From the IMG/VR virus record IMGVR_UViG_3300025016_000004: a stretch of 64,000 nucleotides of DNA; one strand, 5' to 3'. This stretch comes from a virus (lineage: Duplodnaviria > Caudoviricetes). How positions within the stretch are numbered: position 1 is the first letter of the stretch; each line of letters opens with the position of its first letter. Under the pieces are notes generated by a model. That model searched no databases, had not been told where the DNA came from, and saw only the letters and a list, made by a program, of their open reading frames with translations. The position numbers were made by a program, and so were the translations under genes. This document shows positions 1-64,000 of the stretch, in pieces.

Positions 1-413
1 TAGAAACACAAAACCCACTAGCGGTTGTTTCAGGTGGAGATATATTACAATTAACAAAAACTAAAGATTTAACTGCACCAATTTATTCAGTTGTGAGTAC
101 GTTAACAATGCCAGATAAAACAACACCAGAGATATTACAATTTGGTGATGAAAGGTTCTTTTATGGAAATATAGAATCCTTTATAGGTGCAACAATTTTT
201 AAAACAATTTTTAAAATCTCAATCAATGCTAGTGATTTTACTTCAACAACTAACCTCACTAGGGTTAGTGGTGTAAACCCACCTAATATAAGAGTTAGCG
301 AAGTTGGTGTTTATAACTCTGATGGAGATTTAGTAATAATAAGTAAACTTAGTGTTCCAGTTGAACTAACACCAGGTAAGACAATGATTCTAGAATTATC
401 AATGGATTTTTAA
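1..413 (+). CDS. C-terminal part of virion structural (tail/baseplate-type) protein, 5' partial
   Basis: Frame is open from base 3; C-terminal VSEVGVYNSDGDLVIISKL motif resembles tail-collar/baseplate domains and is shared with the next ORF. Confidence 0.55.
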   Translation, partial: ETQNPLAVVSGGDILQLTKTKDLTAPIYSVVSTLTMPDKTTPEILQFGDERFFYGNIESFIGATIFKTIFKISINASDFTSTTNLTRVSGVNPPNIRVSEVGVYNSDGDLVIISKLSVPVELTPGKTMILELSMDF

Positions 414-416
414 GAT

Positions 417-1607
417 ATGGGATTTATAGCAAGCGCACAGACAGTAACGATAACAGCCAAATTAACACCTTTTGGTAGACAACAACTATTAACCAATAGT
501 AGTAGCATTATAACACAATTTAGTTTGGGCGATAGTGATGCTAATTATTATGGTACAGCAACTTTAGAAAGAGGTAAGGTACCATCATTAGCGGGTGAAG
601 TAGGTAGTAATAATTTATTTAGCAATGGTGTTTATTCAGGTGTTGGAATAAAATCTCCAATTACAGTTAACTCTACTGGTGTTACAAAAAAGGCTGTTCA
701 AGCTGGTTCTAGTTCTGTCATAATAACTCCTAAATTAATTGGATTAACAGCTCTTACAGATACATTTTTAACACAGTTAACTATTAATAGAACTTTAGGT
801 GCTACTGATGGTAATACTAACCTATTTCATACATTCGGATTACCTATAACACAAGCTGATAAAAACAAATATACTACATTTGTTTCACCAACAGGTTATT
901 TAGATACAGCAATTGCTGGGTTTAATAAAGATTCAGTGTTGGTGATTGCAATTGATAATTGTAGTTATGGTGAAATTTTGGATGGTAAAAATGTTAAAAT
1001 TGAGATAGAATCTAGTGGTGCCACATCTTATACAGGATATACGACATTCCAAAAAAGTCTTACACCTTTAACAAGCGTTGATTCCCAAGTTAGAGAATTA
1101 TTAGAGTTAGGTACAGCTATTGGTAATAACGTAGCATTTATATTCTCTGACCAAATACGAAGACCTAATGGTAATGCAGCTAAAAGTTGGGCTACTGGGT
1201 TTAATACGGTTAAACCATTTAGCACCAATAATAAAGAATTATTTAATGCTAAATCAGTTCCATCAACAAGTACAAATGTTGATGAAGCGATAGGTATCGC
1301 TTATCTAGATAGAGGTATTATTGTTATAACACATCCTGATATTGTAGGTGCTTACGTACCATCTGGAACAACGATAACATATAATAGCATTTCGAATGAA
1401 GTTGCTCAAAATATTACATGTATTGTTGAAAGAGGTGAATTCGCTTCAACAAATAATAGAACTTATACTACTGGTGAATCACTTAGAGTTACTGAAGTTG
1501 CGTTATATGATACATTTAATAATGTGATAGCATTTGCTAAAAGTAATGAGCATATTCTTATCGGTGCTAATCAATATATGGCATTAGGTGTTAGAATTTT
1601 AGTATAA
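417..1607 (+). CDS. Virion structural protein (tail/baseplate-type)
   Basis: 396 aa, T/S/G-rich; C-terminal VTEVALYDTFNNVIAFAK motif. Confidence 0.5.
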   Translation: MGFIASAQTVTITAKLTPFGRQQLLTNSSSIITQFSLGDSDANYYGTATLERGKVPSLAGEVGSNNLFSNGVYSGVGIKSPITVNSTGVTKKAVQAGSSSVIITPKLIGLTALTDTFLTQLTINRTLGATDGNTNLFHTFGLPITQADKNKYTTFVSPTGYLDTAIAGFNKDSVLVIAIDNCSYGEILDGKNVKIEIESSGATSYTGYTTFQKSLTPLTSVDSQVRELLELGTAIGNNVAFIFSDQIRRPNGNAAKSWATGFNTVKPFSTNNKELFNAKSVPSTSTNVDEAIGIAYLDRGIIVITHPDIVGAYVPSGTTITYNSISNEVAQNITCIVERGEFASTNNRTYTTGESLRVTEVALYDTFNNVIAFAKSNEHILIGANQYMALGVRILV

Positions 1608-1658
1608 AATATTTACTTATTTTTTTTATTTAGTATATTCCCTTATAAATTTATAATT

Positions 1659-2327
1659 ATGAAGGAAAAACAAGAATTTATCCTTGGTTTAGACGTTTCA
1701 ACAAAAACCATTGGTATTGCGTTATACGAGAATTTAGGTGAAAAAGGTAAATTAACTGCCTTGACTCACGTTACCCCTAAAATAAAACCACTACCACCTA
1801 CAAAAACACAAGAATTATTTGAGAAATGTGATATTTTTGATGAACAATGTTTAGATAAATACAAAAGTTTTAATATCACAAGAGTAATAATTGAAGAACC
1901 TTTATTAAGGTCTAATAATGTGAATACAGTAGGAACGTTATTACGATTTAATGGTATGATTTCAAGAGCAGTTTATAAAAAATTAGGTGTTGTACCTGAT
2001 TTTATTTCATCATTTGACTCTAGAAAATATGCCTTTCCTGAATTAATGGCTGTTAGAACTCATAATAAAAAGGGTGAAAAATATCCAGAAAAAGATATAG
2101 AAAAGAAAAGTAAATTAAAACAAACAACTCTTTTCGGGGCTTTCGATTGGGATGTTGATAAAAAAACAATTATTTGGGAAAAGGTTGCATATCTATATCC
2201 ACAAATTACATGGCTATACAATAGGAATCAAGTATTGGCTAAAGAAAATTATGATATGAGTGATAGTGCTACATGTGTACTAGGGTTTATGAGTTTAATT
2301 GGTGAGTGGCCAATAGAAAAAAGATAA
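1659..2327 (+). CDS. RuvC-like Holliday junction resolvase
   Basis: ILGLDVSTKTIGIA, VIIEEP and YDMSDS acidic RNase H-fold motifs. Confidence 0.75.
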   Translation: MKEKQEFILGLDVSTKTIGIALYENLGEKGKLTALTHVTPKIKPLPPTKTQELFEKCDIFDEQCLDKYKSFNITRVIIEEPLLRSNNVNTVGTLLRFNGMISRAVYKKLGVVPDFISSFDSRKYAFPELMAVRTHNKKGEKYPEKDIEKKSKLKQTTLFGAFDWDVDKKTIIWEKVAYLYPQITWLYNRNQVLAKENYDMSDSATCVLGFMSLIGEWPIEKR

Positions 2328-2336
2328 ACGGCAACT

Positions 2337-2363
2337 AAATCGGCAATCATTGCCGATTTTTTT
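2337..2363 (+). terminator. Intrinsic terminator
   Basis: aaatcggcaat-c-attgccgattttttt hairpin plus T-run. Confidence 0.8.
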
Positions 2364-2366
2364 ATT

Positions 2367-2401
2367 TTGTTTGGTTTTTAATTAAATTTTTAGTATATTT
2401 G
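2367..2401 (+). promoter_or_regulatory. Bacteroidota-type sigma-A promoter (TTTG ... TATATTTG), representative copy
   Basis: TATATTTG at 2394-2401 with upstream TTTG; the motif or close variants recur before many genes (e.g. ~27821, 28729, 32867, 34574, 40676, 46245, 51207, 54911, 59983, 60403). Confidence 0.75.
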
Positions 2402-2405
2402 CATA

Positions 2406-3383
2406 ATGTCAATGATTGTAAATATATTAGAAAACTTCTTAGGAACCCCTCACTCGCATTATGAGAACAAATCTCAAGTGCAGTTTGACTGCCCTATGTG
2501 TTCTGCTGAGAAGAATAAATATGAAGGTGATGGTAAAGGTAATCTAGCAATCAACTACGAAAAAGGTGTTTATAAATGTTGGAATTGCTGGGAAAGAAAT
2601 AATATGCATGGCTCTTTATTATATTTGATAAGAAAATATGGTAATAAACAACACCTTAAAGATTATTTGCTTATCGCACCTAAAATCATTAAAGATAGAA
2701 GTAAAGAAGAGAAAGATGATATTCTAATAGATGTAAAATTACCTGAATCTTTTAGAGCTTTTAGTGATAGCACTTCTTATAATACAAATCACAATGATGC
2801 ATATCGCTATGTTAAGGGTAGAGGAATAGATAATAACATTCTCCATAAATTTAATATAGGTTATACTTGTGATGGTAAACATAAAGATAGAATTGTAATC
2901 CCTTCATACGATATTAACGGTGAATTAAATTATTATATTGCTAGGTCATTCAATAAGTGGAATAAAACCAAATATTTAAACCCAGAATCTGATGTTGAAG
3001 CCAAAAATAAGAATGAGATTATCTTCAATGAACATAAAGTTAATTGGGATTCAACAATTTATTTAGTGGAAGGTGCCTTCGACCATATCGTAACACCCAA
3101 TTCAATACCTTTATTAGGTAAATTCATTTCAGATAAATTATTTCATGCGTTACAAACCAAAGCAATGGGTAAAGTTGTTATTGTATTAGATGGTGGTGCT
3201 GAGGAAAGAAAAGATATGATACTTTTATATAAAAAGTTAAATACTTTAAATCTATATAATAGAGTTAGAGTTGTTTATCTTGAAGATAAAATGGACTTAT
3301 CATTAATTTATCAAAAACAAGGGCCTAGAGGTATTTTAAGGAATTTAAGACAGGCTGTGAAACTTAAAGAAAGTCGTCTTTAG
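2406..3383 (+). CDS. DNA primase (Zn ribbon + Toprim)
   Basis: CPMC...CWNC Zn ribbon, RIVIP, YLVEGAFD and LDG Toprim motifs. Confidence 0.85.
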   Translation: MSMIVNILENFLGTPHSHYENKSQVQFDCPMCSAEKNKYEGDGKGNLAINYEKGVYKCWNCWERNNMHGSLLYLIRKYGNKQHLKDYLLIAPKIIKDRSKEEKDDILIDVKLPESFRAFSDSTSYNTNHNDAYRYVKGRGIDNNILHKFNIGYTCDGKHKDRIVIPSYDINGELNYYIARSFNKWNKTKYLNPESDVEAKNKNEIIFNEHKVNWDSTIYLVEGAFDHIVTPNSIPLLGKFISDKLFHALQTKAMGKVVIVLDGGAEERKDMILLYKKLNTLNLYNRVRVVYLEDKMDLSLIYQKQGPRGILRNLRQAVKLKESRL

Positions 3384-4405
3384 AAACTATAATCATCAAA
3401 TCCTTGATAATCTGAAGTACCAATGTTAAATGAATTCGATTGAAACTGTTTAATTGATATTAAGTTAACACCTTTACCTTTATTTTTTAATGTAATTTCT
3501 TTTTCATTAGGGTATTGCATATTATATTTGAAAGTCTCGATTACATCAATATCGTTTTTATTCGCTTTAACTGTTAAAATAAATGGTTGACCTTTACTGT
3601 TTAAATGTGGTTCGGTATAATGAGAACCATCTAAATCATTTTTACTAAGAACATAATGAGAACCTAATTGGATTGTGTTTAAATCATTTTTATTTTCTAA
3701 AAACACAACTCTATATAAAGTTAAAGTATTCGGTAATTTATTAAACATGTTAATTAGATTTTTAAGGTTTTCTTTATTAACATCTAAATCATCGTGAGCA
3801 CCATATTTTAAAAACTCATTATAATTAATTCCCTCTTTAACCATACCAATTTCATATTCATCATCATCAACACCTTCGGTATTTGCATGATGATATGTTA
3901 ATTCTTCATCCACATTATCACCCTTACCCATTATAAAATCTTCATAATACATTTGTAATTGTTTTTCGTTTTGAAAATATTTAACATCATCAGATGGGCT
4001 ATAATTTACCATTTCCCTACCTTTTATGATAACACCGTCATACCCCATTTTTTGCATTTCACCTTCTATTGTAGAATTTTTAAAAAACGCTCTTTGGTCT
4101 GGAAATTTCCCAGTTGAATATTTCATGAATAAATTTCTTTGAGACCATATCTCCCATTCATTTAATGAGTTTACAACTAAAGGTGTTTTAGGTATAGCAC
4201 CAATTAAGAAATATACAGTCCCGTATTCTTTAGCCAAAGCTCTATTCCCTAAAGGAGTGACATATAACCCTAACCCAAGCATTCCACCACCGCCATTTGC
4301 TTGTCCTACATTTTGGACACCTCTAATGGTTACGTTTTTACGTTTCCATTTTAAATACTCCCTGTGGTCATATTCAACTGCCTCATATATATTAAGTAAT
4401 TTCAT
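3380..4405 (-). CDS. Two-domain ADP-ribosyltransferase-like protein, putative virion-packaged
   Basis: N-domain GLGLYVT...GYDGVII; C-domain LYRVV...GSHY...NEKEITL (R-S-E type); N-terminal MKLLNIYE motif. Confidence 0.5.
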   Translation of the reverse strand: MKLLNIYEAVEYDHREYLKWKRKNVTIRGVQNVGQANGGGGMLGLGLYVTPLGNRALAKEYGTVYFLIGAIPKTPLVVNSLNEWEIWSQRNLFMKYSTGKFPDQRAFFKNSTIEGEMQKMGYDGVIIKGREMVNYSPSDDVKYFQNEKQLQMYYEDFIMGKGDNVDEELTYHHANTEGVDDDEYEIGMVKEGINYNEFLKYGAHDDLDVNKENLKNLINMFNKLPNTLTLYRVVFLENKNDLNTIQLGSHYVLSKNDLDGSHYTEPHLNSKGQPFILTVKANKNDIDVIETFKYNMQYPNEKEITLKNKGKGVNLISIKQFQSNSFNIGTSDYQGFDDYSF

Positions 4406-4980
4406 TCTACTTTTTCTATTAATTTAATACTATTCGGATTAAACATAATTATATGCTTCTCACCAACCCAATCACTAGGTGGGTCAACAACCAATCCATC
4501 ATAACCTAATTTAGTCATACTTTTAAGATAACGAAGTGGTGTATGTTGATACCACCCATTTAAAATATTAAAGAATACCCCAGCTTCATCACCAGCTGAA
4601 AAAGCAGCTCTTAACGCTTTTTGAAGCCCTTTTTGTGGGTCTTCATCCCAATTTTGTGCTTCCATTTCCCATTCATCTGCATCTTCACCACTCATTTTCA
4701 TAAGTGTTATAATTTCTTGTTTATTAACTTTATAAGAGGGTGTATCGGTTTCTATGAACCTACCAGTTAATTCAACCTTATATACATTCTTACCGAACAT
4801 TCTAGCGTTTTCAAAACTTGTGGCGAAATAAATACCTGGCCCATGATGTTGTGTAACACCTTCACCATCTACGAAACTATCTGAAAACTTCTTTATATCA
4901 TGGTCAGTACCATGATATGCAATAAACGTTTTGGATATTGATTCGGATAAAATATTTTCGTATAAGTTTCTTAATTTCAT
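4402..4980 (-). CDS. ADP-ribosyltransferase-like (ART-PolyVal type) protein
   Basis: AYHGT, GPGIYFATS, GYDGLVV, IIMFNPNSIK. Confidence 0.65.
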   Translation of the reverse strand: MKLRNLYENILSESISKTFIAYHGTDHDIKKFSDSFVDGEGVTQHHGPGIYFATSFENARMFGKNVYKVELTGRFIETDTPSYKVNKQEIITLMKMSGEDADEWEMEAQNWDEDPQKGLQKALRAAFSAGDEAGVFFNILNGWYQHTPLRYLKSMTKLGYDGLVVDPPSDWVGEKHIIMFNPNSIKLIEKVE

Positions 4981-5378
4981 TATACTTTATTTAGCATAAA
5001 TTTGGCGTTAGGAAATAAAACTATTTCCCCACTATCACCATTAGGTAAAACACATATAATTGCGTCATACCCTAACTTCATTAATTTTTTTGTTAAAGAT
5101 TTCCCTTTAGATTTAAATTTATTTGATAATTCATTTTTATATTTAATTAAATTATTATCATTAACATTTATATATAAAGGGTTTTGTAAATAAGCCATTC
5201 CTACGGCATAATTTCCAGTTATTTCCCCATCAAAATCTTTTTCAGTAACATAAATTCCACTAGGTTCAACATCTTGACCAAAACGACTTCCCATATATGG
5301 AGCCTTTTCTAAATTTTTCATTATCTTTAGTTGAACTGATTCATTTAAAACACTTATATATAAATCGTTTAATTTCAT
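4980..5378 (-). CDS. ART-like protein, divergent
   Basis: SGIYVT, LQNPLYI, GYDAII, EIVLF pattern similar to the neighbour. Confidence 0.45.
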   Translation of the reverse strand: MKLNDLYISVLNESVQLKIMKNLEKAPYMGSRFGQDVEPSGIYVTEKDFDGEITGNYAVGMAYLQNPLYINVNDNNLIKYKNELSNKFKSKGKSLTKKLMKLGYDAIICVLPNGDSGEIVLFPNAKFMLNKV

Positions 5379-5776
5379 TATACTTTAAATTGTCTATTGG
5401 TTGTTGAGAAATTCTTTTTTCTCATGATGGTTTTACTCATAAGTTGAATTTCATTTCTAGACTTATCAACACGTAAAACAAAAGGTACGTTTATATTATT
5501 ATTTAAATCAATTATAACAGCTTCAGCTTCTTTATTATAATTCTTTAAACCTTGGCCATGTTTTTTGTATAAACGACTGAATGTATTTATCACTTCTTCA
5601 CCTTCAATTTCTTCACCATTTCTAGGGTCATTGGCTCTATCCAAAAAATGATTGGAAAATTCAATGTCAATATTAAGACTCTTAAACAAATCATCTAAGT
5701 AATCTTCAATTTTCTTTAACCCAGAATTACTGATGTATTCATTCACTACGGATTCAAATATATTACTTAATTTCAT
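5378..5776 (-). CDS. Hypothetical protein, possible RelE/barnase-fold RNase
   Basis: HFLDRANDPRN ... KTIMRKKNF; ATG at 5776 follows an ATATTTAT motif. Confidence 0.35.
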   Translation of the reverse strand: MKLSNIFESVVNEYISNSGLKKIEDYLDDLFKSLNIDIEFSNHFLDRANDPRNGEEIEGEEVINTFSRLYKKHGQGLKNYNKEAEAVIIDLNNNINVPFVLRVDKSRNEIQLMSKTIMRKKNFSTTNRQFKV

Positions 5777-5849
5777 AATAACCAATTCTTTTTAATAAAT
5801 ATTTGTTTTTATAGTAAAAATTTAGTATAATTGCGTAAAATGATAATAT

Positions 5850-7619
5850 ATGGTAAAAGAATTTGTTGGCCCAGTTTATTTGGAGCCAATTGAACATGTT
5901 TATATTCATAGACAAACAGGTAAACGTTATGGTTCAGTAACCCAAATGTTAGGCTCAATTGAGCATGAATTTGAAACTGAATTGGTTGCAGAAAGAATAT
6001 CAATGCAGCGAGATGACGACCCTAAGAAGAATCCTGATTACCATGGTATGACCATGGAACAAATTTTAGATTATTGGCAATACTTGAATGATAGTGCCAA
6101 CGAATACGGAACATATGTTCATGAAACAGTTGAAACGTATCTTTTAAAACAAAAATGGTGGTATCCAACAGATGAGTTGCAGAAAGCTGTTATAAAGGCG
6201 TATAATGAATTAGAAGTTGATGAAGGTAAGTGTGTATACCCAGAGCGAATTATGTTTTCGGAAAAATATAGTCTAGCGGGGACTGCCGATTTAAAAATTG
6301 ATATTGATGATGAATGGTTTGATATTGGAGATTGGAAAGGGTTACCAATTGATACCCCAATATTCACTAATAATGGATGGAAAACTATGGGTAGTGTATC
6401 ATATGGTGATAAAGTTTATGACATGGATGGTAATCTATGTGATATATTACATTTTTCTGGGGTAAAAAATAAAGATTGTTTTGAAATTGAATTTGATAAT
6501 GGTGAAATAATTATCGCAGATTACGAACATAGATGGTTAATATCTTTTATGCGTGATGGTAATTTTACTGATAAAGTTATGACTACTGATGAACTATTCG
6601 ACTATACCACTGAATTAAATAAAAGTAATAAAAGATGGTCGCATAAAATACCTAAAATTAAGATAACCAAACCGTTAAATAATCCGAATATCACATTACC
6701 CTTAGACCCTTATTTGTTAGGTGTATGGTTAGGTGATGGGCATAAAACTGACACCAAGATAACTAATATGAATAAAAAAATGTGGTTAGAATTGGAAAGA
6801 CGTGGTTATGAATTAGGTGGTGATGTAAGCCAAGGTGGTTCTGGTAAAGCTCAAACTAGAACAGTTTTAAATGTGAGTAATATATTTAATGAATTAAATT
6901 TAATTCAAAATAAGCATATACCAGATATATTTTTAATGGCATCACATGAACAACGGCTTGATTTATTGCGTGGGTTTATGGATACCGATGGTCATTATAA
7001 TTCATCACGTAAAAGATTTGTTATGTCAACAACTAGAGAGTGGCAAGCAAATGAATTTAATAAATTAGTATCATCATTAGGTATTAAAACAACAGTAATT
7101 AGGTATAAGAAAAAAGCTATGGGTAAAATTATTAATGTAATTGATATTTGTTTTAGTACTAACAATTTAAACCCATTTTTAACTAGAGATGATTTAAAAA
7201 TTGAATATACTAAGATAAATAATAAAACGTTTAAAAATATTGTTTCAGTTAAAAAAGTGAAATCAGTACCAACTAGATGTATTGAAGTTGATAGCCCAAG
7301 TAGTACTTTTTTATATGGCTATAATTTTGGTGTAACACATAACACTAATAAAAGGTTTGAGTTTTATAGCCCATTTGGTCAAACACTTAAAAAACCTTTC
7401 AACCATTTACAACAATGTCATCATTCAACATATAGTTTACAGTTAAGTGTGTACGCTAAAATGTGTGAGGAAGAAACTGGAATGAAATGTAGACAAATAT
7501 GGATAGGATATTGGAGTAGGGAAACTGAAAAGTTTACTAGAATCCCAATTACATATCTTAAACACGAAGCAACACAACTATTGGAGCTTCACAAATATAA
7601 TAAAGAAATAGCTACTTAA
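5850..7619 (+). CDS. PD-(D/E)xK exonuclease containing an intein
   Basis: YGSVTQML, GTYVHE, AGTADL, DWK|TN, YSLQLSVYA; intein inserted between K and T. Confidence 0.85.
   Translation: MVKEFVGPVYLEPIEHVYIHRQTGKRYGSVTQMLGSIEHEFETELVAERISMQRDDDPKKNPDYHGMTMEQILDYWQYLNDSANEYGTYVHETVETYLLKQKWWYPTDELQKAVIKAYNELEVDEGKCVYPERIMFSEKYSLAGTADLKIDIDDEWFDIGDWKGLPIDTPIFTNNGWKTMGSVSYGDKVYDMDGNLCDILHFSGVKNKDCFEIEFDNGEIIIADYEHRWLISFMRDGNFTDKVMTTDELFDYTTELNKSNKRWSHKIPKIKITKPLNNPNITLPLDPYLLGVWLGDGHKTDTKITNMNKKMWLELERRGYELGGDVSQGGSGKAQTRTVLNVSNIFNELNLIQNKHIPDIFLMASHEQRLDLLRGFMDTDGHYNSSRKRFVMSTTREWQANEFNKLVSSLGIKTTVIRYKKKAMGKIINVIDICFSTNNLNPFLTRDDLKIEYTKINNKTFKNIVSVKKVKSVPTRCIEVDSPSSTFLYGYNFGVTHNTNKRFEFYSPFGQTLKKPFNHLQQCHHSTYSLQLSVYAKMCEEETGMKCRQIWIGYWSRETEKFTRIPITYLKHEATQLLELHKYNKEIAT
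6339..7343 (+). mobile_element. Contiguous 335-aa intein with LAGLIDADG endonuclease, class-3 signature
   Basis: Starts GLPIDTPI; block B EHRW, block F TRCIEVD, ends VTHN|T; motifs LGVWLGDG and RGFMDTDG. Confidence 0.9.
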
Positions 7620-7650
7620 TTATGGTAAAGAAAATAATACATTGCGCTGA

Positions 7651-7977
7651 TTATTGAGTTATTGTTTTAAATTTTTTATATTTTCTATCTAAACCTATAT
7701 TATCATAATTTTTGTATATATACTCACCTAATTTAATAATTCCATCTTTATTGGTTATTCTTAAGTAAGATGAGGATGATTTTAAATTTTTATTTCTTTT
7801 TATTTTATAATTGATTTGTAATTCATCACATAAAGATTCGAAATAACCCCAATCTTGTTCATATGTTGACGCTAAAGCAAATTGTCTTAATGTTGAGCCT
7901 AATTTTGGTTTATAATAATAAAAACAACCATCACCATCAATTAACCCTCGAAACCAATAATGTTTTAATTTATTCAT
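7651..7977 (-). CDS. Free-standing single-motif LAGLIDADG endonuclease, possibly truncated
   Basis: FRGLIDGDGCF. Confidence 0.75.
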   Translation of the reverse strand: MNKLKHYWFRGLIDGDGCFYYYKPKLGSTLRQFALASTYEQDWGYFESLCDELQINYKIKRNKNLKSSSSYLRITNKDGIIKLGEYIYKNYDNIGLDRKYKKFKTITQ

Positions 7978-8072
7978 TCTAAGTCATTCATATTAAATAA
8001 ATATGAAAAAAACATGAAAAAAACTTGTTAAAGTTTTAAAAATGTAGTATAATTGCCTTAAATATATAAAAT

Positions 8073-8894
8073 ATGGCAGTACTTAAGGTAATTCATTGCG
8101 CAGACATACATATCAGAACATTTAGAATGCATGAAGAGTATAAAGAAGCTTTTCAAAAGTTTATCGATGAAGTAAAAGATTACTGCAAAGACTTTGATTA
8201 TGAAGAAATTAGAATTGCGGTAGTTGGTGATTTGGTTCACCAGAAAATTACAATATCCAATGAACAATTAATACTTAGTTGTTGGTTTCTTAATGAGTTA
8301 TCAAAAATAGGTAAAGTTGTTATCGTTGCTGGTAACCATGACTTATTAGAAAACAACCGAGATAGGGTTGATAGTATTTCCCCAATGATTCAATTATTGG
8401 ATAATGAAAATATAGCTTATTATAAAGAAAGTAAATGTTATACCGATGAAAACATTGTTTGGTGCAATTATTCGATTTTTGAAGAGAACTCTAGACCTGA
8501 CATTGAGAGGTACGTAGTTGATAATCAACCAGATGAAGAAGTTACTTTTGTTGGGTTATATCATGCACCACTTGTTGGCGCATCTACCGATATTGGGTAT
8601 GAGTTTAGTGAAGGTACAACGTTAGAGCATTTCGAAGGGTGTGATATGGTATTGTTAGGCGACATTCATAAAAGACAAGCGTTTGATTATAAAGGAACCC
8701 CAATAGCTTACCCATCATCACTTATTCAACAGAATTTTGGTGAAACGGTAAGTAAACATGGTTATTTAATTTGGGATGTTGAATCTAGAACGTATATTGA
8801 AAGGGATATAACAACAAGATACGGTTTTTATCAATTTAAAATAAAATCATTGGATGATATTGAAAACGAAAATGAAATTTTAACAAATGAATAA
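8073..8894 (+). CDS. sbcD: SbcD/Mre11/gp47-like nuclease
   Basis: ADIH, GDLVH, GNHD, LYH, GDIH metallophosphoesterase motifs; lies upstream of the sbcC-like gene. Confidence 0.85.
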   Translation: MAVLKVIHCADIHIRTFRMHEEYKEAFQKFIDEVKDYCKDFDYEEIRIAVVGDLVHQKITISNEQLILSCWFLNELSKIGKVVIVAGNHDLLENNRDRVDSISPMIQLLDNENIAYYKESKCYTDENIVWCNYSIFEENSRPDIERYVVDNQPDEEVTFVGLYHAPLVGASTDIGYEFSEGTTLEHFEGCDMVLLGDIHKRQAFDYKGTPIAYPSSLIQQNFGETVSKHGYLIWDVESRTYIERDITTRYGFYQFKIKSLDDIENENEILTNE

Positions 8895-8946
8895 ATTTTA
8901 ACAAATAAATAAATTTTAACAAATAAATAAATTTTAACAAATGAAT
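8875..8946 (+). repeat. 4 x 18-bp tandem repeat spanning a stop/start junction
   Basis: aaattttaacaaat(g/a)aat x4. Confidence 0.9.
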
Positions 8947-9309
8947 AAATGTGAAATTACTGAAAAATGGAAGAATCTAGGGTTTTTAGATGGGTTATCT
9001 TTATCTGATAAACAAAACTTTGAGTTAGCTCAAGCAATGGAATATGCGGCTAAAATTTTAATACGTGATGGTAAGAAATGTAATCGAAAATATAACGATA
9101 AAGTAGATATAATAACATTCCCAATATTGAGGTTATTGATAGATAAACATGAGATGAGTAAACCGTTTATTCTACATTTGTTAGAAAAACTTAAAAAATT
9201 AACTGAAAGTTCGGTTTATGATGGTATTGAAGATTTACATCCTAGTACTGGAGTAGACCCCGAAGTTGAATTAATAAGACTTTTTGTAGAATTACATTAT
9301 GGAAAATAA
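8941..9309 (+). CDS. Hypothetical protein resembling the N-terminus of T4-like major capsid proteins
   Basis: EKWKNLGFLDGL ... ITFPILRLL. Confidence 0.4.
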   Translation: MNKCEITEKWKNLGFLDGLSLSDKQNFELAQAMEYAAKILIRDGKKCNRKYNDKVDIITFPILRLLIDKHEMSKPFILHLLEKLKKLTESSVYDGIEDLHPSTGVDPEVELIRLFVELHYGK

Positions 9310-9310
9310 T

Positions 9311-9887
9311 ATGCGCACAAAAAAAAGATTATGATGATTATATCTTTATCATAAATCAACGAGTTGATAAAATTAGAGGTTCAATAGCTACTTTACATGA
9401 ATATGAATGGATTGCTAGATTAACTTACGAACAGTGGTTAAAATACTTAAAAGGTGATTTAAAAATTAATGACCCATTAGATGTTACTGATGTTATTCGT
9501 TCTAGAGAATTTAGATATTATTTTAATGTTGGTGAAATAGTGAAATTGGATTTTACGGTTATGACTAAAGAACAAAAAGAGTTTTATAAAGATTTAGAAG
9601 GTATGCATGCTGTTGTAACTAAATGTTGGTCTGATTTACATGCTTTTTCTTGTGGTTCTAGTTATGACCATGAATTAAGGTTTGAAAACGGTGTTGAATC
9701 ACCTATAAAACCACTAAAATATTGCCCACATACATTTGAACCTCCTTTATGGCGTGTCCGAACTTATATGATAATAGGTGTAAGTGAAGATGAGAAGAAA
9801 TACTATAAAAAAGAATTTGAAAATAGAACCCCAAATCAAAAACTTTGGTGGTACGTTACACCTAATAGTTGGTTAAATGATAAATAA
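9311..9887 (+). pseudogene. Hypothetical gene with a one-base frameshift in an A8 run
   Basis: ATG 9311 is out of frame by one A with a long open frame running from 9327 into the 9540..9887 ORF. Confidence 0.5.
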
Positions 9888-10458
9888 AGAACTTTTAAAG
9901 GAAATAGAAGCGTATTGTGAACTTAACGAATTGGAAGTCCCTAAAACGCTAAATGAGGCACTTAGAAGCGGTTTTACGATACTTAAGTATGGAATGGGTC
10001 CGAATACAGCTAAACCTAAAGAAAGGGTCATAGAGGTCATTAAAGAGGTTATTAAAGAAGTGCCTGTCGAAGTAATAAAAGAGGTTGAAGTCATAAAGGA
10101 GGTTCCAGTTGATAGAATTGTGGAGATTATAAAAGAAATTGAAGTAATAAAGGAAGTGCCAGTTGATAGGGAAGTGATAAAAGAGGTCGCTGTTGATAGA
10201 GAAGTCATAAAAGAAGTCCCAGTAGAAAAAAGTATTAACATTAATGTTGATGGCCATAAAATAAGTTATATGGAATACATTGACCAATTGAATGTTACTA
10301 TAAGTGAATTAGAAGTTAATAAAAAGAAAACATCCAAAGAATTATTGGATATTAATAATAAAGCTGATAACCTTCAAAAAGAATTATCAGACTATAAATC
10401 CAGATTAGATAAATGCCTTAAAGAGAAGGCATCTGGGTTAGATTTATACGGAGAATAA
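9877..10458 (+). CDS. EVIKEVPV-repeat coiled-coil protein
   Basis: About 8 imperfect EVIKEV(P/A)V repeats followed by a heptad-rich tail. Confidence 0.6.
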   Translation: MINKELLKEIEAYCELNELEVPKTLNEALRSGFTILKYGMGPNTAKPKERVIEVIKEVIKEVPVEVIKEVEVIKEVPVDRIVEIIKEIEVIKEVPVDREVIKEVAVDREVIKEVPVEKSININVDGHKISYMEYIDQLNVTISELEVNKKKTSKELLDINNKADNLQKELSDYKSRLDKCLKEKASGLDLYGE

Positions 10459-11033
10459 TGAATAAAAAAATAGTAGTACCAGAGAATGCTAGAGTAAAAG
10501 TTTATTGGGATGATAGGCCTGAGAACTATTCTAGACAAGCTAAATTAAATGTAGGAAATTACTTTAGTAAAAAATATGGGATAAGTAAAAATAACATAAA
10601 TGTAGTTTACAGACCTGTTAAAATTGGTAAAAATGGTGAAGTGATAGAAATTAGCGGTGCTGGAATTGAAAATATTCTAGATAGAAACTATCAACTTGAA
10701 TTAATGAAAGAATGGTTTAAGCGTGAAAAGAAAACCATAGATTTTAACCGTATTATTGATTTAGATAAAAAAGTTAATGACGCACTAGATAATCAAAGTG
10801 AGATTATTAACAATAGGTCTTGGGAATTAAAATGGTTATTCATTGATAATTTCCTATGTTTCGGTGAAAAAAACTTCGTATCATTTGGCAGATTAAAAGG
10901 GCTTAATATTGTAACTTCAGAACCAGCAAATCAAGGTGGTAAATGCTTACGTGGTGATTCTAAAATTAAAATTAATTTTAGTGTTGATAAAATAATAGAA
11001 AAGTTAGGGTTTTTACCAGAAGAATTAAAGTAA
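10458..11033 (+). CDS. sbcC: SbcC/Rad50/gp46 N-terminal fragment + 29-aa N-intein
   Basis: DNFLCFG; partial Walker A ANQGGK followed by CLRGDSKI (10944) and a stop. Confidence 0.85.
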   Translation: MNKKIVVPENARVKVYWDDRPENYSRQAKLNVGNYFSKKYGISKNNINVVYRPVKIGKNGEVIEISGAGIENILDRNYQLELMKEWFKREKKTIDFNRIIDLDKKVNDALDNQSEIINNRSWELKWLFIDNFLCFGEKNFVSFGRLKGLNIVTSEPANQGGKCLRGDSKIKINFSVDKIIEKLGFLPEELK

Positions 11034-11092
11034 TTTAAGCAGCTCTTTACCTTTTTGATTAAATGGTTATATTTATTTATAAATATTTAATC

Positions 11093-12112
11093 ATGGGTAA
11101 AGTTTATAGATTTAATGAAAATGAAATAAAAGATATTATTAAAATGTATGTGGAAGATTTTGAATCAACAAATAATGTCGCTAAAAAATATAAAGTTGAT
11201 AGTAGTGTCATATCTAAAAGATTAATAGATAATAACATTATTTTAGCTAAAGGTTCTGCGTATTCTGAACAATATTGGTTAGATAGGGGTATGGATAAAA
11301 CTGATATTAAAAATCATATTAAAACATTAAGACCAGTAAATAAAGAATATTGGTTAAAGTTAGGTTATACCGAAGAAGAAAGTATATTACAAATAGAAGG
11401 TCAAAAATTGGTTTCAGAAAGAGGTTGTGTTGCTAGGTATGGCAAAATTGAGGGTAAACGTATTTGGAAAGAAAGGGAAGATAAAAGAAGTAAAAATGGT
11501 AAAAAAGGCTCTACAAGTTTAGAATATTGGATTAATAAAGGGTATTCAGAAAAAGAGGCTAAAATTAAGCGAAGTGAAAGGCAAAAAACGTTTTCAAAAA
11601 AAAAATGTATCGAAAAATATGGTAAAAAAGAAGGTTTAATTATTTTTACTGAAAGACAATGTAAATGGCAAAAAACGTTATATAAAAATGGGAAATTAAA
11701 ATCTGGGTATTCGGGTATTTCACAAGAATTATTTTTTGAAATAATTAAATATGTTGATGATACTAAATTATTAAATCAAATATTTTTTGCTGAAAAAGGT
11801 GGTGAGTATGTAATGGATAGTGAATATGGATTTTATAGGTTTGATTATGTAGACACCAAAAATAAAAAAATTGTTGAATATAATGGTGACCAATATCATG
11901 GGAACCCAAATAAATACATTGCTGAAGACACACCGCATCCATTTAGAAAAGATATAACAGCACAAGAAATGTGGGATAATGATAAACGAAAAATAGATTT
12001 GGCTAAAGAAAATGGGTTTGATGTATTAATAATTTGGGACTCGGAATATAGGTTAGGTAATAAACAAGATATAATAAATAAATGTATAAAATTTTTAAAT
12101 TACAATAAATGA
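11093..12112 (+). CDS. Vsr-like (PD-(D/E)xK) homing endonuclease between split-intein halves
   Basis: RFDYVD, VEYNGDQYHGNP, GFDVLIIWDSE; N-terminal HTH and KEYW repeats. Confidence 0.8.
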   Translation: MGKVYRFNENEIKDIIKMYVEDFESTNNVAKKYKVDSSVISKRLIDNNIILAKGSAYSEQYWLDRGMDKTDIKNHIKTLRPVNKEYWLKLGYTEEESILQIEGQKLVSERGCVARYGKIEGKRIWKEREDKRSKNGKKGSTSLEYWINKGYSEKEAKIKRSERQKTFSKKKCIEKYGKKEGLIIFTERQCKWQKTLYKNGKLKSGYSGISQELFFEIIKYVDDTKLLNQIFFAEKGGEYVMDSEYGFYRFDYVDTKNKKIVEYNGDQYHGNPNKYIAEDTPHPFRKDITAQEMWDNDKRKIDLAKENGFDVLIIWDSEYRLGNKQDIINKCIKFLNYNK

Positions 12113-14355
12113 TTAAAGAAATAGAGATAGGTAAATTAAACGATTTATTGAAAAAATACCCACAATTATTACCCAATGATTTCCAAGTTGATACACCATA
12201 TGGTTTTCATGATATTGAATGGTGTGGTATAACTGAGGAAAATGCTGAAGTTTATCGATGTGAATTAGAGGATGGTAAATATGTTGAAGGGGCTGATTAT
12301 CATAGATTAAAAAAAGAAGATGGTAAATTTACAACATTAAAGGGTATTGAAGTTGGAACTCCAATACAAATAATTGGGGGTAAAACATCTAATGTTAAAT
12401 CCATTGAATTATTAGAAAAACGTGATACCTTATATGATATTCAAGTAGCAAAAGTTCAACAATATTATTCAAATGATATGGTATCACATAACACAACTTT
12501 CAGTGTTGACGCCATTAAATTTTTATTATTTGGTAGAACTACAAAGACTGATAAAAATGAGCAAATATTTAACACTTACACTGATAAAAATACGTTGGTA
12601 GTAAGAGGTATGTTTGAAATTGAAGGTCAAGAAACTATTATTGAACGTAAATTAAGTCGTAGTGCTAAAAAATCTGGTGGTTGGACTGTAGTTAATAAAG
12701 TTAATTATTATAAACTACTCCCTGATGGTGAAGAGGTTTTATTAAATGATGAAGATTCCAAAAAAACAAGTGAAGTAATAAAAGATAATATTGGTGATGA
12801 AACTGATTTTGATATCACTATATTAGCTACCGCTAGAAACTTAGAAGATTTAGTTGATGCCAAACCAACTGAAAGTGGTAGGTTGTTAACTAAATTTATT
12901 GGGTTAGAAGTTATTGAAAATAAAGAAATCATTGCCAAACAAATGAATTCAGATTTTAATAAGACTAAAAAGGGTAATCACTATAACGTAGTTTCCCTAT
13001 TAACGGATAACACAACCAATGAAGAAAATATTAAATTATATTCTGACCATTTAAAAACCCATAAAGAAAATCTATCAGTTGTTGAAAGTACGATAGGTAA
13101 ATTAGATAATGAGAAAGACCGTTTATTAAATAGTAAATTAAAAGTTGATGTTGAAATTTCTCAGTTAAATCCAGAAACGATTCAAACAGAAATTGACCGT
13201 ATAACAGATAGGGGTTTAGAGTTTAAAGAAAGAATCAAAGAATATGAAGCTAAAATCAAAGAAATTGCAAATATTTCATATGATGAATATTTATACGATG
13301 AATTAGAGAAGAAAAGTAGAGATTTAACAATTAAGATTGGTGGGTTAGAAAATGATGTAGTACAATTTGGTAAGGTTATTGCTGATTTAGAGAATAGCGA
13401 AATTTGTCAAGCCTGTAAACGGCCATTAGATGATGTAGATAATTCACAATCAATAGCTGATTATAAAGCAAAGATTGGTAGTACTAGAGTCTCAATTGAA
13501 GCGTTAAAAATAGATTTGGCTGAAATCGATGGTTCTATATCTAAAATGAAGGAAAATAGAGAAATCGTAGATAGAAGAAATAGATTAGAACTGGAGAAAG
13601 ATAAGGCTGAAGTTGAGATTGGTTCTTTAAGAAATAAAATGATGGATAAGAAAGCCGATTTGAAAAAATACAAGGCTAATGAAGAAGCTATCAAAACCAA
13701 TATTAATATTGAGGCTGACATATCGGCAGTAAAAACCAACTTAATTGTTGAGAATAGACAAAAAGATGATGTAAATCAAAAAATTTATTCTACACAAACA
13801 GCAATTACAGCGGCTGAACAACAAATCATCATGAATGATAAGATGATTAAAACACTTAAGAAAGAAGAAGAAATTGAAAAGGTGTTTAAAGTTTATCTAG
13901 AGATGGTTGGTAAAAAAGGTATTAGTAAATTAGTCTTAAGGTCAGTTTTACCAATTATCAATTCGGAATTACATAGATTATTAGATGAAGTTTGTGATTT
14001 TGAAATTGAATTAGTTATAAATAGTAGAAATGAGGTTGAATATAATCTAATAAAAAGTGATGTGATTAAATCACTTAAATCTGGTAGTGGTTTAGAAAGA
14101 ACTATAGCTAGTTTAGCATTAAGATGTGTATTAGGTAAGATATCACATTTACCAACACCAAATTTTATTACGTTTGATGAAGTGTTGGGTAAAGTTGCCG
14201 CAGTTAATATAGAAGCGTTAAAACCTATGTTTGAGAAAATTACGGACATGTTTGATATAGTATTTTTCATATCACACAATGATTTAGTTAGAGATTGGGG
14301 TGATAATGTGATAACAATTAAGAAAGTTAACGACATTTCATCGATTAAAGTATAA
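12109..14355 (+). CDS. sbcC: 128-aa C-intein + SbcC/Rad50 C-terminal part
   Basis: LYDIQV...VSHN|TTFS at 12492/12493; coiled coil, CQAC hook, SGSGLE signature, ITFDEV Walker B, FFISH. Confidence 0.9.
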   Translation: MIKEIEIGKLNDLLKKYPQLLPNDFQVDTPYGFHDIEWCGITEENAEVYRCELEDGKYVEGADYHRLKKEDGKFTTLKGIEVGTPIQIIGGKTSNVKSIELLEKRDTLYDIQVAKVQQYYSNDMVSHNTTFSVDAIKFLLFGRTTKTDKNEQIFNTYTDKNTLVVRGMFEIEGQETIIERKLSRSAKKSGGWTVVNKVNYYKLLPDGEEVLLNDEDSKKTSEVIKDNIGDETDFDITILATARNLEDLVDAKPTESGRLLTKFIGLEVIENKEIIAKQMNSDFNKTKKGNHYNVVSLLTDNTTNEENIKLYSDHLKTHKENLSVVESTIGKLDNEKDRLLNSKLKVDVEISQLNPETIQTEIDRITDRGLEFKERIKEYEAKIKEIANISYDEYLYDELEKKSRDLTIKIGGLENDVVQFGKVIADLENSEICQACKRPLDDVDNSQSIADYKAKIGSTRVSIEALKIDLAEIDGSISKMKENREIVDRRNRLELEKDKAEVEIGSLRNKMMDKKADLKKYKANEEAIKTNINIEADISAVKTNLIVENRQKDDVNQKIYSTQTAITAAEQQIIMNDKMIKTLKKEEEIEKVFKVYLEMVGKKGISKLVLRSVLPIINSELHRLLDEVCDFEIELVINSRNEVEYNLIKSDVIKSLKSGSGLERTIASLALRCVLGKISHLPTPNFITFDEVLGKVAAVNIEALKPMFEKITDMFDIVFFISHNDLVRDWGDNVITIKKVNDISSIKV

Positions 14356-14404
14356 AAAACTTGTTTTACCAGGTAAATTATAGTATAATTGCACAAAAAA
14401 TTAA

Positions 14405-14890
14405 ATGAACGATAGAAAATATTGTATAGTGGTTTTAGATAACACGGCTGGTGTTGAAAAGGATTTGGGGTTAATAATCTCTAATCCTATTAATATTGTT
14501 AATAGTCAAAGTGAAACTGTTGCGATAGCTACATTTGAATCACCTTTAAGTCCAGCTAGGATTAAGAAGGCTTTGAATGTGGGTAATCGTAGAAGTTTCT
14601 TTGTGTTTGAGTTAAACGCTAAAACATGCTCAGCGCATGTTGACGAAGAAGACTTACATGTGTTTTTGTTTAGGGATTTGGATATTGAATCAGAGATAGT
14701 TATCGAAGATGAAAATAGGGAATTCCTTGAGGAATATAAAGTTGCCAATTTACCGTTTAAATACGATGAAGAAGCTTTATTAGCTCTAAACGAGGAAGAA
14801 AGAGAATTGTTGATAGATAAACTATTAAGTAATGCAAGAAACCTCACGAATAACCAAAAGAAGACTTTAAGTTTTCTAGCGAGTTTATAA
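14405..14890 (+). CDS. Hypothetical protein
   Basis: 161-aa ORF after a promoter-like tagtataattgc. Confidence 0.6.
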   Translation: MNDRKYCIVVLDNTAGVEKDLGLIISNPINIVNSQSETVAIATFESPLSPARIKKALNVGNRRSFFVFELNAKTCSAHVDEEDLHVFLFRDLDIESEIVIEDENREFLEEYKVANLPFKYDEEALLALNEEERELLIDKLLSNARNLTNNQKKTLSFLASL

Positions 14891-14897
14891 ATGAGTA

Positions 14898-15707
14898 ATG
14901 AAAGAACACATAATAACGGATAGGAGTGATACGCTTACTAAATATTTTAAAGATATAAATAAATCAGATTTATTAACAGTTGAAGAAGAAACCAACATAG
15001 CTAATAGAATTCAAAATGGTGATAAAGAAGCTATTGATGAATTAGTTAAAGCAAATTTAAAATTTGTAATTAGTGTGGCTAAAGAATTTCAAGGGTTAGG
15101 ATTACCGCTACCAGATTTGATTAGTGAAGGTAATTTAGGTTTAATGAAAGCTTCAACTAGATTTGACCCTACTAGGGGGTTTAGATTTATATCTTATGCT
15201 GTATATTGGATTAAACAATCCATAATGCAAAGCTTGAATGAAAATTCAAGAATGATTAGATTACCAGCTAATATTATCCATAAAATAGGTCAATTAAATA
15301 AAAAAACATCTGAAGAATTTTCAAAAGAAAAAGCTGAGGACGAAGAAACCGTATATCCAACTTGCGTATCATTAAACACAACATTAAATTCACAAATGGG
15401 TGAATCTTTTAGTACTGAGTTAAGTGATATGATAATTGATGATAGCGTTGATAAATTAGATGTTTTAGAACATGAAACTGAAAGATTAAAACGAGCCGTT
15501 AATAATACACTTAATTGTTTAGATGAACGTGAGCGTGGTATTATTGAATGTTACTTCGGGTTAAATACGCATTGTGAACCAATGACATTAGAAGCTATTG
15601 GTGATAGATATGATTTAACCAAAGAGAGAATTAGACAGATTAAAGAAAAGGCTATTAGACGCTTAAGACATAACAACATGGAGTTGTATTCTTTGATTAA
15701 TTCATAA
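14898..15707 (+). CDS. Sigma70-family factor resembling Bacteroidota RpoD/SigA
   Basis: ANLKFVISVAK, DLISEGNLGL, RFISYAVYWIKQ, TLEAIG...TKERIRQI. Confidence 0.9.
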   Translation: MKEHIITDRSDTLTKYFKDINKSDLLTVEEETNIANRIQNGDKEAIDELVKANLKFVISVAKEFQGLGLPLPDLISEGNLGLMKASTRFDPTRGFRFISYAVYWIKQSIMQSLNENSRMIRLPANIIHKIGQLNKKTSEEFSKEKAEDEETVYPTCVSLNTTLNSQMGESFSTELSDMIIDDSVDKLDVLEHETERLKRAVNNTLNCLDERERGIIECYFGLNTHCEPMTLEAIGDRYDLTKERIRQIKEKAIRRLRHNNMELYSLINS

Positions 15708-15735
15708 ACTACCATATTTATATAAAAATAAAATT

Positions 15736-16998
15736 ATGAAAATACATTTTGGATATTTAGTGGGGTTAGCAGCATTAGCAATAGGTGGTTGTGCGGCTTT
15801 TTTCTCAGTTTATGGAATAAGTCAATTATTTGCTGGGGCTTTTACAGCTGTAGTAATAATGGCATCGTCATTAGAATTTGGGAAACTAGTATTAGCTAGT
15901 CACCTACAAAGATATTGGAAAAAGATAAATAAGATAAGACGAACTTACCTATCAACTTTAGTTATATTTCTTATGATAATAACTTCAGCTGGTATTTACG
16001 GATTACTATCATCAGCATATCAAAAAACATACACGAGTTATACAATAATGGATAATGAGGTTTCTTTTTTAAAGCAAAAAGAAGAATTCTTTCAATCAGA
16101 TATAGATAGATACGAAAAAGATATAGCTCAAATAAATGATAATATTGGTACTCTTTCAGGGGCTAAAGTATCTAGTTTACAATATAAGGATAAACAAAGT
16201 GGTGAAATTATAAACTCAATATCAACAACAGAGCTTAGGGTTGCTCAAGCTAGAATAGCTACAGAAGAAGCTAACAAAAAAGAATTAGAAGCTAAGCGAA
16301 TTGTAGCGATTGATAGCCTTAATACATATAAAACTAAAATATTAATTTTACAGAATAATACAGATATTTCTGGTGAATTAGGGCCATTGATTTATTTAAA
16401 AGATTTAACAGGTTTACCTATGGATAAGGTTGTTAATTTTTTCATAATTTTATTGGTATTTGTATTTGACCCATTAGCAATTATGCTAGTGTTAGAAGCT
16501 AATAGAATATTTGAAGATAAACGAAATGAACGTGAAGGAAAAGAAAATAAACCTTCCGATACCATTACTTTGTCAACTGGCGAAGTTTTTGATGTTGTTA
16601 AAAAAAATGACGCTGTAAATGACGCTGTAAAGCAAGAACCTAAAGTAAGTATGTTGAGTAGTATGAGTAATTTATTTTCAAGAAAAGCAAAGGCACCTGA
16701 ACCAGAAGTAAATGTTGAATCAGAAGTGAGGATTGAACCACCTAAAACGGTTGCAACACCAATCGGTGCTCGCACTGTTTTACAAAGTGGTTTTAGTACT
16801 GCAATTCCTGAACCTAAAATTACAGAGGCTGAGTCAGCACCTGAACCTGAGCCAGCATCACAACCTAAACCAGAAGTAGCTAAAACCCAAATAACTTCAG
16901 TTAAGCCAGATGGAATTAGTGATGAAGATATAAATAAGATTAGACAAAACCAAAATAGGAATTTTAGTAGAAGTATTCCAGCAAGACGTGGATATTAA
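15736..16998 (+). CDS. Membrane-anchored coiled-coil protein with a P/E-rich tail
   Basis: N-terminal TM segments, ELGPLIY, FDPLAI. Confidence 0.55.
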   Translation: MKIHFGYLVGLAALAIGGCAAFFSVYGISQLFAGAFTAVVIMASSLEFGKLVLASHLQRYWKKINKIRRTYLSTLVIFLMIITSAGIYGLLSSAYQKTYTSYTIMDNEVSFLKQKEEFFQSDIDRYEKDIAQINDNIGTLSGAKVSSLQYKDKQSGEIINSISTTELRVAQARIATEEANKKELEAKRIVAIDSLNTYKTKILILQNNTDISGELGPLIYLKDLTGLPMDKVVNFFIILLVFVFDPLAIMLVLEANRIFEDKRNEREGKENKPSDTITLSTGEVFDVVKKNDAVNDAVKQEPKVSMLSSMSNLFSRKAKAPEPEVNVESEVRIEPPKTVATPIGARTVLQSGFSTAIPEPKITEAESAPEPEPASQPKPEVAKTQITSVKPDGISDEDINKIRQNQNRNFSRSIPARRGY

Positions 16999-17593
16999 TA
17001 AAGAATATAGGTTAAAAGAGACTTCTTATTTTAAACAAAAATTTAGGAAAACCCAAATTGTGATTGGTAATACATCCAATAAGGGTATGACCCATTTTGA
17101 TATTTGGAATAGAAAAATAAGTGGTAAATATAAAGGTACTAGTCCATATACAATAGGGTTAAATGGTATTGTATATGAACATTATGACCCAATTTATTAT
17201 TCTTCATTCGTAAAAGATACAAATCTTGATAAAAAGATAATTTCCATTGTTTTAGAGAACGAAGGTTGGGTAACCAAGGATTTTAATAAAAAAAAGTATA
17301 TTATGTGGGATGGGGATATTTATAATAGGATGGACCCATTAGTTGAACGTAAATGGAGAGGTAAATTACGATGGGCACCATATTCTGAAAAACAATTGGA
17401 CAGTTTAGTATTATTATGTAATAAACTTACAGATGATTTTAAAATTCCGAAGGTTGTTTCTTCAGATAATATAATAATAAATGAAATTACATCTAAAGAT
17501 GGTATATTTTATCGAGGTAATTACTCTAAAAATTTTTTAGACGTATCACCCGCATTTGATTTTAATTACTTAAAGACCAAAATAGAAGAATAA
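16988..17593 (+). CDS. Amidase_2-like protein, Zn ligands apparently lost
   Basis: IVLENEG, YSEKQLDSLVLLC, DVSPAFDF; IVIGNT in place of HHT. Confidence 0.5.
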   Translation: MDINKEYRLKETSYFKQKFRKTQIVIGNTSNKGMTHFDIWNRKISGKYKGTSPYTIGLNGIVYEHYDPIYYSSFVKDTNLDKKIISIVLENEGWVTKDFNKKKYIMWDGDIYNRMDPLVERKWRGKLRWAPYSEKQLDSLVLLCNKLTDDFKIPKVVSSDNIIINEITSKDGIFYRGNYSKNFLDVSPAFDFNYLKTKIEE

Positions 17594-18042
17594 TGGAAAG
17601 ATTAGACGAACAAGATATCACTAAAAAAATGTTATCTACAATTAGAAAGAGAACTCTAATAAATGAAGCGAATAATTCAAATGCTGATGAAGAAGAATTA
17701 ACTTCAGCTGAATTAAGTGAGCAACAAACCAATTTTAGGGATACTGTATCACCTAGAGTTAATTTTACAGGATTCAAAGTATATCCTAAGAATAAAAATG
17801 TAGTATTTTCAGGTAAATTTGAAAATATGGGTGGTTTAGAATGGGAATTCACATTAGAAGATACCAACGGGCTATACATTACAGCCAATAACGTACCATT
17901 CAGCGATGATACGATAGAAATGATTAAAAAACTTAAAGGTTTCTATGATAATTGGGCTGATGAATGGGCGCAAAAATTAGCTACCGAATATAATAGAGGT
18001 TCTGAAAGTGATGAACAAGTTCAAGAACCAGACGCAGTATAA
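17593..18042 (+). CDS. Hypothetical, probably virion protein
   Basis: LINE motif after a basic N-terminus; in a structural cluster. Confidence 0.45.
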   Translation: MERLDEQDITKKMLSTIRKRTLINEANNSNADEEELTSAELSEQQTNFRDTVSPRVNFTGFKVYPKNKNVVFSGKFENMGGLEWEFTLEDTNGLYITANNVPFSDDTIEMIKKLKGFYDNWADEWAQKLATEYNRGSESDEQVQEPDAV

Positions 18043-18047
18043 AAATT

Positions 18048-18821
18048 ATGGAAAAGTTTTTTAATTCGAAAATAGTAAGTACTATATTAATTGTAGTGGT
18101 GGTATTTTTTTTAGTAAGCTGGGCTATAAATAAATATTTAGACCTTAAAGCGGATTTGAGAATTGCAAAACAAAATGAGTCAGCATTAAAAGATAGTATT
18201 AGGGTTACCACAAATAAAATAGGTGATTTAGAATATTCTAAACAAATATTAGTGGCCAAAAATGCCAGTGACTTAAAAGCGTTAAATGGTGAATTAGCTA
18301 GTTTAGCTAGAAATTTTACAGGTAAAATTCATGAGTTAAGTAATTTAGTGGCAACTATTAAAGGAGATACAATAATAGTTGATAACACTTCATTGGTTAA
18401 TTTACCTGGGAATACAAGTGGTTTTAAATGGGGTTATAGTGAAACATTTGATAGTGAGAACTCTAGAATGCTTGCTGGTATTACAAGATTTAAATATGAT
18501 TCAATCACTAACTTTATACAACCATTAGAAACAACTATAACAACAGACGACATTAAATTTAATATTACACAAGGTCTTAGAACTACAAAAGATGGAAAGG
18601 TAGAAATGTTTGCATCATCTAGATATCCTAATTTTGGGGCTTCAGAACTTAACTCAGTTATTATAAGTCCATCAACACACCCAGCATTAAAGCAATTTAC
18701 TAGAGAAAAAAGGTTTAAATTAGGGTTTTATGCTGGATATGGTGCGACAATTAATTTATCAACTTCTAGTGTAACAACTGGTCCGCAAATAGGGGCTGGT
18801 GCTACATACTCTTTATGGTAA
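18048..18821 (+). CDS. Spanin-like membrane protein
   Basis: N-terminal TM, coiled coil, C-terminal beta-hairpin ending in W. Confidence 0.4.
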   Translation: MEKFFNSKIVSTILIVVVVFFLVSWAINKYLDLKADLRIAKQNESALKDSIRVTTNKIGDLEYSKQILVAKNASDLKALNGELASLARNFTGKIHELSNLVATIKGDTIIVDNTSLVNLPGNTSGFKWGYSETFDSENSRMLAGITRFKYDSITNFIQPLETTITTDDIKFNITQGLRTTKDGKVEMFASSRYPNFGASELNSVIISPSTHPALKQFTREKRFKLGFYAGYGATINLSTSSVTTGPQIGAGATYSLW

Positions 18822-18847
18822 TAATTAATTTATTGGCAAAACATTAA

Positions 18848-18872
18848 AAAAACCCTCATACGAGGGTTTTTC
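18848..18872 (+). terminator. Intrinsic terminator
   Basis: aaaaccctc-atac-gagggttttt. Confidence 0.75.
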
Positions 18873-18931
18873 TTATTATTTTCACTATTTATATAGTAAA
18901 GATATAAAGTAATTACATAATAAATCGATTT

Positions 18932-20851
18932 ATGCAAAAAATAAGATTAACAGAAAGGCAACTCCTTATGCTTCAAAAACTTCAAGAGGATAAACCTAAA
19001 AATAGGGTTCTTAAAATCAATGAAAACCAATACAATAGGTTATTCAAAAGCGCATTCAATATAAATGATAAAGTAAGTAAAGGTGTTGATAAAGCTGGTT
19101 TAGATGAAGGGCCAAAAAAAGAAGTAGATTTGTCTAAATTTGCTCAAGAACTTATTGTATTCATCAAAGATATGTTATCTAGACCTGAAACAGCACCATT
19201 CTCTAAATATTGGTTGGAATTAGGGTTATCTAAGGATAAATTAATAAAAATGCTAGAAGATGAAGGTTTATTAACAATGACATTGGATGAAACTGATGGG
19301 GTTAATAAATATGTTAGTGAAAAACAAGGATTTAGAAGGAAAGTGAAAGAGTGTTACAAAAAAATAAACGAATTGGGTGATGCTGGATATCCAGCGGGGG
19401 CTGAATTTGATTCAAGCGCACCATGGAATCAAGAAGACCCTGAACCAGAAGCTGAAGTGGAGCAAGGTATAAAAGCCAATAAGGAAATTGTTAAACTTAT
19501 TTATTATAGTGAGGACATGGATGGGTTATGTATCTTTAAAAAAGGTAACGATTTATTTGTAGTGACTTTAGAATCAATAATTACATTTAAAGGTGAAAAA
19601 TTAAAACCATATTTAGATGGTGACCAAACATTTGAAACTGCTGATGGTGAAACCGCTAATAATTATATAAATGATAAATTAGCGCATAAACAAATTAAAG
19701 CGTTTAGTAAGAATGCACCAGAAGGTGAGCTTGCTTTGGTAACTCCAGAACTTAAACAAAAATTAATAGGGTGGTATGGTGAAGATAAAACTTTAGTTGG
19801 TATATTAAATGGTGTTAAAGAAACTACAGGTGCAGCTTCTAGTGGTGCTTATGTTGGTGCCGCATCAATGGGCCCTATTAAAAAAGATATGGGAAATAGC
19901 CCTGAAAAAGTTATGGGTGAGTTAATTAATGATGGAGTTGATGCTTCAGGTATTGCTGAATATCATTCACAAAGAAGCGGTGAAGAACCATTTGTAATTG
20001 ATGATATTAAATGGGAGTATGTAAACGTAATTAATGATGGTAAGGTTGAACTTGGCGTATATAGATTTGGTCAAGATATATGTTATACATTTGATTGGTT
20101 TGATAAGAATGTTTTACATTCAATGGATGAAACCACTTCAACTGTTAGTGTTGGTGGCGATAGCGGAACTTTCGCATATGATGCGCCAGCTGGTGATGGG
20201 GCTGATTTCTGGACTGCTGGAAATAAAGAAAATAAAAAAGGGAGTAAAAACCCTAAAGGTATGCCAATTGTTAAAGGTGCTATCTTCACTGAAAACATTA
20301 TTAAAGTAGGTCAAGTGTATAAAAATGGTATTGCTAGAAGAAAGGTAATAGATATTAAAAACTCTAATAACCCTTTATCTAAAAAAATCATAGTTGTTAA
20401 GCAATGGGGTGATAAACCATCACAAACCTTCAATATAGACCCTAAAGAATGGGGACATTGGGAGTTAATACATGAAAATAAAAAAAAAGTGTTAAAAATA
20501 ACGGAAGCTCAATTAAAAAGACTTCTAGAAGCAAATAATCAAACTTCAACCGCATATCCTAATGGTGAAATGGTTGATATAGATGATTGCACTAAATTAA
20601 ACAATAATAAAGTGGCACAAAATGGCGGGTGCAGTCAAGGGGCTGTAGATAATGTTGTTAAAACAACTAAAACAAAAGATTCAGTAGTTTCAGAAGGATT
20701 TAACCCTAATGTTGGTGCTGGAAGTGTTTATGCAATAGAAGTTAAACCTCATGGAGCTAGAATATTTTTGCAACAAGATAACGGACAAGTTGTCGTTACA
20801 CATCATGATGATATCCCAGAGTTAATAAAAGCTTTAAAAAGCGTATATTAA
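18932..20851 (+). CDS. Large head-associated modular protein
   Basis: Repeated (I/L)TExQL and xxETT motifs separating modules; ATATTTAT-like motif upstream. Confidence 0.45.
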   Translation: MQKIRLTERQLLMLQKLQEDKPKNRVLKINENQYNRLFKSAFNINDKVSKGVDKAGLDEGPKKEVDLSKFAQELIVFIKDMLSRPETAPFSKYWLELGLSKDKLIKMLEDEGLLTMTLDETDGVNKYVSEKQGFRRKVKECYKKINELGDAGYPAGAEFDSSAPWNQEDPEPEAEVEQGIKANKEIVKLIYYSEDMDGLCIFKKGNDLFVVTLESIITFKGEKLKPYLDGDQTFETADGETANNYINDKLAHKQIKAFSKNAPEGELALVTPELKQKLIGWYGEDKTLVGILNGVKETTGAASSGAYVGAASMGPIKKDMGNSPEKVMGELINDGVDASGIAEYHSQRSGEEPFVIDDIKWEYVNVINDGKVELGVYRFGQDICYTFDWFDKNVLHSMDETTSTVSVGGDSGTFAYDAPAGDGADFWTAGNKENKKGSKNPKGMPIVKGAIFTENIIKVGQVYKNGIARRKVIDIKNSNNPLSKKIIVVKQWGDKPSQTFNIDPKEWGHWELIHENKKKVLKITEAQLKRLLEANNQTSTAYPNGEMVDIDDCTKLNNNKVAQNGGCSQGAVDNVVKTTKTKDSVVSEGFNPNVGAGSVYAIEVKPHGARIFLQQDNGQVVVTHHDDIPELIKALKSVY

Positions 20852-20886
20852 TGAATAACTGTATATTTATATAAAAGACTAATACA

Positions 20887-21975
20887 ATGAGTAAACAAAT
20901 AGTTAAACAAGAATTAGATAAATTGATTGCTGAAGCTGCTGCTGCTGTTTCTGGTGAGAAAGTTACCAAAAGAGCACAAAACGTTAGCAAGACCCAAAAT
21001 AAAGCCTACTATAAAGATGTGGAAGGTAAAATGAAGGATTATGACAAAAATCTAAAACAAGAGGATGAAAACTCTATAAACCCAAATAAAAATAATTATG
21101 AAGGTTCTGAAAAAGAATACCATGACCAAATGGAAATTCGTAATGGTCAAGAAATGATTCAATATGATAGAGAGCCTAGTGAACAATTTAAAGATAGAGC
21201 TAAAAAATCTCTTGAAGGGGATTCTACTATGGGGAATAAAACCTATACTGGTAAAGAAAACGGTAACACTGAAGAAGTGTGGGGCGCATCTGGTGGAAAA
21301 CATATTGGTAAAGAAATTGTTAAAGCGGCTAAAGCATCAGCTAAAAAACGTGCTGAAGGGACACCACAATTTAACTCATTTGGTGATGATATAGAAAATA
21401 AACCAAAAGGTACAAATGTGCCAGTAAAAAAAATAGCAACAGAAGGTATGAAAAGAATTAAATTTAAAAAACCATTTAATGGTGTTGGAAACGCTTTAAA
21501 ACTTATCCCAGAAGCATTTAGAGTTGATAATAAACAATTTGAAATGACTGATGGTTCAGAAAGTTACAAAATTAAATGGCAAGGTTCATTAACTGAAGGT
21601 AGAGCTATTGTTTTAGAAGCTAATTCTTCTGATTTAATGAATGAAGGGTTTGCTAAAATAAAACATCTTATGGGATATAAATCTGAAAATACTTTAGGTA
21701 CTCCAACAGCTAATGAAAGAATCAATGAAAATAATCGTATTAAAACGGGAATTAGTCAAGGTTTCACCAATAAGATTGAAGAAATTGATGAAAACTGCGA
21801 GGAAATTGAAGGTCAAGTAGCACCAACAGTAACTAAAGATAAAATGCCACATGCTAACGCAGAAGGTGATATGGTTATGGCTGAATATGGTGGTGGTGGA
21901 TTACCATATGACACTGGATGGGATGATGAAGATGATTCAAATGAAAAACCATCTGAAGTAACGGATAAAAAATAA
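20887..21975 (+). CDS. Head-associated hypothetical protein
   Basis: LIAE/ATE/LMNE/INE motifs; shares a ~90-aa domain with the next ORF. Confidence 0.45.
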   Translation: MSKQIVKQELDKLIAEAAAAVSGEKVTKRAQNVSKTQNKAYYKDVEGKMKDYDKNLKQEDENSINPNKNNYEGSEKEYHDQMEIRNGQEMIQYDREPSEQFKDRAKKSLEGDSTMGNKTYTGKENGNTEEVWGASGGKHIGKEIVKAAKASAKKRAEGTPQFNSFGDDIENKPKGTNVPVKKIATEGMKRIKFKKPFNGVGNALKLIPEAFRVDNKQFEMTDGSESYKIKWQGSLTEGRAIVLEANSSDLMNEGFAKIKHLMGYKSENTLGTPTANERINENNRIKTGISQGFTNKIEEIDENCEEIEGQVAPTVTKDKMPHANAEGDMVMAEYGGGGLPYDTGWDDEDDSNEKPSEVTDKK

Positions 21976-21979
21976 AAAT

Positions 21980-22867
21980 ATGAAAAGAGTAACATTTAAA
22001 AAAGAATTTACGAATATCAACGAAGCTTTAACTAAAGTTCCAAATCAATTAAAAGAAGATAAGAATATCTTTGAAATAACTGATGGGAATAAAATTATTA
22101 AAGTTAGATGGGAAGGTACTTTAGAAGAAGGTAAAGCGGTAGCTTTAATAACTAAAGACAAACATCTTATAAACGAAGAAGTTTCTAAGATGAAAAATCT
22201 TATGGGCTTCAAACCTGAAAACACTATTGGAACTCATAAAGGTGACGGTAGAGTAATGGAAAATGATAAGTTCAAAGAATTATTATCAATTTCTAAAAAA
22301 AAAAGATTAACCGAAGATTCAGGTAAAATTGCTTTAGTTGATGAATCTGAGATTTTGGATGAAGGTCTTAAAAGTATCATAGCTGGTGTTATGATGTTGG
22401 TAGGTGCTATGGCATCAGGCCAAGAAGTTCCACCACAAAAAGTAGATACAGTTAAAATGGAGCTTTCAAGGTTATCCCCAGAACAAAAAAGTGTTATTGG
22501 TGATAAATTAACCCCAGAACAAAAAGAACAAATTAAAACTAAAACTGGTATTGAATTCACTGATGAATACATGGATGATACTTTTGCTTGGGAACCTAAA
22601 AAAGACGCATTTAAACATCAATCGGCACCAAAACTATATTTAGGTAAGTATGGTGATATTAAAGCTGCTAAAGTGACTAATATTGGCTCTAATGGTAACG
22701 GTGGATATGTTTATACAGTTCAAGTATCAGGGCCATATGCAAAAGACGCATTTAATAATGTAAGAAGTTATTTAGGTAAAAATAATAAAAATTTAGATAA
22801 TACGACAATAGAATTTGTTACTGACACTGGAAGTCCTTTTAATGGAAAAGAAATAGTTTATAATTAA
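21980..22867 (+). CDS. Head-associated hypothetical protein, paralogous N-terminal domain
   Basis: MKRVTFKKEF...FEITDG...WEGTLEEG...LMGFKPENTIG. Confidence 0.45.
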   Translation: MKRVTFKKEFTNINEALTKVPNQLKEDKNIFEITDGNKIIKVRWEGTLEEGKAVALITKDKHLINEEVSKMKNLMGFKPENTIGTHKGDGRVMENDKFKELLSISKKKRLTEDSGKIALVDESEILDEGLKSIIAGVMMLVGAMASGQEVPPQKVDTVKMELSRLSPEQKSVIGDKLTPEQKEQIKTKTGIEFTDEYMDDTFAWEPKKDAFKHQSAPKLYLGKYGDIKAAKVTNIGSNGNGGYVYTVQVSGPYAKDAFNNVRSYLGKNNKNLDNTTIEFVTDTGSPFNGKEIVYN

Positions 22868-22870
22868 TAT

Positions 22871-22894
22871 AAAAGCCCACTTAAGTGGGCTTTT
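22871..22894 (+). terminator. Intrinsic terminator
   Basis: aaaagcccac-ttaa-gtgggctttt. Confidence 0.75.
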
Positions 22895-22926
22895 ATATTA
22901 ATAGGATATTTATAATAAAAAAGGTT

Positions 22927-23394
22927 ATGACTGATAACGTAAATAAATTAATAAAGCATATGTCTAGACCACTATCTCTATTACAGATAGAATTAGTATA
23001 TGAAAGCAATCAAATTGTATATGAGAGAGCTGATTTATACCATGAATTTATATTAACTTTAGATGATTTAATTGAATCTACTTATTTAGGTCATGATATG
23101 ATGGATGAACAAGAAAGGTTAAATCATTTCAAATGGTGTTGGAATAAGACGTGTGATTTAATTAACACCAATGTTATTAAATTTAATAAAAATGATGAAG
23201 CATATATTTATTTTTTAGATTTATACTTTGATACGTTTTATAATGAATCTTCCATCAGTTATCTTGATGTTAAAATGTATTGGGATTTCATATTCAATTA
23301 TAAAATAGAAAAAACTCGTTCAGATATTGATAGATTCATAAAATTATATAAGATTTTTGAAAAATCCTATATAAATGCAATTTATTTGACATAA
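22927..23394 (+). CDS. Hypothetical protein
   Basis: ORF; ATG 22927 preferred over the track start. Confidence 0.55.
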   Translation: MTDNVNKLIKHMSRPLSLLQIELVYESNQIVYERADLYHEFILTLDDLIESTYLGHDMMDEQERLNHFKWCWNKTCDLINTNVIKFNKNDEAYIYFLDLYFDTFYNESSISYLDVKMYWDFIFNYKIEKTRSDIDRFIKLYKIFEKSYINAIYLT

Positions 23395-23443
23395 AAACAA
23401 GGTTTTCTATTTATTTATTCTTTTAATTTCATATATTAGTCGT

Positions 23444-23689
23444 ATGAGATTAAAAAACATAGTTTTAACGGATTTAATTAATGAACGTTTAGTTGCTTAC
23501 GAAGAACTAGAACGTGTCATGAATAGTAGAGATAGTATAGAGAATACCGTCAAAAAATCGAAACATTACTTAAGACAGATTGTTAGATTAAGTGCCATGA
23601 TTGAAGAGTGGCAGCAAATAAACCAACCAGAAAGTCAAATCGACTTTGTTAAACTGGCTGACCAATTAACACAACAAAAAGATGGATAA
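23444..23689 (+). CDS. Hypothetical protein
   Basis: 81-aa ORF. Confidence 0.55.
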   Translation: MRLKNIVLTDLINERLVAYEELERVMNSRDSIENTVKKSKHYLRQIVRLSAMIEEWQQINQPESQIDFVKLADQLTQQKDG

Positions 23690-23861
23690 TTTAGATGAAT
23701 TAAAAAATATGATAGACAATTTAGAGGTTGATTTACTTAAATTTTATAAAAAAGGAAATAAAGCAGCGTCAATAAGGGCTAGAAAAACTTTACAAAATAT
23801 TAAGCAACAAGCCCAAGACATCAGGATGGATATATCACAAACTAGAAAATATAATAACTAA
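23682..23861 (+). CDS. Hc1/histone-H1-like nucleoid protein (59 aa, not in the track)
   Basis: KFYKKGNKAASIRARKTLQNIK matches the Bacteroidota Hc1-like family pattern. Confidence 0.75.
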   Translation: MDNLDELKNMIDNLEVDLLKFYKKGNKAASIRARKTLQNIKQQAQDIRMDISQTRKYNN

Positions 23862-24070
23862 TGATGATAGATGTTTTAAATAAAGTTTTATTGATGGTAT
23901 TCATATTATCAATATTAAACGTATTATGGCATGCATTCTTCTTCATTCAAGCGTATGTAAAGACTGAAAAAGAGAATAGTAAATATATTGTGTCACCACG
24001 TAGTTTACTTATATTAGGTTTATCAATAGCCTATGTGATTGCGTCAATAATAACAGGAATTAATTTATAA
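23861..24070 (+). CDS. Small 2-TM membrane protein
   Basis: Two hydrophobic segments. Confidence 0.55.
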   Translation: MMIDVLNKVLLMVFILSILNVLWHAFFFIQAYVKTEKENSKYIVSPRSLLILGLSIAYVIASIITGINL

Positions 24071-24072
24071 TA

Positions 24073-24789
24073 ATGGGAAATATAAACGATAGAGTAAAAG
24101 AATTAAACCCTCATGTTTTAAGTATTAGATTTACTAACGGATTAACGGTAGTGGATTGTGCTTTTAAACCCAATTGGGCCATACCTAAATCAGATATCGT
24201 TGGTAATGAAACAACACCTGATAAACCTAACTATTACATGTTGTACCCATTAAATGAAAAAGTTGGTATAGATGAAATATTAGATTATGTGGCGTATGTG
24301 ATTAATGTTAATATAGAAAGAGAGCTTAAAATTAAACTCTTACAAATTAAAATTACTGAATTGAAGAATATTTTCACCAAAAATTCATTAGAAAAGTGTA
24401 AATCAATTTTATTTACATTTAAAACTGATTTAGAAAGTGAGGAAGAGATTGATTTAAATGAAATGCCAATTTATAATGATAGACCAAGTGAGGGACCAAG
24501 TGAGGGTGTAAATAAGGGAATAAATGAGGGAATAAAGTCATCAGGTAAAATTGATGGTGATGTTCCTGTTCCTGAAGTAACAGAGATTTCACAACAAGAA
24601 ATCCTTAAGGAAAAGCATAATATCAACCCAGCTACGGCTAAATTTAATAATGAAACATTTGAATTACCACCTAAAACAAAAGAGGGTAAAATAGTTGTTG
24701 AGGAATTTATTGAACCTGAAGTTGTTTGTAAGTGTAACCCTAATGACCTTAATCAAGTTTGTCCAGCTTGTATAGACTCAAAATATTAA
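24073..24789 (+). CDS. Hypothetical protein with C-terminal CxC...CxxC
   Basis: 238-aa ORF. Confidence 0.55.
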   Translation: MGNINDRVKELNPHVLSIRFTNGLTVVDCAFKPNWAIPKSDIVGNETTPDKPNYYMLYPLNEKVGIDEILDYVAYVINVNIERELKIKLLQIKITELKNIFTKNSLEKCKSILFTFKTDLESEEEIDLNEMPIYNDRPSEGPSEGVNKGINEGIKSSGKIDGDVPVPEVTEISQQEILKEKHNINPATAKFNNETFELPPKTKEGKIVVEEFIEPEVVCKCNPNDLNQVCPACIDSKY

Positions 24790-24792
24790 GTT

Positions 24793-25095
24793 ATGAAATT
24801 ATTAGTAGTTTTATTATTTGCATATGGGATGTCCAACATAATGGTATTCTCATCAATTTTTGAAAAGTGGCGAAATTTTTGGACAAGAATATCACCTAAT
24901 TTTTTTGGTGAGTTATTTACTTGCATGATTTGTTTACCATTTTGGGTAGGTATATTACTATCACTTTTTGTATTTTCAGTATCATCCACGTATTTAGATA
25001 TTAATTCAACGATATTATCAGCTTTTGTTGATGCTTGTTTAACATCTGGTGGCGTATGGTTAATACATACATTACAAGAAAAGTTAGAAAAATGA
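24793..25095 (+). CDS. DUF1360-like membrane protein
   Basis: GELFTCMICLPFWVG. Confidence 0.55.
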   Translation: MKLLVVLLFAYGMSNIMVFSSIFEKWRNFWTRISPNFFGELFTCMICLPFWVGILLSLFVFSVSSTYLDINSTILSAFVDACLTSGGVWLIHTLQEKLEK

Positions 25096-25929
25096 AAAAT
25101 TATTTTTATAATGAAATAAAAAAAGAAGAAAACGGAATTAAATTAGAAAGAAGAAAAACTGATTTAAGTAAGGAGGCGTTTATTCAAGAAATAAAAAATG
25201 GTTTAGGTGAACAAATTAAGGCAAACCCTAATAAGGCTATAATCAACACTAAGCCAAAGGAAAATATATTTAAAAGGTTTTTCAAAAAATTAATGCAGAT
25301 ATTTTAAGATGAAACATGATATGACATATGAAAAATTAATACAGAGTGTTTCTGAAATCGTTAATAATAATTTAATACATAAAGAGGGGTTGGAGCTAAC
25401 GTATAAATTAAATACTCAAAATCATAAGAAATTAAGTGAACATTTCTTCTATAAAATTAACAGTGAAAATGATGATTATGAGTATGCTGAAGAATTTGAA
25501 GTTGAATTGGGAAATATAACAATAAAATTTATAATAAATGACGAAGTTTTATAAATGTGCGTTTTTCTCTTATTATATTGATAAGGGTATTAAATGGTTT
25601 AAAATTTTAGGTTTTAAATTATCATTTAAACACATCATAAATTATAAATTTAATACTGACAATCCTAAAGGTTTTATAATCGGTTGGTGGCTAATAACAA
25701 TAAATGAAAAATGAAAATTTAAGTAATGACAGAAAAAAAAGAAGAAGAAATAGTTTTATCTAGCGAAGAAAAACAATTTATTGAAATGCAAAGAAAAGAG
25801 GGTGAATTATTAGAAGTGTTTAAAAAAGAGTATACTGATTTAGTTAATAAAACAGGGTTTGCTTGGACAATAGATGTGACTTCACCACTAAACAACCTTA
25901 AACTTACCATCGGTAGAGTACAAAGATAA
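25092..25929 (+). CDS. Three small hypothetical ORFs (25092-25307, 25309-25554, 25726-25929)
   Basis: Co-oriented, AT-rich starts. Confidence 0.5.
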
Positions 25930-26027
25930 TAAAGTTTAGAAATTAATAAAAAACCATGGTAAAACATGGTTTTTTTTGTTTACTATTAATTTAATTTTTA
26001 GTATACTTGTTGTATAAATTAAATAAT

Positions 26028-26571
26028 ATGAAAATAGTAATAAAAGAAATGACGGAACTTGGTGATAAATTATTGGTTTACCAAACGACAGATACGAATC
26101 AACCAGTTAATTGCACTATCACTAATAAAGAAGATGTAAACGAAGTCATAGAATCAATTTCAAATAAAATAAAGTTAAGTGAGACATCACCAATTGTCAT
26201 GTCATACGTACTATACCATAAATACATTAAACAAGATGGAATCACAGAATAAAGAACAACCACTAATATTAGTGACGTATATGGATAGAATGGTCTTATC
26301 CGACCACGAATCCATGCAAATAATTTCAGAAAATCTTAAAGCTGCTTTAGAAGCTAAAGGTGTTAATGCTGTTACACTATTTGTACCAACAGAAACACGA
26401 GAACGCATTGAATGCATCAACCCTGTTATCGCAACGGAAGAACAAATCATCAAAATAAATAAATTAATAGCTGACATCGAAAAAGCATTCGATATCAAAC
26501 ATGATTTAACTGAAGAAGATGAAGATTATGAAGGGAGTGCGGTAAAGCCTTTTAAAAGTGATGAAAGTTAA
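26028..26571 (+). CDS. Two hypothetical ORFs (26028-26252, 26236-26571)
   Basis: Follow a promoter-like tagtatacttg. Confidence 0.5.
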
Positions 26572-27051
26572 AAAACAAGTGGTTTTGGGTTTCCAGTTAT
26601 TAATATTAACATTCACAATTTTGATAAGTTGTGGTACACGATGAAATATAACTCAACTATAAAATATAGCGGTAAAGTTTGGTCTCCAACTACTGATAAT
26701 GGGACTTGGGTGGCTTATAGAAATGGAACGCCATTTATAACAGGTAATTCTTCATGGACTCAATCAATAGAAGATGATAATTTTAGAGAACAAGTGGAAT
26801 GGGAATTAAACGCATTGGAAAAAGCTGATAAAATTGTGGTTTATATTGACCCTAAAACCAAATCACCAATCACACTTATGGAAATTGGCTTACATGCACA
26901 TTCAAATAAAATGTGTGTTTGTTGTCCAGAAGGTTTCTATAGAAAGGGCAATATAGATGTTGTTTGTAATAAGTACAACATACCAATGGTGGACGATGTT
27001 GATGGGTTGGTTAAATTCATATTAGATGGAAAAGATTCAAATTGTGGGTAG
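26572..27051 (+). CDS. Orphan C-intein fused to the C-terminal part of a nucleoside 2-deoxyribosyltransferase-like protein
   Basis: YSGKVWSPTTDNGTWVAYRNGTPFITGN|SSWTQ...EQVEWEL...KSPITLMEIG...CPEGFYRKGN. Confidence 0.7.
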   Translation, partial: KTSGFGFPVININIHNFDKLWYTMKYNSTIKYSGKVWSPTTDNGTWVAYRNGTPFITGNSSWTQSIEDDNFREQVEWELNALEKADKIVVYIDPKTKSPITLMEIGLHAHSNKMCVCCPEGFYRKGNIDVVCNKYNIPMVDDVDGLVKFILDGKDSNCG

Positions 27052-27075
27052 CTAAAATTTTTAGTAAATTAAAAG

Positions 27076-27222
27076 ATGTCTAAATTAGTTGAAGGTGAAG
27101 ATTATTATTTAACACCTGAAGGTTATAAATGCTTTACAGAAGCTTACCATTTAAAAAGGGGTTATTGTTGCAAGAGTGGTTGCAAACATTGCCCTTACGA
27201 TTATAATAAAAATGTAGAATAA
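27076..27222 (+). CDS. DUF5522-like Cys-rich small protein (48 aa, not in the track)
   Basis: EGEDYY...FTEAYHLKRGYCCKSGCKHCPY. Confidence 0.7.
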   Translation: MSKLVEGEDYYLTPEGYKCFTEAYHLKRGYCCKSGCKHCPYDYNKNVE

Positions 27223-27605
27223 TGAACACTGAAGAACTAAAAAGAATAGCTGATAAGTGGGGTGCTACGGGTTTTTTATCTGGTATACATAAGGAATTAA
27301 GTAAATCTATTGCCGAATTATTTGAATGTGAAGCTTCTTATTTATTAACTGACAACTATTATTATGTTTATATGGTTGAATGTTCAGATGGTACAATATA
27401 CACAGGAATCGCTAGGGACGTTTCTAAGCGCATTTCAGTACATAATAAAGGCAAAGGAGCTAAATACACTAAAACACGCTTACCAGTGACCTTAAAATGG
27501 CAGAAACTGTGTAGAGATAGGTCTATGGCAAGTAAATATGAATATAGAATCAAAAAACTGTCTAGAAAACAGAAATTAAAATTAATAGAAGAATATGGAA
27601 AATGA
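27222..27605 (+). CDS. GIY-YIG nuclease (YhbQ-like) with an N-terminal capsid-N-like extension
   Basis: YVYMVECSDGTIYTGI...HNKGKGAKYTKTR; N-terminal KWGATGFLSGI. Confidence 0.75.
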   Translation: MNTEELKRIADKWGATGFLSGIHKELSKSIAELFECEASYLLTDNYYYVYMVECSDGTIYTGIARDVSKRISVHNKGKGAKYTKTRLPVTLKWQKLCRDRSMASKYEYRIKKLSRKQKLKLIEEYGK

Positions 27606-27789
27606 ATTTAAGGTATTTTCAGGGTCATCGTTTACCCTTACAAGTGATTATACACACTATAAAATTAATGTGAATAATATTAAAACTATTGATGACGTTA
27701 AGCTTATTTTAAGTTATTTAGATATGACCTACTCACCAAAATCAAAAGAAGATTTTGAGAAGATGAAACATTTGTTAATAATTAATTAA
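27595..27789 (+). CDS. Hypothetical protein
   Basis: 64-aa ORF. Confidence 0.45.
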   Translation: MENEFKVFSGSSFTLTSDYTHYKINVNNIKTIDDVKLILSYLDMTYSPKSKEDFEKMKHLLIIN

Positions 27790-28008
27790 TAAAAATTTTG
27801 GTTTTTATCGATAAAATACGTATATTTGCTGTCTAACCGTAAATTATATCGATGAAAAACAAAGATTTTGATAAATTTAAGTATTTACTTAGGACTTCTT
27901 ATATCCATAATAAAAAATATAATAATATACCTGAATCTAGGTATACTAACGCTTGGGGTTTAATACTAATACCTTTAATTATTTTTATAAGTATTATATA
28001 TTATACTT

Positions 28009-28668
28009 TTAAGGTCTGGTTGTAGTTCTCCAAATTTTGGTATAATCCCAACCAGTTTTTTCGTGGATTAATTCATAATAATCACCAGCCATCTTTTTAT
28101 TAGCGGTACCCATAAAAAATAGATTTTTTATCTTATTATCTTTAGCGGCTTTTGATAGAGCATGATGAAGTCGTTGCGCATCCCGTTTACATTTACAAAT
28201 TACCATATCAAATTGGTCTTCAACATGAATAAGTAATTTATTATTTACAACAACCACTTGTTTGGTTTTTTTAGGGTCACCCATACCAACCATAAGTAAT
28301 TGTATAATATCTATGATAGTTTTTCTATCATTTCGTTTATCATAACCATAAACCCAGAATTCTTCTTCAACATCATAACTAGAATCATGTAATACAGTCC
28401 AAATACCAAAAATAGGTTTTTCATAGACTAATTTACCCATTCTATCTCTAATTAATCTAGGTTCATCAGTTTCATCATAATCTTTAACAACATATATTTT
28501 ATATTCTACAGGTATGATGCCGTTATAATTGATATATTCTTTTCTAAATAGTACATTGTTTTCCATTTTAATTTTATTAAAATTAAGGAAAGACGTTTGC
28601 TCTTTTTTACATTTATGAAGGGTTTTTTTATATTCCCCGTTTCTAGTTAAGATTACACGATATAGCAT
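28009..28668 (-). CDS. Hypothetical protein
   Basis: 219-aa ORF on the minus strand. Confidence 0.6.
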   Translation of the reverse strand: MLYRVILTRNGEYKKTLHKCKKEQTSFLNFNKIKMENNVLFRKEYINYNGIIPVEYKIYVVKDYDETDEPRLIRDRMGKLVYEKPIFGIWTVLHDSSYDVEEEFWVYGYDKRNDRKTIIDIIQLLMVGMGDPKKTKQVVVVNNKLLIHVEDQFDMVICKCKRDAQRLHHALSKAAKDNKIKNLFFMGTANKKMAGDYYELIHEKTGWDYTKIWRTTTRP

Positions 28669-28752
28669 ATGTTAAATATAAAGATAATATTTTAATAGTA
28701 AAGACTTGGTTTATAGGTTTTTTTTTAGTATATTTGCACATAAATGTAACTT

Positions 28753-29793
28753 ATGAGTAAAGACTTATATAAAATTCTGGAAATTGATAAAAATGCCAGC
28801 GAAAGTGATATTAAAAAAGCTTATCGTACTATGGCAAAAAAATACCATCCAGATAAGAATCCAGATAATAAAGAAGCTGAGCAAAAATTCAAAGACGTTG
28901 CTGAAGCTTATGAAGTATTGAGTGACCCTAATAAAAAAGCTAGGTATGATTCGATGGGTTATGATGCGTATAATGGTGGCCCTACTCAAAACCATGCGAA
29001 TCCCCATGATATGTTTGCAAATTTCTTCAACTCTATGCGAGAGCAACAAGAAAATGAACAACTTAAAAGGCAACACACCATTATTCAAAAAATAGCTTTG
29101 ACTATGGAAGAAGTTTATCATGGTGTGACCAAGAAATTTAAATATAAAAGGTCAGTTAAATGCGGTACTTGTAATGGTAAAGGTGGTGAGAATATAGTTA
29201 GATGTGAAGCGTGTAACGGGCAAGGCGTTCAATATAGAATTATACAAACTCAACTTGGTAGAATGCAAGAAACCATTTCATGTAATTCATGTAGTGGTCG
29301 AGGGTTTAAAATTGGTAAGACATGTAATTCATGTAGTGGTCAGGGTCTCGTTAGAGTAGATGAAATTTTAGAAGTTAAAATACCTCATAGTGTAATGCCT
29401 AACCAACATATAGTATCCCGTAATAAAGGTCATTATTATGCCGATAGAAGTGGTGAACGTTATGGTGATATGGTAATGTTAGTTGAAATAAATCAAGATA
29501 AGTACACAATTATTGAAGATTATGGTTTGATGTCTAAAGTTGATATACCATATGAAGTAATGGTATTGGGCGGTGAATTTACCTTTGATTCGGTAGATGG
29601 TTCTAAGGTAAAGGTACCAGTTTCTAAATTAAGTGATATAGGTCATAAATTAAAATTAAAGGGTAAAGGATTGAAAAACCCTAATCAAAGTGTAAGAGGG
29701 GACCAATACATTATGCTTGATTTAAAATTCCCTACAGAAATTACAGAAGAAGAAGAAAAATTACTTAATGAATTAAAAAAATTAAAGGGATAG
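28753..29793 (+). CDS. dnaJ: DnaJ chaperone
   Basis: HPD J-domain, four CxxCxGxG repeats, C-terminal domain. Confidence 0.92.
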
Positions 29794-29851
29794 CTTGTTT
29801 ATTCCCTTTTTTTTTAGTTATATTGCATATAAATTAATAAAAATAGATATT

Positions 29852-30283
29852 ATGGCAAAATGGGGAGAACCTTCAGATGAAACTTTTAAAAAAGTCACAG
29901 ATGTGTTAATTAGTACTGGGTTAGAAAACTTAGTAGACACTAAAATAATTTTAAATGATGACCAAAAAAAGGTTATAGTGGTTCAAAAAGAATCGGCAGT
30001 TAATAAATTCGCTTATGGTTATGATTTAAAACTAACCATAAATGAAATAATTTTTGATGGATTAACAGATATTCAACAAGTACAAATTATTGAAGAAGCG
30101 TTGGCTGGTACTTGGTATGATTTCGATAACGATAAGTTAGTTGTTAATGCACCTGATAAAGTTTACAGGTCATTCATTGAAAAATATGGGTGGGATGAAA
30201 CTGAAAAATTACGTGAGTCAGTTAAATCTTTATATGATAAAGAAAAAAATAACGGTGAAGACCCTAACGTAGATACTGAGTAA
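29852..30283 (+). CDS. Hypothetical protein (phage metallopeptidase-like fold, uncertain)
   Basis: ORF between dnaJ and clpP. Confidence 0.4.
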   Translation: MAKWGEPSDETFKKVTDVLISTGLENLVDTKIILNDDQKKVIVVQKESAVNKFAYGYDLKLTINEIIFDGLTDIQQVQIIEEALAGTWYDFDNDKLVVNAPDKVYRSFIEKYGWDETEKLRESVKSLYDKEKNNGEDPNVDTE

Positions 30284-30286
30284 TAT

Positions 30287-30991
30287 ATGGGATTAGATTT
30301 TTATAGTGAATTTAAAGATTATGCTATAAAGCATATGGGGATAAGTAGTATGCAATTACATTATTGGGAAAAAACTCAGAATAATATTTATGGTAATTGT
30401 ATGGTCACGGGTAGTATGACACCTATGGTATTAGAGGAAAGACCAATTAGGGTAAGCCAAATGTCAGTATTTGACAGACTTATGATGGATAGAATACTTT
30501 GGTTAGCTGGACCTGTTAATGATTTAATGAGCACAACAGTTCAAGCTCAACTTCTATTTTTAGAAAGCGTTGATAAAAATAAAGATATTACGATTTATGT
30601 AGATTCACCAGGTGGAAGCGTTAAGTCAGGATTATCAATGATTGATAACATGATGTTATGTGAAGCTGATATTAGAACAGTAAATACTGGTATGGCCGCT
30701 TCAATGGGTTCATTGTTGTTAGGTGCTGGAACTAAAGGTAAACGTAGTACGTTAAGATTTAGTAGAGTGATGTTACATCAAGTATCATCAGGTTATGAAG
30801 GTAATATTCAAGACATAGAAATTTCATTTCAAGAATCAAAAAAATACAATAAAACATTATTTGATTTATTAGGTGGTTTTTGTGATAAAGACCCTAAAAA
30901 AGTCATGGAAGATGCTAGTCGAGATTTATGGATGAATGCTGAAGAAGCCTTAACTTATGGAATAGTAGATGAAATAATTACTAAGAAATAA
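30287..30991 (+). CDS. clpP: ClpP protease subunit
   Basis: DSPGGSV, AASMGS (Ser), MLHQ (His), RDLWM (Asp). Confidence 0.92.
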   Translation: MGLDFYSEFKDYAIKHMGISSMQLHYWEKTQNNIYGNCMVTGSMTPMVLEERPIRVSQMSVFDRLMMDRILWLAGPVNDLMSTTVQAQLLFLESVDKNKDITIYVDSPGGSVKSGLSMIDNMMLCEADIRTVNTGMAASMGSLLLGAGTKGKRSTLRFSRVMLHQVSSGYEGNIQDIEISFQESKKYNKTLFDLLGGFCDKDPKKVMEDASRDLWMNAEEALTYGIVDEIITKK

Positions 30992-31344
30992 TGAACAAGA
31001 TAAATATTGTAAATAAAAGTAACCACGCCCCAACCGATAGAGATTTCTATGTAGGTCGGGGTTCGGCTTTTGGCAACCCTTTTACCAGTCAAAAAATAGA
31101 AAGGACTAAAGCTGAATTTCAAGCAAGTAGTAGGGAAGAAGCTATTGAAAAATATGAGACTTACTTAGAAGTGCAATTAAGATTAAAACAAAGAAATGTC
31201 ATCAATGGGCTTGAGAAAATGGTGGAGATGTTGAAAGAAGGTGATATTAATTTAGTATGTTATTGTGCACCAAAGAGATGTCATGCTGAAGTTATAAAAA
31301 ATAAAGTGATGGGGATGTTACTTAAAAATTTAATGCCAGAATAA
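30991..31344 (+). CDS. DUF4326-like protein
   Basis: YVGRGSAFGNPF...LVCYCAPKRCHAEVI. Confidence 0.75.
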   Translation: MNKINIVNKSNHAPTDRDFYVGRGSAFGNPFTSQKIERTKAEFQASSREEAIEKYETYLEVQLRLKQRNVINGLEKMVEMLKEGDINLVCYCAPKRCHAEVIKNKVMGMLLKNLMPE

Positions 31345-31402
31345 TTTGGTGTTTTAAAAAAATCTGTATATTTAAATTATACAAACGTTCTTTAACATAA
31401 TG

Positions 31403-31774
31403 GGGGGTGACTGGATTTGACCAGATTTGACGGAAATTTACAGCATGTAGTGTTAGATTGGAAACACTTTAAATACACTATCAAATTTTTTAAACGGCAA
31501 TATTTTAAATATTGAAGAAAATATCTTTGCTAACGCTACTTGTGGTGTTGCTGGGGAGGTTGTTTTAGCCTAAATTAAAACAATGGTGGTAATCCACTAA
31601 AAACTCGACTCTGATGTGTTACGAGTGAACCGAAAAACACATTAATCCTCTCTTTATCGGATTTAAATTGGTATTGACATATTTTTTGTTATTTTTTTTA
31701 GTAAAAATTTAACTAAACATGTAGACGTACTTTAATGTACTTTTGGGACTGGGTTTCGAATACCCACACCTCCA
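31403..31774 (+). ncRNA. ssrA: tmRNA
   Basis: GGGGGTG/CACCTCC acceptor stem with G3.U70, GGATTTGAC 5' motif, T-arm GGGTTTCGAATACCC, tag frame 31496-31573; CCA not encoded. Confidence 0.9.
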
Positions 31775-31844
31775 GGCTATCGAATTAACTCACTTGCACG
31801 TAGTGATAGCCGCACATTTCAATTGGAATGACTAAGAAGTTAAT
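31775..31844 (+). ncRNA. HDV-like (theta-type) self-cleaving ribozyme
   Basis: P1 GGCTATC/GATAGCC, P2 ATTAACT/AGTTAAT, P3 ACT/AGT, L3 TGCACGT, P1.1 GC/GC, P4 CATTTC/GGAATG, J4/2 ACTAA (C31832). Confidence 0.8.
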
Positions 31845-31893
31845 AAATTGTGGAGATTTACTGTTTTACGTGGAGATAAATATATTTATAAGT

Positions 31894-32076
31894 ATGGAAA
31901 TAAAAAATAATTATCAAAGACCACAATTAAATGTAATTTGTTCCACTTGCGGAATATCTTTTAAAAAAGATGGTTCTGAAGTTAGACGTAATGATAAAAT
32001 AGGTAGAAATAACTATTGTTCATTAAAGTGTTCGGGTAAAAATAATAATAAACATCTTACAAGTAGTGTTACCTAA
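31894..32076 (+). pseudogene. Zn-ribbon N-terminus of a truncated homing endonuclease
   Basis: CSTCG...YCSLKC then stop; ATATTTATA motif upstream. Confidence 0.5.
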
Positions 32077-32105
32077 CTAATGAGTATAACTTATAGATTT
32101 TATTA

Positions 32106-32134
32106 AAAAAGCCACAAGATATTGTGGCTTTTTT
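32106..32134 (+). terminator. Intrinsic terminator
   Basis: aaaaagccacaa-gata-ttgtggctttttt. Confidence 0.8.
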
Positions 32135-32168
32135 GCGTTATAATAATATTTATTATAAAAACATTATT

Positions 32169-32414
32169 ATGAGAATATTTAAAGATTTTAAGGACATGCT
32201 TAGCTCTGATGATAGTAGCAAAATGTCAAGTAAGAGAGTAATAACATTTATGGCATTTTTATGCGTAACTGCTGCGTTTATCAGTAATTTATATTTTGAT
32301 TTGACAGTAGATGATAACATGTATAACGGTATGATTCAAATCGTTTGGGCTGGATTAGGAGTAGTGGTAGGTGAGCATTTATTAAAGAAAAAAAATGCTG
32401 ACCCTAATTCATAA
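32169..32414 (+). CDS. Holin-like 2-TM protein
   Basis: SSKRVITFMAFL and a second TM segment. Confidence 0.45.
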   Translation: MRIFKDFKDMLSSDDSSKMSSKRVITFMAFLCVTAAFISNLYFDLTVDDNMYNGMIQIVWAGLGVVVGEHLLKKKNADPNS

Positions 32415-32624
32415 ATAGTTAGACAATTAACTTCTCTTAATAGTCACACTAGGTTTTATAGTAGTGTTAGGTGTTGTCACCACTCTAGGAGTTGGTGGCA
32501 TTACTGTTGTTGTTGTTTTTTTACATCCGCACATAATATATTGGTTTTATTAATAAATATACGAATAAAACTAAAATGTTAAAGAGTTTTATTTACTTTT
32601 TTAAAAAAAAACATAATTTAAATT

Positions 32625-32828
32625 ATGTTTAGAACTAATTTTTTAATAGTAGATGAAGAGTGGAATTTAATTACCGAATATAAAAGTAGGGTTAAACCAG
32701 ATGTTGGTGAATTTATATTCTTACAACCTAAATATTATAAGGTATTAAATGTTGTCCACACTTTTAAAGTATTACCAATCACTAGAAATATAACAGTAGT
32801 TGTGAAGGAATGGAAAAATTTTAAATAA
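32625..32828 (+). CDS. Hypothetical protein
   Basis: 67-aa ORF. Confidence 0.45.
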   Translation: MFRTNFLIVDEEWNLITEYKSRVKPDVGEFIFLQPKYYKVLNVVHTFKVLPITRNITVVVKEWKNFK

Positions 32829-32919
32829 AATTTTGAAAAAAACCTTTATTTTTCTAAAAAAAGTTATATATTTGCAGTGTAGGATGTTGAATTCGATTAA
32901 ATTCAATGATGTTTTTTTT

Positions 32920-32949
32920 AAGGGCGTGGTATTTACCACGCCCTTTTTT
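32920..32949 (+). terminator. Intrinsic terminator closing a short non-coding transcript
   Basis: aagggcgtggt-attt-accacgccctttttt. Confidence 0.85.
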
Positions 32950-32981
32950 GCTTTTATAAAGTATTTATAATAAAACTTAAT

Positions 32982-33842
32982 ATGAAAAAATTATCTAAGA
33001 TATATGAAGGTATTTTAAGGGAGTTCAAGAAAGACGGTGATGTTGATTATGAAATGTATGAAAGATATGAAAATTATTCATTAAGAATTTTACAGTTATT
33101 CTTAGAACAAAATAATGAGGATTACACAGCTAACATGCCTTGGTGATTAATTCCATATCCAAGATTAAAAAAAATATGGGAAGATTGGGCTAAATTCGGA
33201 TTTGTTAGAGATGAAAAAGGGTTAGAAGAAATTTGCGACGTAATGGAATCAAATACACTTAAAATTTCAGTTATAACAATGTTAGCTGGTCATACATCTG
33301 ATAGTCCAGATGATTATTATGAAGATGCTTTTGGATATCACATAGAGGGTGTAATTCAAAAATTCTATCAAAATCAACCAAGACCAGAAGATAACTATCA
33401 TAGTAACGACCCAAACCAATTAGAGTTTAATTGGGGGCACCCTGATGGTAAGAAAAAAGAACCAGTTAAAAAATCTAACGTTCAAATTATTGATGACCCT
33501 TATTTAGAAAATCTTTTAATTGATGTAGACCCAAAATCAGTTAGTTATGAAGACCTTAAAAAAATGTTGATGGATGAATTAATCAATAAATTCCTTTGGT
33601 ATTACATTGATGACCCAGCAATAGGTCAACCAAGACTTAGCGATTATGGATTAAAACCGTTAGTTGATTTAACGTCACAATTAAGAAGTACTTATGATTC
33701 AGCTGAAAAAGTAGTTATAGTAGATAAAATGCTAAATGTGGTACATCAAAGGTCAGATTTAGCATCATGGTATGTGAGAGGTGGCTCAAACGCATTAAGC
33801 GACTTATCATCTTCACCTAGTGAAAGAGAAACACAAGAATAA
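32982..33842 (+). pseudogene. Putative virion protein gene with one in-frame TGA (33144)
   Basis: MKKLSKIYEGILRE... continues in frame through a single TGA into the 33243 ORF. Confidence 0.7.
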
Positions 33843-34086
33843 AATGAATAAAAAAAGAATACAACCGAAATTTACTGATATGACCGAGGAAGAAATAAAC
33901 GCTTGGTTAGAAAAAATGAAGTATCTTGAAGGTGATAGTAAAAATACATATGCAACCAAACAAATCAGAGATGGTAGGGGTTGGATATTTTAAAATGTTA
34001 AAAAATGTTAAAATAAATAATGTCAGTTTTTTATTTAAATATTTGTGTAAGTTTTAAGGTTGTTTATCAAAAAGCTGTTACTGCAA

Positions 34087-34172
34087 GATGTGCCTAACCT
34101 GAAAAAGTGGTTTGTAGAAATATGCAAAGGAAACATAGGGGAGTATTGAGTTGACCCCTCACATCACTCAAC
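34087..34172 (+). ncRNA. Candidate pseudoknotted structured RNA
   Basis: GATGTG/CACATC, CCTA/TAGG, TTTGTA/TGCAAA, GGGG/CCCC, loop TTGAGT pairing with downstream ACTCAA. Confidence 0.45.
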
Positions 34173-34186
34173 TTTAAAACTGTAAT

Positions 34187-34258
34187 GGGATTATAGCTCA
34201 GGGGTAGAGTGATGACCTCTAAAACCAAAAGTCGTGGGTTCGAATCCCACTAGTCCCT
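34187..34258 (+). tRNA. tRNA with CTA (amber) anticodon, weakened anticodon stem
   Basis: Canonical acceptor, D and T arms; loop CTCTAAA; only 2 of 5 anticodon-stem pairs. Confidence 0.7.
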
Positions 34259-34281
34259 CTAAAATATTAAAATAAAGTAAA

Positions 34282-34422
34282 ATGAAAGACACTTAGATTA
34301 AAAACAACAAATTAATAATAATCACTAGACGTGATTTATCAATTGGTATTCAGGCAGTTCAGGCTGGCCATTGTTCATGCTATGGATGGTGGAAGATGAC
34401 ATCACGCATTATGATTCGCTAG
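34282..34422 (+). pseudogene. Pth2-like peptidyl-tRNA hydrolase 5' fragment with in-frame TAG at codon 5
   Basis: MKDT*IKNNKLIIITRRDLSIGIQAVQAGH; similarity is lost after AGH. Confidence 0.65.
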
Positions 34423-34694
34423 AGGTTCTGCTGAAAGCGGATAACGATGCCAACGTTATCAATAGGTATAGAGATACCATAGAACTGGTTCTGCCTTTCT
34501 TAAAGTTCTAATACCAAAAAGAGATAATTGTAAAAAATTGTCTCTTTTTTTTGTTTATTACATTTATTATTAGTATATTTGCAGAGAGTAAGTTGTAATA
34601 ATAAAAGATTAATAAATCAAACAATTGAATTAGTAAAGGTTTTATAGGATTTCCCTTTCTTTTATTTACAAAATTATGTTTTAAGAATTAGATT

Positions 34695-35120
34695 ATGGAA
34701 AATAAAGGGTGGAAAGATGTTAGAGAAATACCAGCCAGCGGTAAACGCAAATGGCATGGCGGTGCTTATACATTAGCTTTCGTATATTCAAATAAAGGTA
34801 ACTTCCTTTTAAAAGGTTATGGAGCTGAAATTAGAGAATATTTACAAGACTTAAAAAGTAAGGGTTATAAATATATACTTAATGAAACTCTATGGCATAC
34901 AGATAGTTGGACAGGTGAGAAAAACTTTAGAAGTATATGGTCAGTATCAAGTCAAAGTACTTATATAGATGAACCAGAACCAAAATCTAGATATAGAAAA
35001 GAGGATAAATTCAAATGGGTTATTAAACGGTTTGGTGAACACGGTGAAGATACTAAAACACTAAAATTTAAAAGGCTCCCAAATAAGTGGGTACCTGAAT
35101 ATGATACAATAATATATTAA
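34695..35120 (+). CDS. Hypothetical protein
   Basis: 141-aa ORF. Confidence 0.55.
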   Translation: MENKGWKDVREIPASGKRKWHGGAYTLAFVYSNKGNFLLKGYGAEIREYLQDLKSKGYKYILNETLWHTDSWTGEKNFRSIWSVSSQSTYIDEPEPKSRYRKEDKFKWVIKRFGEHGEDTKTLKFKRLPNKWVPEYDTIIY

Positions 35121-35245
35121 TGTGTAAAGTGGGTTACTATAAAAAGCTTAATTGCCCCAGTAGTTCGGATAGTGAGAAAAACTAGACTGCATAATTACTC
35201 CGACAAAAATCTGAACTACAACACATTATTATATATTTATAAAAT

Positions 35246-35638
35246 ATGGAAAATAAATTAAAACTTTCCGAAATATTTCAGGAAGAACCTATAGTTGTTT
35301 ATCATGGTACATTAACCAAATTTGTTGATTCAATTAAAAAAAATGGATTAACTCATAAAAATTATTATGAACCAAAATGGTTTATGGTTTCTACTGATAT
35401 TGAAAGTGCTTTATATCATGCAACACCAGATGAGGGTGAAACTGCCTCAGTTATTGAGTTTAAAGTTCCTCTAACTAATGATAAATGGTATGGTTATCCT
35501 TATTTTTGGCCACCCTATAAAAGAGATGGTAATTCTATGTGGTTTGCATTAAAACAACCATTAGATGGTAATCTAATCAATAAAGTACACAACGTACCTT
35601 ATGCAACCTTTATTAAACAAAAATATAAGGGATATTAA
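35246..35638 (+). CDS. ADP-ribosyltransferase-fold protein
   Basis: VYHGT...IKKNGL...FMVSTDIESALYHA. Confidence 0.55.
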   Translation: MENKLKLSEIFQEEPIVVYHGTLTKFVDSIKKNGLTHKNYYEPKWFMVSTDIESALYHATPDEGETASVIEFKVPLTNDKWYGYPYFWPPYKRDGNSMWFALKQPLDGNLINKVHNVPYATFIKQKYKGY

Positions 35639-35640
35639 AT

Positions 35641-35901
35641 ATGGAAAATAGAAAAATATTTGTTTGCAGTTGTCATTCACTAGAACACCAATTTGCGTTT
35701 TGGTATGACGAAGAATATAATGAGCTTTATTTTGAACCACACTTACATGATAATTCTTGGCCTTGGTATAAAATATTTTGGCAAAGGTTAAGATATGTAT
35801 TTGGAAACAAATCAAGATTTGGTGCTTGGGATGAAGTAATAATCAAACCAGAAGATGCTAAACAAATAATTGAATACTTAAATAAAATAAGTGAGAATTA
35901 A
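35641..35901 (+). CDS. Hypothetical protein
   Basis: 86-aa ORF, CSCHS motif. Confidence 0.5.
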   Translation: MENRKIFVCSCHSLEHQFAFWYDEEYNELYFEPHLHDNSWPWYKIFWQRLRYVFGNKSRFGAWDEVIIKPEDAKQIIEYLNKISEN

Positions 35902-36310
35902 AAAGAAGAACATATTATTTGAAGAAAGGGTTAAATCTAACATGGCCGTACCCAATGAGGTTAAGCAACTTCATTCTTTATTTGTAAAGAATGGGTTTCA
36001 ACTTTATATCGTTGGTGGTGCTGTGCGTGATACCCTTATGGGTAAACCAATCAAAGATTATGACTTAGCAACTGATGCTCCACCAGAAACGGTTGAGAAG
36101 ATGTTGAAAAGTGCTGAAATTAGAACTATTGGAACTGGCGCAGCATTCGGGGTTATTAACGCATATGTAAATGATGAAGAATACGAGATTGCCACATTTA
36201 GGTCTGACGGATTTGATAGTGATGAAGATGAATTAAAAAAATTTAAGGATTATTTGAAATCCTTAAATAATGGTTCTTTTGAAAAGTTTGAAAATAATTT
36301 AATGAAATAG
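35891..36310 (+). CDS. cca: CCA-adding enzyme / tRNA nucleotidyltransferase, N-terminal part
   Basis: YIVGGAVRD, DYDLAT, EIATFRSD, then a 33-aa tail and stop. Confidence 0.85.
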   Translation: MRIKKKNILFEERVKSNMAVPNEVKQLHSLFVKNGFQLYIVGGAVRDTLMGKPIKDYDLATDAPPETVEKMLKSAEIRTIGTGAAFGVINAYVNDEEYEIATFRSDGFDSDEDELKKFKDYLKSLNNGSFEKFENNLMK

Positions 36311-36343
36311 CGACTTTTAGACTTATTTCTCATATTTATTAAT

Positions 36344-37018
36344 ATGAGAAAAGGTTATATATATGAATTAGTTTGTCCTATTACGAATGAATGTAGGTAT
36401 ATAGGGCAAACAATACAAGAATTAAATAAAAGGTTATATAAGCATAAATATTGTATGCGAAATAACCCTAGTCATAAAAATAGTTGGTTAATCAAATTAT
36501 CTAATGAATCTTCATTAGATAATTTGATTATAAAATTAATTGAAGAATGTGATAGTGATATTTTAAATGAACGTGAAATTTATTGGATTGAAAAATATCA
36601 AAATGAAGGTTATCAGCTAACTAATATGACTGAAGGTGGTAATTGTGGTTCTAGAGGTTATAAACATACTAAAGAAGCCATTAAGAAGATTGCCGAAGCT
36701 GGGAAAAGAGTTGGTTATAAACATACTAAAGAAGCGAAAAAAAAGATATCAAATTCATTACTAGGTAAGAGAGGTAGGAATACTGGAAACAAACATTCAA
36801 TAGAAACCAAAAAAAAGATATCTGAAAGTAAGAAGGGAATTGTGAGTTGGAATGCACAACCAGTTTTACAATTAGATAAAGAAGATAAAATAATAAACGA
36901 GTGGAGAAGTGCTAAATATGCCGCTGAACAACTTAGTTTGAGTCAAGGTAATATTTGGGCGGTTACTAATGGTGATAGAAAAAGTTGTGGTGGATATAAA
37001 TGGATTTTAAAAAAATGA
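36344..37018 (+). CDS. GIY-YIG homing endonuclease with NUMOD3/NUMOD1 repeats
   Basis: GYIYELV...RYIGQT, NMTEGG, KHTKEAK, KSCGGYKW. Confidence 0.85.
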   Translation: MRKGYIYELVCPITNECRYIGQTIQELNKRLYKHKYCMRNNPSHKNSWLIKLSNESSLDNLIIKLIEECDSDILNEREIYWIEKYQNEGYQLTNMTEGGNCGSRGYKHTKEAIKKIAEAGKRVGYKHTKEAKKKISNSLLGKRGRNTGNKHSIETKKKISESKKGIVSWNAQPVLQLDKEDKIINEWRSAKYAAEQLSLSQGNIWAVTNGDRKSCGGYKWILKK

Positions 37019-37200
37019 ATAAATTGAAAAGAAAAGTTGGAGATAAAGTTACTTTGAATGATAAATTTGGTAATGATGAAGGAAAAGAAGCAATAATTAA
37101 CTCAATAGAAACTTCTAAAAATGGTAGAGAGTGGTATCGACTAACTTATAAAGGTAAATTAGACCCATGGAATTGGTGTGATTCAGATTTTAAAAATTAA
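37015..37200 (+). CDS. Small SH3/KOW-like hypothetical protein
   Basis: KVGDKVTL...WYRLTY. Confidence 0.4.
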   Translation: MNKLKRKVGDKVTLNDKFGNDEGKEAIINSIETSKNGREWYRLTYKGKLDPWNWCDSDFKN

Positions 37201-37201
37201 T

Positions 37202-38086
37202 ATGAAAACTTGGAAAGATATAGCTAAAAAAACAGTACCTAATGAATTTAATACATTCATGAAGGGTAAAGGCAGAAGACCTGATTCTGTAATATTTTCT
37301 GATATTGAAACTGATGTTAAAAGACGTGATTTAACAATCAATGCATTATTCTACGATATTTCAACAAAAGAGATAGTAGATTTAGTTGGTGGCATAAAAG
37401 ACATTAATAATGGTGTTGTAAGGACCGTAGGAGACGCTGGAGAGCGTTTTGGGGAAGATAGACTAAGAATCCTTAGAGCAATTAGATTTGCGGGTAGAAC
37501 GGGTTCTAAATTAGACCCAGCAATTGATAAGTCATTAAGACAAGATAATTCATTAGAAGGTATTTCTGGTGAACGTATTATGGATGAGTTTGTTAAAGGT
37601 ATCAAATCAGCGAAATCAACTAAATATTTTTTATCATTAATTGATAAATATAATTTATTTGATTGGATTTTTAAAGGTATTTCACCAATTAACAAACAAT
37701 TCATTGAGTCTAATGACCCAATATTAGTTATAGCGGTATTACTAAAGGATGTATCATATGATACTATCAGTAAACAATTGAATGCGCTTAAGTATTCATC
37801 CAATCAAATAAAACCAATAGTATTTATGGTAGCTTATTACCAATATTTCTCTAAAGATACTTTTTATACGTTGAAAAAAATGTATAATACTTTTGAGGCA
37901 AATGGTAATACGTTTTTATCATTCATAGAGCTTATGGGTGGTAACACTGAAATTGCACGTAAGTTTATCAATTATCAGCTATCAATTACTGGTGATATGG
38001 TAAAACAAAAATACGGAATGAAAGATGGTCCTGAATTAGGGGCTAAGATAAAAGAGTTAGAAACTCAACAGTTTTTTAAAATATAA
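37202..38086 (+). CDS. cca: CCA-adding enzyme, C-terminal part
   Basis: GRRPDSV...RRDLTINA, EDRLRILRAIRF, SGERI. Confidence 0.85.
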   Translation: MKTWKDIAKKTVPNEFNTFMKGKGRRPDSVIFSDIETDVKRRDLTINALFYDISTKEIVDLVGGIKDINNGVVRTVGDAGERFGEDRLRILRAIRFAGRTGSKLDPAIDKSLRQDNSLEGISGERIMDEFVKGIKSAKSTKYFLSLIDKYNLFDWIFKGISPINKQFIESNDPILVIAVLLKDVSYDTISKQLNALKYSSNQIKPIVFMVAYYQYFSKDTFYTLKKMYNTFEANGNTFLSFIELMGGNTEIARKFINYQLSITGDMVKQKYGMKDGPELGAKIKELETQQFFKI

Positions 38087-38200
38087 TTTTCTATGTTCAT
38101 TGGTAATAAATGGTATGTGTATTTATTGCACATACCCTTTTTTTGTTAAAAACTTGTTTATATCATTTATCTTGTGTTATATTGTGCAAAATATAAAATC

Positions 38201-38824
38201 ATGAAAAAAGAATTTTATGAAAACATCCCAATAGTTGATATTACAACGGTATCTAAAGATGAAATGAAAATGGAACCATATATTGAAACGTACACTGGAT
38301 TAAGAGTATATTTTAATGACATACATAAAGATATAATATCGATACACGACATAGCACATTCATTATCTCAAATATGTAGATTTACTGGACATACAAAAGA
38401 ATTTTATAGCGTAGCACAACATTCAGTATTGGTTGCGGATGCACAAACTACGTTACCAGAAAAAAGAGCTGGGTTATTACATGATGCTACTGAAACTTAT
38501 GTGAATGACTTACCAAGCCCATTAAAAGCTTGCACAGATTTGGGTGATTATAAAAATTTAGAAAATAGATTTCACCATGTCATCAATCAAAAATATAAAG
38601 TTAATGATGGAATGACACCTAACATAAAGAAAGCTGATTTAGCAGCTTTATTCACTGAAAAGAGGGATGTTCTAAACAAACCTAGTGATTGGGGTTGGGG
38701 TTATGATATCATACCATTTGACGATATAATAATACCTTTAGGTCCTAAAGAAGCAAAAGCTTTATTCATTAAACGTTTTATAGAATTATTTCCAACTGAA
38801 GCAAAAAAAGAAGGTTTAATATAA
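38201..38824 (+). CDS. HD-domain phosphohydrolase (YfbR-like)
   Basis: YSVAQHSV, LLHDATETY, KADL. Confidence 0.8.
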   Translation: MKKEFYENIPIVDITTVSKDEMKMEPYIETYTGLRVYFNDIHKDIISIHDIAHSLSQICRFTGHTKEFYSVAQHSVLVADAQTTLPEKRAGLLHDATETYVNDLPSPLKACTDLGDYKNLENRFHHVINQKYKVNDGMTPNIKKADLAALFTEKRDVLNKPSDWGWGYDIIPFDDIIIPLGPKEAKALFIKRFIELFPTEAKKEGLI

Positions 38825-38845
38825 GGTTATACGATATTTATTATT

Positions 38846-39388
38846 ATGAAGAATATTTTAAGAATTGTCATAATAATAATATTAGTTTTTATAGGTCTAA
38901 AATTAATCTTTCCAAGTAAATACGGAGATAAATTAAAAGAGGTGTCTTTTGATAAAGATGCCAACATAATTATAAATTTTACCGATAATAAATCTTTAGA
39001 TACCATATACCATGTAGGGTTAGAAGTTTTAGGTATTAAAGGAAAAAAATTTGTTATTCGTGAAATTCAAGATAATGTAAAAACAGGGTATAAAGATGAA
39101 TTAATTCTTATTGGTTCAGTTGTTAAGTATAAGGAATATTATTTGATTTATACCAAATTAACCAACAATAAAAAGATGATAGATATTGCTTCTCATGAAT
39201 TAATACATGTTAAACAATATATGGATAATCGATTAGAAGTAACACCTAAAAACCTTAGATGGGAAAACAAATTTTATACATTACCTCTTACAGTAAGCTA
39301 TGAAGACGCACCATGGGAAATTGAAGCTTTTGATAAAGCTAAGGAATTTAAAGATTTAATGTATAATTCTTTATTAGTAAAAAAATAA
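38846..39388 (+). CDS. Secreted/membrane-anchored HExxH metallopeptidase-like protein
   Basis: N-terminal TM, SHELIHVKQY, PWEIEA. Confidence 0.65.
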   Translation: MKNILRIVIIIILVFIGLKLIFPSKYGDKLKEVSFDKDANIIINFTDNKSLDTIYHVGLEVLGIKGKKFVIREIQDNVKTGYKDELILIGSVVKYKEYYLIYTKLTNNKKMIDIASHELIHVKQYMDNRLEVTPKNLRWENKFYTLPLTVSYEDAPWEIEAFDKAKEFKDLMYNSLLVKK

Positions 39389-39739
39389 TTATTGTACAGC
39401 AGCAGTCGCTAATCCTTTATCTTTATGACCTAATTTAAGTACTTGCAAATCTTTATCAGTATATTCAACACCATCAATCACTAATAGAACTAATTTATCT
39501 TTTGAATATTTAGCTTTACTTATTAATTCACCATTGATATAATGTTTCCATTCGCCATCACGAAGTAATTCACCTTTAACTAGAATATAAAAACCAGTTT
39601 GGTATATATCATCATTAATTGAGTTTTCAGTATAAGCAAAATAGTTATCTGAAATTTGTTTTAGCTTATCTTTTGATTGTCCGTTTACTACAGAGATGTA
39701 GCAAAATAATGCGATAATTGTAATAATAATTCTTTTCAT
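39389..39739 (-). CDS. Secreted hypothetical protein
   Basis: Signal-peptide-like N-terminus. Confidence 0.5.
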   Translation of the reverse strand: MKRIIITIIALFCYISVVNGQSKDKLKQISDNYFAYTENSINDDIYQTGFYILVKGELLRDGEWKHYINGELISKAKYSKDKLVLLVIDGVEYTDKDLQVLKLGHKDKGLATAAVQ

Positions 39740-39892
39740 AATTAGTTCCTTTTTAAATAAATATGCAATGTTAACTTAATGTTACGTAATTGTTAAGGTA
39801 ATTATACTAAATTTTTTTTATAAAAGCAAGGAAATTTTAATAAAAATTTGTTTATACCACATATTTTTAATATCTTTACGTAAAATATATGT

Positions 39893-40423
39893 ATGAAAAA
39901 TATAAAAATGAAACTTTTGAAGGTAACTTTATTAATTATGTTTGGTTGGGTAATTGGATTAATCATTTCAATAAAGGGAATTTCAAGGGATAATGATAAT
40001 CTAATTATCAATTGTACTAACCAAAAATATTTAGACACTATAATTCATTCTGGGTTAAATATGTTAGAGATAAAAAAAGCTCGAATTATAATTTCAGATA
40101 TCCCAAGTTATTTTAAACCTAACAATGATGCGAAAGAACCGATAGTAGGTAATACTCTAGGTTATATTACGCATATTTCAGGTAATTACTATTCAATTCG
40201 TATTATTAAAGCAGATAAAAATGAGTCTATTAGAATTCTATCCCATGAATTAGTTCATTTATACCAATATCACCATAAGCTGTTAATTAATAACGATGAT
40301 TATTATGTTTGGGGATATGATACTATATATAAACCAACAAGTTACACTTATTTTGATAGACCTTGGGAAGTCCAAGCTAGAAGAGCTGGCGATATGTTAG
40401 AATATTTATTGAAAACTAATTAA
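39893..40423 (+). CDS. HExxH metallopeptidase-like paralog
   Basis: SHELVHLYQY, PWEVQA. Confidence 0.65.
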   Translation: MKNIKMKLLKVTLLIMFGWVIGLIISIKGISRDNDNLIINCTNQKYLDTIIHSGLNMLEIKKARIIISDIPSYFKPNNDAKEPIVGNTLGYITHISGNYYSIRIIKADKNESIRILSHELVHLYQYHHKLLINNDDYYVWGYDTIYKPTSYTYFDRPWEVQARRAGDMLEYLLKTN

Positions 40424-40466
40424 ATTTCTTTAAAATAGAGTTTTCAACGCTAATTTAAATATTTAT

Positions 40467-40514
40467 AAAGGTGAGCGTAAAACCCACCCATCGGAACGTG
40501 GGTGGGTAGTTCAC
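40467..40514 (+). mobile_element. IS200/IS605-type solo-end scar (48 bp)
   Basis: TTTAT|aaaggtgagcgtaaaacccacccatcggaacgtgggtgggtagttcac; left-end start joined to right-end finish of the tnpB element type. Confidence 0.8.
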
Positions 40515-40731
40515 TACGTAAGTTAATGTATTTGGATTTAATTTGCAATATGAAAATGAAAAATACGTTAATTTAATTTCACAATATTTCATTCATAATT
40601 AATTAAAAATCAATTAGTTAAAAAATAATTAAAAAAAAAAGTGCAAAAAAACTTGTTTTATATTGAAACATTATGTATATTTGCACTATATATTAATAAC
40701 AAGACGGGTGAATACCCTAAAAAATTAGAAA

Positions 40732-40839
40732 ATGCAAGCAATAAGTATTATACATATTATGAGTTCGATAAATTGGAGACGTAATTCTTCAGTAGTGTCA
40801 GGTATGTCTATACTTAATAGTGGAAATTGGTTTGGTTAA
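40732..40839 (+). CDS. 35-aa leader peptide of the tRNA array
   Basis: MQAISIIHIMSSINWRRNSSVVSGMSILNSGNWFG between promoter 40676 and terminator 40868. Confidence 0.65.
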   Translation: MQAISIIHIMSSINWRRNSSVVSGMSILNSGNWFG

Positions 40840-40867
40840 CAAATTAATAAAACAAAAAGATAAGATG

Positions 40868-40901
40868 AAAATCCTGACAGAAATGTCAGGATTTTTTTTT
40901 T
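40868..40901 (+). terminator. Attenuator terminator before the tRNA array
   Basis: aaaatcctgaca-gaaa-tgtcaggattttttttt. Confidence 0.9.
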
Positions 40902-40906
40902 AATAT

Positions 40907-41002
40907 GGTATCTGTAGCAGAATTGGTAAGTAGTACCCTTATCGGGGAACATGCACTAGATTGTGGCTCTAGAGGATGCGGATTCGAGTTCCGTCTGATA
41001 CC
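40907..41002 (+). tRNA. tRNA-His(GTG) with ~22-nt D-loop insertion
   Basis: G-1:C73, CTAGA-TTGTGGC-TCTAG. Confidence 0.7.
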
Positions 41003-41035
41003 CAAAGGTTTCAATTGTACCTTAAACAATTAAAT

Positions 41036-41110
41036 GGTGTGCGTAGCTTAACTGGTTAAAGCACTAGATTGTGAGTCTAGGGGATGTGATTTCGAATATC
41101 ATCGTACACC
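41036..41110 (+). tRNA. tRNA-His(GTG)
   Basis: Canonical cloverleaf, G-1:C73. Confidence 0.85.
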
Positions 41111-41116
41111 CAAAAT

Positions 41117-41195
41117 GGTCGTGGTCGGGATGACCCCACTTCAGAGGTGAAGTGAATACATGTTTGGTTAGGGTTCGAGTCCCTTTCACTGACCC
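41117..41195 (+). tRNA. Degenerate tRNA-like element (anticodon CAG or TCA ambiguous)
   Basis: Bulged acceptor, good T-arm, loop region CTTCAGAG. Confidence 0.4.
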
Positions 41196-41276
41196 AAGTA
41201 ATTGAGAGTAATATCAATGTTCATTGACATATTGGAAGTAAATTAACGCAACTCATAATCAAGGGGTTGCGTACAC

Positions 41277-41345
41277 ACAGGTCAGGCTATGGTAGCCAAA
41301 CGCTCTCCAAAAGCGTAGGACAGAATTCGATTTTCTGGGCTTGTG
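41277..41345 (+). tRNA. tRNA-Trp(CCA)
   Basis: ACGCT-CTCCAAA-AGCGT, G73. Confidence 0.75.
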
Positions 41346-41440
41346 CGAAGTGAGTGTCGTCCACGAGATGTACGCCCTAACATTCATTGATTTGTTCGGT
41401 GACAGCCTCGGAATAGGATGTTGAGTAGGGAACGACAAAT

Positions 41441-41513
41441 ACAGATATAGTGTCAATGGCTAACACAACGGGTTCCAACCCCGTAAATCTGGGTTCGAAT
41501 CCTAGTATCTGTG
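41441..41513 (+). tRNA. tRNA-Trp(CCA); Gly(TCC) is a less likely register
   Basis: ACGGG-TTCCAAC-CCCGT, G73. Confidence 0.7.
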
Positions 41514-41518
41514 CAAAT

Positions 41519-41600
41519 ACGGATATAGTTCAATGATAGAATGGCCCCAGCGAAGGGGTTGATGGGTTCCTAGGTTTTGGTTTGATTCCCCCTGTCCGTG
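41519..41600 (+). tRNA. Degenerate tRNA-like element (CCCC-AGCGAA-GGGG)
   Basis: Acceptor and D arm present; T arm distorted. Confidence 0.4.
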
Positions 41601-41605
41601 CAAAT

Positions 41606-41675
41606 TGTGATGATTCTCAGATAGCTATATGGAGAGACATATTTGAATATGGTGGTTCGAAACCACACATCGCAT
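41606..41675 (+). tRNA. Degenerate tRNA-like element
   Basis: TGTGATG/CATCGCA acceptor, GTGG-TTCGAAA-CCAC T arm. Confidence 0.35.
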
Positions 41676-41751
41676 CAACTACTAACTTATACCGAAAAGT
41701 ATGTAAAGTATCTTGTATATAATATTTACTATACAAATATGTGTTAGACTA

Positions 41752-41841
41752 GGAGAGGTGGCAGAGTGGTCGAATGCGGCAGTCTTGAAAACTGTTGACC
41801 CCTTTCGGGGTCCGTGGGTTCGAATCCCACCCTCTCCACCA
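41752..41841 (+). tRNA. tRNA-Ser(TGA), CCA encoded
   Basis: Canonical type II cloverleaf. Confidence 0.92.
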
Positions 41842-41887
41842 GATGTACGTTTTTTGTACTTTACATTATTTTCCCATATTTATATAC

Positions 41888-42541
41888 ATGGGAAGAAAAC
41901 AAAAAAAGTATCATTATATTTATAAGACCGTAAATACATTGAGCGGTAGATATTACATTGGGATGCATTCAACTGATGATTTGAATGATGGTTATCTTGG
42001 TAGTGGAATTAGATTGAGAAGAGCAATTAATAAGCATGGCAAGGAAAATTTTAAAAGAGAAATATTGGAATTTTGTGAATCAAGAGAGTTATTAAAAGAG
42101 CGAGAAATTGAAATTGTTAATTTGAATGAGATAGCCAAGGTTGGATGTATGAATTTGAAAGTTGGTGGTTATGGTGGGTTTATTAGTGATGAACACCAGA
42201 AATTTCGTTCAGAATGTGCAAATAAAGCTTTAAAAGAAAAAAGGGAAAGGGATAAAGACTTCAATAAAGAATGGTTAAAAAAGATGAAAGAGGGGGTTCA
42301 AAAAGCTATGGATAGTGGTAAAATGACTAACATTAAAGATAATTATGATTGGACTGGTAAAACTCATAAAGAAGAAACGAAAAAGAAAATGAGCAAACCT
42401 AAGAATAAAGGTGATAGTAACTCCCAATTTGGGTCTTGTTGGATAACTAATGAAAAAATGAATAAGAAAATAAATCGAGATGACGTTATACCAGAAGGTT
42501 GGCGATTAGGTCGAGTAATGAAAAGTATCATTGGAAGGTGA
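41888..42541 (+). CDS. GIY-YIG (Seg-like) homing endonuclease
   Basis: HYIYKT...YYIGMHST...YLGSG; NUMOD3-like GKTHKEETKKKMS. Confidence 0.85.
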   Translation: MGRKQKKYHYIYKTVNTLSGRYYIGMHSTDDLNDGYLGSGIRLRRAINKHGKENFKREILEFCESRELLKEREIEIVNLNEIAKVGCMNLKVGGYGGFISDEHQKFRSECANKALKEKRERDKDFNKEWLKKMKEGVQKAMDSGKMTNIKDNYDWTGKTHKEETKKKMSKPKNKGDSNSQFGSCWITNEKMNKKINRDDVIPEGWRLGRVMKSIIGR

Positions 42542-42582
42542 TACCTAAACAGTGTGATAATATCGATTAAAGCGCACAGTTT
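42523..42582 (+). repeat. Two-hairpin ~60-nt element, copy 1
   Basis: GTATCA-ttggaagg-TGATAC then AAACAGTGTG...CGCACAGTTT. Confidence 0.8.
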
Positions 42583-42655
42583 TGTAATATAGCTCAGCGG
42601 TCAGAGCAGCCTCCTGATGTGGGGAAAGTCGATGGTTCGAATCCATCTATTACAA
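42583..42655 (+). tRNA. tRNA-Ile(GAT)
   Basis: CCTC-CTGATGT-GGGG, A73. Confidence 0.75.
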
Positions 42656-42732
42656 CAAACCATCGCAAGATATAGTTGCAACATTTATTGATAATGGTCT
42701 AGAACGTTATCTTTAGATATATCAAACGATGG

Positions 42733-42805
42733 TCCGATGTAGCTCAGTGGTTAGAGCATCCCCCTCAGAAGGGGAAGGTCGGGGGTTCAAATCCCTCTGT
42801 CGGAA
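42733..42805 (+). tRNA. Atypical tRNA, short variable loop, anticodon probably CAG
   Basis: TCCCC-TCAGAA-GGGGA; one nt short of canonical. Confidence 0.55.
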
Positions 42806-42807
42806 CA

Positions 42808-42868
42808 AAGTATCATCGGAAGGTGATACCTAAACAGTGTGATAATTACGTATAAAGCGCACAGTTTT
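42808..42868 (+). repeat. Two-hairpin ~60-nt element, copy 2
   Basis: Stems identical to copy 1; only the loops differ. Confidence 0.8.
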
Positions 42869-42940
42869 TGCGAGATAACTCAGAGAGTAGAGTGGCCCCG
42901 TGCAAGGGGAGAGTCGGGGGTTCAAGTCCCTCTCTCGCTA
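42869..42940 (+). tRNA. Atypical tRNA (GCA or TGC register ambiguous)
   Basis: CCCC-GTGCAA-GGGG. Confidence 0.5.
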
Positions 42941-42947
42941 CTAATAT

Positions 42948-43031
42948 TGCGGTGTAGTCAGTAGATGGAAGCTTGCGAGGCTCATAACCTCGTGCCGAAA
43001 GGCCCCACGGGTTCGAGTCCCGTTGCCGCTA
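42948..43031 (+). tRNA. tRNA-Met(CAT) with long variable arm and 1:72 mismatch
   Basis: CGAGG-CTCATAA-CCTCG, variable arm GCC-GAAA-GGC. Confidence 0.7.
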
Positions 43032-43130
43032 CTAAATTGCGTTAAAGTGTAAAGGTTGCATTTCGACCAATAACGTTAAATAATATGAACTTTTACATAA
43101 TTCTTTATATTTATATAAAAAGTTTAAATT

Positions 43131-43760
43131 ATGGAATGTTTAGTGTGCGAGTTAAAATTGGGTAAGGGTAGAAGAAAATTCTGTTCAGATGATTGTAGAA
43201 AACAAAATAGAATTTTACAATATAAAAAAACTGGTAATCCTAATTCTTATTCAAGACAAGTGTCTAAACATAGGTTTCGTAAATTTAATCTTATTGAGTT
43301 ACGTAATAATAAAGGGTGTGAAGAATGTGGTTATATTAAAAATATAAGTGCGTTAGATTTTCATCACTTAGTTCCAAAAGAAAAAGATTTTACGTTAGAT
43401 GCTAGAAATTTAGCTAATAGGGGTTGGGAAGAAATTTTAGTCGAATTTAGTAAATGTAAAATTCTTTGTGCTAACTGCCATAGAGAAGAACATAACCCAG
43501 ATTTAAATTTTAAGGATAGGATTAAATTTGATGAAATTGGTGAAAAAATAAAAAAAGAATCTAAATGTGTGGAATGTAATGTGAAAATTCATAATACCGC
43601 AAGTAGATGTAAAAAATGTTTTGACATGTCAAGACGAAAAAATGATAGACCAAGTAATGTAATATTGCTTGAAGATATTAAAGAATTAGGGTATAGTGGT
43701 ACTGGTAGAAAATATGGTGTTAGTGATAATACTATAAGAAAATGGGTTAAAAACTCATAA
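43131..43760 (+). CDS. HNH homing endonuclease with Zn ribbons and C-terminal HTH
   Basis: CEECG...DFHH...LCANCHREEH; GVSDNTIRKW. Confidence 0.85.
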   Translation: MECLVCELKLGKGRRKFCSDDCRKQNRILQYKKTGNPNSYSRQVSKHRFRKFNLIELRNNKGCEECGYIKNISALDFHHLVPKEKDFTLDARNLANRGWEEILVEFSKCKILCANCHREEHNPDLNFKDRIKFDEIGEKIKKESKCVECNVKIHNTASRCKKCFDMSRRKNDRPSNVILLEDIKELGYSGTGRKYGVSDNTIRKWVKNS

Positions 43761-43892
43761 ACTCTACGGGGTGGTTCGAATCCACGATACGCTACTTTGG
43801 AAGTTTAGTAAGTTTTTCCTTAAAAACAACTTACAAATTATATATCGATAAGTAATTGCCTTGATGGTTGGCTGTAAATAAATTATCATTAT

Positions 43893-43979
43893 GGGTGAGT
43901 AGCTCAGTGGGCCAGAGCGGTTGATTGTTAATCAAAGGGCCTTTATAGGTTTACGTGGGTTCGAATCCCACCTTGCCCT
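43893..43979 (+). tRNA. tRNA-Asn(GTT) with long variable arm
   Basis: TTGA-TTGTTAA-TCAA, variable arm GGGCCT-TTAT-AGGTTT. Confidence 0.65.
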
Positions 43980-44199
43980 CAAATCTTAATAATTATGGAA
44001 AAATGTAGTTAAAGAATTGGTTCAAAATTTAAGAGCCAGTGGGATTAACGTCACATATTATGATAATCCAAGTAAAGAAAAGATTGAACGTATTAATAAA
44101 CGTTTGGTAGAATTAAGAAAAAGAAATTCCTTTTAGTCCCTGAAGAAATTCAAACTTTAAGGTGCAATCTTCAATAGCTCAGTTGGTTAGAGCTAAAAT

Positions 44200-44271
44200 T
44201 CTTCTCTCGTATAAAGGTTATTACGGGTGACTGTTAATCACTTTATCTAGGTTCGAGTCCTAGGGGAAGAG
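44200..44271 (+). tRNA. tRNA-Asn(GTT)
   Basis: GGTGA-CTGTTAA-TCACT, G73. Confidence 0.85.
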
Positions 44272-44344
44272 AGTTGTCGATATTAATCCACTTCCACGTA
44301 GTGACAACTGGTAATAGATGAATTCATCTAGCTAGGAGGTTAAT
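44272..44344 (+). ncRNA. HDV-like (theta-type) ribozyme
   Basis: P1 AGTTGTC/GACAACT, P2 ATTAATC/GGTTAAT, P3 ACT/AGT, L3 TCCACGT, P1.1 CC/GG, P4 TAGATG/CATCTA, J4/2 GCTAG (C44332). Confidence 0.8.
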
Positions 44345-44588
44345 AAACGTTCATTAAGTATCTTGGTGATTATATCAAGATACTTTTGGGATGTCTTAGG
44401 TTTAACATAAGTTTGGCTACTTGTATCGATAATACATAAATCAATCTTTAAATCATGACAGGCTTTTGATTTAGATATATCATTCTCTTGAATCTTTTGT
44501 AATTTATTGTTACCATATATAGGTTCATAATGAAAGATACCATTGTTTTAGAGTTGTTAAATTCTTCTTGGGTATATAATGGTTTCAT
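44333..44588 (-). pseudogene. Internally deleted Vsr-like homing endonuclease
   Basis: MKPLYTQEEF start joined out of frame to NGIFHYEPIYG...IQEND...IDLCIIDTS...YLDII C-terminus. Confidence 0.6.
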
Positions 44589-44658
44589 AAAGTTATTTAT
44601 TTATAAATATGTTAACATTTATAAAAGACGTTTTCGAGTCCTAGGGGAAGAGCAAAAT

Positions 44659-44746
44659 GGAAGGGTGACAGAGTGGTAATTGTGCCAGTTTGCTAAACTG
44701 AGGCTGGGCGTGAAAACCCACGAGGGTTCGATTCCCTCTCCTTCCG
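44659..44746 (+). tRNA. tRNA-Ser(GCT)
   Basis: CCAGT-TTGCTAA-ACTGA, type II, G73. Confidence 0.88.
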
Positions 44747-44747
44747 C

Positions 44748-44940
44748 AATTATAATGGAAAATATTCTACTAAAAACACGTTATAGTGGAAAATATTTGT
44801 AAATTATTATAAATTTTACCGTTATAACGGAAAAAATTCTATAAAAAGTGCATTATAATGGTAAAAAATGCAAATTATTGCACTTAAATACCATTATAAC
44901 AGTATAAAGTGCAACTTATTGCACTTAACGATGTATAATA
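44748..44940. repeat. Array of palindromic TTATAA-centred boxes at 31/41-bp spacing
   Basis: Boxes at 44750, 44781, 44822, 44853, 44894. Confidence 0.7.
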
Positions 44941-44989
44941 TCTCATTCATAGATATTAATATTATAAAATAGTGAATGTCATTCAAATT

Positions 44990-45063
44990 GCCTCCGTAGC
45001 ACAACTGAATAGTGCAACACCCTTCTAAGGTGTCGGTTATAGGTTTGAATCCTATCGGGGGTA
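44990..45063 (+). tRNA. tRNA-Arg(TCT)
   Basis: ACACC-CTTCTAA-GGTGT. Confidence 0.88.
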
Positions 45064-45129
45064 CAAATTATGTTTCATAGTCGAATAGTAAGTTTTAACC
45101 TGTCATAGGTGATATGAAACATAACAAAA

Positions 45130-45206
45130 TGGGGTATAACCAGCATGCCTGATACGCATGACCAAGGTAGCGGTTGAAAACGAGGGTTCGAATCCCTCCG
45201 CCCCAA
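45130..45206 (+). tRNA. D-arm-permuted tRNA, anticodon GAT (Ile)
   Basis: TA-ACC-AG-[CATGC CTGATAC GCATG]-ACCAA-GGT-AGCGG...T arm. Confidence 0.65.
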
Positions 45207-45212
45207 CAAAAT

Positions 45213-45301
45213 GCTGGTGTAGCGGTGGGAGCTTATATCTCCTATACCCGTAGAGGTTCTTGAGATAGCATCAAACAAGGGTTCGAACCCCTTCTCCAGT
45301 A
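45213..45301 (+). tRNA. D-arm-permuted tRNA, anticodon TAT (Ile)
   Basis: TA-GCGG-T-[GGGAG CTTATAT CTCCT]-ATAC-CCGT-AGAGG...T arm. Confidence 0.6.
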
Positions 45302-45306
45302 CAAAC

Positions 45307-45383
45307 GGGTCCATATCGGCTCTGGCTCATAACCAGTTGAAACCGTAATTGGTCACATGTGGGTTCGATTCCCTCTGGGCCCA
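45307..45383 (+). tRNA. D-arm-permuted tRNA, anticodon CAT
   Basis: TA-TCGG-CT-[CTGG CTCATAA CCAG]-TTGAAA-CCGT-AATTGG...T arm. Confidence 0.65.
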
Positions 45384-45425
45384 CTTTATTAAATTTGTTG
45401 ATATTTATATAAAAACAATATAAAT

Positions 45426-46028
45426 ATGGCAAATTTAAAAATTTCTGAAGAAGAATTTAAAACAGCAGCTGACTTAATCGGTTGTGAAGTAGCAGTTATA
45501 AAAGCTGTTGCAAAGATTGAAAGTAACGGAAGCGGTTTCAATGCAGATGGTACCCCAAAAACACTTTTTGAGGGACATTGGTTTCATAAATTAACAGATG
45601 GTAAGTACTCAAACGATTCTAGATATGAATCTATTTCATACGCAAAATGGACTCGTAAGTGGTATGGCAATCAAATAGTTGAAAAACAAAGATTAGATTT
45701 AGCTGGTTCTTTGGATAGAGATGCAGCGTTACAATCAGCAAGTTGGGGGGCATTTCAAATTATGGGATTCAATTATAAGTTATGTGGATTTAATACAGTT
45801 CAAGAATTCATTAATGCAATGTATAAAGGTGAGGGTACGCAATTATTAGCTTTTATAAATTTCGTTAAATCTAAAAAATTAGATGATGAATTACGTGATA
45901 AAGATTGGGCCAAATTCGCTTACTACTACAATGGTTCAGGTTATGCAATAAATAAGTATGACGAGAAAATGAAAGCGGCTTACATAAAATTTAAAGCTGA
46001 AGAGGTGGAAGAATTAAAAAAAAAGTAA
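45426..46028 (+). CDS. Endolysin, N-acetylmuramidase (DUF3380-type)
   Basis: AVAKIESNG, LFEGHWF, SASWGAFQIMGFN, FAYYYNG. Confidence 0.88.
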   Translation: MANLKISEEEFKTAADLIGCEVAVIKAVAKIESNGSGFNADGTPKTLFEGHWFHKLTDGKYSNDSRYESISYAKWTRKWYGNQIVEKQRLDLAGSLDRDAALQSASWGAFQIMGFNYKLCGFNTVQEFINAMYKGEGTQLLAFINFVKSKKLDDELRDKDWAKFAYYYNGSGYAINKYDEKMKAAYIKFKAEEVEELKKK

Positions 46029-46256
46029 AAGCGAAAGCTGAAGCTTTAATTATTGTTAAACCAAATGTTAATTGGATTAAAAAATTCTGGGAATCAATAT
46101 ATAATTGGAAAAGATAGAAATATAAGTGGAATCAAAAATTAGATAGAATAGTAAATTTTGATGATAATAAAAATAATTCAATCAGAATTCTATACCTGTT
46201 AAAATAAAAAGATAAAAATACTTTGTTTTTTAAAAAACATTTCGTATATTTGCATC

Positions 46257-47251
46257 ATGAGAATAAAAGAAGATTGTCAAGTAATTTATTTGGATAAGGA
46301 TGATTTAACAGCACATGGAGCTATTATGGTCTTTGATGACGTAGGTCTTTTTGATTTTATATTCACAACTAAAAGCCCTATCTTGAAGGCTGATATAGTT
46401 ATCTTCAAAAATAATGGTAAATACAGAGTATTAAAAAGTAGATATTAAAATGATAATAATTAAATACGTAACTTTAAAAAAACATGAGCGATTTTAGGTA
46501 CACCTAAAATTAATCATGAATGAAAAAAGTAAAACAAAGTAAAAAAAGATGGGCTTGGACTGAGGCGCAAATAAGAAGATATTGGTCAAGAGGTAGTTGG
46601 TATACACCACCAAGTTGGTTTAGAGAAAATTATCATAGAGCTAACAGGGCATATGAAAGAGCTAAAATAAACAAAATTTTAAATGGTCATATCGATGAGG
46701 ATTCTTACATAGGAACCAAATATCACCCTAGTAGTGCTAAATGGGACTGGACATGAGCATCCATCGAAACCGAGCCAAATTTAATAAGGCTTTAACCAGT
46801 ATGGAATATACTAGGTTAATGAAAATGGAAAATGTTTATTGCATAATCTGTGTAAAAAGAGCTGGTAATTATAACGCATCATGTCACCCATCAGTATTCA
46901 ACCCTAGAGGTTGGAGGTGGCGTAGAAAAAGAAATTGGAAAAATAAAAGAAAAACACAATGGAAAAATTAATAGATAACACTTCATAGGATTCAATTGCG
47001 ACAAGTAATTGAAGAGTATGAATGCCAAATTAAGAATATGGAGAGTAGTGCCTACCAGTAAGACTGGTGCCAAAGCTCCCTACTTCTTTGTAGAAACAGA
47101 GAAGTTCGAATTGGAAGACGCAGTGATAGAAGCTAATAATTTAGCTAAACAAAACTGCACTTTATCTAGGTTTGATAACTGGAATTTTTCCGTTACCAAA
47201 CAAAGGGTGAGAAAGGATGTTTTAGGAAGATACTGGAAGTATCACCAATAA
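46257..47251 (+). CDS. Four small hypothetical ORFs (46257-46448, 46520-46756, 46753-46971, 47009-47251)
   Basis: Co-oriented after promoter TATATTTG ~46245. Confidence 0.45.
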
Positions 47252-47256
47252 AATGT

Positions 47257-47379
47257 CAGACTGGGTGGGGCAAACCAGCTAAAAAACCCCCGATATTAAA
47301 CAGGTAATATTCCTGAGTAAGTGTGGCGGTGAAACATCTACCATAAGTGTATCTACAAATACTCCACTCTCAGGGTCTG
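47257..47379 (+). ncRNA. Candidate multi-stem structured RNA
   Basis: CAGAC/GTCTG, CTGG/CCAG, GATATT/AATATT, CCTGAG/CTCAGG and TGGCGGTG-AAA-CATCTACCA stems, then a T-run. Confidence 0.45.
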
Positions 47380-47465
47380 TTTTTTTATGATAAATATAAG
47401 AGAATTTGGTAAAAGTCGTTTTCGAATCCCATTCTCTCTGCTTAACATTTTTAAAAAAGTTTTAA

Positions 47466-47954
47466 ATGAAAGTATTAAAAGAATTTAAAGAACCAACAAA
47501 TGTAGTGATTACAGGTCAATGGGTAGGTGGCGAAGTTGAACCATCATTATCAATTACTGATGATGAATGTATATTAACAGTTAGAAATTTCAAAGGTAAA
47601 AAATTTAATTTAGCAGCATTAGGTAGTATTACGATATTAACCGAAGAACAATTTAATTGGTTTATAGATTCTGACCATTATAAAATGTATTGTGATGATG
47701 ATTTTGGTAATATTGAAGATATGTACATACCCATTAAAGGTTATGTTGGTAATATTGAAGCGGTTGGGGTTACATATGATGGTGATGAGACTGTAGAATG
47801 GGAAATTGAAGATTATTTCTATCACCAAGTTGAAGATGCAAACCTCATACTTGATATTAAAGGTGAATACAATTTCGATTCTATGAATGTGAATGAAGCT
47901 AAGAAGTTTTTGAAGTCTAATGAAATAAGTAAGACTATGATTAATAAACTATGA
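47466..47954 (+). CDS. Acidic hypothetical protein
   Basis: 162-aa ORF. Confidence 0.55.
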   Translation: MKVLKEFKEPTNVVITGQWVGGEVEPSLSITDDECILTVRNFKGKKFNLAALGSITILTEEQFNWFIDSDHYKMYCDDDFGNIEDMYIPIKGYVGNIEAVGVTYDGDETVEWEIEDYFYHQVEDANLILDIKGEYNFDSMNVNEAKKFLKSNEISKTMINKL

Positions 47955-48328
47955 CCAACATTAGAAGAAAAGATTAACATCCTTGAGAGAAAAATAGAAA
48001 TCCAAGCGCAACAAATATCGCAACTTTCAAACGCAGTTGATTGGTGTGAAAGAAATATAAAATTAAATTAAGATATAGTAATAGTGAAATTTGGACTGAA
48101 TCAACCAAAGATAAAACAATAGCTAAATTAAAGGATAATGGTGATATAATCAAAATCAAAATCAATGATAAAAAAATTGAATTAGATTATGATGAATTTC
48201 TTGAATTACTAACTATTATGGAAATTAAAAAAAGTAGTGATAAACAATTAAATATAGGCCAAAGTTGGTCTTAATATTACAAGATAGAGCAGAGGTAGTT
48301 TGCGGGACTCATACAGTTTTAAAAGACT

Positions 48329-48517
48329 ATGAAAAATTATAAATTAGAAAGATTAATGAATGGTGAATCATTCATCACACATGAAAAAGGAAATTCAATG
48401 GTACCACTGATTAAATCAGGACAAGACCATAAATTGGAACCATGTACAATCGATGAAGTGGGTATAAACGACATTGTTTATTGTAAAGTGAAGGGTAAGT
48501 TTTATAAAGGAGCGTAA
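48329..48517 (+). pseudogene. S24/S26-peptidase-like gene truncated by an IS scar
   Basis: GNSMVPLIKSGQ...DIVYCKVKGKFY then enters the scar and stops. Confidence 0.6.
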
Positions 48518-48554
48518 AACCCATTCATCGCTTTAGCGTGGGTGGGTAGTTCAC
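48506..48554 (+). mobile_element. IS200/IS605-type solo-end scar (49 bp)
   Basis: TTTAT|aaaggagcgtaaaacccattcatcgctttagcgtgggtgggtagttcac. Confidence 0.85.
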
Positions 48555-48588
48555 ATAGTCCAGATAAAGTTCATACCCACACTTAAAT

Positions 48589-48658
48589 TGGGATAGTTAT
48601 AGGAATACACCATAGGCTCATATCCAGTGGCAAGGCGGTTCGACTCCGCTTATCCCAA
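48589..48658 (+). tRNA. tRNA(CAT), Met or Ile2
   Basis: TGGGATA/TATCCCA acceptor, loop CTCATAT, GGCGG-TTCGACT-CCGCT. Confidence 0.65.
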
Positions 48659-48702
48659 CAAACACTTTTCAAAATTATTTTATATTTATATAAAAACATA
48701 TT

Positions 48703-49098
48703 ATGGAAAAGTTTATGAAATATTGGCAATTGATTGTAGGTGTACTTGGCGGTACATTAATAGCTGTGTTTGGATGGTTTTATACCCAAGGTCAACAAAG
48801 CAAAGAGTACGAAGGTAGAACATTTGATACCCCAGAACAAAAAGTTTATACAGTTAAAAAAGTAGAAAATTTACCAAGTCCAAAAGAAGAATGGCAAAAA
48901 TATTATTTAGATAGTATAAATAATGTTAGTGCAATTAAATCTAGAAAGGTGAGGGATTCTTTAATGATAGTAGAAAGAAAAGCTAGAGAATATACAGATT
49001 CAATTAATTTATTAAATGCCGACCAGTTGTATCAAACAAAAGAAGAAGTAAAACAAATAAAAAGCGTTTTACAACGATTAGAAAATAGAAGTAATTAA
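48703..49098 (+). CDS. Single-TM coiled-coil protein
   Basis: N-terminal TM. Confidence 0.5.
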   Translation: MEKFMKYWQLIVGVLGGTLIAVFGWFYTQGQQSKEYEGRTFDTPEQKVYTVKKVENLPSPKEEWQKYYLDSINNVSAIKSRKVRDSLMIVERKAREYTDSINLLNADQLYQTKEEVKQIKSVLQRLENRSN

Positions 49099-49180
49099 TT
49101 GCGCTTCCCAACGACAGTTTACGGTATTTATTGATTATAGGTGATTTAGATTTATACTATTGCGATGAAGGAAAATAAAC

Positions 49181-49252
49181 GGACTTGTAGTTTAATTGGA
49201 AAAATCTGGCTTTCCTAAAGCTAAGACCTCAGTTCGACTCTGGGCGAGTTCA
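49181..49252 (+). tRNA. tRNA-Arg(CCT)
   Basis: TGGCT-TTCCTAA-AGCTA. Confidence 0.75.
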
Positions 49253-49308
49253 CAACTCTAGATTCAGGTTCGAAGCCTGATGGAGTCACTAATATTAACA
49301 AAGTTTTT

Positions 49309-49611
49309 ATGAAGAAAAAAATTTTCTATAGGGTGGGTAATATTACCACTAATCAGGGGTTATGGTATAATATAGATGGTGAGTTCACAGGTCTTATTCA
49401 TAAAGAATTTAATTTTTGTAGAAATAATCTATTACCGATGCCATTTGATGAAAACATTATTGGTTATTTATCGTGTACTGATACATTAGAAAATTTATTT
49501 GAATGGTTTCCAAAAGAGGATATCGTTAGATTAGAAGAACATGGGTATTATCTTAGGGTTTATGAGTCAAAAGATTATAAATTTTACAATAACCATTGGA
49601 TATTTAATTAA
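49309..49611 (+). CDS. Hypothetical protein
   Basis: FYRVGN...GLWYN. Confidence 0.55.
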   Translation: MKKKIFYRVGNITTNQGLWYNIDGEFTGLIHKEFNFCRNNLLPMPFDENIIGYLSCTDTLENLFEWFPKEDIVRLEEHGYYLRVYESKDYKFYNNHWIFN

Positions 49612-49671
49612 TATAATGCAAAACTAATAAAAACGATTCCAATGGAATTACTTAAAACAAATTAATGAAAT

Positions 49672-50010
49672 ATGTACGAATATAAAGCAAAAATAACATC
49701 AGTTTATGATGGTGATACAGTTACAGCTGAAATAGACTTAGGGTTTAATGTAAAGATAACTGAAAAAATTAGATTACTTAGAATCAACACACCAGAAATA
49801 CGTGGCGCAGAGCGTGAACTTGGTTTAATAACTAGAGATAGGCTTAGAGAATTAATTCTAGATAAGGATGTGGCGATTCACACAATTAAAGATAAACAAG
49901 GTAAATATGGTAGGTATTTGGGTGAGATATTTTTAAGTACTGATGTGGAAACTATAAACATTAATGATTTGCTAGTAACTGAAGGGTTAGCTGAATATAA
50001 AGAATATTAA
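49672..50010 (+). CDS. Staphylococcal-nuclease (SNase) family protein
   Basis: VYDGDT, IRLLRINTPE, GKYGRYLGEI. Confidence 0.88.
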   Translation: MYEYKAKITSVYDGDTVTAEIDLGFNVKITEKIRLLRINTPEIRGAERELGLITRDRLRELILDKDVAIHTIKDKQGKYGRYLGEIFLSTDVETININDLLVTEGLAEYKEY

Positions 50011-50048
50011 AACGTATGGTTGACCACAATACCTTAATTGTGGTAAAT

Positions 50049-50162
50049 GGCGGCATAGCCGAGGGGGTCTTTATAAAATAAATGCGGGTGTAGCCCCGTT
50101 GGTTTTCTAAACCGATAAGGGTAGCGGAGCTGAAAACGTGGGTTCGAATCCCACTGTCGTTA
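50049..50162 (+). tRNA. D-arm-permuted tRNA-Arg(TCT), with a second 5' half at 50049
   Basis: TA-GCCC-CG-[TTGGT TTTCTAA ACCGA]-TAA-GGGT-AGCGG; 3' acceptor pairs better with GGCGGCA at 50049. Confidence 0.5.
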
Positions 50163-50196
50163 CATATTTATTATTAAATAATTTACTTCCAAAAAT

Positions 50197-50324
50197 GGCG
50201 ATGTATTCCCCTAGTCTTCGAAACTAGAGAAGGATTTTAAAAATGGCGGTGTAACCGAGGTGGTCTTCGAAACCATTAAACGTAATTGGAGTTGTAAATA
50301 AGAGTTCGAATCTCTTGGCCGTCA
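50197..50324 (+). tRNA. D-arm-permuted tRNA-Arg(TCG) (50245-50324) preceded by a truncated copy (50197-50236)
   Basis: [GTGGT CTTCGAA ACCAT]-TAAA-CGT-AATTGG; [CTAGT CTTCGAA ACTAG]. Confidence 0.55.
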
Positions 50325-50374
50325 CAATAGTTATATCGAGTGCCTTAAACCGAATGTTAATCACAACTATTTAT

Positions 50375-50447
50375 GGCTCTATAGCATAGCGGATAATGCC
50401 ACTGGTTACGAACCAGTAGAGCGGGGGTTCGAATCCCTCTAGGGTCA
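50375..50447 (+). tRNA. tRNA-Arg(ACG)
   Basis: ACTGG-TTACGAA-CCAGT; 3' half duplicated at ~50456-50492. Confidence 0.88.
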
Positions 50448-50563
50448 CTACAATAAACCAGCAATGGGGTTCGAATCCCTCTAGAATCACTATGGCACAT
50501 TTATTGGTATATTATTACTACTATGAGAACACTTAGAGCACTTTTAGTAATATTATTACTACT

Positions 50564-51163
50564 ATGAAAACACTTAGAGCACTTTTAGTAATATTAACAA
50601 TTAGTATGATGACTTCATGTGCATCATTTCAATTGGCTACCGAACCAGTTAATGTAACCTATGGTTTTGGTTATTATGATTATAACGCAATTCATAGTTT
50701 ATATATAACAAACCCATATTATTTTTACGATAATTATTATTTCGACCAATATGGTGTTAGAAGGTATTATTACAATCACCCATATTTTGTGAGGTATTGT
50801 AATACAAGGAATTTTACCCCCAACCATCATTATTATATTAATAACTCACATAAAAAAGCTTATGTGAATAGTAGAAGAACAACCATTAATAGAGATATTC
50901 CCGTTAGAAGAGTAAATAATAACAACTCAGCTATTAGACAACAAAACTCAACAGTTAGAAGAAATACACCTATTAATAATAATTACACAACACGAAATAC
51001 TAATATTAACACAACACGAAATACTAATATTAACACAACACGAAATACTAATATTAGTACACCTACGAGAAACGCTGTTAATCGTAGTACAGCACCTAGG
51101 GCTAATATTCGTACAGCACCTACGGCTAGTAATCGTCCAACATCAGTCAGACGAAAAAATTAG
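50564..51163 (+). CDS. Lipoprotein with Tyr-rich core and N/R/T-rich repeat tail
   Basis: Lipobox MTSC; TTRNTNIN x3; 41-bp duplication of the start region at 50523. Confidence 0.7.
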   Translation: MKTLRALLVILTISMMTSCASFQLATEPVNVTYGFGYYDYNAIHSLYITNPYYFYDNYYFDQYGVRRYYYNHPYFVRYCNTRNFTPNHHYYINNSHKKAYVNSRRTTINRDIPVRRVNNNNSAIRQQNSTVRRNTPINNNYTTRNTNINTTRNTNINTTRNTNISTPTRNAVNRSTAPRANIRTAPTASNRPTSVRRKN

Positions 51164-51240
51164 TAAAAAAAATGAAGAACTACTTGGTAGTTCTTTTTTT
51201 TTGTCGTATATTTGCGGATAAGTCTATATTTATTAATATC

Positions 51241-51579
51241 ATGGATACAGCAATATTTAAAAAAATTAACGGAGTTATGGCGATATTATGTTCTAAATGT
51301 GGTAGGGTTGTTAAAACCGAGCCAGATTTTAACATAATAGAGAAGTATGCGTTAGAGGGAGAGATTACTTTATCTCCTGAATATTGCCCTAAGCATCAAT
51401 ATATTGATATGGTTGGGAACGACAAGAAAATGGAGAAACTTAGACTAGGAATTAAAGAAAAACTTAGAGAAGCTATTATGAAGAAAAATATATTAAATGT
51501 ACCAATAACTAGACCAAACCAAGAATTGATTATTATGAGAGGAATTCCAGGTTCTGGTGCTTCTGATAAAGAAGAGTAA
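51241..51579 (+). CDS. Hypothetical N-terminus fused to a truncated P-loop kinase start
   Basis: Ends ELIIMRGIPGSG-ASDKEE*. Confidence 0.6.
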   Translation: MDTAIFKKINGVMAILCSKCGRVVKTEPDFNIIEKYALEGEITLSPEYCPKHQYIDMVGNDKKMEKLRLGIKEKLREAIMKKNILNVPITRPNQELIIMRGIPGSGASDKEE

Positions 51580-51637
51580 TTTATTTTGAGGGAATTACGT
51601 GATTTTGGAATTATTAACATATTTATGATAAAAGAAT

Positions 51638-52483
51638 ATGGAAAAATATATTAGAAATTGCCCAAAATGTAACTCAGAAATCCATTATAGTACAAAATAT
51701 GTAAGAATTAACGCTGAAAAAAATAATAATGTTTGTAGAAGTTGTGCTTCATCTGGCGAAAATAATGCGATGTATGGTATGAAAGGTGATAAAAATCCTT
51801 TCTTTGGCCAAAAGCATAGTGAAGAAACAAAAAAGCGTCAATCTAAAATTAAAATTGGTAAGACTCATTCTGATAAAACTAAAGAAAAGTTATCTAAATT
51901 ATCAAAAGGTGTTAATAATGGTATGTATGGTAAATCATTTTATAATGTATGGGTTGATAAATTTGGTAAAAGTAAAGCTGATGATAAACTTAGTAAATAT
52001 AAAAATAAGCAAAGTTTATTAAATAGTGGTGAAAATAATAATATGTATGGTAAACCGTCACCTAAAGGTTCTGGTAATGGTTGGTCTGGTTGGTATAAAG
52101 GTTGGTTTTTTAGGTCGTTAAATGAATTAACTTTTATGGTTAATGTGATTGAAAGGTTTGGTTTTAGTTGGGAAAGTGGTGAGGAAAATAAATGGGTAGT
52201 TAAATATGTTGATTATAATGGTGTTGAAAAAACTTATTTTTCAGATTTTGTTCTTAACAATAAATATATGGTTGAAAGTAAACCTAAAAAATTGTGGAAT
52301 TCTGATAGTGTAATTAGAAAAAAAAATGGAGCAATCGAGTTTTGTAAAAAAAACAACTTAAAATATAAAATGGTTGATATTGGGAGATTAAAATTTAATC
52401 AAATTGAAAAATTATATAATAATGGTGATTTGAAATTTTTAGAAAGATATGAATTAAAATATAAGGAATGGATAAAAAAATAA
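51638..52483 (+). CDS. Homing endonuclease (Zn ribbon, NUMOD3-like, TnsA-like PD-(D/E)xK)
   Basis: CPKC...CRSC, KHSEETK, FRSLNE, YFSDFVL, VESKP. Confidence 0.75.
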   Translation: MEKYIRNCPKCNSEIHYSTKYVRINAEKNNNVCRSCASSGENNAMYGMKGDKNPFFGQKHSEETKKRQSKIKIGKTHSDKTKEKLSKLSKGVNNGMYGKSFYNVWVDKFGKSKADDKLSKYKNKQSLLNSGENNNMYGKPSPKGSGNGWSGWYKGWFFRSLNELTFMVNVIERFGFSWESGEENKWVVKYVDYNGVEKTYFSDFVLNNKYMVESKPKKLWNSDSVIRKKNGAIEFCKKNNLKYKMVDIGRLKFNQIEKLYNNGDLKFLERYELKYKEWIKK

Positions 52484-52491
52484 AAATAAAA

Positions 52492-53060
52492 ATGAAACTT
52501 TTAGAAAGTCTAAAAGGGTATAATTGTTTAGGTGTAAAAATTTCTCGCCCCTCTCAGGTATTGATTATCATGAGAGGGGTACCGTGACAGGTTCTGGTAA
52601 ATCAACGAAAGCAAAAACATTGGTTGGTGAAGGTGTTGTTCATTCAACAGATGATTTAATTGACGCAACTGGTGACTATAATGGTTACTTTAAAAAAATG
52701 GTAGATTCAGGTGATTGGTCTGAACATGGTAGGATGCATAATAAGAATTTCTTAAATGCTAAAAAATCTATGGAATCTGGTATTACACCAGTTATCGACA
52801 ACACTAATCTAAGATTAAGGGAAGTTGAAAATTATATTATTGAAGCTCTTGAATTAGGTTTTGATGAAAACAATATTAAAATTGTAGATGTAGGTTTGGG
52901 TGGCCAAACTGCCGAAGTATTGGCAGAACGTAATTCACATAACGTACCGTTAAAAACAATTCAAAAAATGATACAAACTTATAATTCAGTAGGTGAGATA
53001 ACTGTATCTAGGGTTGTTGAAAACTATTTAAATAAACAAAAGAAAAGGGCTAATAATTAG
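52492..53060 (+). pseudogene. Polynucleotide-kinase-like (AAA_33/N4BP2-type) gene with a 5-bp insertion in Walker A
   Basis: MKLLES...LIIMRGVP[gtgac]GSGKST...HSTDD...VIDNTN...RNSHNVP. Confidence 0.7.
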
Positions 53061-53751
53061 CCCTTTTTTCGTTTCTATTAACATAACTACACAATGGTTG
53101 AAAATTTGTATAATGATTTAATTTAATTATATCTTCTTTACATGTTGCTGAGGCAAGTGGTATGATATGGTCTAAATCCCAACCAAAATTATATTGATAA
53201 TTATATAAACCATGATTATCCCAATTCATCCACGGTTCCCATTGAGATTCGATATGTTTTTTAAATTCTTTATAAGTACACCCCAATATTTCATGACTCC
53301 TAGATTTTTTATCATAACCACCCCTTTTAATCGATTGTCTAATTATACCACCTACAGTGTGTTTTAATTTATAAATGATGTCAGTCTTTCTCTTATATTT
53401 AATTTGTTCATAAATAGTATCTTTATTTTTATAATAATACTTTTTACGCATCTTTTTATACTTTTCACGATTATCTTTATAAAACTTCTTGGAATATTTT
53501 AAACGTTCTTCTTTATTATCTTCATAATAATTAGAAATATAAGTGGTGCGCTTTTCCTTATTTTCTTTAACCCAATTCTGAACCCTAATTTTATTAACTT
53601 TTTTAACTTCAGGATTAGCCCTATATTTTTTACCAGCAATAGATATACACCCCTTACATTGTGATTTTAAACCACTTTTAATTCTAGAACATTTACTAAA
53701 TTCTTTTACAGGTTTATAGACACCACATTTACTACAAATCTTAGTTTCCAT
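53050..53751 (-). CDS. HNH-like endonuclease with Zn ribbon
   Basis: CSKCG...CKGC, WDLDHIIP, NHYTNFQPLC. Confidence 0.75.
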   Translation of the reverse strand: METKICSKCGVYKPVKEFSKCSRIKSGLKSQCKGCISIAGKKYRANPEVKKVNKIRVQNWVKENKEKRTTYISNYYEDNKEERLKYSKKFYKDNREKYKKMRKKYYYKNKDTIYEQIKYKRKTDIIYKLKHTVGGIIRQSIKRGGYDKKSRSHEILGCTYKEFKKHIESQWEPWMNWDNHGLYNYQYNFGWDLDHIIPLASATCKEDIIKLNHYTNFQPLCSYVNRNEKRANY

Positions 53752-53902
53752 GATTAATGGTATTAAAATGTTGGTCTAATAACCAATTGATTAATTTAGA
53801 CTTATTGATTCCGTCATCAACTAATTGTTGGTAGTTGTCTGATGATATGGTAATGGATAACTTACCTTTCTTGTTTTCTTCTTTATATGCTTTTCTTCCC
53901 AT
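53741..53902 (-). CDS. Ribbon-helix-helix-like small protein (53 aa)
   Basis: KLSITIS...INKSKLINWLL. Confidence 0.55.
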   Translation of the reverse strand: MGRKAYKEENKKGKLSITISSDNYQQLVDDGINKSKLINWLLDQHFNTINHGN

Positions 53903-53966
53903 AATACTTATTTGTTTATATTAATAAATATCTAGAAATAAAGTAAAAGTCGCCTAAATACGAATT

Positions 53967-54101
53967 TTATTTAGATTTATTTTTGAAGTGTTCGGTAAGT
54001 AGTGAATCAATTAATTTAGATTTATTGTAATTACCTTCATCTAATTTATTAAGAAGGTTTTTATCTAAAGCTACCGATATTTTAGTTTTCTCATGTTTCA
54101 T
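53967..54101 (-). CDS. Ribbon-helix-helix-like small protein (44 aa)
   Basis: KISVALD...YNKSKLIDSLL. Confidence 0.55.
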   Translation of the reverse strand: MKHEKTKISVALDKNLLNKLDEGNYNKSKLIDSLLTEHFKNKSK

Positions 54102-54223
54102 ATTGGTAAATATAAGTAAAATGGTTAATAAAGTCAATAATTAATTTGTTTATTAGGTATAAATTCAGTATTTTTGTATTAAATTAATAAAAATAAAGGA
54201 TAATATAAATATATTTATATTTT

Positions 54224-54886
54224 ATGAAACTGAGAAAAATATACGATGATATGATTAATGAAGATAATACAAATATCAAAGCTTCTGAGCCTAAAAAATA
54301 CGTAGAAGCTGCATTAAAATTAGGTTTTGATGAGAATAATATAAAAATTATTGATGTTGGTGATGGTGGAGTTTCTGCTGAAGATTTGGCTAAAAGAAAT
54401 ACACATAACGTACCATTGAAAACAATTCAAAGAATGATGGCATCACATAAAGGTGTTGGCCTATTAACTGTAGATAAGATATTACAATCAGAAGGCGGTT
54501 TAAAAAACAATAAACCTGAAAAGATTTTATATGCGGCAGTAGTTTTAGATAATGAATCTAAAAATAAATTATTAAATTCTTTAGAAATCCCAGAAGGGTG
54601 GAAAGCTTTTGCGCATCATATGACAATAGTTTTTGGTAAAGGATTGGATGATAAAAATGAAGTTGGTAGAACGGTTTATTTAAAAGCAACTGAAGTTGGT
54701 TATAGTAATTTAGCTATGGCTGTTAAGGTTATTGGCTATCCATCAACCAATGACATACCACACATAACAGTAGCGGTAAATGTTGCGGAAGGTGGTAAAC
54801 CGTTTCTTTCAAATAAGATAACTGATTGGAAAACTCTTGATAGTCCAATTCATTTAAGTGGGGTAGTTGAAGAATTAAAGTCATAA
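54224..54886 (+). CDS. 2H phosphoesterase preceded by a kinase C-terminal remnant
   Basis: AHHMTI and PHITV motifs; LGFDENNIK...RNTHNVPLKTI duplicates the 52492 gene. Confidence 0.8.
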   Translation: MKLRKIYDDMINEDNTNIKASEPKKYVEAALKLGFDENNIKIIDVGDGGVSAEDLAKRNTHNVPLKTIQRMMASHKGVGLLTVDKILQSEGGLKNNKPEKILYAAVVLDNESKNKLLNSLEIPEGWKAFAHHMTIVFGKGLDDKNEVGRTVYLKATEVGYSNLAMAVKVIGYPSTNDIPHITVAVNVAEGGKPFLSNKITDWKTLDSPIHLSGVVEELKS

Positions 54887-54931
54887 CTTGTTTATTTGTA
54901 ATTTATTTAGTATATTTGTAACTAACATTTA

Positions 54932-56291
54932 GTGAACTACCCACCCACGCCAGAGGCGATGGGTTGGGCTTCTGATTTCACAGACTTGTGCTTCTTTATA
55001 GAAGTCTTATTTGAGTCTCCATCAGTGTTATCGAGCATCCCACCCGATATTATTTTTAAACCTTCTTTGAGAATATTTCTACTTGCATTTACATCTCTGT
55101 CGTGTATTACACCGCACGAGTTACAAGTCCATTCTCTATCAGAAAGTTTTAAATTTTGATTTATCCAACCACAGTCTCCACAAGTCTTCGAGCTAGGATA
55201 GAAACGATTAACTTTTACAAGTTCTTTTCCATACCAATCACACTTATATTGAAGTAATGTAACAAAATTACCCCAACTTGCATCGGCAATATGTTTTGAT
55301 AATTTGTGGTTTTTAATCATACCTTTTACATTTAAGTCCTCAACTGATATTAAATCATATTGATTAACCAGTTTATGTGAAACCTTATGTAAAGTGTCTA
55401 ATCTACAACTTGCAATTTTCTCGTGAATTTTAGCAACTTTGAGTTTTTGTTTTTCAAACCCATTACTACCTTTTTGTTTACGAGAAAGATGTTGTTGTGC
55501 TTTTTTTAATTGTTTTGCATATTTTTTTGTATATCTATTATTTTTGAATTTAGCATTATCAGAAGTAATTACAAAATCCTTTAAACCTAAATCTATTCCA
55601 ACTTGTTTATTTGTTTTAGGTAATTCTTTATTCTGTTGTTCTGTAAATATTGAAACATAATATTTACCTGTTGGTGTTTTGGTAATTATCATTTTACCAA
55701 TCTTACCTTTGACTTCTCTGTGAAGTTTAACTTTAATACCTTCTTTAAATTTTGGTATATTAATTTTATCTCCTTCTATACTACCAAATTGAGGTATGGT
55801 AAAAGTATTTTTATGTTTACGAGATTTAAACTTTGGGAATTGTGCATTACCTCTAAAAAAGTTTAAAAAAGCTGTATCTAAAGAGCGTAGAGCGAATTGT
55901 AAAGTTTGACTATTAACTTCTTTCAACCACATAGTCTTTTCTTCTTTTTTAAGTTTTGTCAAAGTGGCAGCTTGTTTGTAATAATTGTCAGACTTTTTAT
56001 CCGCTTGGTATTGTTCTTTGCGTTCATTTAGAAAATGGTTATACACCCAACGAGAGTGACCAAAGTGTTGATTTAATAGCACTTCTTGCTCATTTGTTGG
56101 AAAAAGACGAAACTTATATGTCTTATTAATCATTTTCATACCTATTATACATCAAAATTTATGCCAAAATATAGTTTTATGTAAATTTGTCATACTTAGC
56201 CGTTCAATATATTTTAAGCCAAGGTTAATCATACCTTTGTCGCTTACATCCCATCCACGCTTTGCGATGAATGGGTTTTACGCTCCTTTTT
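54932..56291 (-). mobile_element. Non-autonomous IS200/IS605 (IS1341-like) element
   Basis: Subterminal hairpins, right end ...GGGTAGTTCAC, TTTAT immediately 5' of the left end, no tnpA. Confidence 0.85.
54937..56139 (-). CDS. tnpB: TnpB RNA-guided nuclease
   Basis: YKFRLFP, GIDLG, VEDLNV, CGDCG/CNSCG, DRDVNA. Confidence 0.93.
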   Translation of the reverse strand: MKMINKTYKFRLFPTNEQEVLLNQHFGHSRWVYNHFLNERKEQYQADKKSDNYYKQAATLTKLKKEEKTMWLKEVNSQTLQFALRSLDTAFLNFFRGNAQFPKFKSRKHKNTFTIPQFGSIEGDKINIPKFKEGIKVKLHREVKGKIGKMIITKTPTGKYYVSIFTEQQNKELPKTNKQVGIDLGLKDFVITSDNAKFKNNRYTKKYAKQLKKAQQHLSRKQKGSNGFEKQKLKVAKIHEKIASCRLDTLHKVSHKLVNQYDLISVEDLNVKGMIKNHKLSKHIADASWGNFVTLLQYKCDWYGKELVKVNRFYPSSKTCGDCGWINQNLKLSDREWTCNSCGVIHDRDVNASRNILKEGLKIISGGMLDNTDGDSNKTSIKKHKSVKSEAQPIASGVGG

Positions 56292-56369
56292 ATAAAGTTA
56301 TTTGAAAAAAAATAAAGTAATTGGATTTATTCAAGAAATTCAAAATATTTATAAATAAATTATAAAAAT

Positions 56370-56879
56370 ATGAATTTAGAAAGATTATTAAACAGATTAT
56401 TTAAATACGATTTATCCGCAGCGTTAGCTTGTATTTTATTACCTTTTGTATTATGGATAGGTGATGGCCCTAGAAGTAGTATTAGTGATTACGCATATGG
56501 TGACATTAGCTTCATATATGTTTTTTTATTAACAGTAGCTGCAACACTTATAACAACAATTGGAGTTAGAAAGGACCAAACGTTCACTTGGATATTAGGG
56601 TTGAATTTAATGTTAATTCCATTAACACCACATTTAACCTACCCAACCTTACATACGATAACTTCTGTTATATTTTTTGGTGGTATGTCATATCATATTA
56701 TTAGATATAGTGATGAATTTAAGAGTTTTAGGTGGTTTTTAGTTGGCGCAATGGTATTAGGATTTGTTTTACATTATTTAATTAATATAATTTCCTTATT
56801 TGCGGCAGAATCAATAGCTATGGTTATTTTTGGGGTTAACTTTTTGGTAGATTTAATCGAAAATAAAAATGAATTATAA
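56370..56879 (+). CDS. Multi-TM membrane protein
   Basis: About 5 hydrophobic segments, SISDY. Confidence 0.6.
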   Translation: MNLERLLNRLFKYDLSAALACILLPFVLWIGDGPRSSISDYAYGDISFIYVFLLTVAATLITTIGVRKDQTFTWILGLNLMLIPLTPHLTYPTLHTITSVIFFGGMSYHIIRYSDEFKSFRWFLVGAMVLGFVLHYLINIISLFAAESIAMVIFGVNFLVDLIENKNEL

Positions 56880-56954
56880 CTAAAAAACTATAGTTTTATA
56901 AATAAAAAGTGATAATAATTTGGTTATCACTTTTTTTTTTGTACATTTGCATTA

Positions 56955-57477
56955 TGAATTTCTAAAAACTCTAATGGTTATAATGTAGCAAAAGGTGGGG
57001 ATGGTGGTGATACAATATCTAATCATCCAGATATTGAACTTATTAAAGAGAACGTTTTCTAAATTTCATTCAGGTAAAGTTTTATCTGATGAACATAAAC
57101 AGAAAATTAGTGATGCTCATAAAGGAATGAAAAAACCTTGGACTAAAAAAACAGCTAAGATGATGGCTGAAGGTAATATAGGTAAAGAATCTCCATTAAA
57201 GGGCACTACTTTAACTGAAGAGCATAAACAGAAAATTAGTGAAGGTAATAAAGGACAGAAAAAAGTTTTTACCGAAGAACATAAAAAAAATATTGGTAAA
57301 GCAAATAAAGGGAAACATTCACAATTAAAAGGTAAATCTTACGAAGAAATTTATGGTGTGGAGAAAGCACGAGAAATGAAATTAAAGCAGAGTAAGAAAA
57401 GAAAGAATAGAGTTGTTAGTGAGGAAACTAAAAAGAAGATTTCTGAATCAATGAAAAAAAGAAAAAATGGGAAATGA
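56955..57477 (+). pseudogene. Remnant GIY-YIG endonuclease retaining NUMOD3 repeats
   Basis: GYNVAKGGDGG in an adjacent frame, then EEHKQKIS repeats. Confidence 0.6.
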
Positions 57478-58057
57478 ATTAAGTATAGTTAAGTACATTA
57501 AAGAGTATGGCTTGGATAATGCAGTTAATACATTTAAATTAACTTGTAAGGATTATGGATACAAGATTTTACTCAAATACAATCAAATAGAATCTGACAT
57601 GTCTTTACCTGAAGTACAAGATTGTAGAGGTCTTATACTTGAGAAAGATACTTGGAAGGTTATGTCTTTGGCATTCAGAAAATTCTTTAATTCAGCTGAA
57701 ACACATGCGGCTAAAATAGATTGGAACACAGCACTTATTTTAGAAAAATGTGATGGGTGTTGTCACGGGGATACCATATTGATAACTGAGGGTGGTGAAA
57801 TGACAATTCGTGATATATGTGAAACGGAATATTCTGGTAAAGTTTTATCATTTGATTTAGAAACTAATGAGCCAATATATGATGAAATAGTGGATTATTC
57901 AATTAAAAAGAATATTAATAATTGGTTTGAGATTGAATTAGAAAATGGTACTATTATTAAGTTAACTGGTAATCATAAAGTATGGTTACCTAATTTAGAG
58001 TGCTATCGTAGGGTTGATGAATTAACCGAAGATGATGAATTCTTACTAATTACTTAA
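57467..58057 (+). CDS. Rnl1-type RNA ligase N-terminal part + 99-aa N-intein
   Basis: DCRGLIL, KFFN, EKCDG|CCHGDT (57758), LTGNHKV. Confidence 0.88.
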   Translation: MGNELSIVKYIKEYGLDNAVNTFKLTCKDYGYKILLKYNQIESDMSLPEVQDCRGLILEKDTWKVMSLAFRKFFNSAETHAAKIDWNTALILEKCDGCCHGDTILITEGGEMTIRDICETEYSGKVLSFDLETNEPIYDEIVDYSIKKNINNWFEIELENGTIIKLTGNHKVWLPNLECYRRVDELTEDDEFLLIT

Positions 58058-58156
58058 AAAACTTGACACCTATCAAACTTTTCTAATAGTATAAATATTA
58101 GTAATGGATTAAAAGAGGTTTGGTCTAATTTATCTGATGATGAATTTAATAAAAGA

Positions 58157-58369
58157 ATGATTAGATTACATAAAAATTTTGTATCGAAATTAGAGGTTAG
58201 AGTTAGGAATATATTAACTAATTTGAACATATCATTCACGCCACAATTTCCATTAAATAATCGAACATATGATATTAAAATTGATAATACTAATATATTG
58301 ATTGAAGTTAATGGTGATTTTTGGTATGCCAACCCATCGCCTTTGGCGTGGGTGGGTAGTTCACAGTAG
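58157..58369 (+). pseudogene. Truncated Vsr-like homing endonuclease
   Basis: YDIKI...IEVNGDFWYANP then an IS right end. Confidence 0.7.
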
Positions 58370-58391
58370 GGGGTGTAAAAGCCATTCATCG
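58328..58391 (+). mobile_element. IS right end followed by a left-end-like sequence
   Basis: ccaacccatcgcctttggcgtgggtgggtagttcac-agtagggggtgtaaaagccattcatcg. Confidence 0.75.
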
Positions 58392-58451
58392 TTATTTGTA
58401 GGGCCGCTGTGAGTTAGTGGGGAGTCTAACAAGTATAATAAATAATAGAAT

Positions 58452-64000: not shown

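Follow-up and report, generated by a model that had tools for sequence, protein, structure and literature searches.

A probable naturally split intein with a conserved helical tail in a fractured SbcC-like ATPase gene of a giant phage

Introduction

Protein semisynthesis and live-cell labelling make use of atypical split inteins with short N-fragments, of which few natural ones are available. Those with a short N-terminal half (IntN) that are named in the literature we searched are AceL-TerL, GOS-TerL, VidaL and PolB16, together with engineered derivatives. Published natural IntN fragments span 15–37 aa, and the split falls at the S1 site in VidaL and PolB16 and at the S2 site in AceL-TerL and GOS-TerL (PMC13014065). 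The genomic setting in which such inteins may be found was described by Dassa, London, Stoddard, Schueler-Furman and Pietrokovski in 2009, whose intein hosts were gp41, IMPDH, DnaE, NrdA, NrdJ, DNA ligase, terminase and one unknown protein, with no SbcC, Rad50 or gp46 among them (PMC2677866). One terminase locus in that study is split so that the C-terminal half (IntC) has every motif but N1, and an SbcD-like gene is broken by a Vsr-like ORF without an intein (PMC2677866). Our search of the literature on inteins with SbcC, gp46 or Rad50 found no such intein described. Here we analyse a phage locus in which a split intein very probably rejoins an ATPase of this type.

Layout of the Fractured Gene

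The window, that is, the whole 64,000-nt stretch of Caudoviricetes DNA that was analysed (IMG/VR record IMGVR_UViG_3300025016_000004), is present in 24 DNA sequencing runs from aquifer and hot-spring metagenomes and in no listed RNA run. Within it, an insert of 1549 nt (10944–12492) divides the Walker A loop of an SbcC-like gene, separating its Lys codon from its Thr codon; all features described below are on the plus strand. The N-side ORF (10458–11033) opens with the N-extein (10458–10943), 162 codons that are colinear with residues 1–162 of an intein-free homologue (P0367) and encode an N-terminal extension of ~120 aa and the start of an ABC ATPase head, ending in the Walker A sequence PANQGGK. 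Because this ORF terminates in EPANQGGK followed by CLRGDSKIKINFSVDKIIEKLGFLPEELK and a stop codon, IntN is 29 aa long (10944–11030, or to 11033 with its stop codon); its residues 1–12 hold block A (CLRGDSKIKINF) and strands beta-1 and beta-2, and residues 13–29 form a conserved helical tail (SVDKIIEKLGFLPEELK). A 59-nt spacer (11034–11092) separates it from a free-standing, putative homing-endonuclease gene (11093–12112, 339 aa) on the same strand, whose stop codon overlaps the IntC start codon (ATGA).

The C-side ORF (12109–14355) starts with MIKEIEIGKL and runs through MVSHN into TTFSVDAIK, so that IntC is 128 aa long (12109–12492); it comprises a beta-strand with alpha-1 (IEIGKLNDLLKKY), block B (GADYH, containing His65), block F (LYDIQV) and block G (MVSHN). 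A separate ATG opens IntC, 1075 nt beyond the stop codon that ends IntN, and the two halves, of 29 and 128 residues, are thus carried on separate polypeptides. The C-extein (12493–14355, 620 aa) begins with Thr+1, which is the Walker A Thr. The predicted products of the locus are the N-extein–IntN (191 aa), the endonuclease (339 aa) and the IntC–C-extein (748 aa).

Comparison with the intein-free allele (P0367, locus L008) defines the insertion point. That allele encodes 782 aa, equal without gaps to the N-extein (162 aa) plus the C-extein (620 aa), and is 2349 nt long, as are the joined exteins, with which it shares 92.9% nucleotide and about 96% amino acid identity; the C-extein alone is 96% identical, again without gaps, to its residues 163–782. 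The insertion falls between AAA (Lys162) and ACA (Thr), and the inserted element begins exactly with Cys1 and ends exactly with Asn128, so the boundaries and the half lengths of 29 and 128 aa given in a preliminary description of this DNA are exact to the base. As judged by colinearity with the 782-aa allele, the host protein without the element is continuous and conserved, and splicing would, as that description stated, regenerate ANQGGK/TT exactly as it stands in intein-free alleles.

The spacer carries the motif CTTTACC-N13-GGTTATATT (11045–11073), which reads as a sigma-70-like promoter (TTTACC/16 nt/TATATT). The motif occurs once in the window and is kept in four related loci whose N-ORFs are only 55–80% identical; its 9 of 12 consensus matches are by themselves not above chance (42 sites against 27.7 expected), and it is this conservation across loci that suggests a promoter.

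The Host ATPase and its Partner

[quoted passage not shown] Its C-extein contains a coiled coil with a zinc-hook-like CQAC motif (C-ORF residues 433–436), followed by a signature-like SGSGLE (658–663), a Walker B-like FDE (689–691) and an H-loop-like His723, names that reflect our reading by eye of an alignment with P0367. Upstream, the gene at 8073–8894 encodes an SbcD/Mre11-like nuclease, the expected partner of SbcC (Pfam Metallophos, E 3.9e-10; phrog_100, SbcD-like, E 1.1e-22). The host therefore has the split ABC head, the CxxC hook and the adjacent Mre11/SbcD-type gene of the SbcC/Rad50/gp46 family. Intein-free homologues bear the JGI name "SbcCD ATPase subunit", and intein-free relatives carry precomputed PF13476 (AAA_23) matches; Pfam searches returned no match at E ≤ 0.01 for the full-length homologue P0367 and nothing meaningful for the N-ORF. 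SbcC has been described as nearly universal in jumbo phages (PMC7824862).

Identity of the Intein

IntC matches the C-terminal end of Pfam Intein_splicing (E 6.9e-4) and the gp41-1 intein (6qaz, E 2.9e-5), and a profile of its family matches VidaL (6vgv, E 1.9e-15, from profile position 2), CatC (E 3.1e-10) and NrdJ-1 (from chain residue 18); a PDB sequence search with IntN alone gave no match. The claim that these two ORFs carry a split intein is well borne out by these matches. An AlphaFold2 model of a contiguous homologue (P0011, residues 408–577; pLDDT 93.4, pTM 0.87) is closest to VidaL (Foldseek E 2.8e-11, TM 0.88 by target, rmsd 2.4), and the top 50 Foldseek matches of this model are inteins or other HINT-fold domains (BIL2, Hedgehog). 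From this model of a relative, rather than of the present copy, the element is predicted to adopt the HINT horseshoe fold.

Conserved residues agree with this assignment. Cys1, the nucleophile, directly follows GGK and is invariant, together with G22, F23, P25 and K29, in an alignment of 45 IntN ends (alignment A2), and G32, I36, H65, L108, D110, H127 and N128 are invariant in 53 IntC sequences. The C-terminal junction is SHN/T, and the +1 residue is Ser or Thr in all SbcC-type relatives. Cys1, the block B His, Asp110, His127, Asn128 and Ser/Thr+1 are thus conserved across more than 50 diverged homologues. At block B, His65 is invariant; where Thr is usual, this copy has Ala (GADYH) and its relatives, most of which likewise have no Thr there, show Ser or Ala (S/A-P-D-H); block B variants are known to splice. 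The tail residues LGFLP.ELK are unchanged while their codons vary synonymously, which indicates selection at the protein level. The element is almost certainly a class 1 naturally split intein, and by its residues it would be expected to splice.

Position of the Split and the IntN Tail

The predicted IntN–IntC complex scored 0.70 against 0.01 for the best control, a score that is the model's own confidence and may partly reflect likeness to solved split-intein structures; as a rough guide only, own alignments having been used, 58 of 80 solved complexes attain this mark, as do 2 of 110 mismatched pairs. At least 78% of contacts are common to the runs, and partner pLDDT is at least 62. In this complex, IntN residues 6–12 sit between IntC strands 2–7 and 24–28, placing the split after beta-2, at the S1 site, with alpha-1 on IntC. 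The IntC head aligns to VidaL from residue 23 onward and to NrdJ-1 residues 18–28 (TTIKEVVEIF, the canonical segment that directly follows beta-2), and the contiguous model runs, in intein numbering, from beta 7–12 through inserted helices and strand 38–40 to alpha-1 41–51. The models thus indicate an atypical split of the S1 type, between beta-2 and alpha-1, like those of VidaL and PolB16. The earlier proposal that IntC retains the segment left on IntN in AceL-TerL gains support from the predicted complex, from the alignment of IntC to VidaL and NrdJ-1 from its residue 2, and from the published S1/S2 distinction (PMC13014065). The same proposal held that IntN is very short, which is true relative to canonical split inteins; among natural atypical ones 29 aa is mid-range, and hence not exceptional, as fragments of 15–37 aa have been published (PMC13014065).

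IntN residues 13–29 are a conserved extra amphipathic helix of 17 residues that is present in nearly every split allele and missing in some contiguous relatives. A duplication of the alpha-1 segment, shared between the IntN tail and the IntC head, was considered and rejected because contiguous relatives carry both segments in series. It is conceivable, though we hold it at rather less than even odds, that the tail (..IIEKLGFLPEELK) is a split-specific clasp: its helix would bind the opening strand and helix of IntC, and the catalytic core of IntN, 12 residues long, would thereby associate strongly enough for trans-splicing. By analogy with the mobile-element-derived interaction domains that reassemble Aeh1 NrdA, the endonuclease cassette may have brought the tail with it.

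Split, Contiguous and Intein-Free Alleles

Among the 120 best longer homologues, 118 are intein-free with GGK/T, and in the other two this site holds a contiguous intein. The same 29-aa IntN ends 69 of 96 near-length homologues of the N-ORF, and IntC is matched by 187 library representatives at E ≤ 1e-3. These numbers put the arrangement far beyond chance, and the intein family is common in metagenomes; the SbcC host, which the preliminary description considered unusual, is indeed unreported in the searched literature but is not rare in nature. The order N-ORF, endonuclease, C-ORF recurs in four other loci (L002, L004, L005 and L006), on contigs of up to 355 kb.

The tail is complete in all but two or three of the 69 IntN-bearing clusters. 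It is missing from four contiguous relatives that keep the IntC-head segment (P0033, P0118, P0104 and P0417), two of which (P0417 and P0033) are contiguous alleles of the same clade. Another sequence (P0037), taken at first for a contiguous allele truncated at a contig end, is a contiguous intein with an in-frame TAA. A cultured-phage collection yielded no relative of this intein in an SbcC host; tblastn matches to IntC there lay either in terminase genes or in DNA without annotation, from Campylobacter phages and an uncultured huge phage. Given 69 IntN-bearing clusters and an endonuclease in all sampled loci, the cassette looks fixed in this clade and may now be vertically maintained rather than kept by active homing.

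The Endonuclease

The ORF between the two halves (339 or 349 aa) most likely starts at 11093 rather than 11063; it has more than 500 homologues, with the consensus start MGKxYxF, and matches phrog_22677 (E 1.7e-26). Pfam returned nothing meaningful for it, and PDB sequence searches with the protein alone or with its 37-sequence profile gave no match. An AlphaFold2 model (pLDDT 87.5) shows an N-terminal HTH (residues 4–50), three helical YW..G(Y/M) repeats and a C-terminal Vsr-like nuclease domain (residues about 196–339, nt 11678–12109). Foldseek with the whole model found no match at E ≤ 0.001, and the likeness is clear only with VIA-align, by which the model superposes on Vsr (1cw0; Z 11.2, rmsd 4.3, 120 residues aligned) and on I-Bth0305I (3r3p; Z 10.0, rmsd 2.9, 95 of 97 residues aligned), as the preliminary description had anticipated in calling the gene Vsr-like. 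Residues E238, D251, D254, E262 and H269 are invariant and D266 and D297 nearly so; the active-site residues of Vsr are Asp51, His69 and Asp97. The model thus identifies a Vsr/I-Bth0305I-type catalytic domain with conserved candidate active-site residues, and the enzyme would be expected to act in homing.

Discussion

The locus is most plausibly, and in our view with high probability, a fractured gene in which a naturally split class 1 intein rejoins the SbcC/Rad50/gp46-type ATPase of a giant phage. The intein interrupts the Walker A loop (GGK/T), with the homing-endonuclease cassette inside the coding sequence of a mini-intein. IntN would contribute only beta-1 and beta-2, including the Cys1 nucleophile, and the 17-residue amphipathic helix, and IntC the remainder of the HINT fold. 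The prediction has the IntN strand inserted between a pair of strands of IntC, with the tail helix packed on the IntC head. Cys1, the block B His, the terminal His-Asn and Thr+1 would then support standard trans-splicing, releasing the intein and producing a 782-aa ATPase with an intact P-loop that would work with the neighbouring SbcD-like nuclease. The Vsr-like endonuclease would cut cassette-free alleles during co-infection, by which the element would spread and be maintained.

Two alternatives keep the intein and read its state or its split differently, and both appear unlikely. The less improbable of them is a functional split intein with an S2-homologous split, as in AceL-TerL and GOS-TerL, the IntN tail segment SVDKIIEKL being the canonical alpha-1 and the IntC head (IEIGKLNDLLKKY) a family-specific insertion. 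Both segments do have a helix-like I-x-x-L pattern, alignments of atypical IntC sequences of the TerL type with this IntC begin at about residue 13–25, and a contiguous TerL protein (P0061) has a canonical KITMKDLFDD followed by a second helix before its TP.GF strand. The predicted complex, however, pairs IntN 6–12 with IntC 2–7 and 24–28, the IntC head is where NrdJ-1 and VidaL align, and the four contiguous relatives without the tail nonetheless keep the IntC-head segment. Slightly less probable still is that the halves are non-splicing relics, the ATPase being either non-functional or a non-covalent two-piece enzyme held together by them, for which the fragmented NrdA of phage Aeh1, assembled by mobile-element-derived interaction domains, offers a precedent (PMC3045599). 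We infer splicing here, the block B Thr is Ala in this copy, and a close contiguous allele (L001) has an in-frame TAA inside its intein, so decay does occur in the family. Yet more than 50 diverged split alleles show no change at any of the other catalytic residues, synonymous variation at unchanged positions points to protein-level selection, an unspliced assembly would leave 157 residues between the P-loop Lys and Thr and should abolish ATP binding, and SbcC is a protein that jumbo phages almost always keep (PMC7824862).

Removal at the RNA level, through a group I intron carrying the endonuclease gene or through translational bypass, is highly improbable. Vsr-like endonucleases also occur in group I introns (PMC2677866; I-Bth0305I, PMC3239194). 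Against this, no Rfam intron family matches across 10300–12700 at E ≤ 1; in that interval Rfam gave no intron or ribozyme, the sole match being tsr31 at chance level (E 0.28). The flanks of the endonuclease gene, moreover, encode intein blocks A, B, F and G in the extein frame with protein-level conservation, and the element runs precisely from Cys1 to Asn128.

An element of this kind is already known, and the mechanism itself is not new; the SbcC host and the conserved helical tail on the short half are what is absent from the searched literature. Also absent from it is the large and diverse family to which the element belongs. Its natural split variants number in the dozens, contiguous forms occur both with the IntN tail and without it, and there are intein-free alleles as well, a ready source of orthogonal pairs and of comparisons that could show what makes an S1 split associate well. 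A near-universal DNA-end-processing ATPase of a giant phage would here depend on protein trans-splicing at its P-loop, and one clade shows several stages of the "gene-breaking" model of Dassa: the empty site, the contiguous intein and the endonuclease-invaded intein. Should the clasp reading hold, the tail would provide ultra-short split inteins of the S1 type with a natural affinity module that can be transferred, and the beta-2/alpha-1 loop a second natural entry site for endonucleases in HINT domains.

Comparison with Known Systems

VidaL, a natural atypical split intein with a 16-aa IntN (PDB 6vgv/6vgw), is the closest solved relative by profile (E 1.9e-15) and by model (TM 0.88 by target, rmsd 2.4). 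Like VidaL, this intein is Cys-dependent by its residues and predicted to be split directly after beta-2 (S1; PMC13014065), with an IntC that starts with a strand and the alpha-1 segment. It differs in sharing only 22–33% identity, in having Thr at +1 and in its 29-aa IntN, lengthened by the conserved 17-residue helix after beta-2.

AceL-TerL, GOS-TerL and the consensus Cat intein likewise combine a short IntN (25, 37 and 30 aa) with a long IntC (104–115 aa), have phage P-loop ATPases as hosts and an IntC homologous to this one (CatC, E 3.1e-10, and many TerL-type matches). They are split after alpha-1 (S2), whereas the split here falls after beta-2 (S1), and the host protein differs; within the P-loop, the intein lies before GKS in the one TerL relative inspected (P0061) and between K and T here.

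The endonuclease resembles I-Bth0305I and the Vsr-like ("EDxHD") enzymes in a C-terminal domain that superposes on theirs, in its invariant acidic and His residues and in a separate N-terminal DNA-binding region. It differs in that sequence searches link it to neither structure and to no Pfam family, and in an N-terminal part made of an HTH and three helical repeats.

The layout of the locus as a whole, as the preliminary description recognised, is that of the fractured genes of Dassa et al.: an N-part with IntN, a short non-coding spacer, a free-standing endonuclease gene and an IntC with the C-part, all on one strand. It shares with them the Vsr-like endonuclease family, the phage setting and control elements, here putative, that arrive with the endonuclease gene, and its spacer is 59 nt long compared with 27–51 nt in their loci (PMC2677866).

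The insertion and its host gene

Three ORFs on one strand fill positions 10458–14355 of the window. The N-terminal ORF (10458–11033, + strand, 191 aa) encodes a 162-aa N-extein and a 29-aa IntN and ends ...IVTSEPANQGGK/CLRGDSKIKINFSVDKIIEKLGFLPEELK before its stop codon (slashes mark extein–intein boundaries and splice junctions). An endonuclease ORF (11063/11093–12112, +, 349/339 aa by start codon) lies between the intein halves, and the C-terminal ORF (12109–14355, +, 748 aa) begins MIKEIEIGKLNDLLKKY... and passes from a 128-aa IntC to a 620-aa C-extein at residue 128/129 (...YYSNDMVSHN/TTFSVDAIKFLLFGRTTKTDKNEQ). The span proposed in the preliminary description, 10944–12492, runs exactly from Cys1 to Asn128. 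A homology search retrieved 617 longer homologs of the N-terminal ORF, and 118 of the best 120 are uninterrupted, approximately 782 aa long, and read GGK/T. The closest uninterrupted homolog among these 120, P0367 (782 aa), aligns through residues 1–162 with the N-extein and through residues 163–782, gap-free and at 96% identity, with the C-extein; joining the two exteins gives a coding sequence of 2349 nt, the same length as the P0367 gene (locus L008), with 92.9% nucleotide identity between them. The 1549-nt element sits between codons AAA (Lys162) and ACA (Thr) and is, by sequence comparison, a clean insertion. Because the predicted spliced product (162 + 620 = 782 aa) equals the intein-free alleles in length, to the residue, ANQGGK/TT is the true junction; the earlier proposal that splicing would restore it agrees with the intein-free alleles and with the colinearity of P0367 and the joined exteins. 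The feature is real and exactly delimited, and the predicted split intein is very probably functional.

In the comparison of 12493–12520 with L008, five synonymous differences fall in the opening 25 nt of the C-extein (~20%, compared with a gene average of ~7%). A co-conversion tract could explain this cluster, as could divergence of the target site, the numbers being too small for a decision.

The host is an SbcC-like ATPase. The C-extein matches phrog_77, "SbcC-like subunit of palindrome specific endonuclease" (E 2.1e-39), several uninterrupted homologs carry the JGI name "DNA repair exonuclease SbcCD ATPase subunit," and by eye CQAC, SGSGLE, and FDE occupy the Rad50-type places of the zinc hook, signature motif, and Walker B. 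A gene for an SbcD/Mre11-type phosphoesterase, identified by family profile matches, lies at 8073–8894 (+). Since the Walker A, a divergent one (P-A-N-Q-G-G-K-T), is interrupted by the intein between its Lys and Thr, Thr+1 is both splice nucleophile and P-loop residue.

Several further features of this region were observed. An N-terminal extension of ~120 aa precedes the ATPase head (10458–10820), has no family match, and is conserved in hundreds of homologs; in P0011 and P0048, two homologs with one-piece inteins, an SbcD-like phosphoesterase is fused upstream in its place. A 193-aa ORF just 5′ of the N-terminal ORF (9877–10458, +) includes consecutive VIKEVPV/EVIKEV-type repeats and likewise has no family match. 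The SbcC-like gene of some intein-free relatives (L007:5001-7371; P0226, P0234, P0241, P0243) breaks or diverges elsewhere, that of L007:5001-7371 reading as successive stretches of 204, 432, and 149 aa, and from these sequences the gene may have been struck by further insertions or frameshifts. Finally, a LAGLIDADG_3 domain (E 3e-6) at residues 368–429 of a 589-aa ORF (5850–7619, +) suggests, at the sequence level, that the phage has another gene with an intein, and that this second intein bears an endonuclease.

Intein identity and conservation

In Pfam, IntC hits the C-terminal end of Intein_splicing with E 6.9e-4, under the gathering score; among solved structures it matches the gp41-1 intein 6qaz (E 2.9e-5). 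An exhaustive HMMER search found 187 cluster representatives matching IntC at E ≤ 1e-3. Most matches start at residues 1–5 of proteins of 650–770 aa, the same split architecture; in about twenty the match is internal, straight after ...GK/C at Walker A, and these are therefore contiguous inteins. Hosts of the sampled representatives carry SMC_N or AAA_23, and others are terminase or DnaB. By local alignment IntN plus IntC is colinear with the contiguous relatives, the break falling in a loop of ~4 to >70 residues. Invariant residues are G32, I36, H65 (block B), L108, D110 (block F), H127, and N128 in an alignment of 53 IntC sequences, and Cys1 plus G22, F23, P25, and K29 of the IntN tail (residues 13–29) in 45 IntN ends. 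Tail codons differ synonymously at unchanged residues (TTA/TTG, GGG/GGA/GGT, CCA/CCT), and selection therefore acts on the protein.

A close relative on a Logan contig (L001:172-1260, contiguous allele P0037), 67% identical over its IntC part, holds a one-piece intein without an endonuclease gene. In this single contig one in-frame TAA lies just 5′ of block B (..LELENGL*IEGADYH.., asterisk for stop) and could be decay, sequencing error, or recoding.

Position of the split and proposed role of the IntN tail

In natural atypical split inteins the break lies at one of two places (PMC13014065): immediately after β2 (S1: VidaL, PolB16) or after α1 (S2: AceL-TerL, GOS-TerL). Several lines of evidence place the window intein in the first group. 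The nearest intein to the IntC family profile is VidaL (E 1.9e-15, profile positions 2–125 vs. chain 23–143). In NrdJ-1 the alignment to this profile begins at chain residue 18 with TTIKEVVEIF, the canonical segment after β2, while CatC, the TerL consensus, aligns from profile position 18 only. An AF2 model of the contiguous homolog P0011:408-577 (pLDDT 93.4, pTM 0.87) has VidaL as its best PDB match (E 2.8e-11, TM 0.88 by target, rmsd 2.4) and contains, in intein numbering, a strand at 7–12, tail helices at 14–21 and 26–29, a short strand at 38–40, and α1 at 41–51. The window's own IntN and IntC, submitted with 22 and 16 extein residues, respectively, gave a predicted complex scoring 0.70 (best control 0.01), which indicates likeness and is not proof of binding by this copy, since split-intein complexes are in the PDB. 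In the benchmark, the mark was reached for 58 of 80 solved complexes and, among 110 mismatched pairs, for 2; these counts are rough because the alignments were author-built. At least 78% of contacts agree between runs, with partner pLDDT of at least 62, and the lowest-error contacts place IntN 6–12 between IntC 2–7 and IntC 24–28. Given these alignments, the contiguous model, the predicted contacts, and the published definitions, a split after α1 is improbable, and by models and alignments throughout the window intein is S1-type. The same evidence supports the earlier observation that IntC keeps the segment held by IntN in AceL-TerL.

Tail residues V14, K16, I17, K20, L21, P25, E27, and L28 are in predicted contact with IntC. 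The tail is kept by essentially every split allele and is present in contiguous P0011, P0017, P0048, P0412, and L001; P0033, P0118, and P0104, which are short contiguous relatives, lack it, as does same-clade P0417. More distant contiguous members have a similar helix, D-x-E-[IV]-x-K-x-F, at this position. We infer that the tail aids association of the short IntN with IntC; its origin may lie in the ancestor of the intein family or in the endonuclease cassette. Its role is a testable question raised by the locus.

The intervening endonuclease gene

More than 500 homologs of the intervening endonuclease share the consensus start MGKxYxF, which favors the ATG at 11093. Sequence searches of Pfam and PDB gave no match. 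The AF2 model (pLDDT 87.5) has three parts: an N-terminal HTH (residues 4–50; Z ~5 to transposase and resolvase HTH domains), a middle part of three helical repeats on a YW..G(Y/M) motif, and, at the C terminus, a domain superposable on Vsr 1cw0 (Z 11.2, rmsd 4.3, 120 aligned), I-Bth0305I 3r3p (Z 10.0, rmsd 2.9, 95/97), and the Neisseria endonuclease-like protein 3hrl (Z 9.8). On this structural basis the product is a putative Vsr-like endonuclease, and the label first given to it is right at the fold level. E238, D251, D254, E262, and H269 are invariant.

The endonuclease stop overlaps the IntC start (ATGA, 12109–12112). The 59-nt spacer carries CTTTACC-N13-GGTTATATT, kept in four loci whose proteins are only 55–80% identical; as a bare consensus match the motif is not significant. 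Its conservation fits the remark that control elements arrive together with the endonuclease gene (Dassa et al., 2009; PMC2677866).

Distribution

IntN is carried by 69 of 96 near-length homologs of the N-terminal ORF. Metagenomic contigs (marine and other) up to 355 kb long show the same split layout, in some cases with one or two small ORFs added, and the exact window sequence occurs in many aquifer metagenome runs. An intein-free allele at 96% identity, together with the contiguous alleles, reveals repeated gain or loss, as expected of a mobile element. No SbcC-hosted relative was found in the GenBank phage collection, where the nearest IntC relatives lie in fractured terminase genes of T4-like coliphages or, in Campylobacter phages and an uncultured huge phage, within stretches that lack annotation.

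The annotation of Escherichia phage HY03 (L009, NC_031047.1 26087-28939) and of other T4-like coliphages divides the terminase large subunit into two CDS on either side of an "endonuclease" CDS; the second terminase CDS begins with an IntC relative (33% identity, E 1e-5). Cultured Tequatrovirus phages therefore have a fractured TerL with a split intein.

Comparison with known systems

The fractured-gene layout and its Vsr-like endonuclease family were defined by Dassa et al. (2009; PMC2677866), who already included a terminase locus with an IntC missing motif N1 only. The window shares both layout and endonuclease family, but the hosts in that study do not include SbcC, Rad50, or gp46, and an intein in any of these was not found in the literature searched, whose coverage was incomplete. 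The IntN had been described as very short; its 29 aa are confirmed but are not a record, since published natural atypical split inteins have an IntN of 15–37 aa (PMC13014065). In practical terms, the locus is valuable for the new atypical split inteins it could provide. In sequence-profile searches VidaL is closer to the window intein than are the TerL inteins, and unlike AceL-TerL and GOS-TerL, which are split at S2, the window intein is, by models and alignments, split at S1.

What the first reader, a model, noticed from the sequence alone, without database searches (positions are those of the whole stretch)
31775..31844. HDV-like ribozyme positioned to cut exactly at the tmRNA discriminator base
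The base after tmRNA A31774 is G+1 of a complete nested double pseudoknot (P1, P1.1, P2, P3, P4, U20/G25, catalytic C31832). Its P1.1 is GC/GC where the second copy at 44272 has CC/GG, a compensatory change supporting the fold. HDV-type ribozymes cleave 5' of +1, leaving a 2',3'-cyclic phosphate. Theta ribozymes are reported next to phage tRNAs (Kienbeck and colleagues); I do not know of one maturing a tmRNA.
Basis: partly seen in the sequence, partly recalled or inferred. Interest (0 to 1): 0.9.

Follow-up and report, generated by a model that had tools for sequence, protein, structure and literature searches.

The report
Self-cleaving ribozyme trims phage tmRNA
A small self-cutting RNA of the hepatitis-delta type starts at the base right after a phage-encoded tmRNA, so it should cut off the tmRNA's 3' trailer; this junction recurs in about ten different phage sequences and was not mentioned in any paper searched.

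Summary
Rfam calls a tmRNA at 31403-31774 (65.5 bits). It has the G3.U70 pair, discriminator A31774 and no encoded CCA.

The HDV-like model RF02682 matches end to end at exactly 31775-31844 (33 bits, E 9e-5, below its cut-off of 44). Thirteen distinct relatives keep the double pseudoknot: 97% of cells paired, 14 pairs with compensatory changes, and all five helices covary. The catalytic C (31832) is invariant.

The junction is not a one-off. Nine distinct phage tmRNAs carry an intact ribozyme whose +1 is the base after the discriminator, and a tenth carries a degenerate copy after an encoded CCA. One (L063) is a syntenic relative: its tmRNA is 72% identical to the window's, its ribozyme 93%.

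Two of these ribozymes appear in Kienbeck et al.'s published list of "isolated" theta ribozymes, one exactly and one with a single change; that paper never mentions tmRNA. One aquifer metatranscriptome contig ends exactly at 31774, which is only a weak hint.

The ribozyme class and the logic of 3'-end trimming are known. The tmRNA substrate, the P4-bearing form, the non-gut source and a frequent link to homing-endonuclease genes are new. Cleavage itself is untested. Notes from this scan retrieved for other genomes do not describe this junction.

The parts
31367..31395 (+). Promoter-like motif (TATATTTA ... GTTCTTTAA) 8-11 nt upstream of tmRNA G1
   Evidence: The same two blocks precede all seven phage tmRNAs compared and L063. 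A promoter function is inferred only.
31403..31774 (+). Phage tmRNA; the 25-codon tag frame 31496-31573 reads GNILNIEENIFANATCGVAGEVVLA*; no CCA is encoded
   Evidence: RF00023 65.5 bits against a cut-off of 47. G3.U70 and discriminator A31774 are read. Homologous tags occur in L006, L020, L024, L045 and L063. RNA contigs from four metatranscriptomes cover 31411-31673/31725/31748/31774.
31775..31844 (+). HDV-like self-cleaving ribozyme, related to theta ribozymes but with a P4 helix. Predicted cut between A31774 and G31775; catalytic C31832.
   Evidence: RF02682 33 bits, full length, exact coordinates. Own model R1 88.6 bits. Covariation in P1, P2, P3, P1.1 and P4. 93% identical in the syntenic relative L063, where the tmRNA is 72% identical.
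31894..32076 (+). Truncated 60-aa remnant of an EndoVII/HNH-type homing endonuclease gene
   Evidence: 57% identical over 46 aa to the N-terminus of the 178-aa L028 protein, which matches phrog_3322 endonuclease at 1.4e-24. The window ORF itself matches HNH PHROGs.
32104..32135 (+). Intrinsic terminator hairpin with a U-tract; it closes the unit tmRNA-ribozyme-remnant
   Evidence: 14-bp stem, -17.4 kcal/mol, z -5.6. In L063 the equivalent terminator follows the ribozyme after about 5 nt.
44272..44344 (+). Second copy of the ribozyme, directly after tRNA-Asn (44200-44271). An antisense homing-endonuclease remnant (44332-44547) overlaps its 3' end.
   Evidence: R1 67.9 bits. P1.1 is CC/GG. The remnant matches phrog_559/9084.
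35891..38086 (+). CCA-adding enzyme gene in two ORFs (35891-36310 and 37178-38086) with a GIY-YIG endonuclease gene (36344-37018) between them
   Evidence: PolyA_pol head residues 1-80 lie in the first ORF; residues 73-126 plus the tRNA nucleotidyltransferase domains lie in the second. How the two parts are joined was not examined.
54224..54886 (+). 2H phosphoesterase candidate; it could open the 2',3'-cyclic phosphate left by the ribozyme
   Evidence: Two HxT motifs (HMT, HIT) in the translation. Weak Pfam match to tRNA_lig_CPD, E 0.0012, below the cut-off. The role is inferred.

Best explanation
The 70 nt at 31775-31844 are an active HDV-like self-cleaving ribozyme, transcribed as the 3' trailer of a phage tmRNA.

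Proposed sequence of events:
1. The ribozyme folds into the nested double pseudoknot.
2. C31832 and a bound Mg2+ catalyse attack of the 2'-OH of A31774 on the A31774-G31775 phosphate.
3. This releases a tmRNA that ends precisely at its discriminator base with a 2',3'-cyclic phosphate, without host 3'-processing nucleases.
4. The other product is a 5'-OH RNA carrying the ribozyme and the endonuclease remnant, running to the terminator at 32104-32135.
5. The cyclic phosphate must then be removed, and CCA must be added, before the tmRNA can be charged with alanine. The phage encodes a CCA-adding enzyme and candidate end-healing enzymes.

Shown here: the tmRNA, the fold and its covariation, the exact junction, and its recurrence and conservation. 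Inferred: cleavage in vivo, the healing step, and CCA addition by the phage enzymes.
For: 1. Fold. RF02682 aligns end to end at exactly these coordinates. In 13 distinct family members 97% of pair cells are standard pairs, against 23-56% when partners are slid. Fourteen pairs change on both sides, no shuffle of 500 reaches the observed value, and every helix including both pseudoknots covaries. The catalytic C is invariant.

2. Junction. In nine distinct sequences (window=L023, L063, L028/30/31, L035/37, L020, L024, L034, L045, L047) the ribozyme +1 is the base after a tmRNA discriminator A.

3. Conservation. L063 is syntenic (ClpP, DUF4326, tmRNA, ribozyme, terminator, membrane protein). Its tmRNA is 72% identical and its DUF4326 protein 56%, yet its ribozyme is 93% identical. 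The two changes at paired positions keep the pairs.

4. Independence from the endonuclease gene. L063 has only a terminator after the ribozyme. L034, L045 and L047 carry minimal theta-type ribozymes with no recognisable endonuclease gene next to them.

5. Published biochemistry. Four tRNA-linked theta ribozymes self-cleave in vitro and are killed by C-to-U (PMC10879173). The ribozyme after the L047 tmRNA is exactly ribo_nr 2160 of that paper's 'isolated' set.

6. RNA. The tmRNA is present in four aquifer metatranscriptome assemblies. The longest contig (X23) ends exactly at 31774 with no loose end. This is one run and therefore only a weak hint.

7. Context. No CCA is encoded. A CCA-adding enzyme, a 2H phosphoesterase, a PNK-like kinase and an RNA ligase are encoded in the window.
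Against: - No cleavage assay or read-level 3'-end mapping exists.
- The Rfam score is below the family's gathering score.
- P1 opens with G1-C rather than the G.U wobble seen in 9 of 13 relatives. G1-C does occur in published theta ribozymes.
- In a sample of 36 tmRNA loci of this clade, picked without regard to what follows the tmRNA, only 4 loci (2 distinct sequences) had an intact ribozyme and 1 had a degenerate copy (L073); the rest had none. In the tails printed several of those show a hairpin followed by a T-run. So the ribozyme is dispensable for phage tmRNAs in general.
- A 2',3'-cyclic phosphate blocks CCA addition, and the enzyme that removes it is not identified with confidence.
- The contig end at 31774 could be an assembly break.
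Confidence: 0.8

Rival explanations
1. The ribozyme belongs to a mobile homing-endonuclease module, and its main job is to serve that gene. It would cut the endonuclease mRNA free of the abundant, structured tmRNA or tRNA it is transcribed behind. It would also keep the insertion harmless, much as introns and inteins do. On this view tmRNA trimming is a by-product.
For: In the P4-bearing subfamily the nearest ORF, on either strand, is a homing endonuclease in most loci:
- phrog_3322 EndoVII/HNH after the tmRNA copies in the window (remnant), L028, L035/37 and L024
- HNH_3 in L010 and L017
- GIY-YIG in L005
- phrog_559 HNH, antisense, in L006, L013 and at window 44332-44547

tmRNAs that carry the ribozyme are not each other's closest relatives: L028 is 74% identical to ribozyme-less L012. 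This fits repeated gain or loss. A 3' piece of tRNA-Asn is repeated at about 44628-44652, beyond the ribozyme and the endonuclease remnant.
Against: - L063 keeps a highly conserved ribozyme with no endonuclease gene.
- In the window the endonuclease gene has decayed to 60 codons while the ribozyme is intact.
- Minimal theta-type ribozymes follow tmRNAs in L034, L045 and L047 without a recognisable endonuclease gene.
- Homing-endonuclease genes are scattered all over this window, so some adjacency is expected by chance.
- This reading does not exclude tmRNA maturation; it concerns origin more than mechanism.
Confidence: 0.12
2. The ribozyme is an inactive relic left by a decayed endonuclease insertion, and host nucleases mature the tmRNA.
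For: The adjacent endonuclease gene is truncated. A clearly degenerate copy exists elsewhere: L073 scores 38 bits, has mismatches in P1 and P3, and follows an encoded CCA. P1 opens with G1-C instead of G.U.
Against: All conserved nucleotides and all 23 pairs of the window copy are intact. It scores 88.6 bits, among the best of the family. It is far better conserved than its neighbours between the window and L063.
Confidence: 0.06
3. The match is a chance resemblance in AT-rich intergenic DNA.
For: The Rfam score is below the curated cut-off, and the whole-window permissive scan did not list the hit.
Against: The core occurs twice against 0.01 expected. Covariation exceeded all 500 shuffles. 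The same position is occupied in nine or more independent junctions.
Confidence: 0.01

Closest known systems
Theta ribozymes (minimal HDV-like ribozymes at the 3' end of phage tRNAs; Kienbeck et al. 2024, PMC10879173)
   Same: - Same ribozyme class and same layout: P1|J|P2|P3|U|NN|NCGY|P3'|P1'|NN|...|CNAA|P2'.
- Same placement, with +1 right after a tRNA-like acceptor end that mostly lacks an encoded CCA.
- Same enrichment of CCA-adding enzyme and RNA ligase genes in the phage.
- The window's second copy follows a tRNA.
- The ribozymes after the tmRNAs of L047 and L045 match that paper's ribo_nr 2160 (exact) and ribo_nr 3051 (one change).
   Different: - The substrate is a tmRNA. The paper has no such case: tRNAs were called with tRNAscan-SE only, and these ribozymes are filed as 'isolated'.
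- The window copy has a covarying 4-6 bp P4 hairpin (18 nt) where theta ribozymes have a 5-8 nt linker.
- P3 is ACU/AGU, and P2 carries a bulged A.
- The source is an aquifer, not a gut.
- The subfamily is linked to homing-endonuclease genes, which the paper does not mention.
drz-Fpra-1 / HDV-F-prausnitzii (Rfam RF02682)
   Same: Best-scoring Rfam family. The alignment is full length, with the same P1, P3, L3, P4 and the CUAAGA junction.
   Different: Scores are 33 bits for the window and 33-41 bits for relatives, below the cut-off of 44. From my own knowledge, the Faecalibacterium ribozyme sits in a bacterial mRNA leader, not after a tRNA-like RNA.
Protein-based tmRNA and tRNA 3' maturation (RNase E/Z endonucleases, then RNase T/PH trimming, then CCA-adding enzyme); established knowledge
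   Same: Same outcome: a tmRNA ending at the discriminator, ready for CCA and alanylation.
   Different: Here a cis-acting RNA makes the cut. The end carries a 2',3'-cyclic phosphate instead of a 3'-OH, so an extra healing step is needed.
Laboratory use of an HDV ribozyme fused to the 3' end of in-vitro transcripts to obtain exact ends; established practice
   Same: Same trick: HDV-type ribozymes need no sequence upstream of the cut, so any RNA can be given an exact 3' end.
   Different: This is a natural, conserved genomic arrangement.

Membership tests
HDV-like self-cleaving ribozymes | Nested double pseudoknot with P1, P1.1, P2, P3 and P4 | tested here: met
   All five helices are present in the window copy. 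Across 13 distinct sequences 97% of cells are paired, 14 pairs show double changes, and each helix has at least one covarying pair.
HDV-like self-cleaving ribozymes | Catalytic cytosine at the start of J4/2, plus the conserved L3 (U...CG) | tested here: met
   C31832 (alignment column 61) is invariant in 13 of 13 sequences. L3 is U-NN-A-C-G-U in all of them.
HDV-like self-cleaving ribozymes | Mg2+-dependent self-scission 5' of +1, abolished by C-to-U | not testable with these tools
   The only hint is indirect: one RNA contig ends at 31774. Related theta ribozymes cleave in vitro.
HDV-like self-cleaving ribozymes | Score at or above an Rfam gathering threshold | tested here: not met
   RF02682 scores 33 bits against 44; RF01787 scores 15.6 against 37. 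The E-value of 9e-5 and the exact end-to-end alignment still point to homology.
Theta ribozymes (Kienbeck et al.) | Minimal form: P4 replaced by a short linker (5-8 nt in nearly all rows seen, 13-17 nt in a few), total about 52-56 nt | tested here: not met
   The window copy is 70 nt with an 18-nt P4 hairpin that covaries. A few entries in the published set have 13-17 nt there. It is therefore a sister form rather than the core motif.
Theta ribozymes (Kienbeck et al.) | Cleavage site within a few nt of a tRNA 3' end | tested here: inconclusive
   Met for the copy at 44272. The copy at 31775 abuts the tRNA-like end of a tmRNA, which the definition did not consider.
Theta ribozymes (Kienbeck et al.) | Match to the published RNArobo descriptor | not tested
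   The descriptor is held only as a figure. By eye the conserved letters fit (U, NN, ACGU, CUAA).
tmRNA (RF00023) | tRNA-like domain with G3.U70, a tag reading frame with stop, and a score above the cut-off | tested here: met
   65.5 bits against 47. G3.U70, discriminator A and a 25-codon frame ending VLA-stop are read. Homologous tags occur in relatives.

The most novel reading that the evidence does not exclude
Ribozyme plus homing-endonuclease gene form a self-insulating mobile module that invades the 3' flank of tRNA and tmRNA genes. The ribozyme restores an exact 3' end to the invaded gene, so the insertion costs nothing. This would be a third way, beside introns and inteins, for homing endonucleases to be harmless.

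Once fixed, the cyclic-phosphate end would make activation of the phage tmRNA depend on the phage's own healing and CCA-adding enzymes, which would give the phage a timing switch for trans-translation.
Probability: 0.3. Interest if true: 0.75.

Novelty: new variant of a known kind. Interest (0 to 1): 0.58.

Why it matters
- It adds tmRNA to the RNAs whose ends are made by a small self-cleaving ribozyme, and gives some of the published "isolated" theta ribozymes a likely job.
- It shows the family outside gut phages, in aquifer jumbo-phage-like genomes.
- These phages carry their own tmRNA, ClpP, DnaJ, CCA-adding enzyme and RNA-repair genes. A ribozyme-made 3' end would let the phage run trans-translation without the host's RNA-processing nucleases.
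- The cyclic-phosphate end raises a concrete, testable question about which enzyme heals it.
- The link to homing endonucleases, if it holds, would be a new strategy for mobile genes.

Tried and rejected
- **GenBank phages.** A blastn of the 600-nt region found no match.
- **Own genome.** No whole genome is held for the window.
- **Exact junction in IMG/VR.** The exact 23-mer across the junction is absent.
- **Whole-window permissive Rfam scan.** It did not list the HDV hit; I put this down to the tool's speed filters, which are stricter on long input. The hit appears only when a short stretch is given.
- **ARAGORN.** It missed the window tmRNA and several relatives.
- **Old tmRNA 3' end.** I looked beyond the endonuclease remnant for a duplicated tmRNA 3' end, as would be expected if a cassette had replaced it. 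None was found.
- **Older split tRNA.** I tried to rebuild one around the tRNA-Asn cassette by joining the flanks over many offsets. ARAGORN called none. Only the repeat of the tRNA-Asn 3' end was seen.
- **Terminator scanner.** It did not flag 32104-32135, although folding shows a strong hairpin with a U-tract.
- **L023.** This second metagenome record is identical to the window over 30991-32841 and diverged only in clpP and its neighbour, so it says nothing about selection on the ribozyme.
- **Metatranscriptome cover.** No RNA contig covers 31775-31788 or bridges the cut site, and none covers the flanking protein genes. Missing cover in assembled contigs proves nothing, so it is not used as evidence.
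- **Read-level mapping.** Not possible: the runs are held only as contigs.

Full report
**1. What is at the coordinates**

Rfam places a full-length tmRNA at 31403-31775 (65.5 bits, cut-off 47). Read directly from the sequence:
- The acceptor stem is GGGGGUG/CACCUCC with the G3.U70 pair.
- The discriminator is A31774, and the next bases are GGC, so no CCA is encoded.
- The tag frame 31496-31573 gives a 25-residue peptide ending VLA.

ARAGORN did not call this tmRNA.

When only 221 nt are searched, the HDV-like model RF02682 aligns over its whole length to exactly 31775-31844. The score is 33 bits and the E-value 9e-5, below the gathering score of 44.

- P1 31775-81/31805-11
- P2 31784-90/31838-44, probably extended by C31791-G31836 with A31837 bulged
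- P3 31792-94/31802-04
- L3 UGCACGU
- P1.1 31796-97/31812-13
- P4 31815-20/31825-30
- J4/2 CUAA, headed by C31832

The second copy at 44272-44344 starts right after tRNA-Asn (Rfam end 44271) and has CC/GG in P1.1.

**2. More than chance**

- The shared 16-nt core occurs twice in the window against 0.01 expected.
- A covariance model built from the family (R1) finds only these two sites when every position of the 64 kb is scored. They reach 88.6 and 67.9 bits; the next hit is 14.5 bits.
- Pattern scans of IMG/VR and JGI metagenomes brought in relatives.
- On 13 distinct sequences, 97% of pair cells are standard pairs, against 23-56% when partners are slid. Fourteen of 23 pairs change on both sides, no shuffle of 500 reaches the observed value, and each of P1, P2, P3, P1.1 and P4 has covarying pairs (nine sequences).
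- The putative catalytic C is invariant.
- The nested part (P1, P4) is also the minimum-energy fold.

**3. The tmRNA junction recurs**

In each case below the discriminator A is the base before ribozyme +1.

| Locus | tmRNA evidence | Ribozyme |
|---|---|---|
| L023 | same tmRNA as window (65.5 bits); identical to window over 30991-32841 | as window |
| L020 | RF00023 51.9 bits | P4-bearing |
| L024 | partial Rfam match, degenerate T-loop, homologous tag | RF02682 41.2 bits |
| L028/L030/L031 | ARAGORN tmRNA 249-620 (L028, L030); L031 carries the same tmRNA motifs and junction | starts at 621 (L028, L030), 2933 (L031); P3 is ACC/GGU |
| L035/L037 | 64.7 and 65.6 bits | P4-bearing |
| L034 | 64.3 bits | minimal theta-type |
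| L047 | 46.9 bits; 90-kb phage record, 100% complete by CheckV, with terminal repeats | minimal theta-type |
| L045 | tag and 3' end homologous to L024/L020 | minimal theta-type |
| L063 | found by tmRNA-internal motifs, not by ribozyme | R1 76.1 bits |

L073 has a degenerate copy (38 bits, mismatches in P1 and P3) placed after an encoded CCA.

That scan with tmRNA-internal motifs returned 36 loci. Four of them (two distinct sequences) had an intact ribozyme, one had the degenerate copy, and the rest had none. In the tails printed, several of those show a hairpin followed by a T-run. The arrangement is therefore a minority solution.

**4. Conservation independent of the neighbours**

L063 is syntenic with the window: ClpP, DUF4326, tmRNA, ribozyme, terminator, membrane protein. 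Identities are 72% for the tmRNAs, 56% for DUF4326, 76% for ClpP and 52% for the membrane protein, but 93% for the ribozymes. The two changes at paired positions (G-C to G.U in P1, U.G to U-A in P4) keep the pairs.

In L063 the terminator follows the ribozyme after about 5 nt, and there is no endonuclease gene.

**5. Link to homing endonucleases**

In the window the ribozyme is followed by a 60-codon ORF (31894-32076). It is the truncated N-terminus of the 178-aa endonuclease that follows the ribozyme in L028 (57% identity over 46 aa; phrog_3322/EndoVII-HNH).

The same family follows the tmRNA ribozymes of L035/L037, and lies antisense in L024. Other copies of the P4-bearing subfamily are next to HNH_3 (L010, L017), GIY-YIG (L005) or antisense phrog_559 HNH genes (L006, L013, window 44332-44547).

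tmRNAs that carry a ribozyme are not each other's closest relatives. This points to repeated gain or loss, possibly as a ribozyme-plus-endonuclease module.

Three observations argue that the ribozyme is kept for the tmRNA end rather than for the endonuclease:
- L063 retains the ribozyme without an endonuclease gene.
- The endonuclease gene in the window is decayed.
- The minimal ribozymes of L034, L045 and L047 have no recognisable endonuclease gene beside them.

**6. RNA data**

The window DNA is found in many aquifer metagenomes. Four aquifer metatranscriptome assemblies hold contigs over the tmRNA, all starting at 31411. The longest (X23) ends exactly at 31774 with no loose end. Lower-depth contigs start at 31789 and 31803. 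One run stopping at the site is only a weak hint, and contig ends can be assembly breaks.

**7. What happens after the cut (inferred)**

By the established chemistry of this ribozyme class, HDV-type cleavage leaves a 2',3'-cyclic phosphate. This must be removed before CCA addition. The window encodes:
- a CCA-adding enzyme in two ORFs split by a GIY-YIG gene
- a protein with two HxT motifs typical of 2H phosphoesterases
- a PNK-like kinase
- an intein-containing Rnl1-like ligase
- a HAD phosphatase next to the CCA enzyme

Kienbeck et al. report strong enrichment of CCA-adding enzyme and RNA ligase genes in theta-ribozyme phages.

**8. Comparison with what is known**

The closest known system is the theta ribozymes, which sit at phage tRNA 3' ends and self-cleave in vitro. 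That paper contains no mention of tmRNA, homing endonucleases or cyclic phosphate, and it called tRNAs with tRNAscan-SE only.

Its Supplementary Data 2 lists "isolated, non-tRNA-associated" ribozymes. It contains ribo_nr 2160, which is exactly the ribozyme after the L047 tmRNA, and ribo_nr 3051, which is one change from the L045 ribozyme. Full-text searches found no paper joining tmRNA with HDV-like or self-cleaving ribozymes.

The window copy differs from the minimal theta motif in three ways: a real P4 hairpin, ACU/AGU in P3, and a bulged A in P2. A few published entries approach this form.

**9. Verdict**

- Known: the ribozyme class and the idea of trimming tRNA-like 3' ends.
- New: the tmRNA substrate, recurrence across diverse phages, the P4-bearing form, the non-gut habitat and the endonuclease link.
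- Untested: cleavage and end healing.

I found no description of this junction in the notes this scan retrieved for other genomes. The notes on this window itself gave the leads on the endonuclease cassette and the repair genes, which I checked in part.

Noticed in passing
window 35891-38086: The CCA-adding enzyme gene is split into two ORFs. The Pfam head domain is divided at about residue 75, and a GIY-YIG/NUMOD3 homing-endonuclease gene lies between the halves. This may be an intron or a split gene. Rfam called no group I intron at its gathering threshold.
   Followed up: partly
window 52524-61029: A cluster of RNA-repair-type genes:
- PNK-like kinase (52524-53060)
- 2H phosphoesterase with HMT and HIT motifs (54224-54886)
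- Rnl1-like RNA ligase interrupted by an intein (57467-58057 and 58452-59414)
- RlaP-like nucleotidyltransferase (60415-61029)
There is also a weak Tpt1-like ORF at 35246-35638. An IS605 OrfB/TnpB gene lies antisense at 54937-56139.
   Followed up: partly
window 28753-31344: DnaJ, a putative metallopeptidase, ClpP and a DUF4326 protein sit directly upstream of the tmRNA. ClpP, DUF4326 and tmRNA keep the same order in L063. The tmRNA tag is unusually long (25 aa, ending VLA), and homologous long tags occur in relatives.
   Followed up: partly
window 31367-31395; also upstream of the tmRNAs in L006, L012, L017, L020, L024, L028, L063: A conserved pair of blocks (ATATTTA, then GTTCTTwAA 8-11 nt before tmRNA G1) precedes every tmRNA compared. 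It may be a phage promoter that starts transcription at or just before the mature 5' end.
   Followed up: no
window 31411: All four metatranscriptome contigs start at 31411, 8 nt inside the predicted tmRNA 5' end. In two runs Illumina adapter sequence abuts this position. It could be a library artefact, a reverse-transcription stop or a different 5' end; this is unexplained.
   Followed up: no
window 44150-44652: Around the second ribozyme there are two tRNA fragments. A tRNA-like 5' half (acceptor plus D-arm) lies just upstream of tRNA-Asn. A repeat of the tRNA-Asn T-arm/acceptor 3' piece lies at about 44628-44652, beyond the ribozyme and the antisense endonuclease remnant. This looks like the scar of a cassette insertion.
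   Followed up: partly
L073:5464-5526 (-): A degenerate copy of the ribozyme (38 bits, mismatches in P1 and P3) follows a tmRNA that does encode CCA. Its +1 would be the base after the CCA.
   Followed up: partly
L023 vs window 29269-32841: A second metagenome record is identical to the window from 30991 to 32841 but 13-18% diverged in clpP and the metallopeptidase gene. It also lacks about 610 bp after 32841. This indicates recombination mosaicism between strains.
   Followed up: partly
window 5850-7619, 12109-14355, 57467-59414, 62726-63190: Several genes carry intein or LAGLIDADG signatures, and many free-standing HNH, GIY-YIG and NUMOD3 endonuclease genes lie among the tRNA genes. The genome is unusually rich in selfish elements.
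   Followed up: no
L010, L011, L017 downstream of their ribozymes: The ribozyme 3' end is followed within 8-12 nt by an A-rich leader and an ATG, with no Shine-Dalgarno sequence. The cleaved 5'-OH RNA would therefore begin with the folded ribozyme directly in front of the start codon.
   Followed up: no

Follow-up and report, generated by a model that had tools for sequence, protein, structure and literature searches.

The closest described systems are the leader attenuators of amino-acid operons, such as trpL, hisL, leuL, thrL and pheL of E. coli and Salmonella and the ilvGMEDA leader with its Ile, Leu and Val codons. A leader-peptide attenuator, with pheM as its leader, is also found at pheST, the gene of phenylalanyl-tRNA synthetase, and the classical case of tRNA sensing is that of the T-box riboswitches, which lie in the leaders of aminoacyl-tRNA synthetase and amino-acid genes of Firmicutes. 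As for the tRNA genes of phages, they are usually viewed as constitutive codon-usage helpers or as spares against tRNA-cleaving defences. To our knowledge, essentially nothing is known about the control of their expression, and the pheST attenuator is not known to control tRNA genes. A literature search returned no published account of attenuation of tRNA genes.

We propose that a cassette in the window, by which we mean the whole stretch of 64,000 nucleotides of phage DNA analysed here, is a leader-peptide transcription attenuator of the trp/his style for a phage tRNA operon. Judging from the sequence and its relatives, we give this reading a probability of about 0.8; the phage would then probably make the tRNAs of its array only when ribosomes read their codons slowly. 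By analogy, the cassette appears to work like the multivalent amino-acid operon attenuators, except that the tRNAs themselves would be the regulated genes. It shares with these attenuators a short ORF rich in the putatively sensed codons, an intrinsic terminator in front of the genes under control and, within the leader, an antiterminator strand that would compete for the 5' arm of the terminator. A 1:2 hairpin overlapped by the ORF is also predicted, though it is weak in the window, and it is proposed that the position of the ribosome relative to RNA polymerase decides the outcome. It differs from them in that tRNA genes would be regulated instead of biosynthetic enzymes or a synthetase, the loop closing on the sensed molecule; in that the sensor would list about nine isoacceptors once or a few times each, in place of a run of one to three amino acids; and in that it belongs to phages of Bacteroidota-type hosts, with no Shine-Dalgarno sequence and a TTG/TAnnTTTG promoter. 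As at pheST, leader-peptide attenuation would be applied to a component of the decoding machinery, but pheST controls a synthetase through a leader for a single amino acid (Phe), whereas the window cassette would control tRNA genes. The choice between terminator and antiterminator would, as in T-box leaders, be set by tRNA charging or supply; a T-box, however, is untranslated and binds uncharged tRNA by RNA-RNA contacts, while the window leader would sense many tRNAs in series via the translating ribosome.

The window phage has a GC content of 30%, and its DNA is present in about 22 aquifer or groundwater sequencing runs, which may be its source. Its closest cultured relatives are the Cellulophaga phages phi4:1 and phi17:2 (ligase 54% identical). 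All the features given below lie on the + strand. A Bacteroidota-type sigma-A promoter is found at 40653..40683, with TTG (-33) at 40653-40655, a 20-nt spacer and TAtaTTTG (-7) at 40676-40683, and transcription of the leader is expected to start near 40690. The motif TTG-N17-21-TAnnTTTG occurs 17 times on the + strand of the window against 4.7 expected, and most of the copies have the recurrent form ..GTATATTTG, which suggests that the leader promoter is one of the phage's regular promoters; the homologous leaders are preceded by the same form. A scan for sigma-70 consensus promoters remained at chance level, and this consensus is irrelevant for a Bacteroidota-type host. In the minimum free energy (MFE) fold, a small hairpin (GGGU-GAAU-ACCC, 40706..40717) occupies the 5'-UTR, where hairpins of differing sequence are found at the same place in L001, L083, L018, L098 and L076; it may serve as a 5' stabiliser. 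The leader ORF (MQAISIIHIMSSINWRRNSSVVSGMSILNSGNWFG, 40732..40839) comprises 35 codons and a TAA, begins with ATG and is kept as an ORF in about 70 relatives. Behind it stands an intrinsic terminator (40867..40901) made of a 13-bp stem, with its 5' arm at 40867-40879, a GAAA loop and its 3' arm at 40884-40896, followed by a T10 run. The possibility that this terminator marks the end of the upstream gene at 39893-40423 was rejected, as the promoter and the conserved ORF lie between them. The 5 nt AATAT separate the T-run from tRNA-His(GTG), the first gene of the array (40907..41002), with G-1 at 40907 and an Rfam RF00005 score of 49.1 bits over 40908-41002; this tRNA is overlooked by ARAGORN at default settings because it carries a D-loop insertion of about 22 nt. 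Rfam cmscan at E<=1 over 33000-52000 returned the tRNAs and a few weak matches at chance level, with no T-box or other credible match in 40690-40905. A weak match to BSnc120 falls on the opposite strand at 40850-40904.

The tRNA block extends over 40907..45384 and contains His (two genes), Trp, Ser-UGA, Ile-GAU, Met/Ile2-CAU, Asn (two genes), Ser-GCU and Arg-UCU besides atypical tRNA-like genes; two homing-endonuclease genes are scattered among them. Arg-ACG, which reads CGT, is located at 50375, 9.5 kb downstream, past protein genes and a promoter at 46223. The space between the terminator and the first tRNA is too small for a promoter, and no strong promoter was found within 40908-45400: a single loose motif match, at 44386, is not of the ..GTATATTTG form, and the next match is the one at 46223. 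One aquifer metatranscriptome yielded exact contigs at 40953-41107 (first tRNA, spacer and second tRNA) and at 44218-44648 (the Asn region), with none over the leader, and these have no bearing on termination.

Homologous leaders, about 70 in total, were found in uncultured phage contigs. DNA pattern scans gave about 40 distinct leaders or cassettes, and a second set, unbiased for leader sequence, was collected by using a neighbouring ORF of about 60 amino acids as bait, which led to 141 loci in viral and metagenome contigs and to about 60 distinct leaders. Other routes led nowhere: blastn and tblastn searches of the array, the leader and the leader peptide against GenBank phages returned no homologous leader, an exact search for the terminator pattern returned no relative, and none was found among viral contigs for the 176-aa upstream protein. 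A syntenic leader is present in L001, a 197-kb IMG/VR contig, with the same promoter, a 33-codon ORF, the same terminator and then tRNA-His. The terminator was found in 38 of 40 relatives, the remaining two running into the contig end, and in every locus with enough downstream DNA the array has a core of His-GUG, Trp-CCA, Ser-UGA, Ser-GCU, Ile-GAU, Met/Ile2-CAU, Asn-GUU, Arg-ACG and Arg-UCU.

Segment 2 of the leader (40794..40816), the putative antiterminator strand, has TGTCAGG (40796-40802) as its core; GUAUGU and the 3' strand of a predicted hairpin, P1, come after it. The core is complementary to CCTGACA (40873-40879) in the 5' arm of the terminator and begins 14 nt past the Trp-Arg-Arg codons (40774-40782). 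The preliminary description had reported this complementarity and offset, together with a layout of promoter, 35-codon upstream ORF, terminator and first tRNA 5 nt on; the pairing and its spacing are exact, and all the coordinates of the layout match. Taken in the window by itself, the 7-mer match is at chance (4 copies against 3.4 expected), so that its significance comes from the relatives only. Conservation there had been set out in advance as the check on the idea, and the complementarity is kept through compensatory change in 38 of 38 leaders, which fall into 14 classes of terminator 5' arm, for instance CCUGACA, CCCGAC, CCUUGACC, CCGUCUC, CUCGACUC and CCCGACCUAG. In most of the 38, it is at Trp+19 to +24 nt that the whole leader forms its best duplex with the 5' arm, and the antiterminator segment corresponds to codons 21-24 of the homologous ORFs. 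The mean energy of this 2:3 pairing is -13.8 kcal/mol for native pairs, against -8.75 for arms of other classes and -5.8 for shuffled sites, and none of 20,000 permutations among the 14 arm-class representatives reached the native mean (p<5e-5). The covariation of the antiterminator pairing across relatives is shown in silico.

To model the state with a ribosome stalled on the sensor, folding was limited to the RNA on its 3' side, ending before the 3' arm emerges. Modelled in this way, all 38 RNAs form 6-12 bp of 2:3 pairing, and the free full-length RNAs fold the terminator. In the window, the MFE of the stalled-ribosome RNA contains the 7-bp helix 40796-802/40873-79, which encloses a hairpin carrying the stop codon, and the free full-length RNA folds as terminator, not as antiterminator. 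The idea, present from the outset, that stalling upstream frees the antiterminator is supported by these models, in which the two states become nearly isoenergetic once the 3' arm is included.

The pairing and the position of the tRNAs bear directly on the best surviving of the alternatives, which we nevertheless consider improbable: that the cassette is a stand-alone micro-protein gene with an ordinary terminator, with tRNAs that arise from other promoters or by leak-through without regulation, and with a complementarity that is incidental mRNA structure. Promoter, ORF and terminator do form a complete unit with a conserved peptide, and in most relatives the gene directly after the terminator is not a tRNA but a small protein gene. 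This is the ORF of about 60 amino acids, which begins 11-20 nt past the T-run and is followed by the tRNAs in 33 of 38 relatives checked; it is absent from the window and L001, and neither it nor the leader peptide has a match in Pfam or PHROGs. Incidental structure, however, would hardly keep a segment at a fixed position covarying with the 5' arm through 14 arm classes, nor would it be expected to hold antiterminated and terminated folds at nearly equal energy. The gap from T-run to tRNA is only 5 nt in the window, where the block has no other strong promoter, and leaders occur only where tRNAs follow: both are present in 44 loci and neither in 14, with 3 discordant loci (p=8e-11; as the loci are phylogenetically related, independence is overstated in this and the other family p-values, least so in the 3x3 test within the phi4:1 genome and in the L209 swap described below). 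Finally, the composition of the sensor fits the array and shifts with it, which a micro-protein gene would not explain.

In the attenuator reading, the leader must be translated, and its sequence evolution points strongly in that direction. Among the relatives, Ser codons switch between AGY and TCN, Ile codons between ATT and ATA and Arg codons between CGT and CGC, the residue remaining unchanged; indels are multiples of three; and the ATG stays at a constant distance from the promoter in about 70 sequences of AT-rich DNA. No Shine-Dalgarno sequence is seen at the leader. The Ser switches, frame-preserving indels and fixed ATG show in silico that the leader ORF is coding, which is in favour of the upstream ORF of the preliminary description.

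Codons 2-19 (40735..40788), which we propose to be the sensor, are nearly all Ile, Ser, His, Met, Asn, Trp and Arg codons, and 14 of the 18 are decoded by tRNAs detected within 6 kb downstream. The CGT codon of the sensor is read by the Arg-ACG at 50375, and for CAA and GCA (codons 2-3) and for TCT, no cognate tRNA was detected in the window. In the 35 distinct leaders to which the neighbouring gene led, the array of the same locus reads 476 of 595 sensor codons (80%) and 160 of 468 codons in the tail (34%; Fisher p=9e-53 for sensor versus tail), the value for random 17-codon windows of phage ORFs being about 27% (about 4.6 of 17). Seen from the other side, the 17-codon sensor contains a cognate codon for 287 of 311 array anticodons (92%). 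Codons 2-18 vary among the relatives, and when 68 distinct leader ORFs are aligned on the Trp codon (W), positions W-11 to W+3 stay within the array-read set in 97-100% of cases with the codons varying (one position alone takes ATG, CAT, AGA, ATT, ATA, AAC, ATC and AAT), and the fraction within the set falls to 10-60% from W+6 on. A conserved ACA (Thr) codon of the family sensors is mostly found with no Thr tRNA in the array. The agreement of the peptide with its array, initially noticed at the level of amino-acid isotypes, holds at that of codon and anticodon in about 35-68 leaders and follows arrays that differ, as in L209 and phi4:1. As to the place where the ribosome would stall, the Trp-Arg-Arg codons singled out earlier do belong to the sensor, but they do not form it alone, the whole block of codons 2-19 being likely to act as such. 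On computational grounds, we regard the codon/anticodon correspondence between sensor and array as established for the family.

Natural exchanges of the tRNA set provide a further line of evidence. L209, from a complete 345-kb phage, agrees with the family in promoter, architecture and small ORF. Its array consists of Trp, Arg-UCU, Ala, Val, Gly, Thr, Arg-ACG, Glu, Asp, Tyr, Gln and Cys, and the leader, with the peptide RQVVIETGIRFNWAQCEDIE, beginning MRQVVIETGIRFNWAQCEDIE, differs in line with this different array. On a smaller scale, TCT at W+4 accompanies a Ser-GGA tRNA in the array (6/9 versus 3/33, p=0.001). In the cultured Cellulophaga phage phi4:1, the array of 23 tRNAs contains three cassettes, which were recovered only by direct inspection of the tRNA region. 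The leader MKIQRLHLQELEQP.. precedes Pro, Glu, Gln, His, Leu-UAG, Leu-UAA and Arg-ACG, and all seven anticodons are represented in 11 consecutive codons of it, the two Leu tRNAs by TTA and CTA; ..QLTKTGITVIDKTKGARAY.. precedes Ala, Lys, Ile, Gly, Met, Asp, Thr, Val and Arg-UCU, and MKTNYCTYNNSNWSFSY.. precedes Tyr, Ser, Asn, Trp and Phe. Codon matches to the own block number 11/13, 12/17 and 10/17, against 0-4 for the other blocks (p=6e-14), and anticodon matches to the own block 7/7, 8/9 and 5/5. Each cassette includes a terminator and a complementary segment in the ORF (for example ACAGGAU with AUCCUGU), and one of the leaders is annotated as the hypothetical protein gp075, the other two being unannotated. 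The phi4:1 cassettes resemble that of the window in promoter type, leader, antiterminator next to GGUAUG, stop-codon hairpin, terminator and tRNA block; they differ from it in that their peptides change with the tRNA block, whereas the window has a single cassette of the R/I/N/H/M/S/W type.

These exchanges weigh against nascent-peptide arrest, which we hold to be still less probable than a micro-protein gene. According to that explanation, the ribosome would be halted by a conserved peptide (..INIHMISISNWRRNS) lying in its exit tunnel, possibly when a small molecule is present, as for TnaC or ErmCL, and this halt, instead of tRNA supply, would free the antiterminator. The 18 N-terminal residues are indeed highly conserved as amino acids in the main family, with synonymous changes, and the geometry of stall site and antiterminator would be identical in the two cases. 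The cassette also resembles TnaC, ErmCL and SecM in having a short upstream ORF whose occupancy by the ribosome would remodel the downstream RNA. However, these three need a specific peptide sequence in the exit tunnel, whereas the window family conserves composition and not order, tracking the tRNA set: the divergent homologues L186, L194, L284 and L210 keep the amino-acid set and shuffle its order, the peptides of L209 and of the three phi4:1 leaders are unrelated and each follows its own tRNA block, and substitutions in the sensor are free provided that the codon stays in the array set; an arrest motif would account for none of the three.

The RNA folds complete the description of the leader. 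Segment 1 (40742..40767) forms, in the MFE, the 5' strand of the long hairpin P1, the putative anti-antiterminator. In the free-leader fold of the family, the 5' half of the sensor pairs in P1 with segment 2 and the GUAUGU.. that follows, and the Trp-Arg-Arg codons lie in an apical stem-loop. P1 is present in the MFE of 36 of 38 leaders. Its stability in the window is weak and does not exceed that of shuffles (z=-0.8), the family median being z=-1.9 with negative values in all 38, and in its register 74.7% of cells are paired against 28-40% in slid controls. No covariation was found in P1 by fixed-column pair counting, because one of its strands is conserved; given the weak hairpin in the window as well, the untranslated state there is uncertain. 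The apical hairpin over the Trp-Arg-Arg-Asn-Ser codons (AUUGGAGA / UCUUCAGU, 40772..40793, MFE) keeps its core pairs in 35-36 of 36 sequences, with changes limited to G-C/G-U. The hairpin with the stop codon (40837-40839) in its loop (40826..40848, MFE) recurs in relatives with differing arm sequences, and it may act as an RNA-polymerase pause or bring segments 2 and 3 together. RNAalifold on a MAFFT alignment gave only a 4-bp stem and is uninformative, since the variable arms are misaligned. A non-coding structured RNA with a fortuitous ORF, either an sRNA or a leader of the riboswitch kind responding directly to a ligand or, as a T-box does, to uncharged tRNA, can be set aside as the least probable of all, as the better-than-shuffled fold of the region (z=-4.3) and several invariant nucleotides (e.g. 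UGGAGACG) would suit it, but Rfam with its T-box models gives no credible match in the leader even at E<=1, no specifier-loop or T-box-like element is seen, and the frame stays open from a fixed ATG in about 70 sequences of AT-rich DNA, with indels in threes and Ser AGY/TCN switches that keep the residue.

We therefore return to the leader-peptide attenuator, for which the following course of events can be proposed. Host RNA polymerase would start at the Bacteroidota-type promoter and a ribosome would start on the 35-codon leader, in which codons 2-19 would constitute a checklist for the downstream tRNAs, namely His, Trp, Ser-UGA, Ser-GCU, Ile, Met/Ile2, Asn, Arg-UCU and Arg-ACG. Scarcity of any listed aminoacyl-tRNA would make the ribosome lag or stall on the sensor, leaving segment 2 (UGUCAGG) free to pair with the nascent 5' arm of the terminator (CCUGACA); the terminator would thereby be blocked, and polymerase would enter the tRNA genes 5 nt on. 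At the level of sequence, this chain from stall to free segment 2, pairing and readthrough is well supported. In the presumed direction of regulation, fast decoding would carry the ribosome over segment 2, the sensor strand would recapture segment 2 in P1 after release, the 13-bp hairpin with its U10 would form and transcription would end. Segment 2 lies 35 nt upstream of the stop codon, and a ribosome waiting at the stop would not cover it, so that termination would need either timing or P1: fast translation may act through a ribosome that covers segment 2 at the time of decision, through P1 re-forming behind it, or through both. A regulatory role of P1 is plausible in this respect. The synthesis of tRNAs would be, as an outcome, demand-driven and self-limiting. 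Its physiological trigger may be host tRNA decay, anticodon nucleases, starvation or high phage codon demand; depletion or cutting of host tRNAs, which had been put forward at the beginning, would be one possible trigger among several.

A more specific function can be considered, tentatively and with odds that we place clearly below even, in which the cassette senses an attack on decoding. Because each array tRNA has a codon in the sensor, the ribosome on the leader would stall as soon as any one of them was cleaved or depleted, and all the replacement tRNAs would be switched on together; phages of Bacteroidota would then carry an inducible and self-limiting counter-defence made from a trp-style attenuator. 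Host anticodon nucleases, host shut-off or decay of host RNA induced by the phage could each be the cause, and the structurally odd tRNAs of the window array may be nuclease-resistant. It would also belong to this possible function that large phages divide their tRNAs into several independently sensed regulons.

If the attenuator reading is true, ribosome-mediated attenuation can govern tRNA genes themselves, and a single short peptide would audit about nine isoacceptors at once. A tractable test system exists in Cellulophaga baltica and its phage phi4:1, whose three cassettes would indicate that the design is modular. It would also be a widespread one, found in dozens of lineages from viromes of lake, marine, aquifer and soil origin. 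The leader peptide would predict the tRNA content of the block behind it, which would provide a new annotation rule, and it can be surmised that the leader would be a natural readout of the tRNAs that a phage 'cares about'.

The tRNA block that follows the leader, the short open reading frame proposed to encode the attenuator peptide, contains atypical tRNA-like genes. The first tRNA-His(GTG) gene (window 40907-41002) carries a hairpin of ~22 nt inserted in its D-loop and is followed by a second, ordinary tRNA-His copy (41037-41111); the His gene at the position equivalent to the first in L001, a 197-kb IMG/VR contig with a syntenic leader, measures 86 nt. A tRNA-like gene (41117-41200), to which relaxed ARAGORN assigned the 4-base anticodon 'gagg', comes next; the loop closed by its anticodon arm seems to be 8 nt long. 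A similar gene comes after the second His gene of L001. Two homing-endonuclease genes lie within the block, one SegA-like of the GIY-YIG family (41795-42541; phrog_314, 1e-40) and one of the HNH family (43131-43760), and an endolysin-like gene (45426-46028) is located between the block and the later Arg tRNAs. Contigs identical to window 40953-41107 and 44218-44648 were recovered from the aquifer metatranscriptome run X23, the former running from tRNA-His 1 across the spacer into tRNA-His 2 in a precursor-like span. These contigs may represent DNA carry-over.

A recurrent promoter form, TTG(G/T)TT.. N ..(A/C)GTATATTTG, is found on the + strand at positions 2371, 27798, 28706, 34551, 40653, 46223, 51184, 54888, 59960 and 60380, and all matches in the window except one are on that strand. 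This recurrence suggests that one single class of host-RNAP promoters operates throughout the window. A hairpin unit ending ..GTGGGTGGGTAGTTCAC (40477-40515) is located 140 nt upstream of the leader promoter, and the same motif directly adjoins the leader ATG, immediately upstream of it, in the related contig L035. The hairpin unit, as a candidate mobile-element end, seems to have inserted repeatedly beside leader cassettes.

Of 38 relatives checked, 33 encode a conserved protein of ~57-67 aa 3' of the leader terminator, before the tRNAs; the gene is missing from the window. The protein, with the consensus M.ELVRKLG.EK..DFD.IVDKY...GY.GEL.F.KE.G...IFV (alignment A2; L098:8590-8760 in a related contig), has no match in Pfam or PHROG, and some homologues, such as that of megaphage LR745206, are accompanied by neither a leader nor tRNAs. 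The related contig L045 bears two tandem units of leader, small ORF and tRNAs, 1.5 kb apart; the terminator arms differ between the two cassettes (CCCGACCUAG versus GCCUUGACC), and a matching antiterminator is present for each.

In the cultured Cellulophaga phage phi4:1, the array of 23 tRNAs is split into blocks by three promoter-leader-terminator cassettes, with leaders at 766-834, 1726-1809 and 3472-3570 of its tRNA region (NC_021788.1 86300-91300). Each of the three leaders is written in the codons of the block to which it belongs. One of them carries the annotation hypothetical protein gp075, while no annotation exists for the remaining two. The phi4:1 cassettes thus provide a test system that can be cultured.
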